Assembly: GCA_030141605.1 (NCBI GenBank)
Contig: JAQGDQ010000007.1
Coordinates: 669,173 to 733,172 of the forward strand
Length of the DNA: 64,000 nt
Direction of reading: 5' to 3'
DNA from: Tubiluchus corallicola
Lineage: Eukaryota; Animalia; Priapulida
The notes beneath the pieces were generated by a model, which ran no database searches, was not told where the DNA came from, and worked only from the letters and a program-made list of their open reading frames with translations. Of the stretch, positions 1-64,000 are shown in pieces (positions within the stretch are counted from its first letter, which is position 1; each line of letters starts with the position of its first letter). The position numbers and the translations under genes were made by a program.

Positions 1-3000
1 GGTTCCACAGGTATACCGACGCTAAGAATAGGGTTGGGTTGTGGTTTTCCTATTCCTGCCATATGCGCAATTTCTGCAGCCCACGGTCCAGCTGCATTAA
101 AACAAAAGGCAAAATGTAGCGGGTACACCTTACCATCATCCATCTTTATCTGTAATAAACGTTAATAAGTTTAACAGGTTAAATCCATAAATACGAAGAG
201 ATTACAGTAAGTTCTTACTTAGCGATACTGATGCGTTCCAGCAAAATGCGATGTTAAGCGAAACTAAGGCTTCCATAGAAAGCAGTGTAAGAGTATTGAG
301 ATACACTCCAGAGGCAGAAGTCAATGTTACTTAATTCATATAGTTTTTACATTTTAGGAATTTTATTTATATTTCAATTGATTTCTTTCTTTCTAATTGC
401 TTGAAACTACCTATCTTTTTTACCAATACCTAGCCAGCATCAATGTTGAAGTGCTAGCTATGCAATTAGCAATTTGCATAGTAAAAGCCAAGCCCCGGGG
501 AAGCCTTTTGAGACATACAGTCTAGCCTCGTTATTTCACCCCTCGTTATGCCGCCAAACTCGTCTCTCGCCATAGAAAGTACCAGGACAGATTTCCTGCT
601 TTGATGTTTACCTCTTTAAGTCGCCACCCTCGCTTCTCGCCCTCGCCACGTCATGCTAGGATGAGTGCTTATGTAAACTATATTCGTTATGCCGCCAAAC
701 AGACAAACTCAGAGGTGAATCGATCAATACATATACCGCGTGTCGATCAATATAACCGCGGTATGTAGACAATGCTGCTGTACTCGATAGACAGACATAA
801 TTAATCTAGTGTGTGTCTCACCAGGATTAGATTAGGAGTGCTGTGGTCGGTTAATGCGCAGAGAAACTAAAGTGCCAAAGCTGCGTTTTGGATGAATTTT
901 TGAAGTCCCTCAACCGCAGAATGGCGAGTGAAAACCACCATATTTTGATGCTAATGGACAATGCACCCAGTCACATCATCCCTGAGAACTTAACTCATAT
1001 CCGCAGTGAGTTCTTGCCGCCTACCACTGCCAGCCACCTGCAGCCGATGGCCGCCGGTATCATCAGTGCATTTAAGTCCCACTACCGTCGCTATCTGGTT
1101 CGCATCTATGTGGATGCAATCGACGCAGAATGTACACCAAAGGTTGAGATCGGTGACACAATCCGCTGGACAAAGCTGAGCTGGGACGAAGTGACGGAGA
1201 GCTGTATCAAGAACTGCTGGTGCCAAACAGGTATACTACCAATAGAAGCAGCAGCCGCGGACGCTGACACTCAGTCGACAGCTGAAGCCCACCGTGAATT
1301 TCGCAACCTATTTGAGTCGCTGGGTATGCCGGCTATGCTGCTGATGACACCGGCCGAGTACTTAATCACCTGTCCACCTCCGAGATGATGACTGACACAG
1401 AGATAGTTCAGCTTGTGAGTGAAGGGCAGGCCGCGCGCAGCAGCGATGAAGATGACACGGGCAGTTGCCATGAAGATGATGGCGCATCTCATGTATCGAA
1501 TGACCAGGCAGCAGCAGCTGTCGACACACTGATGCGATACTTTGAACAGTCTGACAGAGTCACAAGCGAACGATATTCAAGGATTGTGTTTGATTAGACG
1601 TCGTGTTGACTGCTTCCGTGTATCATCAATGAAACAGTCGTCTCTTCTGAATTATTTCAGTCATCAGTAACTCACTTGTGAACATTTCTAAATCTTTTGC
1701 TAAGTTTATTGCATTTAAGTGTATACTCGAAAAAGGTTTTTTAAATAAAAAAGTAACATTCTAAGATTATTTTTATGACATTTTTTCATTTCTGATTTAA
1801 TGTTGATTGGTATCATAATGCGAAATATATTTTATATGTACATACAGGAACACTATGTTAATCAACTATTATGTATATACATATAGACTAACTTCGTTAT
1901 ATTCCCGTTATCTCGCCATACTCGCCTCTCGCCAAAAATTTGCCCTAGACGGACAGTGGCGAGATAACGAGGCTAGACTGTATTTCGTCTAGATAGTGGT
2001 TACTATAGCAACAGGTCACAGGCAAGATTACTTCGCACAAAGCCTTCAAGTGAGTGAGGGCTTTGTATAGGTAGTGATTTTGTACAGGTAGCTAGCTTTA
2101 TCAGTCACGTGGGAAGCAAAAACACAAATAATAATTGTACTGTTATTAATGTGTTTTTACACCAGAATAATGCAATATGTACTGTTTCAATGCTTCAAAT
2201 TAGGTAAAAAATCTGTTGATAAAATAAAAAGTGGCTTTGAGTGACGTAAAAATCCTCGGTAAACTGAAACGTGACATTATAAGTGAAAAATAGGACTCAA
2301 ATGTTTAACGTTGGTAAAATAAAACGTCGCTAAATGGAGAGTCATCAAGAGCAAACTTACTGCATTTTATGTTTTGTTAACATTTCAAGACGTTCACCAA
2401 ATCAACAACGTGTATGAATCAATGATCACCAGCGTATTATAAACCGACAATGTATCACAGTTAGCGATGCAGTGATCAGATGCAATGAATTGAGTCAATA
2501 CTGGCATGGCAGAGGAGGGCTGAACCAAAATGAATTGAGCAGAAAATTTACTAAGCCATTGTCAACTTCTGTCAGCCAGGACAGGGGCACTGTCGTTAGT
2601 GTTCAATCGAGCTAATTTACTGTGAGTCAGCTTAAAGTGATGCTTAGGTAGCATTCCAGCCACTATTAAAACGAGTATACACACATTTGATTAAATGACA
2701 CTAGATCACAGACACCAGAGTTTGGCGGTCTCATAATCTATCAACACACTTGAAAGTTACACTTGCAGTTGGCTGAGCATTTGCACATGCACTGACACGA
2801 CACTGCACGATACAATAAAATTTTAAGTTAAAAGACAACATGAAACATGAATTTTCTGAACAGTATCGATACAGATATTACTGAACCAAATCAAATCAAC
2901 CGGTCCAGAAAGTCTGGTTTGGTGCGATCAGGCAACCAAACAATTCTTTAAGTCACTAATCAGAGTAAAGCACATGATGACTAAATATGTATAATTGCAC

Positions 3001-4425
3001 TTACAAGTGCAGCTCGGAGTTTCTCAAACTCTTCGTTGCTGTCTTCCAAGTACACCTCTTCCTGCTTCTCAAACTTGAAGCCAACCACCTCCCCTTCAAT
3101 ATACTTGACACCTAGTGACATGGCTTTATGTTTGAATGCGGCCAACAATGACCAAGGGTCAAACCAGCCTTCGTTCTCCAAGCCTGAATAAAATAAAACA
3201 TACGTTTATGGCAAACCTGCAAAAACAGGATTCATTTAGAAGAACATTTTTGCCATTATTTGCTACATAGCATGAAATATTAATCTGTTTTAACAACATG
3301 CTCATGAGTATTATTTATTAGGAAACATAAATGAACAAAAGGCACACAAATTAAAAATAAAATACATTATAGAGCTTAAAAACATATATATTCAAAGACA
3401 AACCTTCTCTCACTTTAAACACTACTGACATTACTAACTAGTGCTACTAGTGTATTTACGCAAGTAATACACACTTAGTACATATTAACTTAAACAGCAC
3501 AAACATTGTCTTCCTTACAAAATAAAATAATGGATTTCATCTTACCATAGCAACCAAGTGCAATGCCATCTGTATTCAACCAAGGGAACTTTTGTCGAAG
3601 CTGATTTGCTGTTAATAACTCCACCTTAGCACCATATTCACTGAAATTACAAAAAAAACATTATAAAGTAATCTAGAATCACAACTATTTTATACAAGAA
3701 TTCAGTGATTGTTAAAGTGCCAGCATGTTTTCTGGCTTAGCTGCTGTGTCTGAAATTTTGAAAAATCTTTATTTTGCCACAGTTCTAGTAGTGGTCAGAG
3801 ATTTGAGGTTAAATAAGCTCCAGATGTCTGCAAATAAATTGTAAATATAATTAAATATGCTTCCAAACAAATAAATGAAATATTTAAATGTGCATTTGCA
3901 TTTTTCTAGTTTGCAGCTCAAAATTATTCTTGACAGCAACTTTTTTGTTACTCCAGAATTTGCAACAAATTTTGCTACGGGTACATGTTTATGAAATATT
4001 TTGGCCTTTGTAATTGGTGACCTGTAAACCTAAACGGTTTGGATTATGTCTAGTTCCTTCACGCATAGAACTAGAAAGTTGTTGTAATGTATAATAGATG
4101 TAAACTGTCATTTAACTAAATATTTTCTCACTCACACACTCATTACTTATTTCTACTGCGACATGATCGACATACGAACAATGACAGTAACAAAAACTTC
4201 AAATGTTGTTGAAACTTTTTAAAATAGGCAGGGTTGCAAGTTGTTTACATGCAAGGAAAATGCACTTTACTTTGTAAAATGTGAAAAGTTGATATATCAT
4301 TACATCAGCAAAAAATACTTCAAATCAATGACCAAAAACAGAAATGAAAGCCATGGTAAAAATTATTTTGCTTATTAAGGCAGCCCATTGCTTGAGGCAA
4401 CAGTAACAAGGACAAAGGTACAATA

Positions 4426-4477
<52 letters not shown>

Positions 4478-4510
4478 GTGATAATGATAATGATAATGAT
4501 AATGATAATG

Positions 4511-4594
<84 letters not shown>

Positions 4595-7283
4595 CATAGG
4601 TAAGCTATTATTACCCTAAATACCAGATGCCAAGCAGAGCAACAGCACATACCATTTTTAAAGTCTTTAGTATTACCCAGCAGCAGTATCAAACTAACGA
4701 CCTCCCAGACGGAAAGCGGACGCGTTACCACTGTACCGCTAAACTAAAGTACGTAAGCAAAGTGGAATAAAATCACCATAGTTCATTTTAGAAAATTAAT
4801 TAGTTACTTACACTTGTAATTTATAATTATTTTGTAAATTCTCAGCATCTTCATCTGTTGCTAAAAATAGATATCCCTGATGATGGAATTGAACGTCCGG
4901 AGGATCAGAATCTATAAATGTAAAAAGGAAGTAACTATTCACATTGCCTACATAAAACCAAAATAGTGCTTCTACCATGTTGTTACCAGTTAAAGGTTTC
5001 AAAAATGGCAGTTGTGTCTATTAAAAGACTATTGCATTTTTTTTTAGTAGACAGCGAGTAAGTGGCTAACCCAGTCTAAAACTCTAAATGCCTCCTAGAA
5101 GCCTTGCCCAGTTACGATGAAAAAATTTCTAGCTAGGAAAGATTGAGCTCGGCTAAATTTGGCATTTTCCCCATAAAGTGCATGATTATTACGCCTATTA
5201 TTAACATGCGTTTATCCCCCTATTAGAACAAGCAAATGTGTAATGCAGGTGGGAAATAATATGAAATAAACCTGAGTCAGTGCTACAAGGCCCTTTTTTA
5301 CAATTACTAATTTTGCTCACTAAAAAAAATCTACGGAAGATCATCTATTCCTTAGATATATTAAAACAACATTAGCTTTCCACTCTCTGCAAGCGACAAT
5401 CGCAAAACTTTCCGCTACTGCAGACTGCTGAGGGCAAGTTCTGAACAAAACTCATTATCAAAGCAAATTTTCTAAATGTGAATCACTAAACCAGCAATGG
5501 CATCTTGGTCTCGTGATCACATCGGACTTATCCTCCTTGTTGAGGTAAACCGTCTTCGATAAAATGGCAGATGAAACTGGTCAAGAGCAATTTCGCCAAC
5601 ACTCACTCATCCACTTACTAACTAGGTGCTGCATTGCTTAACTTCGCAGTCAAGCATGGGGCACTCTAACCATTTGATAATTTCACTCACACAAATCACA
5701 CACTAGAACTCATTATCAAAGAGTAACAACATCATCACATAAATTAAGTCTATTTACAATATTTTTCCCACATTCGGTATTTTGCCTTGATGATAATAAA
5801 TGAAAACATTTTCTTTTTTGCTTTAAATGTAAAATATAGGAAGTTTCAATCCCACCATAACCTCTCAACATTAATAGGAGAACCTAGCCCTGACCCTGCC
5901 ATTTTCAGACTATCATTGTGCCAAATTGTATAGAAAATATGTCACTACAAATTTAATTTTTAGTTACAGTTTCTTATCACAAACTTATCTCAGGTTGACC
6001 GCGATAACGCTAAACACAACTATTAAAAATGACTAGAAATTGATTAGAAAACCTGCGTCATAGACAAACTGCAATTATTTTGTGAAAAAAAATAGTGAGT
6101 AAATCTTCTGAAATGTATATACTGAATTGAACTGAAGTAACCTATTAACTTCTCTCAAACACATTAAAATTCATTGAAGACGAAACTGAGAAGTATAAAT
6201 GAAGTTGACAATGCATAAAACACAGTCGGTCTAGGCACATTGTTTGAAACAAGCCTTAAAATAAAGTAATTCACCTAAAACACTCAAATGCATTCTTATG
6301 TTCCTAAGAAATTCTGCGCCGAATAACGACATCTGGATATTTTCCGGGCAAGAGAACTGCTGCCTGATGCCTCCCACAGAAAGACAAGTAGCTGCCCTTG
6401 TATACTGAAACATAAAGGTTACAATGGTTCACAGTAACTAAACTGACAAAATATTAATCCAATTTAGAGGGTAATAGGACCTATTGACAAATTTTATACT
6501 TCATAATATTCTATACTTTTAGCTCTTGAATTAGTCTACTAGATTATTTAAATATTTACGAGAAATCAAATTTTTGATTATCGTATTTCAATATATTAAC
6601 GATACTAATTATTTCAAAATGAATAACTGAGTAAGTCTGCAATAGCCTTGCAAGCTAGTTCTTATTTTGTTGATGTTATGTCTAACTTTTGTTACATGAC
6701 AACAGCTGGCTAAAATAGCTAAAAACATCTGGCATCATGTAATGCATGGATTCAAAGTAATGCAGATGTCAGCCACCACGTGAACAGATACATCAGATGT
6801 AAGTTCAGGTATCAAACTACACACTTGTTCATAACAATTATGCAATTAAGCATACTGTACTTTTGAATCTTGCTCAACAACAGTACATGTGAAGCCCTCT
6901 GGGTTACGCTGTTTCAACCAATAGGCTATGGCGCTGCCTATAATCCCTCCACCGATTATTACAACATCTGACTCGTACGGAACTTTAATACTGGATTCAA
7001 CTGTACCGGGCATTCTTGTTACGTCGTTCTTCAGGATTCTAAGAGCTCGAAGAATGTTATTTTCTTCTGGTGGCATCTGAAAGCATTCAATTTATTAAAA
7101 AAATCCCACTAAACTGTTAAATGAACGAATTGTTTCAAGTTATAATTTACCCAAATAAATCAAGTTTATAATGGTAAACATAATCAACATATTTATTAAT
7201 TGTTTTGATTTTGGTCAGCTACTTACCTGACTGCTACCACCAGACGTTGATGACAAAAGTCGCCTTGTCACGGCCCTCCACAT
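1..7283 (-). CDS. FOXRED1: FAD-dependent oxidoreductase domain-containing protein 1 (complex I assembly factor), multi-exon, 3' end beyond window start
   Basis: Phase-consistent GT-AG exons: 7283-7227 ([19 protein letters not shown], mitochondrial-presequence-like), 7076-6861 ([22 protein letters not shown]-binding motif), 6404-6275 ([18 protein letters not shown]), 4911-4812 (QGYLFLA), 3640-3546 ([13 protein letters not shown]), 3183-3005 (ENEGWFDPW), 149-<1 ([17 protein letters not shown]...IPVEP). Confidence 0.95.
518..1980 (+). mobile_element. Tigger/pogo-family DNA transposon, internally deleted, in a FOXRED1 intron
   Basis: 23-bp TIRs: cagtctagcctcgttatttcacc (518-540) and the reverse complement of ggcgagataacgaggctagactg (1958-1980), 21/23 identical. 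TA TSD at 516-517 and 1981-1982. Subterminal ctcgttat/ctcgcc repeats. Confidence 0.92.
888..1597 (+). pseudogene. Truncated, frameshifted DDE_1 (pogo/Tigger/CENP-B-like) transposase
   Basis: [50 protein letters not shown] motifs. No N-terminal HTH. Frameshift near 1385 leads into an acidic C-terminal tail. Confidence 0.88.
4422..4593. repeat. Compound microsatellite (TAA)n/(TGATAA)n, probably the tail of the adjacent SINE
   Basis: Directly visible; it generates the spurious poly-Tyr and poly-Ile ORFs. Confidence 0.95.
4594..4740 (-). mobile_element. tRNA-derived SINE with a MetaSINE-like central domain
   Basis: Minus strand reads: A-box-like ggtacagtggtaa, B-box-like gtttgatact, then ggtaatactaaagactttaaaaatggtatgtgctgttgctctgcttggcatctggtatttaggg (resembles the Meta domain as I recall it), then an (ATT)n tail. 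Confidence 0.7.
5500..5675 (-). mobile_element. 5S rRNA-derived SINE head/5S-like fragment
   Basis: Minus strand cgaagttaagcaatgcagcacctagttagtaagtggatgagtga resembles the 5S internal control region (cgaagttaagca...ggttagtacttggatgggtga), preceded by a tRNA-like tggttagag. Confidence 0.6.
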
Positions 7284-7936
7284 CACGAAAACCTGCGTTA
7301 ACAGCTAAGGAGTTAAAAAACTAATAAAGAAAATTTAATAAGTCTTAAAATGGAATTACTAAATTAAGTGTAGCTTGGAGAAGACGACAAAAATTGCAAA
7401 CCATAACTCCAATAATGGGGCCTAGTTAAATACATACAATTTGAAGAAAAAAATCTCATTGCTCCCAATTTATTGAACCTGATGACAAAGGCAACTATCA
7501 TAGTTTGGAAGCAGAAACTATGATTAACATGTGATTTAAACATCGCCCACTTTTTACCAATAAACTGTAGATTTTCTATTTATTATCCTAATTCTTTTCA
7601 TTACAAATCGCCTTAGAGTTCTCAATTATTGGAGAAAATGCGATAAATCGATACCAATAGTGGATTCAGATGCATGTAAGCAAATATATAAATATTAGTG
7701 AATTAGCATAACGGCAGTAGTTATTAAATTTATTACCCACTGTGTAAATGTTACAAAAGTGACTATAAAATGCTATTGAACTTTAAAGATTCTGATATGA
7801 CTCATACTCATAGTCACATAATGAATTTAGGTAGCAGTATATTATGGAGTACAGTCCTACACTTGAAGCAATGCAACAAAGAATAAATTTTTGTTATTTG
7901 CTGATTGTTTATATTAGTTATTACATGATCTATCTA

Positions 7937-8736
7937 CAGTAGGCGCTGCTTAATAGACTCACTTTGGGACCGACGCATTTTCACCTAATTAACCACTGAA
8001 CCTTTTAACCGATGGGTGTAGTATTACGTGCAGTTAAAAATTAGAAAAAGTAGTTTAAAATATTAATTTATATAAATAAATTAGCAATAAATTAAAAAGT
8101 AGACTTTTCTAAATCACAGACGTTTCTAAGTCTGTTTATTTGCAAAAATTACAAAAATTCCTTCAAAGTCTGATGCTTCATTTTCTCACGAAGAAGTTGG
8201 CCCACAAGGTTCTCATAATTATAAAAATGTTGAAAATCTGTTGTATTGCGTGACTAAAACAGTTCTGAATTGTCTGCTCACTTAAATTGCTCTTATTTGC
8301 TGTATGAAGTTTACTCTTGTAAATCACAAGGAATACCGTACTTATATACTGTACTTGTATCTTTGACCGTTAACTCATTAAGCCTGAAAGCGCGATTTGC
8401 AACGAGAGCATCAAAAGGAAACCACTAGGCAAGTGATTAAATGTTTAGCTTCCAGAAATTCCTTGGGTAACAGATTCAAAGCAAAACAGCTATGCTAGCG
8501 TATTAGCACATGATAAATATACCTGCTTACAAACAAAACGGTACTTAACATGATTGTTTCTACAAATACAAATATCATATTTTAAATAGGTGAAGGAAAA
8601 ATATGGAGTCAATTATGCGGAGCTATTTGAGTCAATTATCGATATAGTTTTTACGTATATTTGAATAGAAGCGGCCCGTTCCAGGCGTTTTTGAGTCAAT
8701 TAAGCGATTGAGTCTATTATTAAGCGGCACCTAATG
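7937..8736 (+). mobile_element. Non-autonomous Tigger-like MITE, copy 1
   Basis: TA|cagtaggcgctgcttaatagactca ... tgagtctattattaagcggcacctaatg termini. Internal blocks are shared with 23371-24033 and 63504-64000. Confidence 0.8.
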
Positions 8737-9018
8737 CATTATGGTTATTGGTTTAAGAAGTGTGTGATTTATGCGCAGGCCTAGTGTAATCTGATTACTA
8801 ATCATAACATTTTTATTTGTGTATATACATGTGAATGTATAGTGCAAGCTGTAAGCCATGCTATAATCAGTTTTTAATATTTCAGTGTTTACCGGTTAAG
8901 CTAATTGAGGTTTTCTAAGCTTTAAAAAGGCGCTAGATCCAATATTCAACCTTCTTTTAGTAACTTAGACATCTTTAGTGCACAAGAAACTGTCTAGATA
9001 TTTGAAAGCTCCCGAACT

Positions 9019-9310
9019 TTACCTCATTTTTTGTAAATTACAGACAGTCAAACAAACACATGCTAAAGTGATATGGGAAATCACCGAAATAAAAATCCTT
9101 TTTTTGTGCCGTTATGCTTGACTCCGCTTTTGCGACGATCAGTTCGTGTTTAACGCTGTTCCTCAGGTCCAACGACCGTGTTATAGGAAACTAAAATTAA
9201 ATCAAGCATTTTATGTCTATGTTTGTTTTTACGGATAATGTCCGTAATTTCCAGTGGAATGTAATGATAAAACTAATAGTACCTTTTATTAACGCACCTT
9301 CGTGGTGAGT
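9019..9310. promoter_or_regulatory. Candidate bidirectional promoter with divergent non-coding first exons
   Basis: Locally CpG-rich. Minus-strand donor gag|gtaaag (exon end 9023) and plus-strand donor gtg|gtgagt (exon end 9304). The FOXRED1, NTMT1 and NAGS start-codon exons are each preceded by acceptor-like sites. Confidence 0.45.
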
Positions 9311-9459
9311 AAACCCTCATTTCCGTCTCTTGCACCAATCTCTAATCCACAACCTTGTCGAGTCGTTCGTTGTTGGTCTACTCTCCTCCAACTATACCAA
9401 ACTGGTGTTAAAATGGGAGGTTTCTCGCACGGAGTTCTAAACCAAGTTCATGTTTAAAA

Positions 9460-9960
9460 TTACAATTTACATTGTTCGCTCTCACTAATGATTCTGGTAA
9501 CGAATTCCACATTATCATTTCAACTTGTGAAAAACTATGCCACTACCTTTCAGTACTGCACCAACGTGTAATGCTTCTGTTGAGCAAAAAAAACTGGTTT
9601 GCATTGATATCAGTAAATCCCTTAAGAATCTTGAACATTTCAATGTCTCCCCTTACATCTTCTTACAGAAAGTCGATACAGGTCTAGTTTTTGTGAGTCC
9701 TTTAAGACCTATGATCATGTCCACAGCTCGTGCTTGAACGTTTCGAGAGCACGGATGTCCTTGAGATAGTAAGGGTCCCATACCGGACTGGCATATTTGA
9801 GAGGATGACGAACAAGAATTTTGTATATTGGGTGAATTGTCTCAGCTTTTCTGGAAGTTATGGTCATACTAATTAATCCAAGGATTCTGTTACTCTTAAT
9901 AATTTTCTTAGGCATATTGGTTTTGTCTTAAAAATTTGGTTTTCGCAGTCAACTACTGCT
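9460..9960 (-). mobile_element. Degraded non-LTR (CR1/L2-type) retrotransposon RT C-terminal fragment
   Basis: KSNRILGLI...YKILVRHPLKYASPVWDPYYLKDIRALE, the typical LEYASPVW.P....DI..LE motif. Confidence 0.8.
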
Positions 9961-11981
9961 ATGGTAGTTCTGTTGTGTTTAGTCAATAGTTTACATTTAT
10001 GTTAATTATAATAATTATTAATTAATCTCCAGTCATCATGGGAGCTGTTGGGAATAGTTGTGAAATGATGCAGCAAGCCAATGTTTTGATTGTGAGAGTA
10101 AGCGTGTAAACTAAACTGCGCACCATATACTTTTAGAATCTCAACAAAGAGATCATGTAAAACTAGACAAGTTAAATTTGTATTTAACAAGAATAATTTT
10201 ACTCACATATAACCATTAATAATCGTCTCTGTAAAAAATTTTACAACCTTAGAAGCAACAACACAATTTAAACCATAGTCACAATACAATTTAAAACTTC
10301 AAGTTATTATCAAATAAATAAATAAATAAATAATATATATTATACAGTACACACATACACCTCACAAACGATTTTAATAGACTCTTGGAAAAATACACTA
10401 TTCTTATGTTTATTTACCCTTTAACATTAAAATTTACTTGTTTTGTTTGTCAACACGTTCCGCTTATTCAACAGCATATTTCCAACAACTGGCAGAATTT
10501 CATACTGCAAGTGTTCATCTTTATGGAGCTTTGTTTCTGTTGCATACATATTTATTAAAATTGCACGAAACATGTTAGATATAAAAAACATACTGAAACC
10601 CAAAGCTGACATGAAAAATAAAAAATTATAATGTTCTCCCAATTGGATCTGGACAACACACCCTCAATCAAACTATTTTGGTCATTTGTAAGCGAATAGT
10701 GTGTATTTCAAATAAGCATGCTTAGTACTAGTTCAAATGATATAAAAATGTCCTAAATTCACTTGACACAGAGCTGTTCAAAAGTACACCGACAATTGGA
10801 AATAAAAATGTCCAGAATAGTAAAATTATAGCAAAATGGAATAACAAACTCAGAGATAATGTTAAGCAAAGCAAATATTTTGACGTTACTTTATGATATG
10901 ATAACCTTTGAATAAGTTTTAAATATCCTATGAAAAACAAGCTCACTAAGACATATTTTAGTGTAGCATCTGAAGCTGTAGCCGGGTAAAAATTAAAAAA
11001 ATTGTCAGTGTCCTTTTTGAGAAAAATCATCTAATAAGCCATTTATAATTGATGCCTTGTTAACCAACAGCTGCTAGAGACAAAATGAGAATGATACATC
11101 AATGAGCTCTGCAAAATGACTGATATATTTAAAGCCTTTACAAAATAAAAGAAATATTATCCTACTGGAGAATGTGATATATAACGTCATACTTATAAGG
11201 AGTCCCCAATTAAGACTAGTGGGGTATCCAGTCCAGTAAAGTTTAAAGTGAAGATTCCATAGGTTGGAGATAATCCTCCTATGATACTAAATTCTATAAC
11301 GTAAACAAAAACTGAGAGCAAATCTGCATTGGAATTATATAACATAAATTCGATCATCAATCCAACAAGAGTTGACGAGAGAGTCAATAATTTCATAATT
11401 TGCCGTCAAATTGCGGGATAACTTCTTCGCATAGCCACCACCACTATAAACTGCACTTCTGCCTGAAAAAGAATTAACTATTGGAAATACACTAGTATTG
11501 ATGTTCCCCGAGTTGATAACAGGAACTAGCTTAAAAAAATTAGAAAAAGTGCCAGAAATTAATGTGCAAAAAGCATGTTTTCTGTGCAGCAAAAATACTT
11601 TGCAATTGCCAACAAGAACATGTGCCTCTAATCTAAATTTCACTGTAAAACCAGACTGCAGGACATATTTCTCAGAAATGAAAATAAACTGCAAGCTGCA
11701 GTCAAAAGTCTTTATAACGTCAGTTCTGGGACACCACTTATAGCTGGGTTGGCGGTAAGGTGTGGTTCAACAAAGATTAACAACCTGCGCTGAAGCCAGA
11801 GAAGATGCAAACTGGGTCACCTGCCATGGTTTCACAGATTCATTGATTACAAAAAGATTCTCTTACCTACTCCATTCTCGCTCACTTCACACAAAATAGG
11901 ATCACACTAAAAATTTAACTATTGATGCACTCTAATGCTGACTGTGAGCATCTGCTAGAAGAAGGATTTCCTGTGTCACAG

Positions 11982-11983
<2 letters not shown>

Positions 11984-12052
<69 letters not shown>
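11984..12052. repeat. (AT)n microsatellite
   Basis: Directly visible. Confidence 0.95.
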
Positions 12053-12055
<3 letters not shown>

Positions 12056-12520
12056 CGGCTACACTTACAACTCATCATAATTCTCATGTGACCATACTCA
12101 CCAACCCCAGCTTAGGAAAATAGTGACCATTTGGTCCCATGAACCTGACTGCAATAACCCAGGTGCATTACAGACAAAGTGCTTATTTAACTATGATAAT
12201 TTACTTTTACTGTGCAATCTTACATAACTGAGCTGTCTATTTTTAATGTGCTAATCTTGGAATGGTTTTTCACTGAAATATTGTAGGCCTATGGGTAGTA
12301 TCTGCATCTATCTGTATACATATCTATCAATTCGAAATACTGAAATTCGGTTCGATTCGAATTCGAAAGTCGCAAATTCGATTCGGTTTGAGTTTGCTTT
12401 CTCTCAAAGAATGCTCACCCGTATTTAGGATTTGTATGAACGTTTCTGTGGTCTTATTATCTTATTATTATTACTTTGGTCGCAGTAGCTTCTCTTGAAC
12501 GCCCGTAGTCATGGTGCGCC

Positions 12521-15500
12521 ATGGTAGAGAGTGGAATGGCAGCTTTTCATAATCTGAAAAATGATATTAAAACTGAGGAAAATGGACATTTTTATGAAGA
12601 CGCGAAAGATTATTGGTCTCAAATTCCTGCGACAGTTGAAGGAATGTTAGGCGGCTTTGGTCGATTGCATCCTGTTGATATTCGTGGATCTGCAGGTTTT
12701 CTCATGCAGTTTATTAGTGTACGCGTGAGCTATTCCCTGTTATTTTTACTAATCACAGTACTTATCGTTTGACTTTACATTTAGGTATCATTTTACCTTT
12801 TAGGGATTTCTTATATCGACAGTGGTTGAAATGTTTGTTATTCAGCAGAAATTTTGACTCAGATGTTCCCCAAAAAGGGGGAAATGGCCCTTACGATTTG
12901 TAATACTAGCACTCCTTGTTTTAGCTAAACCTTCACAAGTGTGACGTCGTGTAATAATTAAGTTAGGACGTTTGGAAATCAGAGTACTGTGTTCAGGGTT
13001 CTCAAGCGTTTCCGTCACTTTTATACGACAAATTTACAGGATAATCATTTATTCGTGTAGGCTACGTGAATCTGTGTCACTGGTGAAACACTTGTGTGCA
13101 CGTGCAAATTAGTTAATAAGAACCAAAACGGAATTAAGAACTAATATTTATATTTCAAATTTAATCAGTAAAACGACAATAGCAAAATTAAATTGATAAC
13201 AATTTCCAACAATACCTAATTCCCCCAAAAGTAACGTTGGTCGGCTCGGTTCTGTCTTTCATCAGGCTTTTGGATCTAGTAACCACGCTCTCCAATCTTC
13301 AACCATGGCACATCATCTTTTCGTCTTCACTAGTCAGCCATGCCCTCGCTAGCAACTCTGTGCCATTGGTCACCAATCCAGCCTCTGTATGGACCACGCT
13401 TAGAAGCTGCTTCAGCAATCCAGCGGCTGAACTCATACCTGGTTGCCTCAGGATTGAAGTCATGCTTGCTGCCTCAGACTCCACGTAATAAAGCCAGATT
13501 TCGTCCTTTTGCAGAGTGACAAACAGAACCTTCAGTTCAGACAAACAGACAGACCATTAGTCCAGGTAGAACTTCAATCATGTGGTCCTCGACTGGTCTT
13601 CCACTACTCTCCAGGGTCCTGCTTTGCAGGTAGAAATATGGTTACTAAACACTTGTCTCTAAGAATGTTAAGCTAGTGCCGTCACAGCAAACAACGAATA
13701 AACAAAAGCAGACAAAACCATTGTCTTTGTCATAAATCATCTCACTGCATATGAGTGCCATTAAAGACAGGTTCACACCAAACTTGGTGTTCAGCCATAT
13801 AAAATAACCTCAGGGAGTGGACCAACCAGCAAAACTCTACTACCCTGTAACTTTGACAGTCAGAACACATCTAATGTAAAACACGAACTCTGTATTAAGA
13901 TCCTAAAACAGGTTTAAACCATTTGGTATTCGAATTTTCAGGTAACCTAATTATAGGTAAACAGAGAAATGAGCAGCTAGAGCCATCTAATGTCAAAATC
14001 TTGCAAAAACACGCAATGTTATATAGGTTTAAATAAACAGTGCAATAAATCAATAAGGTAATTAATTATGCACACATAACATCATATGAAAGATATATCA
14101 CAATAGGTGTTGCGACAATGATGGGTCGTCTAACCGATCATCACAACAGGGCTTTGCGTGCTGATGGACAGCTCCTCTTGAACATGCTCAGTAATTGCTG
14201 ACTGTACAATTGCATTAACTTACATAATCAGCAGCCTATCTAAAAAGTCACTTTACACAGTTTAGCAGTTGCTGTTAACACCTTCGCATTTGTACATAGC
14301 CATTGTTGTACTAATAAAGTTTTTATTTTTGTATATCCCTTTTTTGTACATCTAATGTTACAGATGTTCACTAGCTTTAATTTAGTAATGTAAGAGCATT
14401 ATGGCTTCACTTGTGCCAACACTCCCCTCTGTCACATTGGTTACATCCTACTTGTGATGTAGGCATTACTACTTAACTGTTAGCTTCTGCCCAGTCTGAG
14501 CTTCTCTGTTATAAGCCAGCTGTAACATTACCACCTTAAGCTGATGAGTCTGTTGCTATGAAACTTCTTTAATGTCTTCAATAAAATAGTTTATTTTGCC
14601 TAAATCTGTGCTGTTTTGGTTTTTCTTATTAGTGACTTTACAGTAACTCTACAGCTTATAAAACTTTTGAAGTATGGGATAACAGGCATCAGTTACAATT
14701 GGTTTTCAAGTTACTTATTTGGTAGGCAGCAAAGGGTTCTTTCTAGAATCTAGCTGTGAGAAATTTCTTCTGGCATCCCACTGGGTTTCATCCTAGGTCC
14801 TCTTTTGCTCGTCATGTCTATGAACGAGCTTTCCTTTGTTCTAAGTTAACGGACTCAAAGGTTACAATATGCAGATTACCCACCTGTTCATAAAGCTGTG
14901 ATATCTGAAGCTGATCGGGACGCTATTCAAGTTGACATTAGTAAAATGTTTGAATGGAGCAATTTCAATATATATACATATATGCTGTCTTTTAATCATT
15001 TAAGCAGAAACAATGAGGCTAATGTGGAGTAGAAATTTAATTAGGTGCAGATAACATGGCTGATCAACTTATACTTTGGTTAATCATCTATCCAAGTGTT
15101 GGATGTCACAAGCATCTGGAAGTGTTAGTCTGATTGAACATACTTGTAAAGGTTGCCACGCTAACGTCCAGAGATAATCTTACAGATGTCCCATTGACTA
15201 TAAGTTGATATCTCACTAATGGTCGAGGCCTCTTAAGGGGTTGTAGTGAAGGTATGGAAGTTTAAGAGCAGCCCCATAAAAATTTCAAATTTATTAGTAT
15301 TTTCACCACTTATATGTGTTTTCACTGACAATACAGCCACTACATCTTCATGAATTTTGATTATCATTAGAAATGAATTTGTGATTTAAAACTGTGATGC
15401 TTAGTAGCATAATATGACTTTGTCACCTTATATGTTAGAGACTGTTCCTTCACTAAGGAACTCGTAAATCACTTCTATCATTTTGCTTGTACGCAATATG

Positions 15501-16393
15501 AAAATAATCATTCTGTAAAACGTTTCGCCTACCTAAACACTTCTTGTTTGATGTTGCTTAACTGCTGAAGATAGTAGTTAAGAGCTCTATGAAGTTTCTA
15601 GTAGAACACATACTGGTTAGTGACTAGCCTAGGTGGTAAAGCTACTTCCCAGGGTAATTCTGAAACCATCTGTCAGCACCGTAACACTTTAAAGTTTTAA
15701 TCCAGTGTATAGTACTTGAAGTTTTAAGCTGGGACTCTGGTGCAGTGTAGCCACTGGCCTGTAATTAATGCTGTTGCAAAAATGAATACATCTTATCCTC
15801 ATAGCAGCAGGCCTATTTATATAACTAGATCGCCTATAATAACTGCGTGATTGTGCACAAATGCCCCAGACAAACGTTCTACTACTGCCAAGCTCGCACG
15901 AGGTTTTATTACTTGAGGTGCAGTTACAATTTGGTATATCCATGCGCCCTGGCTCATCCCAAAAAAGTAATAATTACTTTGTAACATTCAATTTTGGTAA
16001 CTATTAGAATGTGAAACAATTTTGCGATTTTTGCTAAGAAAAAAAGGAAAATGTGTAAACTTTTTTTCATTTAAAAATTCAGTAAACTTGAAGTAAAAAT
16101 TTGTGTCCCTCCGTCGGAAGAAGTGTCCTGCAGGACTCCGTTAGTCGACGAAGATTTTCAAAGCCCTGCTGTCATTGCTGTATAACAGCATATGTAGTCC
16201 CATCCCACCATAGAATATGTTGCTCCAGTCTGAGTCCTCTTCACTAGTATCTGATTAATAGGGTTGAACAAATCCAAAGATGCCTTACCTGTCACTAGAG
16301 ACAGTAGAAGACTGGCGTGCACCACTTCACATGACCTCTCTCCAACTAAGGACGCTTTTCTCACTGAATACTGTTCGTATATATATTCATTAG

Positions 16394-16437
<44 letters not shown>

Positions 16438-19400
16438 TAGCCAATCACTTTTGACTAAATACTAGACGTGATACACAGGTCTATTATTACCATATCAGCT
16501 TTGTAGAATGGACAACCTTCGTTACTCCATTTTTTGTTAATAATGTGTTTGAATGGAGCAAACTGCCATTTCTTTCAGGTTATCCTGTTTTTATAACACA
16601 TTTATTTGGGGTGCACATATGTTTTTTAAGTCAGTAACGTAGCTTGCAAATAATAAGTTGAAGCTAGTAATAATTAAGCCCAAGCCTAACACTGGGTATC
16701 TACAACAAAAATTGAGTTTTGCAGGTGAGCCTGGTTGGGTGGGGACATTAAAAATATTACTTTTACGTAGATTGTCATACTATCCAGTGGCAACCCTGTG
16801 TTTTATACACTTTGACACTATTTCATTTTTGTTATTGATATAACATTCATGTATAATTCAAAGATATGCTTTCTCATTTCAATTCGTATTCATCACATTT
16901 TTTTAAGATTCTGCTAAGTTTCATGAGCTTACATCAATTCTTCTTAAGTTCACGTAAAATTTTGTATCATCTTTTGTGTTTTGAGTTTTTGCTAACTTTT
17001 ATTCAGTTTTACATCAACTTTTTTAATGTAAAATTTGTGTATAATTCTAAAACATGCATTGTTATTTTAATTTTTATTCATCTTGTGCTTTTTTAAGTTT
17101 TCGCCAAGTTGTATCAACCTCGCATTGGTTTATTTCTAATTTATTTAAATTTATTAATTTTAGGTTGTGTACATCTGCTTTAATTTTTTTTTTTTTAATT
17201 TTAATGTCTGTGGTCAGACCATTGAGGGACAGTTATAGTTTTTAGGCTTTTACTCAAGAGCTAAATTACTTTTTACTTATTTTATTACCTTTTTTTGTAA
17301 ACTGTAATTTTTCTTCAATAAAATAAATAAATAAGTAATAAAACAGTAACTTGAACAGTCATAAGAATTCCATTATGTACTGCAGTACTGTGTTGCGTTT
17401 GACAACCATAATATTGCTGTATAATTACACTATAATAACATTGTATAATTAAATACCAAGAAATCTCAAGCGATAGAGGCTTTTTATAGCCTCCTGCCAG
17501 CATAAAATCCGTATGTTATGTTACTTGATTTTCACCCCTGAGGTTATGATTACATGCATGTGATGCGGTGTAATCAATTACAGTGTGTTCTTTGACTTTG
17601 GAGTTGTTTGCATGTCTAAAAAACTGGTTCCAACATCTAAGTGTTCAATCTTTATATAGAAGTCAGTGTGTTGTAGATAAGCTGGACCTTTCAGCCGGCT
17701 ATGTAAATAAGTTAAACTACCCTCGCAAATATTAATTTATTTGGTAATAGGTACGTATCTGCTCTCTGCACTTTTCTATTAAGGTAAATGTATTTGGGGT
17801 TTGCTAATTGTTTGAGACCCAATTTTACTCAACAAAGAATAGTATTTTTGCTATAACAAATATTTGACCTTTATGTTGAATATTGAATAGATATATTGTA
17901 CAGCCCAGCAACTGCTGATCTGTATATGTGTACTTATTGTAAATATTACATATTTGTAAAAATGTCTGGTATGATTTGACCAAAGTTCAGTTTTGTATAT
18001 ATGCTCACTTACAGGTGTTCGTACTGTCCGAGATATAGTTCAATGACCGCAGCAACATAACTTCCAGTCTTCTACACGCAGATGCACAATGGGAAAGACT
18101 TTACTGCTCAGTTCAAGTATCTGCAAGCTTCGAATTTTCATACGGCAACTCAGCAGTTTTTGTAACAGAACCTCATTTAGAAAACGATGTGACTGTTCAC
18201 GGGCAGCTAGACCTAAATTAAGGTTTCTTGCAAGTTCAGGTGATGCATCTTTTGATCAAAAATGGAACAACTGTGCGTCGCTGACGACATCAGTTAATCA
18301 GAGCTATGTCTCATATATAGCAACGCAGAATCCCGGTGCTGCAACAACGTATCAGGATCTAAAGCGCTTCCTGGATACGGTAGGATCGGACCCAAAAGAA
18401 GTTCGCTATTGGATGAAACAGTTTCAGCAAGTGAACGATCCGTACAAGCCCTTTGCGGTCGTCATGGTCGAAGAGGATGTGTTTACCAGACCAGACATGC
18501 TCAATGACCTTTGCTCTGGCTTGAGCTTTCTCCATCGGAACGGCTTAAAATCAGTGATAATACATGGCCAAAGAATTCCATACAGGATGGAAGTTACGTA
18601 CACATATCTACAGCAATCAAAAAGGAAGTTTGTTGCAGATACGATCATGCTAGTCAATGTACTTGAGTCACATGGGGTCTCTGCCAGACCTCTGTTCAGC
18701 AGTAATGGTCTCCTTCTCGCAGAGAGATTACATCAGGACAGGTTTGGTATGCTTGGGCGTCTTAAAAAGGTAAATGTTGAACTGATAAAATGGTGTTTGG
18801 GCACTAATCACATTCCAGTTATATATAGCATTGGTGAAACTGATGGCTACCAATTGCTGGACTTGGATTGTTTGAACACTCTTCAGCATGTGTCCGTCGC
18901 TCTTGGACCAAGAAAGGTGTTGATGCTGAATACGACTGGCGGAATTCATGACATAGATGAAGCAGTGATTGGATTGGTAAATATGCCTGGTGATTTAGAT
19001 GATTTACTAAACCGACCGTGGTGCAATGAAGAGCTCAGGGAGAGACTGTATTCTATAGCAACAATGCTTGATAACATCCCCGACCAAAGTTCTGTTGTAA
19101 TTACTTCTGCTGACACCATTGTTACTGAACTCTTTACCCACCATGGTTCTGGCACTCTTTTCAAGAACACTGAAAAAATTTTGAAATTCACCAGTTTTGA
19201 TGACGTGGATTTAAATAGACTGGATCATTTGTTTACCCGATCATTTGGCCGTCGACTCAAACGTGATTATTTCTCTCTGATCAAGGAGAGATTGGGTGTC
19301 TTGTACTTATCAGAAGGTTACAGTGCGGCAGCTATAATTACGAAAGAAGCCAACTTTGACGTCCCATACCTGGATAAGTTTGCTGTGACAGTGCAGTCTC

Positions 19401-21935
19401 AAGGACAGGGTACTGCGGAGATGCTATGGGAGTCCATACGACAAGATTTCCCAATGCTGTTCTGGAGGTCACGTCATGTTAATTATATAAATCCTTGGTA
19501 CTTTGCCCGCAGTGAAGGTAGTTGGAGTAATGGTAGGTGGATCGTATTTTGGAGAGGACTGTCTGACCCAAAAGTTTCTTATGCACTTGTGGAGTATGCA
19601 CTTAGTTTACCTGAATCATTCGAAGCTTTGACTGATTCAGTGATAGAAACTGAACAACCTTAGCACAAAGTTCAAGTATGGAAAACTATTAAAATCGACA
19701 ATTGGTGCAGTTACAGATACTCATAAAATTTTTATACACATATTGTTTTTTGACCGGTAAAAATTTTAGCTCACCAATTTTTATTGTTAGTACTTTATGA
19801 TTAAGTTTTGCATTATATTCAAGATTACATATCAGATTGTATTAAATTGTTATCGGTGTTGTTATTACTATTGTAGAAATTATTATAATATTATATGTAA
19901 TCAGTATTTAAAAATGTCTATTCATTGTTATTTTATAGTTAGTTTTTTACTCATCTTACCAATTTCATAAGTGTAAATATCTAAATAGCAATTTGATATA
20001 CATCATTTGTTGACATGCATTTATTTATGCACATAAGGTCAAGTAGTTTGAAGCAAACATAAAATTTATTTTTTTCTTTTTCCTTGATATTTAATGATGT
20101 TGGCAAATAGTTAAGGAGTCTAGAATAACATGTGTTGTTATTTCATAAATCCCTCGCAGAATTTAGTATTTAAATGATTATAAAAAATCATTTACAAATA
20201 GGAAAATAAGAATAAAAACATGTGCATCTTACTTTTTACTATGTAATATGAGAACTTAGTATTCAGTTTTTCAACGGAAGTACAGCATGATCAGTTGACA
20301 TGTACAGGAAACTCTGCTTAACTCAAATTTTCACCTAACTCAAAGAAATTCAGCAGAACAGATGAAATCCTTCGTTTTCCTGTTATTATGGTCCATTTAA
20401 TTAAAATACATGTAATTTACTTCGCCTAGCTCAAAAATGCAATTTATACTCAAAACTACAACTCAAAAACAGTATTGTCTTCCGGGAAAATTCTGATGTC
20501 TTACAAGTCGCTCCCCGCTTTTTTACAACGGTTGTGTTGAAATATATGCGAAGCTGGTTTGCAATAAATAGCAAAATAGTGGTATTTTTACTTACAATAA
20601 ATTTATTTCACACTATTTAAATGTTGGCTAAAATATATCACGAGTAAAAGACTGTAGGATATTGGTTTGAAGCAGCATAGTACGGCTTATTTTTCGTTAC
20701 AACTTACACTTACTAAAAGCATAACTGTTATTTTACATGTTACAATGTCATGCATATTGCAGATTGACTTTTTTAATGTTGTTATTATGAATTAAAAGCA
20801 GCGATAAATTAATGATTAATTCTGTTGGCTTTTATGATGTTCTCACCTGTATTATAGGAGTTTGGTTTTAATAGCTACAACTAACAGCTATATCACAGCA
20901 ATAATTTCCTTATCTATTACAACTGTTAGTGTTAATGACTACAATTAACTGATAAAAGCAAAGAGTCAAGTAGCATTTCTCTATAATCTTGGCATACACA
21001 CAATTAACCGATAAAAGCAAAGAAAGTCAAGTAGCATTTCTCAAACTGTTTTGCATTTTGCTGGTAACTTGGTATAGGTGTATAATTCAGAGAGTTCACT
21101 TCTACCTTTTGTTAGTGTTCTCTTTTCAAAATTTTTTCCAATTTTTGTAGTGTGTTGAGCACTGAACAACTGACTATTTTTTATTCTCGATAGGGTTATT
21201 ACACAAAATGAACAAGTTACACTAAATAGCATTGCACATTACAACTGGTATGGCGCTTAGGAACTAATCTTGCCAAAACTTTAAAACTAAAACAGAACCC
21301 ACACTATCAGTGCTTACAGTTCGATTGTTATGAATACTTCCTGTAAAATTTGTTGAACATTTATGCCTGCATGCAGAGAAAATAGTAATAGTGTAACAAA
21401 ACCCAAGGACAGGTCTTTTCATTTGTAGGAGCATCACGTTGGGACAGAGAGAGCACTAGATTGTGGAGCAGGGATTGGTCGCATCACAAAGCACCATCTT
21501 CTCCCAGTGTTTAAGACTGTTGACATGGTAGAACTGAACCAGTCATTCCTCGACGAAGCTCCTAACTACCTCGGCGATGACGTTAAACGAATCGGGCGAT
21601 TTATCTGCAGTGGGTTGCAAGAGTTCACACCTGAGGGAGGACTCTATGATGTCATCTGGATACAGTGGGTCCTCGGACATTTGACCGATGAACACCTTGT
21701 AGCCTTCTTCAAAAGATGCAAAGCCGGTTTAAAGGATAAAGGTGTCATATTTGTGAAAGAGAACATGGGATCAAGTCATGAAACAGAAATTGATGAGCAG
21801 GACAGCAGCCTCACCAGACCAAGGCATGCATTTGTTCGATGTATTGAAGAAGCTGGGCTTAGAATCTTGCACGAAAAGAAGCAGAAGGGGTTTCCTAAAG
21901 AAATCTATGAAGTGAGAATGTTTGCTATACGGTAG
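12521..21935 (+). CDS. NTMT1: N-terminal Xaa-Pro-Lys N-methyltransferase 1 (two coding exons)
   Basis: Exon 12521-12718 (or to 12724; both donors are phase 0): FYEDAKDYWSQIPATVEGMLGGFG. Exon 21429-21935 after tttgtag, phase 0: ALDCGAGIGRITK (SAM motif I), YDVIWIQWVLGHLTD, VKEN, DSSLTR; stop TAG at 21933-21935. Confidence 0.93.
12940..14145 (-). mobile_element. Solo LTR (~1.2 kb)
   Basis: TGTGACG...CATCACA termini with a near-perfect 5-bp TSD (acaag 12935-12939, acagg 14146-14150). Orientation is inferred from a minus-strand AATAAA about 100 bp from the left end. Confidence 0.65.
14690..14970 (+). mobile_element. Degraded LINE RT core fragment
   Basis: SGIPLGFILGPLLLVMSMNEL ... QYADY ... DRDAIQVDISKMFEWS, corresponding to GVPQGS.LGPLLF and the YADD region. 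Confidence 0.8.
16180..16330 (+). mobile_element. Degraded LINE RT C-terminal fragment
   Basis: PTIEYVAPV*...INRVEQIQR, corresponding to P.LEY...VW...I..LE.IQR. Confidence 0.6.
16396..16434. repeat. (AT)n microsatellite
   Basis: Directly visible. Confidence 0.95.
18089..19663 (+). CDS. NAGS: N-acetylglutamate synthase, mitochondrial (metazoan AAK-like + NAT/DUF619 type), intronless CDS nested in the NTMT1 intron
   Basis: 524-aa open ORF with an Arg/Ser-rich presequence, DLKRFL..VGSDPKEVRYW...KPFAVV, arginine-site TELFTHHGSGTLF, and NAT motifs YLDKFAV...QGQGT and FWRSR..NYINPWYF.RSEGS. Acceptor ctcacttacag at 18004-18014; AATAAA at 20211. Confidence 0.93.
   Translation: MGKTLLLSSSICKLRIFIRQLSSFCNRTSFRKRCDCSRAARPKLRFLASSGDASFDQKWNNCASLTTSVNQSYVSYIATQNPGAATTYQDLKRFLDTVGSDPKEVRYWMKQFQQVNDPYKPFAVVMVEEDVFTRPDMLNDLCSGLSFLHRNGLKSVIIHGQRIPYRMEVTYTYLQQSKRKFVADTIMLVNVLESHGVSARPLFSSNGLLLAERLHQDRFGMLGRLKKVNVELIKWCLGTNHIPVIYSIGETDGYQLLDLDCLNTLQHVSVALGPRKVLMLNTTGGIHDIDEAVIGLVNMPGDLDDLLNRPWCNEELRERLYSIATMLDNIPDQSSVVITSADTIVTELFTHHGSGTLFKNTEKILKFTSFDDVDLNRLDHLFTRSFGRRLKRDYFSLIKERLGVLYLSEGYSAAAIITKEANFDVPYLDKFAVTVQSQGQGTAEMLWESIRQDFPMLFWRSRHVNYINPWYFARSEGSWSNGRWIVFWRGLSDPKVSYALVEYALSLPESFEALTDSVIETEQP
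20941..21042. repeat. Short direct duplication (~42 bp)
   Basis: acaattaactgataaaagcaaagagtcaagtagcatttctc is repeated as acaattaaccgataaaagcaaagaaagtcaagtagcatttctc. Confidence 0.8.
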
Positions 21936-23072
21936 CGCATGACAACTCGAATGTGCCAAATGTCATAGTGTTTAGTTTCTAATTTGTGGTTTTAACTTTG
22001 TTGAATTGTTTTACGTGACTTTTTGCTCGCAACATTTAATAGAACGTTATAATTGAAAAGTTTGACCATAAGTGTTTTTTTAGTATTACTAGTTACTGAA
22101 CATTTATTCAACACTATCACCTGATCAATTTTCATTTGCTTAATAGCATGCAAGTATGATGTCCTTGCTTTGGCATTTATGAAGTGGAATGTGTATTTGA
22201 TGTGCAAAGGATAAGACGTCTGGTGTCATCTGACACTTCATACATAATTGTTGCTAAATCAATTAGTAGAAAAGTTTGCTAGACATGTTTGTATTTCTCT
22301 TTAATTTGTCTCTTTAAATTGTACATGTGTACCTTTTTACCATTTAGACCTTAAATATGCTCTGTTAAGAAAAGCATAAATGAGAAAATATACTGCAACT
22401 ATTATTTTATAAGAATATTTTTATTGTGTAGCTTTATATTTTAATATGCGTCGTTTGTGTACTGCTTTTGCACTGACACTAAGAACTCAGCTGCATAAAT
22501 ATTTTCCGTTTTTAGGACATAAATTTTTAAACTCCAATTCTTCTGTATTGGATGCAGGTGGTAGTACAGTAAGAGAACCCAGTTCTGTTTATCTAAGACA
22601 GTACAACAAGAACCTAGTTCTGCTTGCTTAGGAATCGTAGGATGTGGACCTGGATGTGAAAGAATGCTTTCTTTACTCCATCTATTTTTCTTTACAAAGT
22701 ATGTGTAGCATATGTTTTGTTCTTTTATTTCAGAAAGGGCATAACTCCCGCTCATACATTGAGAAAATGCACTATGCTCCATCTATGTAGGAAAGCGCAT
22801 TATGTAAGAGTCCCATTTGATGTATGTGGGAAATATGCAACATCAAATGTGGTGGCAACTTTACAAGTCAAGAAGTCAGTGATATTTTACATAACCGTAA
22901 GGGTGTACAAATGAAAGAAAAATCTAAATTTAGTATCCACTCTTGCTGTTAGAATTTTCCCCCATTCTAGCACACAATGTATGTTGCCTAATTATGATGT
23001 GGGCATAAATCATTTCATAAAAAATAATGCACTTATATAACCACTCAATGAAACATTTATTTTAAACTTCCA

Positions 23073-26000
23073 TTAAGATTTTACAGCAAATTTTCTCATA
23101 GGATACAATCTTTGCTTCTTCTGCTGCTTTTTAGTTCTTAAAGATAGTTCATGCTTGGTTAGGGCTCTCCGCATGGCACGGGTTTTCTTTGGTCGCAAGT
23201 CAAGAGGCTTGAACTTTTTTCCTTTATGGAATTTTCTCAAATTTTCCTTCTGTGTCTGGTTTATGACAGTTAAAACTCGTGCGATTGATTTCCTTACAAC
23301 ACGTCTGAAAAAATACAAACAAAAAATTTGAATGAAAACACAAGTATTGTCCAATATGCAAAATTTGATATAGTAGGCGCCACTTATTAGACTCACGGTT
23401 AATAGAATCAGTCGAAAATTGACTCAAAAAAGCATCTATTCAAATGTATATAAAAACCAATGGCAATCGACTCAAGATTTGAGATCATGCCTAAATTAAG
23501 GCACTTTTGTGTCACCTTTACTCCATAATGTACGTAGAAATAATCATGTTAAGAGCCATTTTGTTTGTAAGCAGGTAACATGCATTAATATGCTAGCGCA
23601 AAGGTTTTGCTTTGAATTTTACTTCGGCTCGTCCGGTGCAATTAACCTCTTTGTTACTGGAAACTAAACATTTAATCACCTGCCTAAATATGATTTTGAA
23701 GCTCTTGCTGCTTTTCAGAGGAAACACCGGCATCACCAACTGCAGCTCAAGCACAAGGTGTTTGAATAAATATGTGCAGCATACACTAACAGATTTTCAA
23801 CATTTTTACTGGTATGAGAACTTTATAAACCAACGTCTTCGTTAAGAAATGAAGCAACCGACCTTGCAATAATTTTTAGTGCAAATAAATCAATTTAAAT
23901 TATTTTTGTTTTTATTAATTCACTTATAATTCATTTTTCAAATTATAATGCATATACTAAGCTGATGACACACTTCTAAGCTAATAATACAGTACTACAC
24001 CCATAGATTCAGCCAGTCAAAAGGCGCCTACTGTACTTCATAATTATTGCAAATTTAAAGCCTTTTCTAATTCTGATGAATTGAAGCTTTTATTGCAGAA
24101 CTAAAATTCCATATTACATTGTGCATGCAGTGATAATACATTACACACATCACTATATCAACGAAAAATACAAATAAAGCAAATTATAGCATATACAATA
24201 ATAATAATAACTAGCCGAAGCCCCGCAAAAAATTTTGCATATAAATCCACTTCTAATCAACAGTGTACGAACACCCTACATAGTGTTTTGTTTATTTAGC
24301 TAATGCAAAGCCAGCAACAGTTTTTAATGAATTAAAGTTACAAAGTTATAGGCAGAGCTCAACGGATGACGTCAGAACAATGGCTTTGCATCAGCAGCTT
24401 TCTGAGGGAGAATCGCCCAAAATGGAACCTCTAATCAACTTGTGACTGTGCTCCTTCTGGTGAAAACAACCCCTAAAGAGACCCACATCACGTTGTAACC
24501 CTGTTCCTCCTCTTTCTAAAGAGCTATATATTTCTTCCTGAGAGCCCCATCAGGCGGTTCGATGATGTACGCACATGTATGGTATGAACTTCCTATAGCA
24601 GTTTTTTCAAGATTAATTTGTGACTTCTTAACGACATTGTTTTGTAAAACACAAATGCTCTCAGTAGTGATCACACCACTAGAGCATCACTAATCGGCTT
24701 TAGTGACGGAGTCTAGTGATAGCTCTATGAATTATATACCACCGCATTATAAACTTATCTGATTGTAGACTGCACCATTGCATTCAAGAGCTAGTAAACT
24801 AAAATATACTACAGGACTGCTTTATATTCCTAATAATTGGTTAAAATTAAGAATTATAACTTAGCTACCAACATAAACATTCCTAACTAGACATAAGTAC
24901 AGTGCAACTTCCATGCTAACAAGCATCTTGACTGGTTTGACAATACCTGTCACTCACTTACATTTTTGAGAGTTTTGAGGCGGCACCACCAGTGACTTTT
25001 GCAACTCGCAGGGCAGACAGTTCTTGTTTCAGTTCTTCTAACTGCTTTAACAAATCTTCCTTCCTCTTTCCACGCAGTTCGTGTGCTTTAACTTTAGCCT
25101 AAATAAACAAATTCAAAATTTGACGTTACAAAAAACATATATCTCTTACCACCCTTTGTAGATACATTACATTTTCTCAGTGTCAGACTTATATGGATAC
25201 ATGAGGCAAAATTAAAACCGTGCAGTCACAGAATCAATTAAGAAAGGGGTAGATGCTCAGTGGTCGTACGGTCTTTCTCCACCCTTTCTCTATTTTTAAG
25301 TATTAATCAGTACTAGCATTTTGTTACACGCTTGCTGTATAAGACAAAAAAAATAAAATTGATAGTTGTAAGGCATCACAACATATATAGCCTAATTTTT
25401 AAAATGTAAAAACCAAATAGCAAAACTTCCAATTAAGAAGTGAGGAGTTCAGACAAACCAATTGAGATACGCAAAAAACGGGTTAATAAATTACTGTAGA
25501 TCGACAGGGCGAAGCCTATAAGTAGGCTTTTTGCCCATAGTTGTCTCTCTTGTTAAACCTCTGTTAAAGTGTTATTGTTTTATCATATTTTCTATCTCGC
25601 ATTTTACATTTATGTTATCTTTCCAAAGTTGTCTCAAGCGGAAATGCTGCCTAGCAGCAGTTATCATGGTATGGTGAGGAAGCAAGGTCAGAAGGGCCAA
25701 CGGGCCATGCGTGCTGGTTTATGATAAACTGAAATGTTGTTGGAGATTTGAATTTAAAAAAAACGTTTAGAGTCCACTAACGCCGCACTAAAGCTAACAG
25801 CTGCAAATTTATAAAGTCTAGGGGGTAAAATTCTTGTCATTTAGCAACATAGCCAGTTTACAGATTACAAGCAAATAAAGAAAAATGGAATGGAGGAAGA
25901 GAAGGGTCTACGAAGACATGAAACGTGAAATACATATCCTTCTAAGTATCTACAAAATATAAATTGTTTTTTCTAAATAAAATTATAAATGCGAAAGTAG

Positions 26001-26095
26001 AAGTTTGGCATAGAATTAGTATAATATTCTGCCAAAACTAAACTAAACTGAAAAATAAACTACAAAATGAGAACAAATTTACAAAAATTCACCAT
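23073..26095 (-). CDS. RPL35: 60S ribosomal protein L35 (uL29)
   Basis: ATG-only coding part of exon 1 (26095-26093, then gtgaat); exon 25098-24962 ([11 protein letters not shown]...[16 protein letters not shown]); exon 23304-23073 ([16 protein letters not shown]...[15 protein letters not shown]). Minus-strand AATAAA at 23061-23056. Confidence 0.97.
23371..24033 (-). mobile_element. Tigger-like MITE, copy 2 (RPL35 intron 2)
   Basis: TA|tagtaggcgccacttattagactca ... aggcgcctactg|TA. The reverse complement shares gtgattaaatgtttag and cctgcttacaaacaaaa with the 7937-8736 copy. Confidence 0.8.
24210..24740 (-). mobile_element. Possible non-autonomous Helitron-like element
   Basis: Minus strand ends with a gcaaaattttttgc hairpin, ~10 nt, then CTAG|T. 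The other boundary is uncertain. Confidence 0.35.
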
Positions 26096-26110
26096 TATCG
26101 TGGACACACG

Positions 26111-26124
26111 TTAAGAAAAAGACC
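26111..26124 (-). promoter_or_regulatory. TCT initiator / 5'TOP tract of RPL35
   Basis: Minus strand gtCTTTTTCTT lies ~26 nt upstream of the ATG, the usual arrangement in ribosomal protein genes. Confidence 0.8.
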
Positions 26125-26589
26125 GAAGCTGAATGCAGTTTACAGATTACAGATGCAATTTAATTCAGCTCCTGTTTTAATAACACTGCCTGCACTGTGG
26201 TCGTAATTACACTCATACTGAACGGCACGACTTAGTCATTCATAACTCACGTTCGTGGGGAATTACCTAACTCACTTAACTTCATATAAATATGCAGTTA
26301 TTACTGCTTGTTGCTGCATTTACAGATAACCAGATATTTCTAATTCATGACTATTTAAAATTTTCCACTCTTTTGGGCTCACTCAAAGTCGTAATTCCAT
26401 AATTAAGTTTTCCTTTCTCAAGTTCAGTTTTATTGTTCTTATACCGTTGTTTATTATTACATTATTTACATCATCCTTATTTATGTTATTAAATTACCTA
26501 CAGAAGTATGCATAATTATAATCATTTTTTTATTTAAGGTGAATGTGTTGATGACCATATGGTCGAACACTCACCTTGCACTACTCAAA

Positions 26590-26720
26590 TAATTTGCACA
26601 ACTCGTGCTTGTACCTGTTCAAGAGCATGGATATCCTTGAGATAGTAAAGGTTTGTCCCATACTTGACTGACATATTCAAGATGAGGATGAACAAGAGTT
26701 TTGTATAGTGGGAGAATTAC
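26590..26720 (-). mobile_element. LINE RT C-terminal fragment, same family as 9460-9960
   Basis: Shares ctcgtgcttg...tccttgagatagtaa...tcccatac...gacatatt...aacaaga.ttttgtata with 9728-9830. Confidence 0.7.
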
Positions 26721-27539
26721 ATATGGTGGACCAATGGACCAGTGGTTAATGTCTTTATAAAGCTCATTCTCGCAAAAACAACTAGTCACCTCGTGCTCCG
26801 TTATCCCAACGTTCCACTTATATTAAATGAAGGTACTACACGAAAACTTAAAATTTTCGTAAAATAATTCACTGAGAGATCATGACAGAGAAAGTAATGT
26901 TCGCTAATTGCATAGTGGATATTATATTCTCTTATCATAATGATGTTTGGCACTCACTGTTGATAAGACAGATCAAGCATCTCTTCGACATTAGTTTGAT
27001 GTACAATATACCTGCATGGTGCAATATTTACACAGTTAATACCCGTGATTCATTAATTGTTGGCCTACATTCCAATACACGTTCTACGGACAAATGACAT
27101 TATTTTTGTCACTACCCACATAATTTGAATTTCGCATGAGCCATATTGCCTATGCTATAACCTACACGTAATTAATGTGCACAAAGGTAGTGCAAGAAGT
27201 CTCTTTCTTGAGTTATATTGCAACTTGTCATGATTATAATCTCCGTTTGTCAAAGAATTTTGCTTGACAAAATCTTTATTTTGACATTTACGTAAAGTAA
27301 ACCTTATCAAGAATCTAGTGAAAGGAACAATTATAGCAAATGATTTGAACATCACAGAAATAACATCAAACAGACATGGTGTGTGCTATATAATAAATTA
27401 CTGTAGACAATATCAGAAAAAACAAATCTTAAATGATTCTTAAAGAGATAATGTATAGTAGTGGTAAATCAGTAAAAAATTCGACTAGTATTTTCCTACG
27501 TTTTTACAAACTATGTAAAATTGTTTCAGTTTATATATT

Positions 27540-29030
27540 AAATTCTTCCGGGAAACCATCTAACAATTGTCCTATTTCAATACTTTCCTTATTGCAAAAA
27601 TATTTAAAAACACTTTATTTAAAAATTACTGAGCTCCTTTTTTCCCCAGTAATATTCTGTTTTGCTTTCTATTTGGATTTAGAAAAAAAAAACATTCCTC
27701 ATATTTAGTAACTGCAGAGTCCACTGAAAATATGCTTGAATTCTGAACACTAGCACAGAATTTCAGAATCTCTTAAAAGCTTTTGGTATAGTTCAATGGA
27801 TATTCTTCTTCAAAGACTAAGTCACTATGGTATTAGAGGAATTGCACATAAACTCTTGTTGTCATAAGTTCTGGATCGTAAACAGTTTACCTTTGTCCAT
27901 TAAGCCATCTGTGGGGCTGGATTACCATATAGGTTAGTACTGGCTGCAGCCTAAGGTCCCTCAAGCTTGGGGGCTCATATTTTACATTGTTGAATAATTC
28001 CTATAACTTAAAATAAAATTCAATCTTTAAAAAGGGAGTCCAGGAAGGCTGAAAATTCAATTTTAAAGTGGCTCCTCATTTGAGATAAAGGATCCCTGTT
28101 TGAGGCCTTTTATTTGAGACAAAGGGCCCTTCTTTGAAGCAATTTATATGAAATATGGGCCCCTAGCCATGCAAATGTTGCTGAATTATATCACAAATAA
28201 AAAATTCTCGAGACGAGTGTGGGCAAATTAAAGAGTGGCTCCATCTGAGGGCCCCATAATGTCATTAGCCTAGGGGGCCCCAAAAGTTCATAATCCGACC
28301 CTGACCATCAGAGCTAGTCATATAAACTGTGGCGTGTCTCTGGCTTCTACCTTACGGCCATTGCTTTTTCCCATAATATAATAAATGATTTAGCAATAGT
28401 TTCTCACTTTCAATCCTAATTATTTGCAGATGATACAAATCTTTTTATTTTGGACACCAACTTGCAAAATTTAAAGGCATAAACCAATACAGATTATTGA
28501 AAATCAGCAAACGGATGAAAGCAAATAAGTTGTCAGTCTGTATTTCTAAAACAAAATTTACGATTGTTAGTAATAAAAATTGACAATTACGCTAGTCTAC
28601 GATCTAAATGACTGGCCATATAATTGAAAGTTTGTCTAGTATAAAGTAATTCGGGCTTAAATTGGTATGAAGTGGAGTCCCACATTAATACAATTACTAT
28701 AGTCGTTTTAGTAAAACTGTCAGTTTTGGTAGACTCTGACACTATATTGCTAGAAATACATGTAAAACACTCTTGTGAGTGGCACATTCAGCACAATAAC
28801 AAGAACAGAAAGAAGAAAAAAGAAAACCTTAATTAATTCTGTAATGAGAGAAGAATTATTCCTATTTTGAGAAAGATATTGCATAGGCAGATATGTACGC
28901 AAAATTAATTGATAATGAGAAATATTTTGTGCAAGGAATGTAAAGAAATGTAATGTAAAGCAATGTAGTGTAATATGTAGTGTGTGTGTATAAAGCAACG
29001 TAAAGAAAAAGACTGAAATCGATTTAATCA
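27540..29030 (+). mobile_element. Degraded LINE (CR1/L2-type) RT, interrupted by a MITE
   Basis: NNCPISIL, GFRKK, RLSHYGIRG, DRKQF, then after the insertion CGVSLASTLRPLLF, INDL, LFADDTNLF. Confidence 0.8.
27912..28303 (+). mobile_element. hAT-type MITE inserted in a LINE
   Basis: Termini tggggctggatta and taatccgaccctg; degenerate 8-bp TSD gccatctg/accatcag; internal gggccc motifs. A second copy is at 45454-45804. Confidence 0.7.
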
Positions 29031-29116
29031 ATAGTAACAGTAATAAATACTCTACTGGAAGATCATATTTTCGTAAGACTGATTGTAGAGATAGAGGTAT
29101 ATAGTTATGGATAAAA

Positions 29117-29119
<3 letters not shown>

Positions 29120-29184
<65 letters not shown>

Positions 29185-29237
29185 CGTACACGTGCGTGTA
29201 TGCGTACGCGTGCGTGTGTGTGTGCGTACGCGTGCGT
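29120..29237. repeat. (GT)n/(GCGT)n microsatellite
   Basis: Directly visible. Confidence 0.95.
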
Positions 29238-30269
29238 CTCCTGGTATGTTAATTGCGGGAAATGCAAATATGGCAGTCGTTGCGGTAGCACTGATTTAAT
29301 CCTGCTGGCAATGCGTCATAAATTTCATAAATAATGAATGAGTCATTGAGGACATGGTTGCTTTTCTTAGTTTTTTCTGCTGTTCCGTTTAATCCTTACT
29401 GTCGCGTTTATTTCTAAATATACTAAATAAAACATAGTTGTAACAAGAGCTAGAATTATGTAAAAGTTCTGCAAAGATTTGGGTAAAAATTCTACGTTAT
29501 TTTTATGTAGTAATCCAGCCTTAAATTCAGTTCAAAATGATAGTCTATTTTCTTTAATTTAGCGTGTTTAATTAACTGTTTTAGTAATAATGCATATTTA
29601 TCTGGATTGCATATTGAAATTTCATTATTGCTAAGAACCATTAACGACTAAACCAATTTTTGTAAAATTAACTTTGCTTAATTTGGAAATCGGGAAAGCC
29701 AAACTGTGCCTAATTTCTAGAAATAAGTGTGACATATCAATTTGCACACAGGAATTTGGCTTGATATTTCAAATTCACGGGAGAGTAGCAAATTGCTCTC
29801 CTAGAAATCTCTTTGAAGTTCACTTCAAAAGTAAATATTTGACAGAGTTGATTCAGTATGTGCCGAATGTTGTGAAAAACGGTCCAAAAAGGTTACTGAA
29901 GTAGGGGAATAGATAGAGGGCACATAAGTATGATTGCAGCTTAGATTCGGCCCTATTTCAGTTAAAAGGGACACTGGATATAAGCAGCGATTTTTCCTGT
30001 CTGGAGGTGTCCTAATATCTGAGCTTAACTGTATAATAATATCTACCTTATAACACAATTATTAAGACATCTGATGTTAGTAAGGTTACGAAGTATTTTG
30101 TCTAAAAGAACTTTATCTAAATATATAAACATATTTAAAAGCTTATGACTTAAAAGCTAATCAGGCGTGCATTCTGAACTTTAATGTGTAGAGAATGCCT
30201 TGTATTAGTATAATACTTAAAACTAGTTTTTATTGTTTGCCTTTAATTATAATTTCAAAACTTTTGCAG

Positions 30270-30403
30270 GTTTGCTCATGACGATGTATTTTTGGATTCA
30301 TTTTGTGTTTGTGTTTTGATAACAACTTTCCCTACCACGATGAATTTCGTTTCGTGACAGTAATTCTTTCAGCTTTAGTTAAAACTGTCAACCTATATTA
30401 TAG
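30270..30403 (+). other. Candidate orphan non-coding exon
   Basis: Strong acceptor cttttgcag| and donor ag|gtaagc; no long ORF. Confidence 0.3.
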
Positions 30404-31222
30404 GTAAGCATGTTTACAGATTTAGAAATGATCAGCTAATATGGAATTCTGTTTAGTAGCTACAACTCTTGTTCTATGTAGGAATGCACCAGATTCGCAG
30501 TTACCGCAAGACTAAACCGTCTGGTCATCATCATTATCATCATCATCATCATTGTAGCTGACGGAATGTCCCAAAACAAAAACTTCTAATTCCGCATTGG
30601 CTTGCTAACGGTTATTTATTCTGGAGAAAAAAGATAAATCAACATATTAAATCATTTAGGAGTGTATTACAAAAATAAACTGTTCTTAAATAATTTTTCC
30701 TAATTTACGTAAACATATTTTGCAATTGCTACAAAATTATTCCACATTTGGTTCATATAAACAAAAATGATTAAATATCCGACACATTTGTTGGATTTCA
30801 TATTAAACATAACAATTACATTGACTATTAACCATGTAATCACACAGTATCTGACATTGCTGAGTATTACAAATTCACTAGAAGCATCATAAAAAATTAA
30901 ACTGTGAACTCACGTATATTGGCAGCTCTGGCATTTAAATCTTAAAAGCATCCACAAACTGCAAGTCACAAGTCACATTTACTTTCACAAGATCAAATCA
31001 GGCTATATTAACAGAATCAAGACAGTGTGACACCTTTACTGTCCTATTGCCTTCTGTATATAGAAAGATGAATCACCTGAGTATTAGTATACAGTCCTAA
31101 AGGCCTAAAAGGTGGCAGCACATTACAGTATCATTATCCCCAACAATCATCATCATTATTACAGTTATTGGACTTGGACTGGGTCCCGGATTTTCGTTGC
31201 CAAAACCGGATCTGTATATATA

Positions 31223-32612
31223 CAGGGTGCAAACTTAGAGATTTTTTCTGCCAGAAATGGAAACAGGCAGCTAAGAAAATGTGCCTATGCCCATTTTTTT
31301 CAAAGCATAAAGGTATACAATCCTATGCAACATTTAATTTTGTACAGCAATTTGACAACATTAGATAACAAAATTTTCCTTATACACACACTTAGGTTTT
31401 TTCTGCCTAATCTATATTTAACAGTAAATTCTTCATTTTAGTCACTTTCATAAAAACTCCAAAGTGATACAGTTTTTATTTTTCTGTTATCCTGCTGTTC
31501 TTACACACATGCTGTGTAGTTGATAAGTAATTTTATTCACTGGCATTATAAGAAGTTGATACAACAGAGATTTAACAAGCAAAAACTAATATACTTGTTA
31601 AATTTGTGTAAACCAAATATTGAAATACTAACCACATCCATTTTAGTCAAATATATTTGCATTTCCTCTGTTTTGTTTTGTATTTTTGCTTTGTTAAAAT
31701 AGCTCATGTAGTGTGGGAATAAGCGAAGCGGTTCGAATCTACTATATGCCGGCAATAATGTTATTAGCATGGTGACATCTTTGTAGCAACATGCGAGCGA
31801 AAACAATGTGTTTTGGCATTTAGATGCTTCCCTGCCAGCCAAATTAATATACACTGTGCAGTAAACATTTTGTGTAAACTGGATATACTGTCTGTATACA
31901 TTGACTTGGAAAAGGTACAAGGAGATATTATATGTGATAAGCTTAATTACTGGCCATTAACACCAACATACAGCCCAATTCTGTCTAGTATCCTCAGACA
32001 GATTTACTAAAATTTCTGGGAGGACCTGCATTAAATTTGCTCTGTGATATTTATCTCCCTCAGACTTTCCAGCTTGCGAGACCGTAGATTTTGTCTTGGA
32101 TGCTCCAGTCACTGGTGTAAACTGCTTTTTATTTGATAGACTTCCAGGTTTTACAGTAGCATACATATAAATGAAGTTAAATACATGTGTATAATAGCTA
32201 TATGTAATGGAGAAATTAAAAACAAGGTTGTCAAAAATTTCTGTCAAGAATAAATATCGCAAGAAGCATATATTGCGATAATTTTCAGTAGAAAAAAAAT
32301 TCAAGAATTAAAACAATGTTGTCAAAAATTTCTGCTATGGAAAAGTATCACAAGAAGCATAGGTGTGCTTGCATGGCAAAATCATCCATAAGTCGGCAAT
32401 TAAGCTTTTCCAGTTATTCACATATCCTGAATCTCCATTTCATGATTATCATTTTGATACCAAGATCATTGCTCTACATTATTTCCAAGTTGATATAATC
32501 CACATTGAAGTTGAGGTGCACACTTTGCACTGAAAAACATAACCTTGAGAAAAGTGCTGTTAAAGTTACCATTGTTTTTTGTCCCGTTTCTGCAAAACAC
32601 TTAGCAACCATA
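31223..32612 (-). mobile_element. Possible degraded hAT-type DNA transposon
   Basis: cagggtgcaaact ... cttagcaaccata termini. Frameshifted minus-strand relic CTFSKSM..VYCTV..INLAG..KHLNAKTH resembles a hAT N-terminal zinc finger. Confidence 0.35.
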
Positions 32613-33486
32613 GAAATGTTGGTTGCTATGGACATTGCAAGAGCATATTGAAGTTATGTTTAAATCCAGTAGATGGCTCTTCCTGACGAAGATTCGGGTT
32701 TTGCAACAGGAAAAACCCAAAGTAAAATGACTGCTTCCATGAGCTACTAACTGAGTTTGAAAATACAAGTTTTTTTACAATTGCATTAGTAGTTTCTAGA
32801 CAGAAGAGTGGGTACAGGATTATAAAATTAGATTTTTAGTTTTTCTGAACATTTTCCTGATGATTTGATGCTAGAATATAAAAGTCCAATATATTTAGCA
32901 TTTGTTTTTTATAAAAAACAAGAAATTGTCATTTGACCAAATTTTTGGTACATTCTACTTTGGAGCATCATAACGTAGTTTTAACTATGCCAACTTATTT
33001 TGGCTTGCAAACACACATATATTGTGATAATTTTCTGCAGAAAGCAAAATTTCAGCAGAATATAAAAAGCAACACATCTAGTAAGCATATTACAGCAGAT
33101 GATTATGCAGGGGATGATCATTAATGATTATGTAGTGGAAACCTTGTAGCAATAGATAAATTACTCCAAAAGTAATTTTCGATTTTGTAATTCTATGAAT
33201 AGTTCCACATATTAATAATAGCGTGCAAGTGCTTTTGAATGAACTAAAAATCAGTAAGTATACTTTTTTTGAGCGTTTTGTTCCAAAATGCTTCACATTT
33301 TTGTTTGTAAAGCTGTAGTTAAACTTCAAGTAGACATCTTTATTAAAGGAAGACAGGATGATTTTTCATATACTACCCCATTTTTAAGTCTGATATTACT
33401 TCAGAAGCGTTTCTGGTAATTAAATAATAGATTAAAAATAACGGGGGGGGGGGGGCAACTATTGTTGACATCATAGACTAACATAA

Positions 33487-33785
33487 TTTTCAACAGCAAA
33501 AATATTCTACGAGCGTGTTGCACGTGTTTGCAAAAGTGAAAATTGAAGTACAGTACCACTGTAAAATATTGAGTGTGTTCTACAAAAACTAGGCAAGTTT
33601 TAAGATAAAAATTCAAATTTCAAATTTACCGCTGTGCTTACGCATAAGCTGTCGAACATGTGTAGTTCATCACAGACTAACACATCTGAACTGTGAGGTA
33701 CAGCACCTGTTTTTGTGCAATGCTTTTCCGAAATGCAGGCGCTAGTGCCCGTCTAACTAGAGAATGGCAAAATGCATGTAACAGC
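33487..33785 (+). repeat. Unclassified interspersed repeat, copy A
   Basis: Colinear with 35685-35975 (ttttaagataaaaattcaaatttcaaatttacc; agctgtcgaa; agcacctgtttttgtgcaa; aaatgcagg). Confidence 0.8.
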
Positions 33786-34912
33786 AAAGAACTAGTGGCG
33801 TGATACCTTTTCCTTCATATACTTACCTAGTGCAGTCATATAAAAGCACATTTTTTAACTTAAAATTAATACGCAATAATTATTATAACATCATTGTTAC
33901 GACGAGGGTGCAGCCATGTTTCCCAACTGCTAACTCTTGGCATTTCTCATGAGCTGTGAGCGGGGTTTTTCTAAGTTGAAATTAATAAAGATTTATCTTC
34001 GTTCAGCTACAAGCAATCGTAGACCACTAACTCTTGGTGATTCTAACAGGGTCTACCAAATCATTTGGCGGAGAAGAGACAATGAAGAATTTCACACTTC
34101 GAAAAGTTAGAAAGTTAAACATCTCAGTATTTGTTCCGTGTTTTCACATTTTCGTTAAGAATAAACACCTTAGTCTTTATATGAATAAATATCTTTCATA
34201 AATGTCTTTTTGTGTGTTACATTTCAGGAAGGAGCGACCAAGCCTGTTGCTACGTCACTGTTACTAAATAGTACTGCTGTAGTTATTATCACTGTTAAAC
34301 ATAAAAACACTGCAAATAACAAATATCGCACCAACTCTTTGTTTCACTTGTGGGTTAATTTTATTTATACTGTAAACTTTCTATGTTTCATTTCAGAATG
34401 TAAACAGATAAAATTCTTCTATTGTGGATCTTTGTAAATTGTGAAAATGAGTAATACAGTTAATCGGCAAAACACTACTGTGAACATGGTAAAGACAACA
34501 ACTGCTGCAGCAAGTAAGTATTTTTATTACTTCAATCAATTGTGCATCTGAGGCTGAGCTGATGTAGTCACAAAAATTGGCATCCGTCTTTAAAAAATAA
34601 TGAGAAGGGAGAATGGACTTGTTTTGCATTGTGGATTATGGGAACATTTTCTAATTGGAGTTGATTAAACTGCCGCCTACCTTTCTACTACTCCTATGAA
34701 TCTATTGTACCTAAATATTTCTAAACATTTAGAAATCTGTCTAGGTTTTTAGAAATTAAGGTGTTGGACCTTGAGACTTCAGTGTTGTTGTAAACTTGTA
34801 CGACAATTCGCTTGCATTACTGTAAAGAAGCCTAGAATAACATGTCAAAAATATGCCAGCAATTATCCAGAACGGTGTATTATTAATTTTATTAATTTGG
34901 CAGATGGCAGCG

Positions 34913-34952
34913 CACACGTACACACACACACGCACGCACGCACACACGCACG

Positions 34953-35014
<62 letters not shown>
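34913..35014. repeat. (CA)n/(CACG)n microsatellite
   Basis: Directly visible. Confidence 0.95.
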
Positions 35015-35018
<4 letters not shown>

Positions 35019-35684
35019 GGAAGCACTTGAGTGTGACCAATTACGTAATGAGTAATGTGTCAGTTGTTATAATATTACTCGTGGCATCATCAGTTAAAAT
35101 TTATCTGAACAACGAGAAAGGAATATTTTTGTGCTAAAAATTGCTTGCCTAGAGGCTGTGCAACTAAATACAGTGATGCCTACAAATTTCATCCTATATT
35201 AGTCAATGTTAGTCATTAAAAAAGACAAAATGAATATGCAAAATTAGTAATGAATGATGATGCTAAAGTTATGACAATCAAATTAATTTTATTTTCACAT
35301 ACAGTAACGTTTTTCTAGTGCAGGTTTTGTGAGCCAGTACAGAAGGCTGATAGGTGTGTTCTTATTTGTCTTTTTGATTAGTCAAGCCTGGTGATCAAAG
35401 AAATGTAGCCATTAGTTTCCAGATCAGAAAATGGTTTGAGGCGTGTGGATGAGTAACGGAATGATGTTCATGTTTTTATGAATTATTAAAATGCCCTTAA
35501 GCTGTAACTTTGAGCTTTCGTGGTGACTGACAGTGACAGCATATAAATGATCAGTCATGTACAACTGGCAGCAATGCATTATTTACTTGTTTACAACACA
35601 GCACCTGGAAATGTCTTTAAAGGAAAACAGGATAATTTTCTGATAATTATATAATACATTAAGATGATACCACAAATGAATATA

Positions 35685-35975
35685 ATTTTCAACAGAAAAG
35701 CATTCTATGAGTGTGTTCTATGTGTTTCCAAAAGCGAGAATTGAAGTACAGTGCTACTGTAAGAGATACAGTGTGTTATACTAAAAGCCACGATGTTTTA
35801 AGATAAAAATTCAAATTTCAAATTTACCCTTGGGTTCATGCACGAGCTGTCGAATGTGTGCTCTACATCATAAATGAACGCCTCTCAAATGAGAGAGATA
35901 TAGCACCTGTTTTTGTGCAACATATTTCCAAAATGCAGGTGCTGGTGTCCATCTAACTAATGAAATACATGTAAC
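35685..35975 (+). repeat. Unclassified interspersed repeat, copy B
   Basis: Diverged direct copy of 33487-33785. Confidence 0.8.
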
Positions 35976-36273
35976 ATTGAGGAACATTGAGTAACTACAC
36001 GAATGTGAAATTTAAAAATTAATCTGTTTACCAAATTTCATTAGTAGACATCTTCCAAAAAGTTTCAACTGCTGCTACGTTTCCCTTGCATGCGGACACA
36101 GATAATAACATGTAGCTTTCTATACAAAAATGGTGTTCTTGTAGCAAGTTCCCAATTGGTTAATGAAATCCTTTGGGTGCATTATGTTTTTATGACATGA
36201 ATTCACAAACTTACAACTCTGAAACCAAACAGTTATCATGTAGTAGATCACTATGAGTTATTTCTACGAATCC

Positions 36274-36429
36274 AGGTAATACTGTCACAGGCAAAAGAGT
36301 CATAGAAAAAAAGTCACCCTAACCGTAACTCTAACCCTGACTTGAATATTTTTGTTTGATTTCTTGACATTCTTTCCTAGCCAAAATTGTGACTTTTTCT
36401 GCGACTTTTTTCTTATGACTTTATTACCT
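36274..36429. mobile_element. Small palindromic MITE-like element
   Basis: aggtaata...tattacct termini, aaaagtca repeats on the left mirrored by tgactttt on the right, and a central ccctaacc-type motif. Confidence 0.5.
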
Positions 36430-37371
36430 TTCACTGTTTTTAAGGTGCAGTTTACTCAAATATGGTAGTCAGAGGAGTGCTGTACAAGTCTTGCTGCCTG
36501 CATGAGCTGTAACTTTGTACAAATATTTATAAATGCCGAAGAACTAGCTGCATCAGACAACACGTTAATAATTCGTTGTGACCTTTCTTTCCCAAATCAC
36601 CGGTCACTAATTCTGGATCATCTCGATTCATTATTTGCCACAGATTTAACTACTTACCGTGTCTGATTTTGCTAAACAGGAAACAAGTCCACGCAAAGCA
36701 CTTACTAGTCATCCAGTATGACAGTGCTATGAATTGGCAGTATTTTTCCTCATGTGGTTTAGGAACTATGCGTGCCTCTAGCGAGTAGAAAACTCCCTTG
36801 TATTTAATTAATGATACTGTTTGCAGACACGTAAGAATTGTAAATACAAACTAGAAGCTGTATGTGTGCGACTGAATCACAACCGGCAGTGGTACAGGGT
36901 ATTTCAAAACCTGATCTTCAACCGTCCACCTATTACCTACAGTCAACAATTTTTGTTCAGCAACTCTTTGCAGTTTATTTCAACTTATTATCATTATCAT
37001 TCTGTACTAGTGTAACCTAAATCACTAATTAATCGGCTAGCTTAACCATTACATTCGTTTAACTAAATTTATTTATTTACATTATAAAATAACTTGTATG
37101 AGGTGTGTTTGTACAGTTCACTATTGAGCTGGTTGGTATCAAGCACTCAGTCTCAGGACCAACTTAATGCAGATGCTTGTGACAAAACCGAAGTCCTATC
37201 TAGTATTAAATATAATCATTATCAAGATCAAGGTGTTTTAGCCACGTTTGGATGTTAACTTTTTATTTGAGGTATTTTATCACATTTTATCATGTCTGGA
37301 TGTGTGTACCTTCTTCTCAAAGAGGTAAATAACTGATGTGGCATTACATATGATACTGTACAGAAGCAACC

Positions 37372-37457
37372 TTCCTGGTGGTCTTCATCCATTTACTGAT
37401 CAGATTGGACATTGCTTAACCCAGTGGTTAAACATCCACTGTAACCACTCAGCTATA
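37372..37457 (-). mobile_element. tRNA A-box + 5S-like chimeric SINE head, copy 2
   Basis: Minus strand tagctgagtggttacag ... ttaagcaatgtccaatctgatcagtaaatggatgaagaccaccaggaa resembles 5S gttaagca...ttagtacttggatgggagaccgcctgggaa. Confidence 0.55.
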
Positions 37458-38207
37458 TCTCTCATTTTACATTGATTGTGTAAATACTGTTTATAGTATA
37501 TTTAGTAATTTCAGTATTAAAATCGTCCAAGATTTAAATGTTACTATCACTAAGTGCTATTATTAATAGCTGGTTGGTGATTCACAGGCAAAGTGTAACC
37601 TACTACAAGTTTATTATTTGCAACATTGGTTACTCTAGCTATGTGGTTTGTTACGAACATATAATTATCATGCATAGTACCACTGTCAACATATCATCTC
37701 ACCCTAGGGCAGTTTAATTATTACCTAGTTCGCATGCAGCTAGTATAAAATGTAAAATGCATTTTGAATTTCCGATACAGATGTTTTATATGCCAAAGAG
37801 CATGACTAACGGGTGTAGCATACCTGTTAGGGTGTGCCGATGATCAGGTTAGCAAATCCTTATAGACAATTCAAATTGCATTTAAGGGATGGGGGGGGGT
37901 TACAGGGGTAAATTATCGTGTTAACTAGGTCACATATTGGGGGAGGGGGCTACACTAATATGCTCCTAGGAGAAATTGGCTTGCTTGAGGTTGTGCTAAT
38001 ACATTACAGTGTCGCTCGGTGGAGTGCAAAGTGAGGATCTTTTCTAACAGCTATCAGGCCAAATGGTTAGTAACTTCATTGTTGACTGATAGGGTGAGAG
38101 AATGCATTCTGAGTATGAAACACTTTTGGAAACTTGTGAGTTTGGGCATTAATACCACTTGATGGAATAATAGTCGTATCATAAAGACCATATTAAGACT
38201 TTATACA

Positions 38208-38290
38208 GCGAGAGGAGGAGGATAGAAAGAGGGGAGAAAAGGAGAGGGAGATGGGGAGAGAGAGAGAGAAGTGGAGGAGTGAGAGAATAG
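38208..38290. repeat. Purine-rich (GA) tract
   Basis: Directly visible. Confidence 0.85.
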
Positions 38291-39591
38291 GATGTGAACA
38301 GCAGAGTGTTTTTATAATCTGTTGCACTGTCTGCCAGATTAACTCAAATGAAGTTGAACCTATTTTGTGCGTCGCATTGAATAGCTTAGACTAGCTTTAG
38401 ATTAAATTAATCAATCGATAAATCTTTTATGGTCTCTGACGCAATCAGATAATCAATTTTGCGGTATATAAGTGGATTTTGACGTGAAATGAAGAATTTC
38501 ACACAGAATTCCTCACCGCATATCTAATCGCACCTGGACATAATGAATTTTATTTCCTCAATAAAGTAAAACTACGCCTCAGTGTTGAGCATGGCACGTA
38601 GCCCTCAGGCGTTTCACAACAGATAATGCAGACAGTAAGCTGTCTGTACTAAATTCTCATTAGTAATAGCCTGTAGCTACGACACGCGGACAGCAAAGGC
38701 TAGAGTCACTAGACAACGCGAATTTTGCCAATGGAAAACCCCGCGAAAAAATAAATGAAGTGCATGCATCCGTCAGCTTCTAACCGTGTCAAGAATGCAC
38801 GGCTATTTTTATTTGCTGTGGTGGGCAAATATAAGTACAGAAAGGCGTTTTTCAAAGGTCCAGGCACACCCTCCTTGTTTGCGTTATTTCTTAAATTTAA
38901 CGTAAATTGTCTATCAACTTTATGTGCCGCATTTTTTAAAGCAGTTCTTTACGGTTATGAAAATTGTTACATGTACTGCAAAAAAATTAACTTTGTGCTT
39001 CTGCTGTCACGTTCTGTTGTGTTCCATGTTCTAATCTGTGCCTTGTTTGTGATTGTTTTGTATTATATCTTGTGTTCTATTACTAATTAATTATTGGTTG
39101 ATTGTCAATGTTTGATTGACTGTTTGACTGACTCATTGTTTGACGAATCCATTTATTGGTTGTTTGACTGACTGATTGACTAATTGATTAATGTATAAGT
39201 GTATTTAATAATATATTCAATAATTTTTGTGTGAGACTTACACAGAGAAATGTTTTTTTAGTTTCGTTGTGTTGTGTTGTATTGCACTGGTGCAGTGGTA
39301 TAGCGTGCTGTGTCGTTATCTGTTCATTGTGTTGTGTTACATTCGCATTAGCGATTATATAAAGTAGATGATCTCGACTGCTTAAATTTTATTTCCTGTA
39401 AATTTCACTTTGGAGTGAAGTAACGTGTACTTGCTTACCCTTCTTCAAAAACATGGGTCTATGTCTACATTCGTGTACTACAGAGTGAATACAAGCATTT
39501 TTCTTGTAAATTCTTATCTATTCCGATCATCATCATTTAAAATAGTGAAAGCGAAGCGCCTAGATGCTCATTCACCATCACATCAGCACAA

Positions 39592-39599
39592 TGACGTCA
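39592..39599. promoter_or_regulatory. Perfect CRE palindrome TGACGTCA upstream of the SIAH first coding exon
   Basis: Exact match in a CpG-rich stretch ~190 bp upstream of the candidate ATG; function is inferred. Confidence 0.45.
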
Positions 39600-39782
39600 C
39601 GCGCAGCATCAGCAGCAGCGTCTAGTGGTGTTTAGGTCAGTGGGTTAGTGGCGTGAATTCAGTGAAAGTGGTTTTTCCTCCCTACTGTACGTGTCACTAC
39701 TCAGTGTGTGCGAAAGTGAAATCCCGGGACACATGGCGTCTGCAGGTGGTTGATCGGCAGGGGGAGGGATGCATGTACCCCC

Positions 39783-42700
39783 ATGTGGCTGTTCAATCTG
39801 TACGTGCTATGTAAGCTGAATCTTGAGTTTCGGAACGTGCCGCGTGGTGGCCTTGCTGAGATGCTGGCCGCGTGTCTAAGTCTCCTGCAGACTATGGCAC
39901 CTGATGACAACTGGATCAGTCATAAAGAGGACGACGAGACCACCACTACCATCGATGTGAAAGGTGTGTCCGTTTTAAAACTGTGATAGTTACTCTCCCT
40001 TGTAAAATTCCAGGGTTGACTGTCCCTATATATCTAGGTTATACACCTCCATGCTGCAGTATACATATATCTTCAAATGCCATATGTCACTGATATGTGG
40101 ATTGCCATCAAAGCCAAACAGTCACATGCTGACCATTCTCTTCCCCTTTTTACATGTCCATAAAAACTGCTCTGCGTAAAAAACGTACATTGAAGACATT
40201 TCTCGTCCATGTGACAATGTCACTATACTACTGTTTTTCACAGAGCAAGTCTACTACTAAAAAGGCCACTGCTAGTGTGCCTGTATATGTGTCTTTGATG
40301 CTCTAGTTTTTTTAAAAGTCGCATTAGTGCATCAAGTAATTATCAGGGTTTGTACTGGAAATTAAGATTAATAAAGAATTGCATTCGGTTAACTTAACGT
40401 TTCAATGAAGCTGTGATTATTTTTGGCTGTTGGCTGACTTGCCGGAGTCTGGTGATTCATAGATGTTAATAGCTACTGTAGTGATTTACCTAAGACGTAA
40501 AGGCTCTGAATGACTGAAAAAATTGACTTCACTGTTATGCCTTGTAACAATAACAGTCTGTAACAGTAAAATATGTGAAGAGTACTATCTGTAGTCGTTT
40601 CGGCAAGAATATTTTAATCCGTGTGTTGCGCGTAAAAGGCTTCCTCTACATTTGCAAGGAGATAAGAAATATTCCAGTGCTAAAGTGGATAGCTGCGCAC
40701 GGCAGTTCTAGAGTGGACTGCTGTACCTAGATAAGCCATTTGTGTACACATAAGTACGTTGGTATTGCTATGTTCTCCCATAGCAATTATGGCGCATATA
40801 ACTTAACTACTGGGGTGCATGCAGATATAACGCACCACAACACGCGCAAGTTAGCTACTACAATTCAGATTCAGATTTGTTTTATTTTCATTTTAAATAT
40901 TACATTTGTAGTTTTTACTGAATTAAGAACTACTGCTCGAAGGAAGAGTGGCGAAAAACTAAATGGCTATTAAATCAGCCGCGTTTACTATTTGGGTTAG
41001 CAATTGAATTATTATATAATTGTTTAGTGAACTTAAAAAAATATTGGTTACGTTGCAATGCTGTTGGATTAATACTTGCCGTGTACATAAGCTACTGCAG
41101 TTTTCATAGATAAGTCAGTATTGCACTCATAACAGAGCCATAACTATGCTATTATGCCTTGCATAAGTGTGCTACTGAAATGTACGCAGACAAGTGCTAT
41201 AGCTCACAAAAATGCAAACTACTGCATGTTTTTGTATACACAACTACAGTTGAGGTACTTCACTGTACACCTATAAAGTACACATGTAAGCAGTTTAGCA
41301 TGCATTATTGCTACAGTGTGTTGCACGTACCTATTTTTCTGTGACACTTTCGCAATGCACACTGAAGCCATTGCACTGTGCACTCAGAGTGGCTTAAGTG
41401 CTCCAGTGGACACAACTTAAGTACTCCAAGTGGACACAAATAAGCCTTCACTGCACTGTTATAATCACAGAATTAAGTCACTGTAGTAGAGATATATACT
41501 TGACCTACAGTAGTGTACATATACAAGATATTACATTACTTGTACAACACAAGTGCATTTAATTGCTCGGTACCTACATCAGTATTGCTTCATACCTCAT
41601 TGTAGTGTGGCTAGACTGGTACTTGACATGTATAGTCATCAATGGTCATTTGTAGCGCACATTGTAATTAATGCTTCTGTAATATGTGTTCCACCTTTGA
41701 GCCATTTCTCGCACTGCGATGTTTTGTTACATGTCCATAATAATCTTCTGTGTTTTTTTCTGTGAAGTGCATTTTAGTAATATCTCTTTTCATTTGAATG
41801 CTTTTGACCCGTTTGGTTTTTGAGCTGCAAATAAAAAAATTGTAGATTCGTCTATGATCTGCCCATAACTGTTGAACTTATTTTTTGTGTCTGTTATGAT
41901 ATCGTTGGATGGATAATTGGATACCAGCTATTCAACTACTGTAATTTGCTTCTGCTACTGACTGTAACTAAAAATGGATTGGTCGTGTCCAAGTCAGTGC
42001 ATTATCATTGCTATTGTAATTGACAATCACAATCCCCATTAAAAACCGCCTCCATCTATCTTAGGTAGTATAGAGCTGATGTAGGGCCACTTTCTAAATG
42101 CATAGGGTGTTCTCTTAGCTGATACTCTGTGTGCCTGATTAGAACTTTGTTGCATTTTGTTGTAGTTAGAAAAATAAGCTTGTATATAATTTATAGTGTT
42201 TATGACAAAGCTGTGACTCTTAATTATTCGACACTAATAGTTCTCTTCCCTCATAAAAAGAAAGTTTTTATTGGAACTTGATCAGAATTTCCAATCTAAC
42301 AGTGAAACGGTGACTGCTTAATGTCTTCTGGTAATGAATTCCTTTGTACTCATTGTCTTTCAGTAGACTGTCATTTTTTTGCTCATTGTCTTCCAGTAGG
42401 CTCTTGTAAAACTCCATTTCTTTTACCTCAGACTAGTGTTCTTTTGCAGTCCTATCTAGAAAAATTGGTCATTTAAGCATTCTGTTTGGAAACCTTAGTT
42501 GACAAGCTCGATTGTTAAATGACACAAATTCATTAATCACATCAGATAAGCTTTATGTAACTAGTGAGATTCTGGTGAACACTGAACAGGTCATCATTTT
42601 CTACCAGTTAGAAGTCTCTAAATGCTCTATGCACTAGCGAGTTTTCAGCTTAATGCATTTAAGGGGATTAGCCAGGATTAAACTCCTAATTCTGCACACC

Positions 42701-45700
42701 ACAAAACGGAGAAAGGGAATTAATAAATATGCTTGGAATTTAGGATATAATAGACAAAAGTGGCTGTATATGAAGAAAATCTAGGGCTAGCTTACTCTGA
42801 TAGATATTTTTATTAAAATGCATTGTGCTTTCTTAGATGTTTCCAGTTTTACCTTCAGTAGCTATCCGTGCCAAATAATGCAGGACTTCCGGGTGCTGGA
42901 TGTTTTGAACAATTTCTTTACAGACACTTATTTTAAGCTTTTTGGCTGTGTTTTTTGACTATTTTATATTTTTTGACTGTCCTTTTTAACTATTTTATAC
43001 TTTTGACCTGCTCTAAAAAGCTGCAGATTTAACCACTAGTTTAGTTTTCTCTGATACTGTGTGCTTACTGTAAGTATAACCACATGTCTGACATCATTAT
43101 TCTAATATCCTAGGCCCAGCTAGTAGTCAAGTCATTGGTAAGATCTTCCAGATGTTTTTTTAGTTCCTTGGGAACTGGCACTTTCCACTTCTGTTGCTCA
43201 TTGCCTCGAGTACTGTAAAAGGCCAGAGGAAAACTGTGCTTGATTGGCCAGAGATGTTTTCGGTATTTGATGTACATGCGGAGAAATCCATCTGTCAATA
43301 CAGATTAGTGTTTAAAGCAGATATTTGCCTCCAGACAATCTTTTTAACGGTGTTCACATCTTGCTACAAGAACCGAGACTGGAGTTTGTAAATTTGTTAT
43401 TTGTCCTTTTTCTGATTTTTCAAAAACAAGCACTTGGCACAACAAAAGGCTTTCTAAAACATTGTGATTATGTGACATCACATTATTTTTGAATATTACT
43501 TATTAATAATAACACTTTATTAAACATTTTTAACCGATTTTATACGATGGTGTAATGCATTTTACAAAAGATTTTAAAAAAGACCATCAAAATTACTAAA
43601 AAGTGAATTCGTAAGATATCTAGGACCATGGCACATTAATTGATTAAAACTAAATGGACTTGATAAAAAAGGAAAATCATAAAAACACAAAAAATTTAGT
43701 AAAATAATAAAAGCAATGCAGAAGACATACACAAATACAAAAGTTGCTAGATTATTTTAATTACAAAAAAGCTTCATTAAAGCAGTGAGTTTTCATCATT
43801 TTAAACTGTCAAGTGAATAGCAATTTTTTGATTCCTCGATAAAAATTAATATTTATGCTCAATTTTATGCATAGCCAGAACTTGGTGTTTCAGTCTGTTA
43901 TAGTTGCCATTTATATTTTTCAGCCCCGTTGACCAGCACAGCCGATTTAGCAAGCTTGTTCGAGTGTCCAGTGTGTTTCGACTATGTTTTACCACCAATC
44001 ATACAATGCCAAAGTGGACATTTGGTGTGTTCCAGCTGCAGGCCAAAATTATCTTGCTGTCCAACATGTCGTGGACCACTGGGTAAGTGCTGACATCCAA
44101 TGTGTAAACCAAACAACAAACTGGACCCCTGATTAGTGATCACAAATAATTTTAGTGTGAGCAGCTACAGCTTATATAGGTAACTGGTGGCATCTGGTAG
44201 ACAACAAAAATACTAGTATTTATCAGAAGAATTTTGACTAGAAATCCTCATTAATTAATGAAACTAGTCTGATATAACTAATTTGTGTCTAACTTTCATA
44301 CACGTTTGGTGAGGACATCTTATTCAAGGCTTAAGATTTTTTCTCTGGGTTTTCTAGGTAATATACGCAATTTGGCAATGGAGAAAGTGGCGAGTACGGT
44401 CATGTTTCCATGTAAATATAGTTCATCAGGCTGCACAGTGTCACTTTTACACACAGAAAAAACAGATCATGAAGAAGTTTGTGAATACAGGTAGGTGTAT
44501 GCGGCCAAAAGCACCACGTTCTGGGTTCAAATCATGTTTGGCCACAATTTCTTAGGATCTCCTTCAATTAATGTAATTGTAAGTGTATTGTGTGATGCCT
44601 CCTAATGTGTAGTGTGTATGTGTGCTTTACAATCGTCACTACTGCCTTGAGCCATGTTGGTCAGTCTTAATTGTTGTTTCTTGTTTTATGTAAAACAATG
44701 GACTGTACAGAAATTAGAATTATGGCAAAATTGCATGAATAAGATAAGTTTGCAAGTGAAGAGTTTCGTCAGCCAAGGGCATTAAAAAGAAAACAAAATG
44801 ACCTGCAACTTTCAAATGATCTATTCATTCCACAATTGAAAAAGAAGCCTGTTTTACTGTATTTTCAAGAGTTTATATCGGTAGGAGCACTTCAAATAGA
44901 AATACACATACTGTATTATCTATGTACACACACACGCACACACACACACACATATATATCATCTTTGTTGCTGCCTTAAACTATTAAATAATGAATCTCT
45001 TATGTAAATAGTTTCAAAGTATGTTCTTTAAAATCAGTTACTTATTAAATGATTACATGATTTTTTTAGGCCATATATGTGTCCGTGTCCAGGTGCATCA
45101 TGTAAATGGCAAGGGTCACTAGATGAGGTGATGCCACATTTAATGACAGCACACAAATCCATTACTACTTTGCAAGGTATGAATACTGAAGAAACATTCT
45201 TCATAAACAATGTGCCATAAAACCTTTTCATATTTAATGTAAATAATTCTGTCTGTACTAGAATTGTGCCTACTGGTATTGAACAATATTTTTGACAGAT
45301 TTTTCCAGTAATCGTTACTTTTAACACCTTCCTTATCAGCTGTGAAGACTAGTTTTTAACACCATGGGATACAGGAACAGTTTTACTTGATAACACAAAC
45401 TTGGGGCATCTAGGGGAGAAGATGCAACATCTTTTTCTAGTAATAGGGATCATCAGTCCTGAATTATAGCCTTTTGGGGTCCCTAGGCTAGTTGAAATAT
45501 GGAGCTACCTATTTGCTCACACTTGTCTTGGATATTTTTTTACTTGTAATGCATTTCAGCAAGTTTCAAAATAAAGGCCTCAAACAAGGGCTGTTTTTCT
45601 CAAATAAAAGGATCTTTTGTCTCAAATATGGAGCCACTTTAAAATTGGATTTTCAGACTTCCTGGCCTCTTTTTTTTAAAGCTGCACTTTTATTTTAAGT

Positions 45701-48145
45701 TATATTAATTATTTATCAGTGCAAAGTACGGGACTCTCAAGCTTGACGGGCCCTAGGCTGCAACCCATAGCTAGCCTTGGGGATCATTTGTAATACCAGT
45801 CCTCATTTAAGAAGTTTAAGTGTTTTGGGGAAATTTGTACTTTAATGATTTAAGTTTTGCACCTTCAGGTTGCCAGCATTTTCTAGCTGGAATTCTACTG
45901 TGGAATTATGATGATACACTGTAACGTTGATTCCACAGACATTGGTCTTGATCATTTCTCTCTCCAGACCAGAACACAGATAACCTTGCACTATCCAGAC
46001 TAATACTTACATTCATACAAAATTAACTGCAGGTTATGCTTTTGACATTTTTTTACTGCTAGGTTCATATATAATACAATACACCTATTTTTAGCATTAA
46101 TGTTCTGCCTCGATGAGCTTTACTAGCGATTATTTTTTTGGTTTTCGGGAGGAAGACTATATTTGTGTATTAGCTGCAAGTATTATGCTTATGCAACATG
46201 TGTTAACACCTGGACAATAGTCATTAGAAGCTGTGCTCAGCATTCCGTGTGCTAAAGAGAAGAGCAGAATAAATAAAACATGTAGGTAGAGATTTGCAGA
46301 AAAAGCAAAGTGGGTCAGGCTATTCTTCACAATGAATTACTTGGCAGGTGAAGAGAGGCAAAGGGTAGTATCAACACTGTAAGCTAACAAATGCTTAAGA
46401 AAGTCCGTAGACCATGACGCATGATCCAAAAGAAAATTTAAGCGGACACTTTCACTTATGGTACATTAGACACGATCACTACTTAAAGCTAAATACGTGC
46501 TTTGTTCGAAGCATGTCTTGTAAGATAATCTTTTTCTGTCTGATTTGTTAAGTATATTAATCACAGATGGCAGCACAGTTTAATAGTAGGCATATTACTA
46601 GTTTCAGTGTGCTAATGTTATGTGCTTGACTTTGCTGCCATCTAAGAATGAGCAACAACACTAATTATTGAGATAAATGGGGTGTTTAAGTTTAACCCAT
46701 CTTACAAAATGAACATGATTTTAGTGTGGTAACATCCTTTGGATTTTTAATTCTGTAACAAAGGCCAAGGGGCCTCTTATCACCTGCTGATTCCTATACT
46801 CGAGTCGATTAAATATAAAACTAAATTTAAACTATTACCAGTAATGACTCAACTCTTTGAAGAAGCATTAACATTTCAAGTTAAATTTAGCAATTTGATA
46901 ACAGAGCAGATTATAGATTGATGTCTGCACACCTTTTATGTTTTGTTTTCTGTACTTATTAATTCATTAACTGCTAGTAGTGCGTGTAATCGATTTCTAG
47001 TAATGGATTACTTTGATTACTTGCCTGCAAGCCTCTGGTATCAATTACTTTGCTAAGCAATTGAATATTAAGTGATTACTTTTGTTTTATAGGTTTATAT
47101 TAATCAAAACACAAAAATGCAAAATGCATTTGAAATAATTTTCAACATGGACAAATCTTGAGTGTAAACATTCTCATGTCAGGTGCCAGAAGCAATCTCA
47201 TCAATGGATTATTGACAAAAAGTAATCAGTAATCGCGACTTGAAATCAGCAACATCGCCAACCATGATTAATTGGCGAATGAATTTTACTTGATTGTGGT
47301 GCCACCTACTAGTAGAAAGTGGAAAACTGGATAATTTTTATTTTGGCTTATTTCAGGTGAGGATATTGTGTTTCTTGCCACCGATATCAACCTACCCGGA
47401 GCCGTTGACTGGGTCATGATGCAATCTTGTTTTGGTCAACACTTCATGCTGGTTCTTGAAAAGCAAGAAAAGTTTGACGGGCATCAACAATTCTTTGCAA
47501 TTGTACAGCTGATAGGCACAAGAAAACAAGCAGAAAATTTTATATACAGGTGATTTAGTTGCTGTCTAATCCATTGCTATTCAAATAATTATGATGGCCG
47601 CTGCACATTTTCCACCATCTGATAGGTTCAAGTAGTTCAGCATTTAAATGTAGGAATGTGCTGGCAGTTTTAGGAGAAAATGTTGCTTGTTGCAAAATAC
47701 GTTCTTTTTACATGGTGCAGGCAAATTTCGTCGTGTAAATTACATCGAAATGTCATTTGATCAGTCAATTTTTTTAGAAAAAGTCAGATTCATTCAGAAT
47801 ATGACAATTCAATATGTTCAAAATTTGGAGCATCCTTGGTAAGAATATTTGGCTAAAGTTTACAATTCCCAACTCATTCCGAAAATTTTAATATGCGTGT
47901 CTTCAACAAAAATCTGTAATTGTACTGAACTTGTAAACCTGATATAACCTTAATGTTTCAGACTGGAGTTAAATGGGCACCGTCGACGACTCACTTGGGA
48001 GGCCACACCTCGAAGTATACACGAAGGAGTCCAGTCGGCTATTATGAACAGTGACTGCTTGGTGTTTGACACTAGCATCGCTCACTTGTTTGCTGATAAC
48101 GGCAACTTGGGAATCAATGTTACAATATCAATGTGTGGCGCATAG
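39783..48145 (+). CDS. SIAH1: E3 ubiquitin-protein ligase SIAH / seven in absentia
   Basis: Exons: 39783-39963 (tentative, phase 1 fits), 43924-44082 ([31 protein letters not shown]), 44358-44490 ([11 protein letters not shown]), 45070-45176 ([14 protein letters not shown]), 47357-47549 ([26 protein letters not shown]), 47962-48145 ([13 protein letters not shown]...[14 protein letters not shown]). Confidence 0.95.
45454..45804 (-). mobile_element. hAT-type MITE, copy 2 (SIAH intron)
   Basis: Inverted copy of 27912-28303 (ccctaggct, ggagccactttaaaattg, ctcaagcttga). gggatcat occurs at both 45446-45453 and 45780-45787. Confidence 0.7.
46978..47310. mobile_element. Degraded MITE-like element with gtaatc/gattac subterminal repeats
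   Basis: Clusters of gtaatc, gattact and agtaatc in both orientations between tagt...acta ends. Confidence 0.4.
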
Positions 48146-49663
48146 CGACTTGTGCATAGTCTGCAAGATTTAACTTAGTTTGCCTCTGCTTAATTTCCCT
48201 GGGGTTTACCCATTTCCAAACACAATGAATAGAATGTATTTTTTTGTAAATAAACTACATGTGAATTAGATTTTTTACAACTGTTGTTCTTTGCATCCTT
48301 TTCAAAATGAACACATAAAAACAAAAAATCTGAAATATGCTGGAAATGCAGTAATAATGGACAAGACCAGAAATTTTTATTAACAGCACAAAACACTGAT
48401 TGCTTTTACTTTGTAATTGATTATTCATCTAATACTAAAATTTGTTTATTTGAACAATTAAATTACACTCACGTTAGGTCAACATTCTGAGTTTCAAAAT
48501 TTAAGGTTCATATAAATTTTAACCTTAAGTATCACTACACAGTGCATATTCAATTACAGTATAACACAATTATAGCGAACAAGGCACGCACATATTGAGT
48601 ATGCACAAGTAATGCAAATTTACAAAAAAGAAATAAACTTCCACCATTTATTTAGCATAATAGTTTTAAATACAGCGTATCCAGTTATTGCACAGCACGG
48701 ACTTTCTCTCGGGGGGCCCCATCGCCTGCATTACTATGTATTTATAAGTTTTTATTGCGTGCTTTACCTTTGCCAGCAGTTTACAAATTTACAGTTAAGT
48801 TTAACACTCATCATTCCCTGACACTGCAAAAGGTTGTTGGGCAGGCAGCATGCGGAGTTGTTAACGTGTCAAGTCAAAAGGTAATTTTGTCCTCTAGTTG
48901 TACAAAAAAAAAACAAGTCACTAACTTCTTAGCATCCAGTTGTATATTTTAGGTACGCTGACTGGCAGTCACTGCCAAGATATTTCATCAAGTGAAGATG
49001 AGAGTTTCGTATAATGTACAAACAGAAATTTTGTGCAAACAATTGACTGAGTTATCCCATTGACTTTACAGACCATATCACATAAATTTACAAATGTGTA
49101 CCGTACATGCAAATTTACTATGAAACATATATTAATTTTTAGTTTATTAGAGTCATATAAAATATTCTTCATTGAACTTGAATATACACTAAAGTACTTG
49201 ATACTTCCTTGCATTTCCTGAAAGTACTTCACTTACTCTAATGAAGCCACATATTATTAGCCGCGTAAGTTTATAGAGTACCTTGGGTATAGAATCCCTA
49301 GCAGGTTCGCTTTAATCATGTTATACTGTATTTTACTTCAAAGTTCTAAGGGGGTTCTGTTTTCAGTGAGAAAGTCAAAATTTTGGGGCAATTAAAAGTA
49401 ATTACTGCTCAATTATGGAACTTTGCAATTGATGCTTAAGTTACCAGGAGTTAGTTAGCCCACTCTAGTTTGGAATGTTACACATGTTTTAAAGGTTCTA
49501 CAGAAAAGAACTTGGCATGATGAAAAATATTTGGGTATCACTGTAACAGTGAAATAGGTAGTTATGTATTGTACATCACCCATATTGCACTCTGGTGAGC
49601 TTTTCACAGTTGTACTGGAATATGATGAAGAAAATGTCGGCTTCAAAGTTTTGATTGTGACTA

Positions 49664-51444
49664 TCAACTCGATTCTGCCTTTTCAACATAAATATTATCT
49701 GCTAACAGTGTTCGGTACAGCGTTACGTATTTAGCTACTCTCTTCGTATTTGGGACTATGATGTCCTCGCAGAATGTGACTTTATCCACCATGCTAGAAA
49801 GTGGCAATTCTGGTCCAAGTTGTTGTAGAAACTGAAGTACAAAATCATAACAGTTGTGCTTGTTTGAATGATATCTGCAACAATATATGGACATAGTTAT
49901 AGTTATTGTAACATACGATTTATTCCATTATTCCTTGTTGATTAACATAATAAAAGCATACATATGCAAATAGATATTTGCTATGTGCAGACGCAAAGCA
50001 CATGGCCACAGCTTTAGGAAAGTGCACATGCAGAGTGTGGGCCGGGCAGCTCATGTGAATACCTCCTCTCTGTGTAATATGCTATGAGCAAGTTGACTTA
50101 TAAACTGTTAGCATGTGTTTATCATGTTTCATATATTCTTTGTGGTTGCTTGGATCAAGACATTACTCAGATACCACTCCAGATGGATGATTATGTCAAT
50201 GACTATGCCTATGAACAGGATCCTGTTAGTTTAAACATACTGCGTCACATCCCACCTACACAGGACCAACCGAGATATATTCTTAACTGTTTTACTGACA
50301 TTAGCTTAATGCAAATTTATGTATGGACTTTAGCAAACACATAAAGTCAAATAAATATGTGTATGTTAGACAGTTTAAATCTCCCATATATAAGCCAAAA
50401 TATGTACGTACCTGAATGACTTCCATTGAGGTAATTCACTGAAGGTCTTGAGTTTCTCGTCATGCCAACAGATGGCACCATCTAACTGGATCGACAAACA
50501 TTGATTCCACCCACTTCGCCCTGTGTTTACACCAACTTCATTATAGTCATAAACATTTCCTAAAAAAGATGTCCAAATGAAAAAACTAATGACATAAGCT
50601 CAGAATAACTTATGTTTACACGGATTAAGCTAAAGTAAACTATATTAAAAAACATAATTGTTATTTATTAGTGGATGAATGGCACTCTCTGTCTTGCTCT
50701 TGTTTAAATTAACAAGTAAGAATTTAGATGTTGAAGGCGAAAAACTGCAACAAAGTAGAAGTCTTCGTAAGATTACCTTGTGAGTCAGTAATGCCAATGT
50801 GCAGATCTTCTGTATTCCTGTAATCTCTACAGTAAAAAATAATGATATATCACAATATCACAACATCACTGCATGAAATGACAAGCTATAACTACTTATC
50901 CTTCAATGGCTGTGCAAGAAACTTGGTGAAATATACTAATTTCACTAATAAACCCATTACAATGATCTTGCAATATAAAAACTGGAAAACAATACTAAAT
51001 ATATAAATGGTGTTCGTATCTTCTGCTATAGGCAATCTGAAAATATATCAAGCATTAAATCTGCAGGAATTGATTATTAATAGTAAACTGCAGAAACAGA
51101 TCACTAGTGCTACAGACAGACAGTAACAGTTAGGTTATAACAAAGAGTTTGAGCTACTTTCGAGGGACACACAGTTAGATTACGTTTACTAATTACATGT
51201 AATTAGTGCTGCCACTGAATTACCTGATGAAAGTACCAGTTGACGGTTTAATGACAATGCTATATGGTAAGCAGGAGAATGGACTTGGCACCCGAAAAGG
51301 CGGCATAATAAGTGGCGATGTGGCTAATGTTTCATGGCACAATGGACACGTCAGCGGAAACTGAAAACAAAATATCCGATTCCTCGCTTTGCAGTGTTCA
51401 AAACAGAGTATAGACTCTTCCTCCTGTAGCACCTCGTCTGCCAT
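49664..51444 (-). CDS. MKRN2OS: MKRN2 opposite strand protein homolog (DUF4796)
   Basis: Exons 51444-51224 (CFEHC...CPLC...PSPF...IKPSTGTFIR), 50826-50777 (DYRNTEDLHIGITDSQG), 50559-50412 (NVYDYN...GWNQCLSI), 49874-49664 (YHSNKHNCYDFVLQFL); all phases consistent. Confidence 0.88.
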
Positions 51445-52343
51445 TGAGTTAAACAGTTCAGTTTCACTTTGCCTACAGTATATTAGCGAAGTATTTTAGT
51501 CAGTAGATTCTGTAAAAAGCAAATGTTTTTTAGAAATTGTTCCTAGGAAAAGAACATAAAGAATACAATAACATGACTTTAAATTTCACAAATAGATACA
51601 TATCAATAGCATCAAAACATTTATTATTGAGAATGGCAAAATTTACGTACATGGTAACACTGTCACATTTAAATAATCAGTAAGCATTAAACAACTGTCA
51701 TATTTAAACGATGAACTGCACAAAAGGTAAGCAAATGGTCAATGATGGCAGAGAGTTCCTTCTTCTCACACAGTAGTTATGGTATTAGATCTGGATTTAA
51801 ATTTATGTAATTATGACCTTGCAGTTGGACTGGTTCCTTGTAAGATTGATCTAAAGTAACAGCAAGGAGAAAATAAATAAAATTGGTCTTAGACAGTCCC
51901 TTTGAAGTATTCCTATGCTTGTTGAAAAAGCAGCACTCTGTTAAAATCCAGGTCCCAGTCGATTCTCGCCGAGCAATCGCCTATTCAATATGATTGCTTG
52001 GTACATTTTGATGACCTGCGCTGTTCTCACGATTGCTCTTCAACACTCGTGGACTCATGGACCATCAGCGTATATATGCGCAGGACATTTGGGCAAAGAA
52101 TTCTGTGAAAATACACATTATTATTTATTTAATAATAGAGATAATGCTGAAACAAAAAAATGCTGAACATGACATTGTTTAGTCAAAACGTTAGTTCATT
52201 TGACTGAATAAATAAATTGTTGGCTTTAATAACATTTTTCAGAGGTGTTTAAAATGTTATAAATTTCATAGCAAATCAGAATTTTCTTCTGGAAATATTT
52301 GTTGCCCTATTAGGACCTAGCCCTGAAAAGGGCTGGTCTGGCT

Positions 52344-52640
52344 AAACTGTGAAGCGTATCAATTTATTTGGCTGGATACCACTCTGCCATGTGAAGCAAA
52401 ATACATTCAACTGCTTCTCATTTGTAGTACTGCCGCCTCATAAACTCATCCAAATGCGACGGTAGTGTGGTGGATGTACATCCATGCATAGCCTTCAACT
52501 TGAATTCGCATTTTTTCCACATGCATTCGATGTTTGCGTGGGTGCCAGTCTTTGGCTCAACAAAGTTGTTTTTATGATTGACTACGTATAATTCTGTGTG
52601 TATAATTCTGAGCACAAACCACTCAAATATTGGTACCACT
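52344..52640 (-). mobile_element. Merlin / ISXO2-like (IS1595-related) DDE transposase C-terminal remnant
   Basis: VVNHKNNFVEPKTGTHANIECMW...HG....LPSHLDEFMRR, an in-frame stop, then ECILLHMAEWYP. Confidence 0.8.
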
Positions 52641-53712
52641 GCGCCATTAATAATGGCGTAATTTCTACCATACTAGCAACAGTCTGGTGACTCCATAGAT
52701 AAACAATAAACAGCAAATTGCCCAGAGACAAGTTGCTGTGTGTCCCGTATGTAGACTTTCTTCCCTTTATGAATAGGATATCTTTGCACAGTGTCGTGTC
52801 ATTTGACTTCCTTCACTTCTGCCATACTTCTATCTAACACACAGGATACTTCTATCATAGAAGAAGTGGTGATTGGCTTCAAATGAGGCAGCAATCTGAT
52901 TGACATTGTTTAATCTCATACTGATATACAAACGTTGTGATGTGTCTTCAGCAATACATGTAGCTTCATAGCAATGTGAATTTGCAATGTTTCAGGTGGG
53001 CATTTATACAATGTTATGAATAGTTGTTTACAGTACTGATGTGTGAAACTAGTGATTAAACTCAGATATAATAATTAGCACTATTCTATTGAAAGAATAG
53101 AAATTTCTAAGTTAAAGCACTGCCCCTGCATGAAAAATTTCTTTTCTAAATTTTCCAACTAACCAAACCATCCGCATACCAGGGCATCCTCCATTGAAAA
53201 GTGTCGCTTCATGGCAATTAACAATAGATACCTCTTCTCTGTTGCAAGTCAGATGTCAGTTGCTTGCTGAATGGGCCCACTAGCCCGCTGAGTTAGGCTG
53301 CTGTTTGTTTCAACAAAGGGTTAATTGTTTTTATGACTCGACTGAGTAGCAGAATAAAAATATTATAGTGTTCAGAAGCTTAACGTTCTTCAGTCAGAAG
53401 AAAACAAAGGGGACCTGGATCATTGGAGAGTGCTGAAAAACCTCCATTGAGCTTACCTTCGCATTTAATTTCTACTTCAACAATTTCCAATAAGATGATA
53501 ATCGTGTGGATCTCATTGTCTTCCAAAATCTTTTCTAGTGATTTTAACAAAGGCTTTTAACACTACAGTAACAAAGAATTTGAATAGACCAAAAACAGAT
53601 GAATACTATTAGAATAGTCAACAGATGCAACAGCCTTTTCAGCTAGAATTTTCTAAAGTTGAATCAATTAAATTTGTTTCTTCCAAAATAGCTTATCGAA
53701 AGAAATAAGGAC

Positions 53713-53870
53713 CTAGATGGTAACTATCTGTAAATGGTCCTTTCTCAAATGCCTTTCGAAACTGTCAACTGATGAAGCATTGATGGTTGATGATGTCAGA
53801 TGATTCCATGGTTGAACTATGTGACGCCCAAAGAAGTGTGATCTGATGTCGGTTCTAGCTGGTGTTGTAT
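53713..53870 (-). mobile_element. LINE 3' ORF2 fragment
   Basis: RTDIRSHFFGRHIVQPWNHL....NASSVDSFERHL, matching the FF..RVV..WN.L...A.S...FK motif. Confidence 0.75.
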
Positions 53871-54529
53871 CTACTGTGGCTAAAATATAGAAAATTACAA
53901 GATAAACTTGATTTCTTTCATCTTTGCCTGGTGCCTCAATCGAGCACATCTTTTACTACGAAAACATCGCAGTTCGGCTCATTTTATTTCCTAATCACTA
54001 CAGCTGGTTGTACAAATAACTTATGTAGGGTGCAGAGTACGCTATTAGCCTTACATCAAGAATTTTGTCAAATGTTTAATTATTCTGTGAAAGTTTCTTC
54101 ATTTTATTAAAAATTGTGCTTGTTGGCTGAGTTGCTGTCAGTTTGCATCATACCGCGGATACACACAATCCTTTTCACCAAATTGGCGAGCAACCTGACA
54201 TCAATAAAAATTGCCAAGTTGCAAGATCAAAAACACATATTTTGTTCACTTTGTTCATGTAGTGAAACAGATCACCTGTCTGTAAACTGAGAGAAAATAA
54301 AAAATAATATACCTTAACCAAATGTTGGAATCGCCTAACAAGACAGTTTCTCTCCATAAAAAATAATCTTGAAGCCAAATTTAATATTGCTCGTTCAACT
54401 AGCTCAGAATAAGATTCTTTCAATTTATCAGATGTATAATAAATTGTGTGATGTATTGACATTTTCAATTATTACTGTTAAATAAACAAAGACAATGGAC
54501 GCTGCCACTATGGTTAGAGACTCAATTCG

Positions 54530-54645
54530 TGACCTGTCTCTTTCTCCTACTTGGGCAGCCCATGCATGACGTGTCCTACTTGGGCTAGCCCAAGTACGGC
54601 AATTGTCCTACTTCGGCTAGTGTTCTACTCCGCTCTAGACAACTT
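54530..54645. repeat. Cluster of short tcctacttgggc(t)agccc repeats, probably a transposon terminus
   Basis: Three to four imperfect units, including a cttgggctagcccaag palindrome. Confidence 0.55.
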
Positions 54646-55439
54646 GGACTTGTGACTAATTCTGTATTCGAAGAATTCTGTAAGGCCTGGAAAAAAGTCT
54701 GTTTCTGTCAGAACAGTATTTTCACTAATTATTTTGAGGCAGTTCACAAGGTCTACAGTCTTGACTTGTACCAATTTGTGCATGTATATGGTCAAAAATC
54801 CTATTTGGTAAGCAAAAGGCTAAAATTCTTCTTATGATATTTAAGATTATTACTGGTTTTAGTAAGTAAATTTATTAGTTTATCACCATTTTTATAGTAG
54901 CAAAATGCATCAGTAAGTGATTTATATATCTGGACAACATACAATAAAGTGCAAAAGTAATTATTGACTAGTGGTGAAAAAGTGGCAAAAGAACTATGCG
55001 TTATCGAGGTCAGCCACCCTCTCAGAATTGTTGCTAAGTCATATAATTAATTAATGCGCATGTGCCTAGTAATTAAAAATTATCAGATTTTGCATTTAAG
55101 ACTATTGTTGATTGAATTGTGATACAAAAGGGTTAGTTTCTAAAAAAATAATGTTCTCCATTATAATTGAATTTTGTTCGTTTTGATTCACATTGTGTGC
55201 ACAACTGAAGGAGATGAATACATTATCTATCCATTTATCAATAACGGGAAAGAGAGAAACGTGACTATTTTTTAATATTAAGTTAAGCTTTATGTATTTA
55301 AGATTATTATTATGATTAAGACCTAGAACCAGAGAAAGGAAGAAAAAAATTATTTTTTCGCTTGAAACTAGCAAAAGTGGGAAAGCATGTATGCTTAGTA
55401 ATGAAGAGAAAGGTTGAAAGCAAACGTATCTTGAAATTC

Positions 55440-56230
55440 TTCGGGACAATTCTTACGTTTTCAGCAGGTCCTAGCTTTTCGCCTTGTTTGGGTAGTGGAA
55501 TGAGCATGCCTTTGTGCAAGTATTAAGGGTAAACTCCAGTTTTGGCTACAAAATTTATTATACTCACTATAACTTGATAAGTTTTTGTGGAAAATCTTTG
55601 AGTCAAAAATTAACCAACATGGGAAATCTAAAACTGCCTGAGCGCATTACCGACAGCAAAGTATTGGGTGGGCGCATACATTGAACAGAAGCCTGTTTTT
55701 CGGGTTCCCCTTTTTATATTCAGCGGTTCACTGGCTTCCCTTCACCTTTTCCAAGGTGAGCACAAGTTATTGAGTGTGAAGAGCAGATTATTTTCTTCTG
55801 ACGCTATTATTATGGTTATTCCTGGTTCTGCATACAAGTATCACCCTTCCCCCTAATTACATTTCGTGATAAAAACTCTATGTTTTCTCTCGATTCCATA
55901 ATTTCTCTAAATGCCCTTACTAGTCGTTCAAGGGTTTCTATTTCTGTTGTTTTTATAGTCTGTATACTATACTTATTTATTATTCTTTCCGACTTCTCAC
56001 ATGTTGTATCTTCCTGGATCTTGCACTTAGGACATAGTAAATCTTCCCATTTGTGTCCTTTGTAATTGCACTTCAATTCTTTCACATTTAATATAATTTC
56101 CATTATATTTACTAAATCCGCCAGACCACACTCGTGATATATCCTTGTTTCTTATATTTCTTAGATTTCAAGAAATCTTAGTTTTGTCATTCTCTGTACA
56201 TTATCTTTATGTTCCTGTAATATTTTTATA
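55440..56230 (-). mobile_element. Non-LTR retrotransposon fragments
   Basis: GMLIPLPKQGEKLGPAENVR.I (RT N-terminal motif, 55440-55520) and LKCNYKG...LCPKCKIQEDT (C-terminal zinc knuckle, 55816-56103). Confidence 0.55.
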
Positions 56231-58405
56231 TTGCAACGGTTCGCCTCTTATGAAACCATTGCATATCGACAGTTGTAAGTAATAGTGGTAACTGATTCAG
56301 TAGCAGCATACCAGGGAGGGACAGATAGGCTAATTTGCCATCAAAGCACCTGCTCCAGAAAACAGCCGGTATGGAGGAGGCAAGAGAAGTTATTCCTTCA
56401 AATTTCTGATTTGTTCTGCCATTTTTTTGAACCGTTTTCTAACAACAGAAACTCTCGTCAACCCAGATTGAGTAGAACACTGGACGTCTTGACTTCCATC
56501 AATGACAGATATCACTCTAGTGAAAAGACACAAGTTAATTACAATAAAATAATAATCCAAGGCAGCACGACTATGTTGTGACAATATTTTTGCAAATATT
56601 GGGACAATATGGACATATGGACTTGCTACAACATATTGTATCAATATTTTTAATATTTTTAACAATATGTGTAAACCACGTGTTTCCAATATCGGTGCAA
56701 TGTTGTAGTTGAAACTATACATATGTGTACAATTTGTTTTAGTTTTTTAGATATGAGTAATTTGCTGTAGCTCATGTTATCTGTTACTTTATTACTTCTA
56801 TTTTTATGCATTCCTATTGTGCTCGCAGTTTTAATTTTTTGCACCAGTCGCATTTACCTATTAGCAGTTTAGCCCGTTCATTACAGGCAAACACAGAATG
56901 ATATATTACATTGTATAAAGTACGCTGTCAGTATTTTATGGTAAATAAAGATATCTAAACATTATATTATATATTGTTATAGGACATAGTGTAGCACATT
57001 GCTTCATATTTACAGTTAAACATTTCTATCAACTGAAGTACATTTATATGAATGTCCATGTAACATTGCTTAACAAATCGATTACTCGGTTTCTTTCCAT
57101 TCCTCTATATTCTTATTCTTTTTGCACTTTCTTTTTCTTTCTTACCTTTTCTGAGGTGGCTTGGCAACATTAACGCCCCAATTAAGTCTTCTCAGTTTAC
57201 AGTTGTCCGTTGTAATAAGTATAATTCATTTGGATTTCATAAAGGCGCAATGATTTATTTTGTTAATGTGCAGTGTGTAATGCGATAAATAAATAAAAAA
57301 GAAACTTCAAGTTTCAAGTTTCCCACTCACAGAACCCAATAATTGTAGTGTTGATGCCAAAATGGATTTGGCTGCAAACCACGTAGACGCACACATCGCT
57401 CAATTAACCTTATAATTAAATAATTTGCTTTTTCTTAGTAATTTCCATGAAGATAATAATTTATAAATTGTAAACAATGACAATACAAACACCAAAAATT
57501 ATGGTAACAAGACAGTAGCAAGACAGCAAAAACTACAACAAAAGATATTAATTAAATTATTACACATTATAATGGCACTATTGTTAGCCATTTATTTTGT
57601 GCAACAGTAACAGCGTTTACTCAGCTGAAATGAATTTTCAAGAATACTGTGAATGCTTTATGCCTCATAGCCTATAGGCGTACTATATATATTGTGGTTA
57701 CTCTTATTTCTGTGAAATGCCTTGTACATAAGCACTATAGCGTGTGCGCCTAATAAGTTTAGTGTTCTAGTTATAGGTCTTGTAAAATATATTTTCTCAA
57801 TACCTTGGATCACTTGACGATACTTGACGAAAAATTGTTTACTCTAGACAGTCATTCTCAAACATGTGCTAGTCTTTTTGGCAGCGATCATAAAATAACG
57901 ATACTTTTGTTCTAATAGTAGCCTAATATTTACTTTGTGCCACAGGTCACAATGCTGAAATTGAGTTTGTACGAAACGTGGGCGTAGTCACAGACGCATA
58001 ATTAGTAGTATGAGCAGTGCGTATTTTTAGGTCTAACTTCTCTGTAGACAATGTAAGCAACAATGTCAGAAAATGATCGTTTGTTCGTTTACTTATTATA
58101 ACAATGCTGTTTATTTCGGCAAAATTCTGGTTTACCATAGGTTCAAAACTGTGAAGCCTTTCTTGCGGATTATGCACGGTGTTTAGAAATGTCAATCCGT
58201 TTTACCTTTTGTTACGAGATTTAATGAAGATCCACTGTTACTTCACCTTGTGCTGCAGTACAGCAAGACAGCTAAGTATAAACTATAATGCATTTGCTTG
58301 CGTTACCGAGTTATTTAGATAATTAGTTAATATTTCCATTTTACTAAGTACCCTTTTGCCATCTCATAAAATAATAATGAAATTTCTGCTTTAAAGGTCA
58401 TAGAA

Positions 58406-58596
58406 ATGATGATAGCATGCACCTGACCGCGTAAAAGTTAGCAAAGCTAGTATAGTAGGCTTGAAGAGAGAATGTTTAGCCAACCAGATCAAGAGAATCT
58501 GAGATGATGATAACATACACCTGACCGCGTAAAAGTTAGCAAAGCTAGTAGGCTTGAGGAGAGAATGTTTAGCCAAGCAGATCAAGAGAATCTGAG
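58406..58596. repeat. Tandem duplication, ~95-bp unit x2
   Basis: cacctgaccgcgtaaaagttagcaaagctagta...gagaatgtttagccaa.cagatcaagagaatctgaga occurs twice head-to-tail. Confidence 0.9.
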
Positions 58597-58801
58597 AAAA
58601 GAGCAATTTCATAGGTTAATGACCCACTGAACGCTGATGCTCATAGCATATATACATAGCATATGCACATAGTGGAAAAATTGCACCGTGCAGGATTGTT
58701 ACTATACAGGAAGCATGTCACGTAAACATCAGAATTCACGTGTTCTTTTTTATGTGCTGCTCAGTGCTGCCCATATTACGTGAAGACTATCAGTGAGAAA
58801 T

Positions 58802-60151
58802 ATGATGCCCGAACACATAAATATCTTATTTGGTAAAGCAGCTAAAAGGGCTCTCAAGTTCAGTTTAGCTTTTGTTTTGTGTTTGTGCATTGTTTCAAAA
58901 CTTGAGCAAGTTGCCAATCCAGAATGTTGTGATTCGCATTATACTAACGATCATTATCCCAGGCTGAAAAACAGTGACAAAAAATTGTTCCCGTACATAA
59001 ACAAAACAAACTTGTCTACGACATCAGTGTCGACGCTAACCCGTTTGAAAGAAAAGCAAGACAAAGAATTAAAATTGCGCCAGGTTTTGGCAGACTGGAT
59101 CAAAAGAATGAAGTCAGAAGAAACTCCAGATAATTACAATCACCTGGTTGAATTCACCATGAATCTAAACCAAAAAATAGTGGCATCACAGGCCGATGCT
59201 AAACCACTAGGGGAAAAAGCAAGAAAGAAAACGCTGCTCAAGTGGAGACAAGAGAACTTTCCTTTAACATTGGAAGACGAATATGTGAAGTACGGAATAC
59301 GAAAGGCAGGACTGATAAAAATCAATACTATCATGTATCGGATCTTGCCTGAAGTGGGACAGTTTATACTACCGTGGAAGACCCCCCGCAATAAGGAACC
59401 AGTGTTGGTTACAGCTTTTGACTGGACTCATTTTATCGAAGGGCTCGAACTCATTTTTGAAATCAACAGGTTGTTTCGTAAAGAGTATAACTTCATAGTT
59501 TATGATTTGGGACTGAAGGATGCACAAAGAAAACTGATTGAAAACCAGTGTGAACAGAACAATTGTCGACTTAGGACTATGATGTTTGAGAATTATCCTA
59601 GTCACGTGAGGTTGTTAGAGACAATGACATTTAAACTCGTCATATTGCAAGAAATCTTGTATGAGTTCGGATATGCATTTTGGATGGACACCTCATTAAA
59701 ATTTGAGGGAAACATTAAGAAAAGTGATTTTGAAAAACTAGTCGAACAAACAAGAAGTGGTTTAGGCATGGCAATGTGGTTCAATGGCTTATCACAGTCT
59801 TGCTTTGCGCACCAATCAATGTATTCCTTCCTCGAAGAAAACAGAGCAGATTTCCGGAATACTACTTCACTGGAGGGTGGTGCTGTTCTGATATACAATA
59901 AGTATATGACGTACAGGACAATGTTTGTGCCATGGCTGATGTGTGCATTGTACAGGGACTGCATTGCTCCACTTGGAGCAGAGGCATTGCCGTGTGACAT
60001 TGAGAATATCGGTGCCGATGCCTATTGTTGCCACCGTTTTGATCAGGCTGCTATAACCATACTGATGCAAAGACTCTTCAATTTCGACCAGAAGTTGTAT
60101 ACGCCACATCAACGAGTGCACTATTTTTCTAGACTGGAAGAACGAGAGTGA
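58802..60151 (+). CDS. DUF1647-family type II membrane protein (glycosyltransferase-like), intronless CDS
   Basis: About 449 aa from the ATG at 58802. N-terminal signal-anchor FSLAFVLCLCIV; motifs VLVTA, IVYDLGL, F..YPSHV, FK..I..E.L, FWMDTS, CAL..DCIAP.GA, CHRFDQ. Confidence 0.8.
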   Translation: MMPEHINILFGKAAKRALKFSLAFVLCLCIVSKLEQVANPECCDSHYTNDHYPRLKNSDKKLFPYINKTNLSTTSVSTLTRLKEKQDKELKLRQVLADWIKRMKSEETPDNYNHLVEFTMNLNQKIVASQADAKPLGEKARKKTLLKWRQENFPLTLEDEYVKYGIRKAGLIKINTIMYRILPEVGQFILPWKTPRNKEPVLVTAFDWTHFIEGLELIFEINRLFRKEYNFIVYDLGLKDAQRKLIENQCEQNNCRLRTMMFENYPSHVRLLETMTFKLVILQEILYEFGYAFWMDTSLKFEGNIKKSDFEKLVEQTRSGLGMAMWFNGLSQSCFAHQSMYSFLEENRADFRNTTSLEGGAVLIYNKYMTYRTMFVPWLMCALYRDCIAPLGAEALPCDIENIGADAYCCHRFDQAAITILMQRLFNFDQKLYTPHQRVHYFSRLEERE

Positions 60152-62772
60152 TTAACAAATAACGCCTTGTCATTTTAGATGGAAGAATCTTTGTTTGGCA
60201 TCAACTGTGTGGATTCTGATTGGCAAGCACCTTTTGTCAACTTGATTTAAACGAGTACGACATCCCACGCAACTTAGAACAATGGGACGGAAGTGTATGT
60301 GGCAGCAATGTAGCTTCGAGAGGCACCTAAAAAGTGCTCATGTATACAATGTCACCAGTGACGGTTAACAAGAAGTTTATGAGATGGTCTCGGTTTTGAA
60401 ATTTTTGTGCTTTATATTAATGACTAATGGCCTGCCTACTGTGAAATTGTTTATGCACTTGAACCCTCCAGAATCAGAACTTCAGTAAAATAATAGCAAT
60501 TAAATTACAACTTCCGACTGTATGTGTACAGCAGCCCTGCTCTTGAAGGACAGAAACTTAAATAATGAAGGTAAAGATCAACCACAAAAAGATAACTAGT
60601 AAAAGTGTTGTATAAAAAATGACGATAGTACTGTTATTATTACACATACGTCTTGAAAAACAGAATCTACAATAAAATGAGAATCAATACGTTGAGCTGC
60701 ACAGTACAATAAATAACAAAATATGAACAATATTATAACACAATAAGACTACTTTTATATAGGACTAATAAAACTCGGATATACACGATAATTCACTGCT
60801 TCATGTTATTCTCACACAGCTAACAAATGGTCATTCATTAATTACATAATTACATGACATTAAAGTATGAAGTTACTAAGAACTGATACACAAGACGTAC
60901 ACAAAGATTCACACCTTTTGAAAGATCAGATGTGTTTGAAAGTGTCGTACACACCTAAAGCATTTAAAACAGGTCGACACTTTTCATACATGATAAACGT
61001 GTTTGAACAATATCTGTAGACCTGCTTAAATCTAGATTGATCTGAAAATGTGTGAACATGTAAATATACGTATGTGTAAACACATGCTTGCTGGAAAAGA
61101 ATCAGTTTAAACTAGGCATCACTCAGTTCACTTTTACAGATATGAACATGGAATGGGAGCAAACAGAAACACATTTACACAGACTTCCATAATCATTTCG
61201 TCATCAAAATTAATAGAAATCAATTTGGCAACCAATATATATCTTAAAACACTACCTATAAAATAATTGACTAAATCGTCAACAAAAATTCATCATAAAA
61301 CGAGACATGGAAATTTAAACAAGAAAATCAATAATAATCTCTTAGAAGCATGACATGACAACCTTTAAATTATGCACATCTGTATCATAATGAATGATAA
61401 TCAATGAAAAGTTTTGATGAACAAGGTTTAACATAGATCTATATTTGCAATGCATAATAATAATAACTCAATAAATGACTGTGACATGATAGATTCTAGC
61501 TGTACGCTAGCAACCTTTAACTCCACAGAATGTTTGATAAAGGAGAATTCTGACAACAATTGACTGTCATGTTTCTTATTTATTTTTTAAAACCATTTAA
61601 CAGCACTACACTCTTATGGTATTTTCATGGCAACAAATGTTTTGTATTTACATTAAAATTTAAGACCCTGTTTTTAAAACATTTATAAATTTTTTGCTTT
61701 TCACGTGAAAAGACACGTATTAACTCAGGCATGTTACCATGAAAAAAGTCTAGCAAAACTAGTTACTTATACTTTTTCCTGTATTATCATGATTGCTGTT
61801 TGTATATCCAGTTTTAATTTCCAGAAAAACTTGGAAAAAAGAAAAAGAAATATTACCCACACAAATTACTTTGCCAATGTTGTAATGCTGTGTTAAGAGA
61901 TTTAAGAATGCAGTAAACAATTTTATATACATGTTGAGTAAGTGATAATACAGTGATAGCTAAGAACACGGCACAGTTGTAGATTTTGACATACATTTCT
62001 AAGCAAAATCGCATTATTTACAATAATTATAATTTCGATGATGATGATATATTTCAGAGCAAAACTGACATACACACTTCATGAAATCGAGATTTATATA
62101 CATGATGGCATACACAATGATAAATGGCAGTGACAATTTCATGAAGACAACATATTTAATTAGATCTTACGCAATTATAATTTATATATAACTTCATTTG
62201 ATTAATAAAACTTGCTAGGCCATCTAAAACAGTAACAATATCGTGCCAAGTAACATGCCAACATTCTCACAACCATACATCACAGAATGAGTGCTATAGC
62301 ACTGCTAATTCCAGTAAAGAATAAACAGCATAGAATAGAATAAAATTTGTTGCGAATTCGTAGTCTAAATTGCTAAACTTTTTTTCTAGCAACATTAAAA
62401 ACTGAGATTCTTACAAAAATGTTGTGGCAAGATAAATTTATTCAATGCTAATTTATATAAAAAACTCACAGATATACACATATATTTGTCAATAAAAAAG
62501 CTTAAACATTATGGCAAAAGGGGTGACTAAATAAAAAAAGGAAATGGGGAAATCCTTTATTTGGTGGTTGACAGACTGGAATGAACAGACTTAGTTGATC
62601 TGGCTCTACGACTTAAAGCAGAAACCGACATCATAAACAGTTTGGATGGCAAAAATTTACTTGATTGTGAATTTTCTGACCTTATTCGAAAATAAACTGA
62701 TAACAGTACTATGAGCTCATGGCAACAGACAGGGAGGATAAAGCCTTTAACTGCTAAGTTTTACTAGAACAT

Positions 62773-62910
62773 TTACTCTTCGTCTCCACCGTACATGTCG
62801 GCAAGCTTGTGAAATCGTGGTCCCCAGTTACTTAGTCCCTCAAATTCTAAATCTTCATCATCTGTGCCGCTGGCCAGCGAACTGAGTGATCCTGCTGTGC
62901 TGCCACACCC
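62773..62910 (-). CDS. Terminal exon of a classical (N-type/type III-like) cadherin, beta-catenin-binding tail; the rest lies beyond the window end
   Basis: After tttcag: [45 protein letters not shown]. Confidence 0.92.
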
Positions 62911-63503
62911 CTGAAACACAACAATTCATGATCAAATAAATGTAAAATCAACTTATGTTCGCTTTAAAAATGCTCGAACTACACAATAAGAAAGAAATGA
63001 CGCTTACAACAGTTAGCCTAATGGCTAATTAAATGAAGCCTTATTTGAAAGAGATGCTGAAGAACTGTGAGTCAGCTCGCATAGGATTTGAATGTAGAAC
63101 CTGTTCTTCCACGGCACATTCTCTAGCATATGAGCTACTGACTCAACATGGCAACGCTGGTCTGAAACCTCACCTAGGAGTACACTATCAATCAGAGCCA
63201 GCCACCAATATGCTGCTAGTGACATATCACTATATATTTCACTATAGCTACTAAAATGGTGAAATTTAGCTGCTTTCAATGCAAAGATGTAATTCTCATT
63301 GTAATATAGAAGCATTAAAGAATATATTTGCTTAGTTTTTTTATCGTGAGGCAGCTTTTCAACACGGTCCATATTTCCCCTGACTCTCTTTCAGTTAGTT
63401 TTTTCTTCAAGGTTCACTTTTGCCTTGGCTTTCATGTTACTTGTAGTTAATTTTGTAACAAAATTTAAATCTTAAACGTTGAAGATAAAAGCTACTTCAA
63501 GTA

Positions 63504-64000
63504 CAGTAGGCGCTACTTAATAGACTCACTTTGGGATAGAAGTATTTTGACCCAATAAACTGACTGATTTAATTAGCCGACGGTTTTAGTATATTACTAC
63601 TATACAAGTATGAGTCATCACTCGTCACCTTAGTATGCATTGAAAAGGCTCTAAGTGAATTTTAGAAACGAATTAATGTCAAAATTCCTATGTGCAATTA
63701 TTTAAGACTAATTTCTATAAGTGAAGTAATAATAAAAGAAAATAAAAAATCGCACAAATCTGATTATTACCACTAAAAATTACAAAAATTCATGCAATTT
63801 TGGTTGCTTTTTTTACGAAGAATTTGGTTTATGAAATTCTCATAATGATAAAGACACTGAAAATCTGTTGCTGTATGATGCACATGTTCAGACAAACACA
63901 TAGTCACCTAGTGCCTGAGCTGCAGTTGGTGATTACCATTGGGCAAGTGATTAAATGTTTAGCTTCGAAAAACAATGAGGTTAATGGCAGCGGATAAGCG
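63504..64000 (+). mobile_element. Tigger-like MITE, copy 3 (cadherin intron, cut by the window edge)
   Basis: TA|cagtaggcgctacttaatagactcactttggga start and internal ggcaagtgattaaatgtttagcttc, both matching copy 1. Confidence 0.8.

What the first reader, a model, noticed from the sequence alone, without database searches (positions are those of the whole stretch)
12481..21935. Complete intronless NAGS nested on the same strand inside the NTMT1 coding intron
Seen: the two NTMT1 coding exons (12521-12718 and 21429-21935) join in phase 0 across an 8.7-kb intron. That intron holds an intact 524-aa NAGS ORF with its own acceptor (18014) and AATAAA (20211). Known: nested genes are more often antisense, and same-strand nesting forces competition between splicing and polyadenylation. 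Inference: every NTMT1 pre-mRNA must skip the NAGS exon and poly(A) site, so the locus may switch between two unrelated enzymes, a protein N-terminal methyltransferase and the activator-producing enzyme of the CPS/arginine-urea pathway.
Basis: partly seen in the sequence, partly recalled or inferred. Interest (0 to 1): 0.85.

Follow-up and report, generated by a model that had tools for sequence, protein, structure and literature searches.

The report
NAGS borrows NTMT1's first coding exon
In a likely priapulid worm, an intact, intron-free gene for the nitrogen-metabolism enzyme NAGS sits inside an intron of the unrelated methyltransferase gene NTMT1, and a close relative's sequence indicates that its message is likely spliced onto the host's first coding exon, so one promoter would make either enzyme and the borrowed exon would become a short upstream reading frame in front of NAGS.

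Summary
Observation confirmed. NTMT1 coding exons (12521/12536-12718/12724 and 21429-21935) flank an intact, single-ORF, 524-aa NAGS on the same strand, and no other NTMT1 first exon lies in the window. New evidence: an unnamed Logan protein of a close relative (P0241, 71 aa) is NTMT1 exon 1 followed by the tail and stop predicted for the splice 12724->18015, the best of 1,488 donor-acceptor pairs. Its contig has the same length (2,870) as the one holding that relative's NAGS. So NAGS mRNA likely starts with the host's coding exon, which becomes a 70-75-codon upstream ORF, while NTMT1 needs the splice across NAGS (inferred from conservation of both exons, not seen in RNA). The intron is old; in Priapulus caudatus the two genes lie on different scaffolds, so NAGS likely moved in later. 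This works like Su(var)3-9/eIF2-gamma and the cholinergic locus, but out of frame. The scan has noted this layout before for other gene pairs in other genomes (NSUN2/MDN1, XPG/NAA38-APC10). A regulated switch is untested. New member of a known kind.

The parts
12511..12552 (+). 13-codon upstream ORF overlapping both NTMT1 start codons; only relevant if transcription starts before 12511 (unknown)
   Evidence: sequence
12521..12724 (+). Shared first coding exon: NTMT1 N-terminus (start 12521 or 12536); ancestral-position donor after 12718, stronger donor after 12724
   Evidence: Pfam, PDB 2EX4/5CVD match, P0241, donor scores 5 and 6 of 9 and spacing
12725..18014 (+). 5.3-kb GT-AG intron removed in the NAGS mRNA; holds high-copy repeats at about 12930-14670
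   Evidence: junction match; repeat depth in run X1
16579..16724 (+). Candidate non-coding cassette or alternative 5' exon (donor 8 of 9 to consensus); no evidence of use
   Evidence: skipped in P0241
18015..18038 (+). Start of the NAGS terminal exon: 7 codons and the stop that end the exon-1 reading frame, 50 nt before the NAGS start
18089..19663 (+). Intronless vertebrate-like NAGS, 524 aa: basic presequence-like N-terminus, AAK-like domain, NAT domain
19664..20620 (+). NAGS 3' UTR with AATAAA at 20211, 20563 and 20596 (site used unknown)
   Evidence: sequence
21429..21935 (+). NTMT1 terminal coding exon (SAM-binding core), intact
   Evidence: Pfam, human NTMT1 structure sequences E 1e-53, 66% to Priapulus, 101 of 107 to P0131

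Best explanation
An intact, intronless NAGS gene lies inside the conserved coding intron of NTMT1, and the two likely form one transcription unit in which the first NTMT1 coding exon is spliced either to the NAGS exon, with the transcript predicted to end inside the intron, or across NAGS to the last NTMT1 exon. Shown: the anatomy in the window, and a relative's 71-aa protein that reads exon 1 into the NAGS exon. Inferred: that this protein comes from a spliced mRNA; that NTMT1 is made by skipping NAGS (both exons are conserved and neither is a whole enzyme); that NAGS arrived later as a processed copy, captured the host's promoter through a splice acceptor, and was kept. In the NAGS mRNA the borrowed exon is out of frame and stops 50 nt before the NAGS start, so NAGS would be translated by re-initiation or leaky scanning, probably at a low level. 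That mRNA has no exon junction after the early stop, so it would escape junction-dependent decay. The ratio of the two mRNAs would be set by the race between the near acceptor plus intronic poly(A) site and the far acceptor.
For: P0241 (71 aa, 85% to exon 1) ends, after the last exon-1 motif, in VYVYALSEM and a stop. The window gives VR from 12719-12724 and VFVLSEI-stop from 18015-18038: 5 of 9 identical, same stop position. This is the best of 1,488 donor-acceptor pairs (score 24, next 15; intron read-through -9), and 18015 is the best of 127,948 six-frame positions for the part after the junction (22, next 19). P0241 and the relative's NAGS P0001 each lie on one contig of 2,870 bases; the window's exon 1 plus NAGS exon to AATAAA 20563/20596 would fit that length. 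Conservation against the relative: exon 1 domain part 41 of 45, exon 2 101 of 107, NAGS core 417 of 444, against 60 of 80 in the NAGS N-terminus and 4 of 7 in the leader tail. The intron is old: 23 of 24 exon-2-only ORFs from other assemblies have an acceptor-like Q 9-14 residues before the DCG motif, 17 at exactly 13, against 20 of 71 full-length controls with any Q at 9-16. Priapulus NAGS and NTMT1 lie on records of 292,259 and 207,493 bases. Human NAGS has seven exons (PMC6194121, passage). CpG o/e is 0.92 at exon 1 and 0.41 in the 1.5 kb before NAGS. An RNA-like run holds a NAGS piece in which 6 of 7 listed differences are silent.
Against: No nucleotide junction was seen: the contigs of P0001 and P0241 could not be read, so same contig and RNA origin are inferred from equal length and from the peptide. 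No record joins the NTMT1 exons; no full-length NTMT1 of the close relative was among the 120 best of 594 hits listed, and P0131 has an unexplained foreign N-terminus. The leader holds 10 AUGs before the NAGS start, and upstream ORFs over 55 codons are predicted to block re-initiation (PMC4705651, passage), so this mRNA may translate NAGS poorly. The first 450 nt of the NAGS exon are also CpG-rich (o/e 1.0), and many non-promoter stretches score as high. No target-site duplication or poly(A) remnant supports retroposition, and the exon structure of Priapulus NAGS is unknown.
Confidence: 0.78

Rival explanations
1. NAGS protein comes mainly from another 5' end (own intronic promoter, the candidate exon 16579-16724, or an upstream non-coding exon that skips exon 1). 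The exon 1 -> NAGS splice is real but minor or unproductive leakage.
For: 10 upstream AUGs and a 70-75-codon ORF in the shared-exon leader; a strong donor at 16724; acceptor-like sequence just before exon 1 near 12485-12488 (sequence); CpG-rich start of the NAGS exon.
Against: The only junction on record is the exon 1 join, and an assembler kept it on what appears to be the full NAGS contig; CpG o/e is 0.41 upstream of 18015.
Confidence: 0.12
2. In the relative, exon 1 and NAGS are adjacent in DNA (no 5.3-kb intron, or a processed copy), and the intron in the window is a later insertion. NAGS mRNA would still share exon 1, but by read-through in place of splicing.
For: The contig's molecule type is unknown; the intron is rich in repeats.
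Against: The stretch missing from the relative's product begins with GT and ends with AG exactly at a consensus donor and acceptor.
Confidence: 0.05
3. NTMT1 is not made from this locus: the insertion cut the gene, or exon 2 is misplaced by the assembly, and exon 1 survives only as a NAGS leader.
For: No joining record for NTMT1; odd N-terminus of P0131; no canonical plus-strand poly(A) hexamer between 21935 and 23100; no DNA contig bridges the locus.
Against: Both exons are intact and 91-94% conserved against the relative, while the leader tail and presequence drift; consensus acceptor at 21428; no N in the window; X1 contigs over both exons have similar low depth (17.9, 19.5) and the window holds no second copy.
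Confidence: 0.05

Closest known systems
Su(var)3-9 / eIF2-gamma gene fusion of insects (PMC1435931; passages read)
   Same: An unrelated gene sits as one large exon in a conserved coding intron of a housekeeping gene; two mRNAs arise by 3' alternative splicing from one promoter; retrotransposition is the proposed origin; the shared part is about 80 host codons.
   Different: There the shared exons are in frame and give both proteins a common N-terminus. Here the join is out of frame, stops after 7 codons, and NAGS has its own start and presequence-like N-terminus.
Cholinergic gene locus, VAChT inside the first intron of ChAT (PMC3469465; passage read)
   Same: Same-strand nested gene that shares the host's first exon.
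   Different: The two cholinergic proteins work in one pathway and the layout is kept in mammals, fly and nematode. NAGS and NTMT1 have no known functional link and the layout is absent from Priapulus caudatus. Whether the shared cholinergic exon is coding was not checked here.
UTP14 retrogenes in host genes: Utp14b in ACSL3 intron 1, UTP14C in ALG11 (PMC5750009; passages read)
   Same: An intronless copy of an unrelated gene lies inside a host on which it depends; UTP14C's 5' exon overlaps host coding sequence and shares a host splice junction.
   Different: UTP14C lies in the host's last exon and has its own start site inside the host's exon 3; its parent gene is known, whereas no parental NAGS could be looked for here.
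Bicistronic animal mRNAs such as SNURF-SNRPN, RPP14-HTD2, CERS1-GDF1 (named in PMC4705651; passages read)
   Same: A downstream enzyme would be translated behind an upstream ORF by leaky scanning or re-initiation.
   Different: There the upstream ORF is a whole protein; here it is a cut-off piece of another gene's enzyme.

Membership tests
Vertebrate-like NAGS | AAK-like domain followed by NAT domain over the whole length | tested here: met
   Residues 80-513 align with NAGS/K structures 3S6K and 3S6G, and the NAT part with human 4K30; Pfam NAT.
Vertebrate-like NAGS | Invariant NAG-binding and catalytic residues (human F399, L442, D443, K444, F445, R474, R476, N479, Y485, W498) and the (R/Q)xxGx(G/A) CoA motif | tested here: met
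   Residue lists from PMC3722096 and PMC4490483 (passages), mapped by hand on the 4K30 alignment and found by motif: all ten present, F525 kept, K401 is R.
Vertebrate-like NAGS | Groups with animal NAGS, not bacterial NAGS/K | tested here: met
   Best named hit Priapulus caudatus 59%; sister to it at SH-aLRT 100 in a quick tree of 41 animal-side rows, no bacterial rows included; bacterial structures score far lower.
Vertebrate-like NAGS | Mitochondrial import and enzyme activity | not testable with these tools
   First 50 residues have 12 R/K and 1 D/E; no predictor or assay was run.
NTMT1 (PF05891) | Both parts of the family profile present, intact and joinable in frame | tested here: met
Shared-first-exon nested locus (Su(var)3-9/eIF2-gamma or cholinergic type) | Nested gene on the same strand, wholly inside one host intron | tested here: met
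Shared-first-exon nested locus (Su(var)3-9/eIF2-gamma or cholinergic type) | Host first exon spliced to the nested gene | tested here: met
   At protein level in a close relative only: P0241 tail; nucleotide junction not seen.
Shared-first-exon nested locus (Su(var)3-9/eIF2-gamma or cholinergic type) | Host mRNA spliced across the nested gene | tested here: inconclusive
   No joining record; inferred from conservation of both exons.
Su(var)3-9/eIF2-gamma type in the strict sense | Shared exon in frame with the nested gene (common N-terminus) | tested here: not met
   Both donors give a stop at 18036-18038; the NAGS frame is closed upstream of 18047.
Retrogene | No introns where the parent has them; parent copy, poly(A) remnant or target-site duplication | tested here: inconclusive
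   Intronless here, seven exons in human; no flanking duplication found; no genome held, so no search for a parent; Priapulus exon structure unknown.

The most novel reading that the evidence does not exclude
The captured host exon has become a translational control device for NAGS. The 13-codon ORF at 12511 lets ribosomes bypass both NTMT1 starts and re-initiate, while the 70-75-codon NTMT1 fragment acts as the inhibitory ORF, an ATF4-like layout built from a piece of another gene that would tie NAGS output to amino-acid status, on top of a splice/poly(A) choice that trades NAGS against NTMT1.
Probability: 0.12. Interest if true: 0.75.

Novelty: new member of a known kind. Interest (0 to 1): 0.42.

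Why it matters
It is a well-supported case of a moved gene surviving by capturing a host's promoter and coding exon out of frame, with the cost that its mRNA carries a long upstream ORF. That makes it a compact test of how far animal ribosomes can reach a downstream start, and of how an essential host tolerates an acceptor and poly(A) site in its intron. It also dates a gene move inside a little-studied lineage and warns that annotation will miss or fuse such genes. The principle is known, and the scan has met it in several other genomes, which limits the surprise.

Tried and rejected
No whole genome is held, so no search for second NAGS or NTMT1 copies. No RNA holder was listed for the stretch. 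Two stretches were laid, so a joint between exon 1 and the downstream exons could only have shown as loose ends; the RNA-like run X2 did not cover exon 1, the 18015 junction or exon 2, which is no evidence either way. Run X1 covers introns, may be the source sample, and no listed piece exceeds 1 kb, so it does not test the assembly. A metagenome scan found no related locus (63 pattern matches, 0 confirmed). The search of cluster representatives was not used for exon structure. An in-frame NTMT1-NAGS fusion was rejected (stop at 18036-18038). An alternative NTMT1 first exon downstream of NAGS was rejected. Long RNA pairings that would loop out NAGS were not found (only short AT-rich matches). 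A bacterial origin of NAGS was rejected. CpG content is only a weak promoter hint, and the control at the ribosomal-protein gene failed because its first exon was not located with confidence. The careful tree did not finish; the quick tree is used. Paper searches without a hit: NAGS+NTMT1+intron, NAG synthase+invertebrates+intronless, NAG synthase+Priapulus, NTMT1+NAG synthase; the library is open-licence only and no supplements were read.

Full report
Observation. The described parts are in the sequence. A first NTMT1 coding exon starts at 12521 (or 12536) and matches Pfam PF05891 positions 4-45; a second at 21429-21935 matches positions 56-217. Both match human NTMT1 chains in the PDB. They join in phase 0 from either of two donors 6 nt apart, 12718 and 12724. 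Between them, on the same strand, is an uninterrupted 524-codon ORF (18089-19663) with an acceptor ending at 18014 and AATAAA at 20211, 20563 and 20596. It is a vertebrate-like NAGS: it aligns over residues 80-513 with solved NAGS/K structures and keeps all ten invariant substrate-binding and catalytic residues listed for human NAGS in PMC3722096 (passages), mapped by hand on the 4K30 alignment. tblastn of 120 NTMT1 homologues finds no third exon or alternative first exon in the window.

Organism. The best named hits of both genes are from Priapulus caudatus (59% and 66%), and the NAGS is sister to the Priapulus protein at SH-aLRT 100 in a quick tree of 41 rows (the careful search did not finish). 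A priapulid or a relative is likely; this is inference from two genes.

How NAGS is transcribed. A search with exon 1 alone returned one protein among one candidate: P0241, 71 aa, 85% identical, from an unnamed Logan contig of 2,870 bases. The relative's full-length NAGS, P0001 (91%), also lies on a single contig of 2,870 bases. After the last exon-1 motif P0241 continues for nine residues and stops. In the window, donor 12724 adds two residues and the sequence from 18015 adds seven and a stop; five of the nine are identical and the stop falls at the same place. Of 1,488 combinations of 3 donors and 496 AG sites this join scores highest (24; next 15; read-through into the intron -9), and for the part after the junction 18015 is the best of 127,948 six-frame positions in the window. 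The simplest reading is a spliced mRNA in which NTMT1's coding exon 1 is joined to the NAGS exon. Exon 1 plus the NAGS exon to the 20563 or 20596 signal would leave 296 or 263 bases for exon 1, close to the 244 from 12481, but the relative's UTR lengths are unknown. Limits: the contigs could not be read, so same contig and RNA origin are inferred. Separately, run X2, which shows a spliced joint in the neighbouring ribosomal-protein gene, holds a 161-base NAGS piece with 9 differences; of the 7 listed, 6 are silent third positions and one is a V to L change also present in P0001. That is weak evidence that NAGS is transcribed and conserved in a relative.

Is NTMT1 still made across NAGS? No record shows the join. 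The inference rests on conservation against the relative: 41 of 45 residues in the domain part of exon 1 and 101 of 107 in exon 2, like the NAGS core (417 of 444) and unlike the NAGS N-terminus (60 of 80) or the leader tail (4 of 7). Neither exon covers the whole profile. Donor 12724 gives the 33-residue motif spacing of 62 of 71 homologues, 12718 gives 31, seen in none, so one donor probably serves both mRNAs. Against: P0131, the relative's exon 2 product, begins with 12 residues that do not match the window, which I cannot explain, and no canonical poly(A) hexamer follows exon 2 before 23100.

Order of events. The intron is old. Among 24 exon-2-only ORFs from other assemblies with enough upstream sequence, 23 have a Q (a likely CAG acceptor, mostly after pyrimidine-type residues) 9-14 residues before the DCG motif, 17 at exactly 13; 20 of 71 full-length controls have any Q at 9-16. 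The arithmetic puts that site at the window's 12718 donor, so the working junction here appears shifted by two codons. In Priapulus caudatus the annotated NAGS and NTMT1 lie on records of 292,259 and 207,493 bases, so they are not nested there unless a second copy exists. Human NAGS has seven exons (PMC6194121, passage). A processed NAGS copy that landed in the intron and captured the host's exon is the likeliest origin; no flanking duplication remains, no parent could be sought, and a DNA-level move of an already intronless gene is not excluded.

Mechanism. One promoter near 12400-12500 (CpG o/e 0.92 there, 0.41 in the 1.5 kb before NAGS, 0.59 window-wide; a weak hint) would give one pre-mRNA. 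Use of the near acceptor and an intronic poly(A) site gives the NAGS mRNA; use of the far acceptor gives NTMT1. In the NAGS mRNA exon 1 is out of frame: it forms a 70-codon (from 12536) or 75-codon (from 12521) upstream ORF ending 50 nt before the NAGS AUG, which has A at -3 and G at +4; ten AUGs precede it. PMC4705651 (passages) reports a prediction that upstream ORFs over 55 codons block re-initiation, and also names exceptions and bicistronic mRNAs thought to use leaky scanning or re-initiation. So NAGS output is probably low. The early stop lies in the last exon, so junction-dependent decay would not be triggered (established knowledge; see PMC3951408, abstract and outline only). A 13-codon ORF at 12511 overlaps both NTMT1 starts and ends 246 nt before the NAGS AUG; it could carry ribosomes past the long ORF. 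The likeness to ATF4 control is recalled, its conservation was not tested, and the transcription start is unknown.

Comparison. The layout works like Su(var)3-9/eIF2-gamma (PMC1435931, passages: one large exon in a conserved intron, two unrelated proteins by 3' alternative splicing from one promoter, retrotransposition proposed) and like the cholinergic locus (PMC3469465, passage). It fails the strict Su(var)3-9 feature of an in-frame shared N-terminus. UTP14 retrogenes are further parallels (PMC5750009, passages). Four searches of the open-licence library found no paper on this pair. Unchecked notes of this scan describe the same layout for other pairs in other genomes, and one of them led me to PMC1435931.

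Verdict. A regulated switch between the enzymes is untested. Interest 0.42.

Noticed in passing
window 10731-11766, minus strand: Decayed, intronless polycystin-like remnant: three neighbouring ORFs in different frames match consecutive parts of Pfam Polycystin_dom and PKD_channel, with stops between them. Likely a processed pseudogene just upstream of NTMT1.
   Followed up: partly
window about 6230-7303, minus strand; candidate donor at 12419: FAD-dependent oxidoreductase gene (Pfam DAO; FOXRED1-like by recall) pointing away from NTMT1. Its first coding exon has an acceptor before the start, so a non-coding exon lies further up; one candidate donor at 12419 would put it head to head with NTMT1 on one promoter. 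Four other candidates exist.
   Followed up: partly
window 23073-25099, minus strand: Ribosomal protein gene (RPL35 by recall; no Pfam hit for the ORF scanned) converging on NTMT1, stops 1.1 kb apart, with a repeat at 22205-23174 between them; run X2 shows its spliced joint 23304-24965.
   Followed up: partly
protein P0131 (matches window 21600-21932): The relative's NTMT1 exon 2 product starts with 12 foreign residues that repeat a three-residue motif and look like an acceptor region; it may mark an extra intron or insertion in the relative that the window lacks.
   Followed up: no
window 12719-12724 and 21429: The NTMT1 junction appears slid by 6 nt against other animals: the ancestral donor GT is still present, exon 2 starts two codons later, and the downstream donor restores the length.
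   Followed up: partly
window 58784-60151, plus strand: Second long intronless ORF (455 codons) with a DUF1647 match.
   Followed up: no
window 855-1388, plus strand; 12329-12385; 12930-14670: DDE transposase remnant and high-copy repeats right before exon 1 and in the 5' part of the intron.
   Followed up: no
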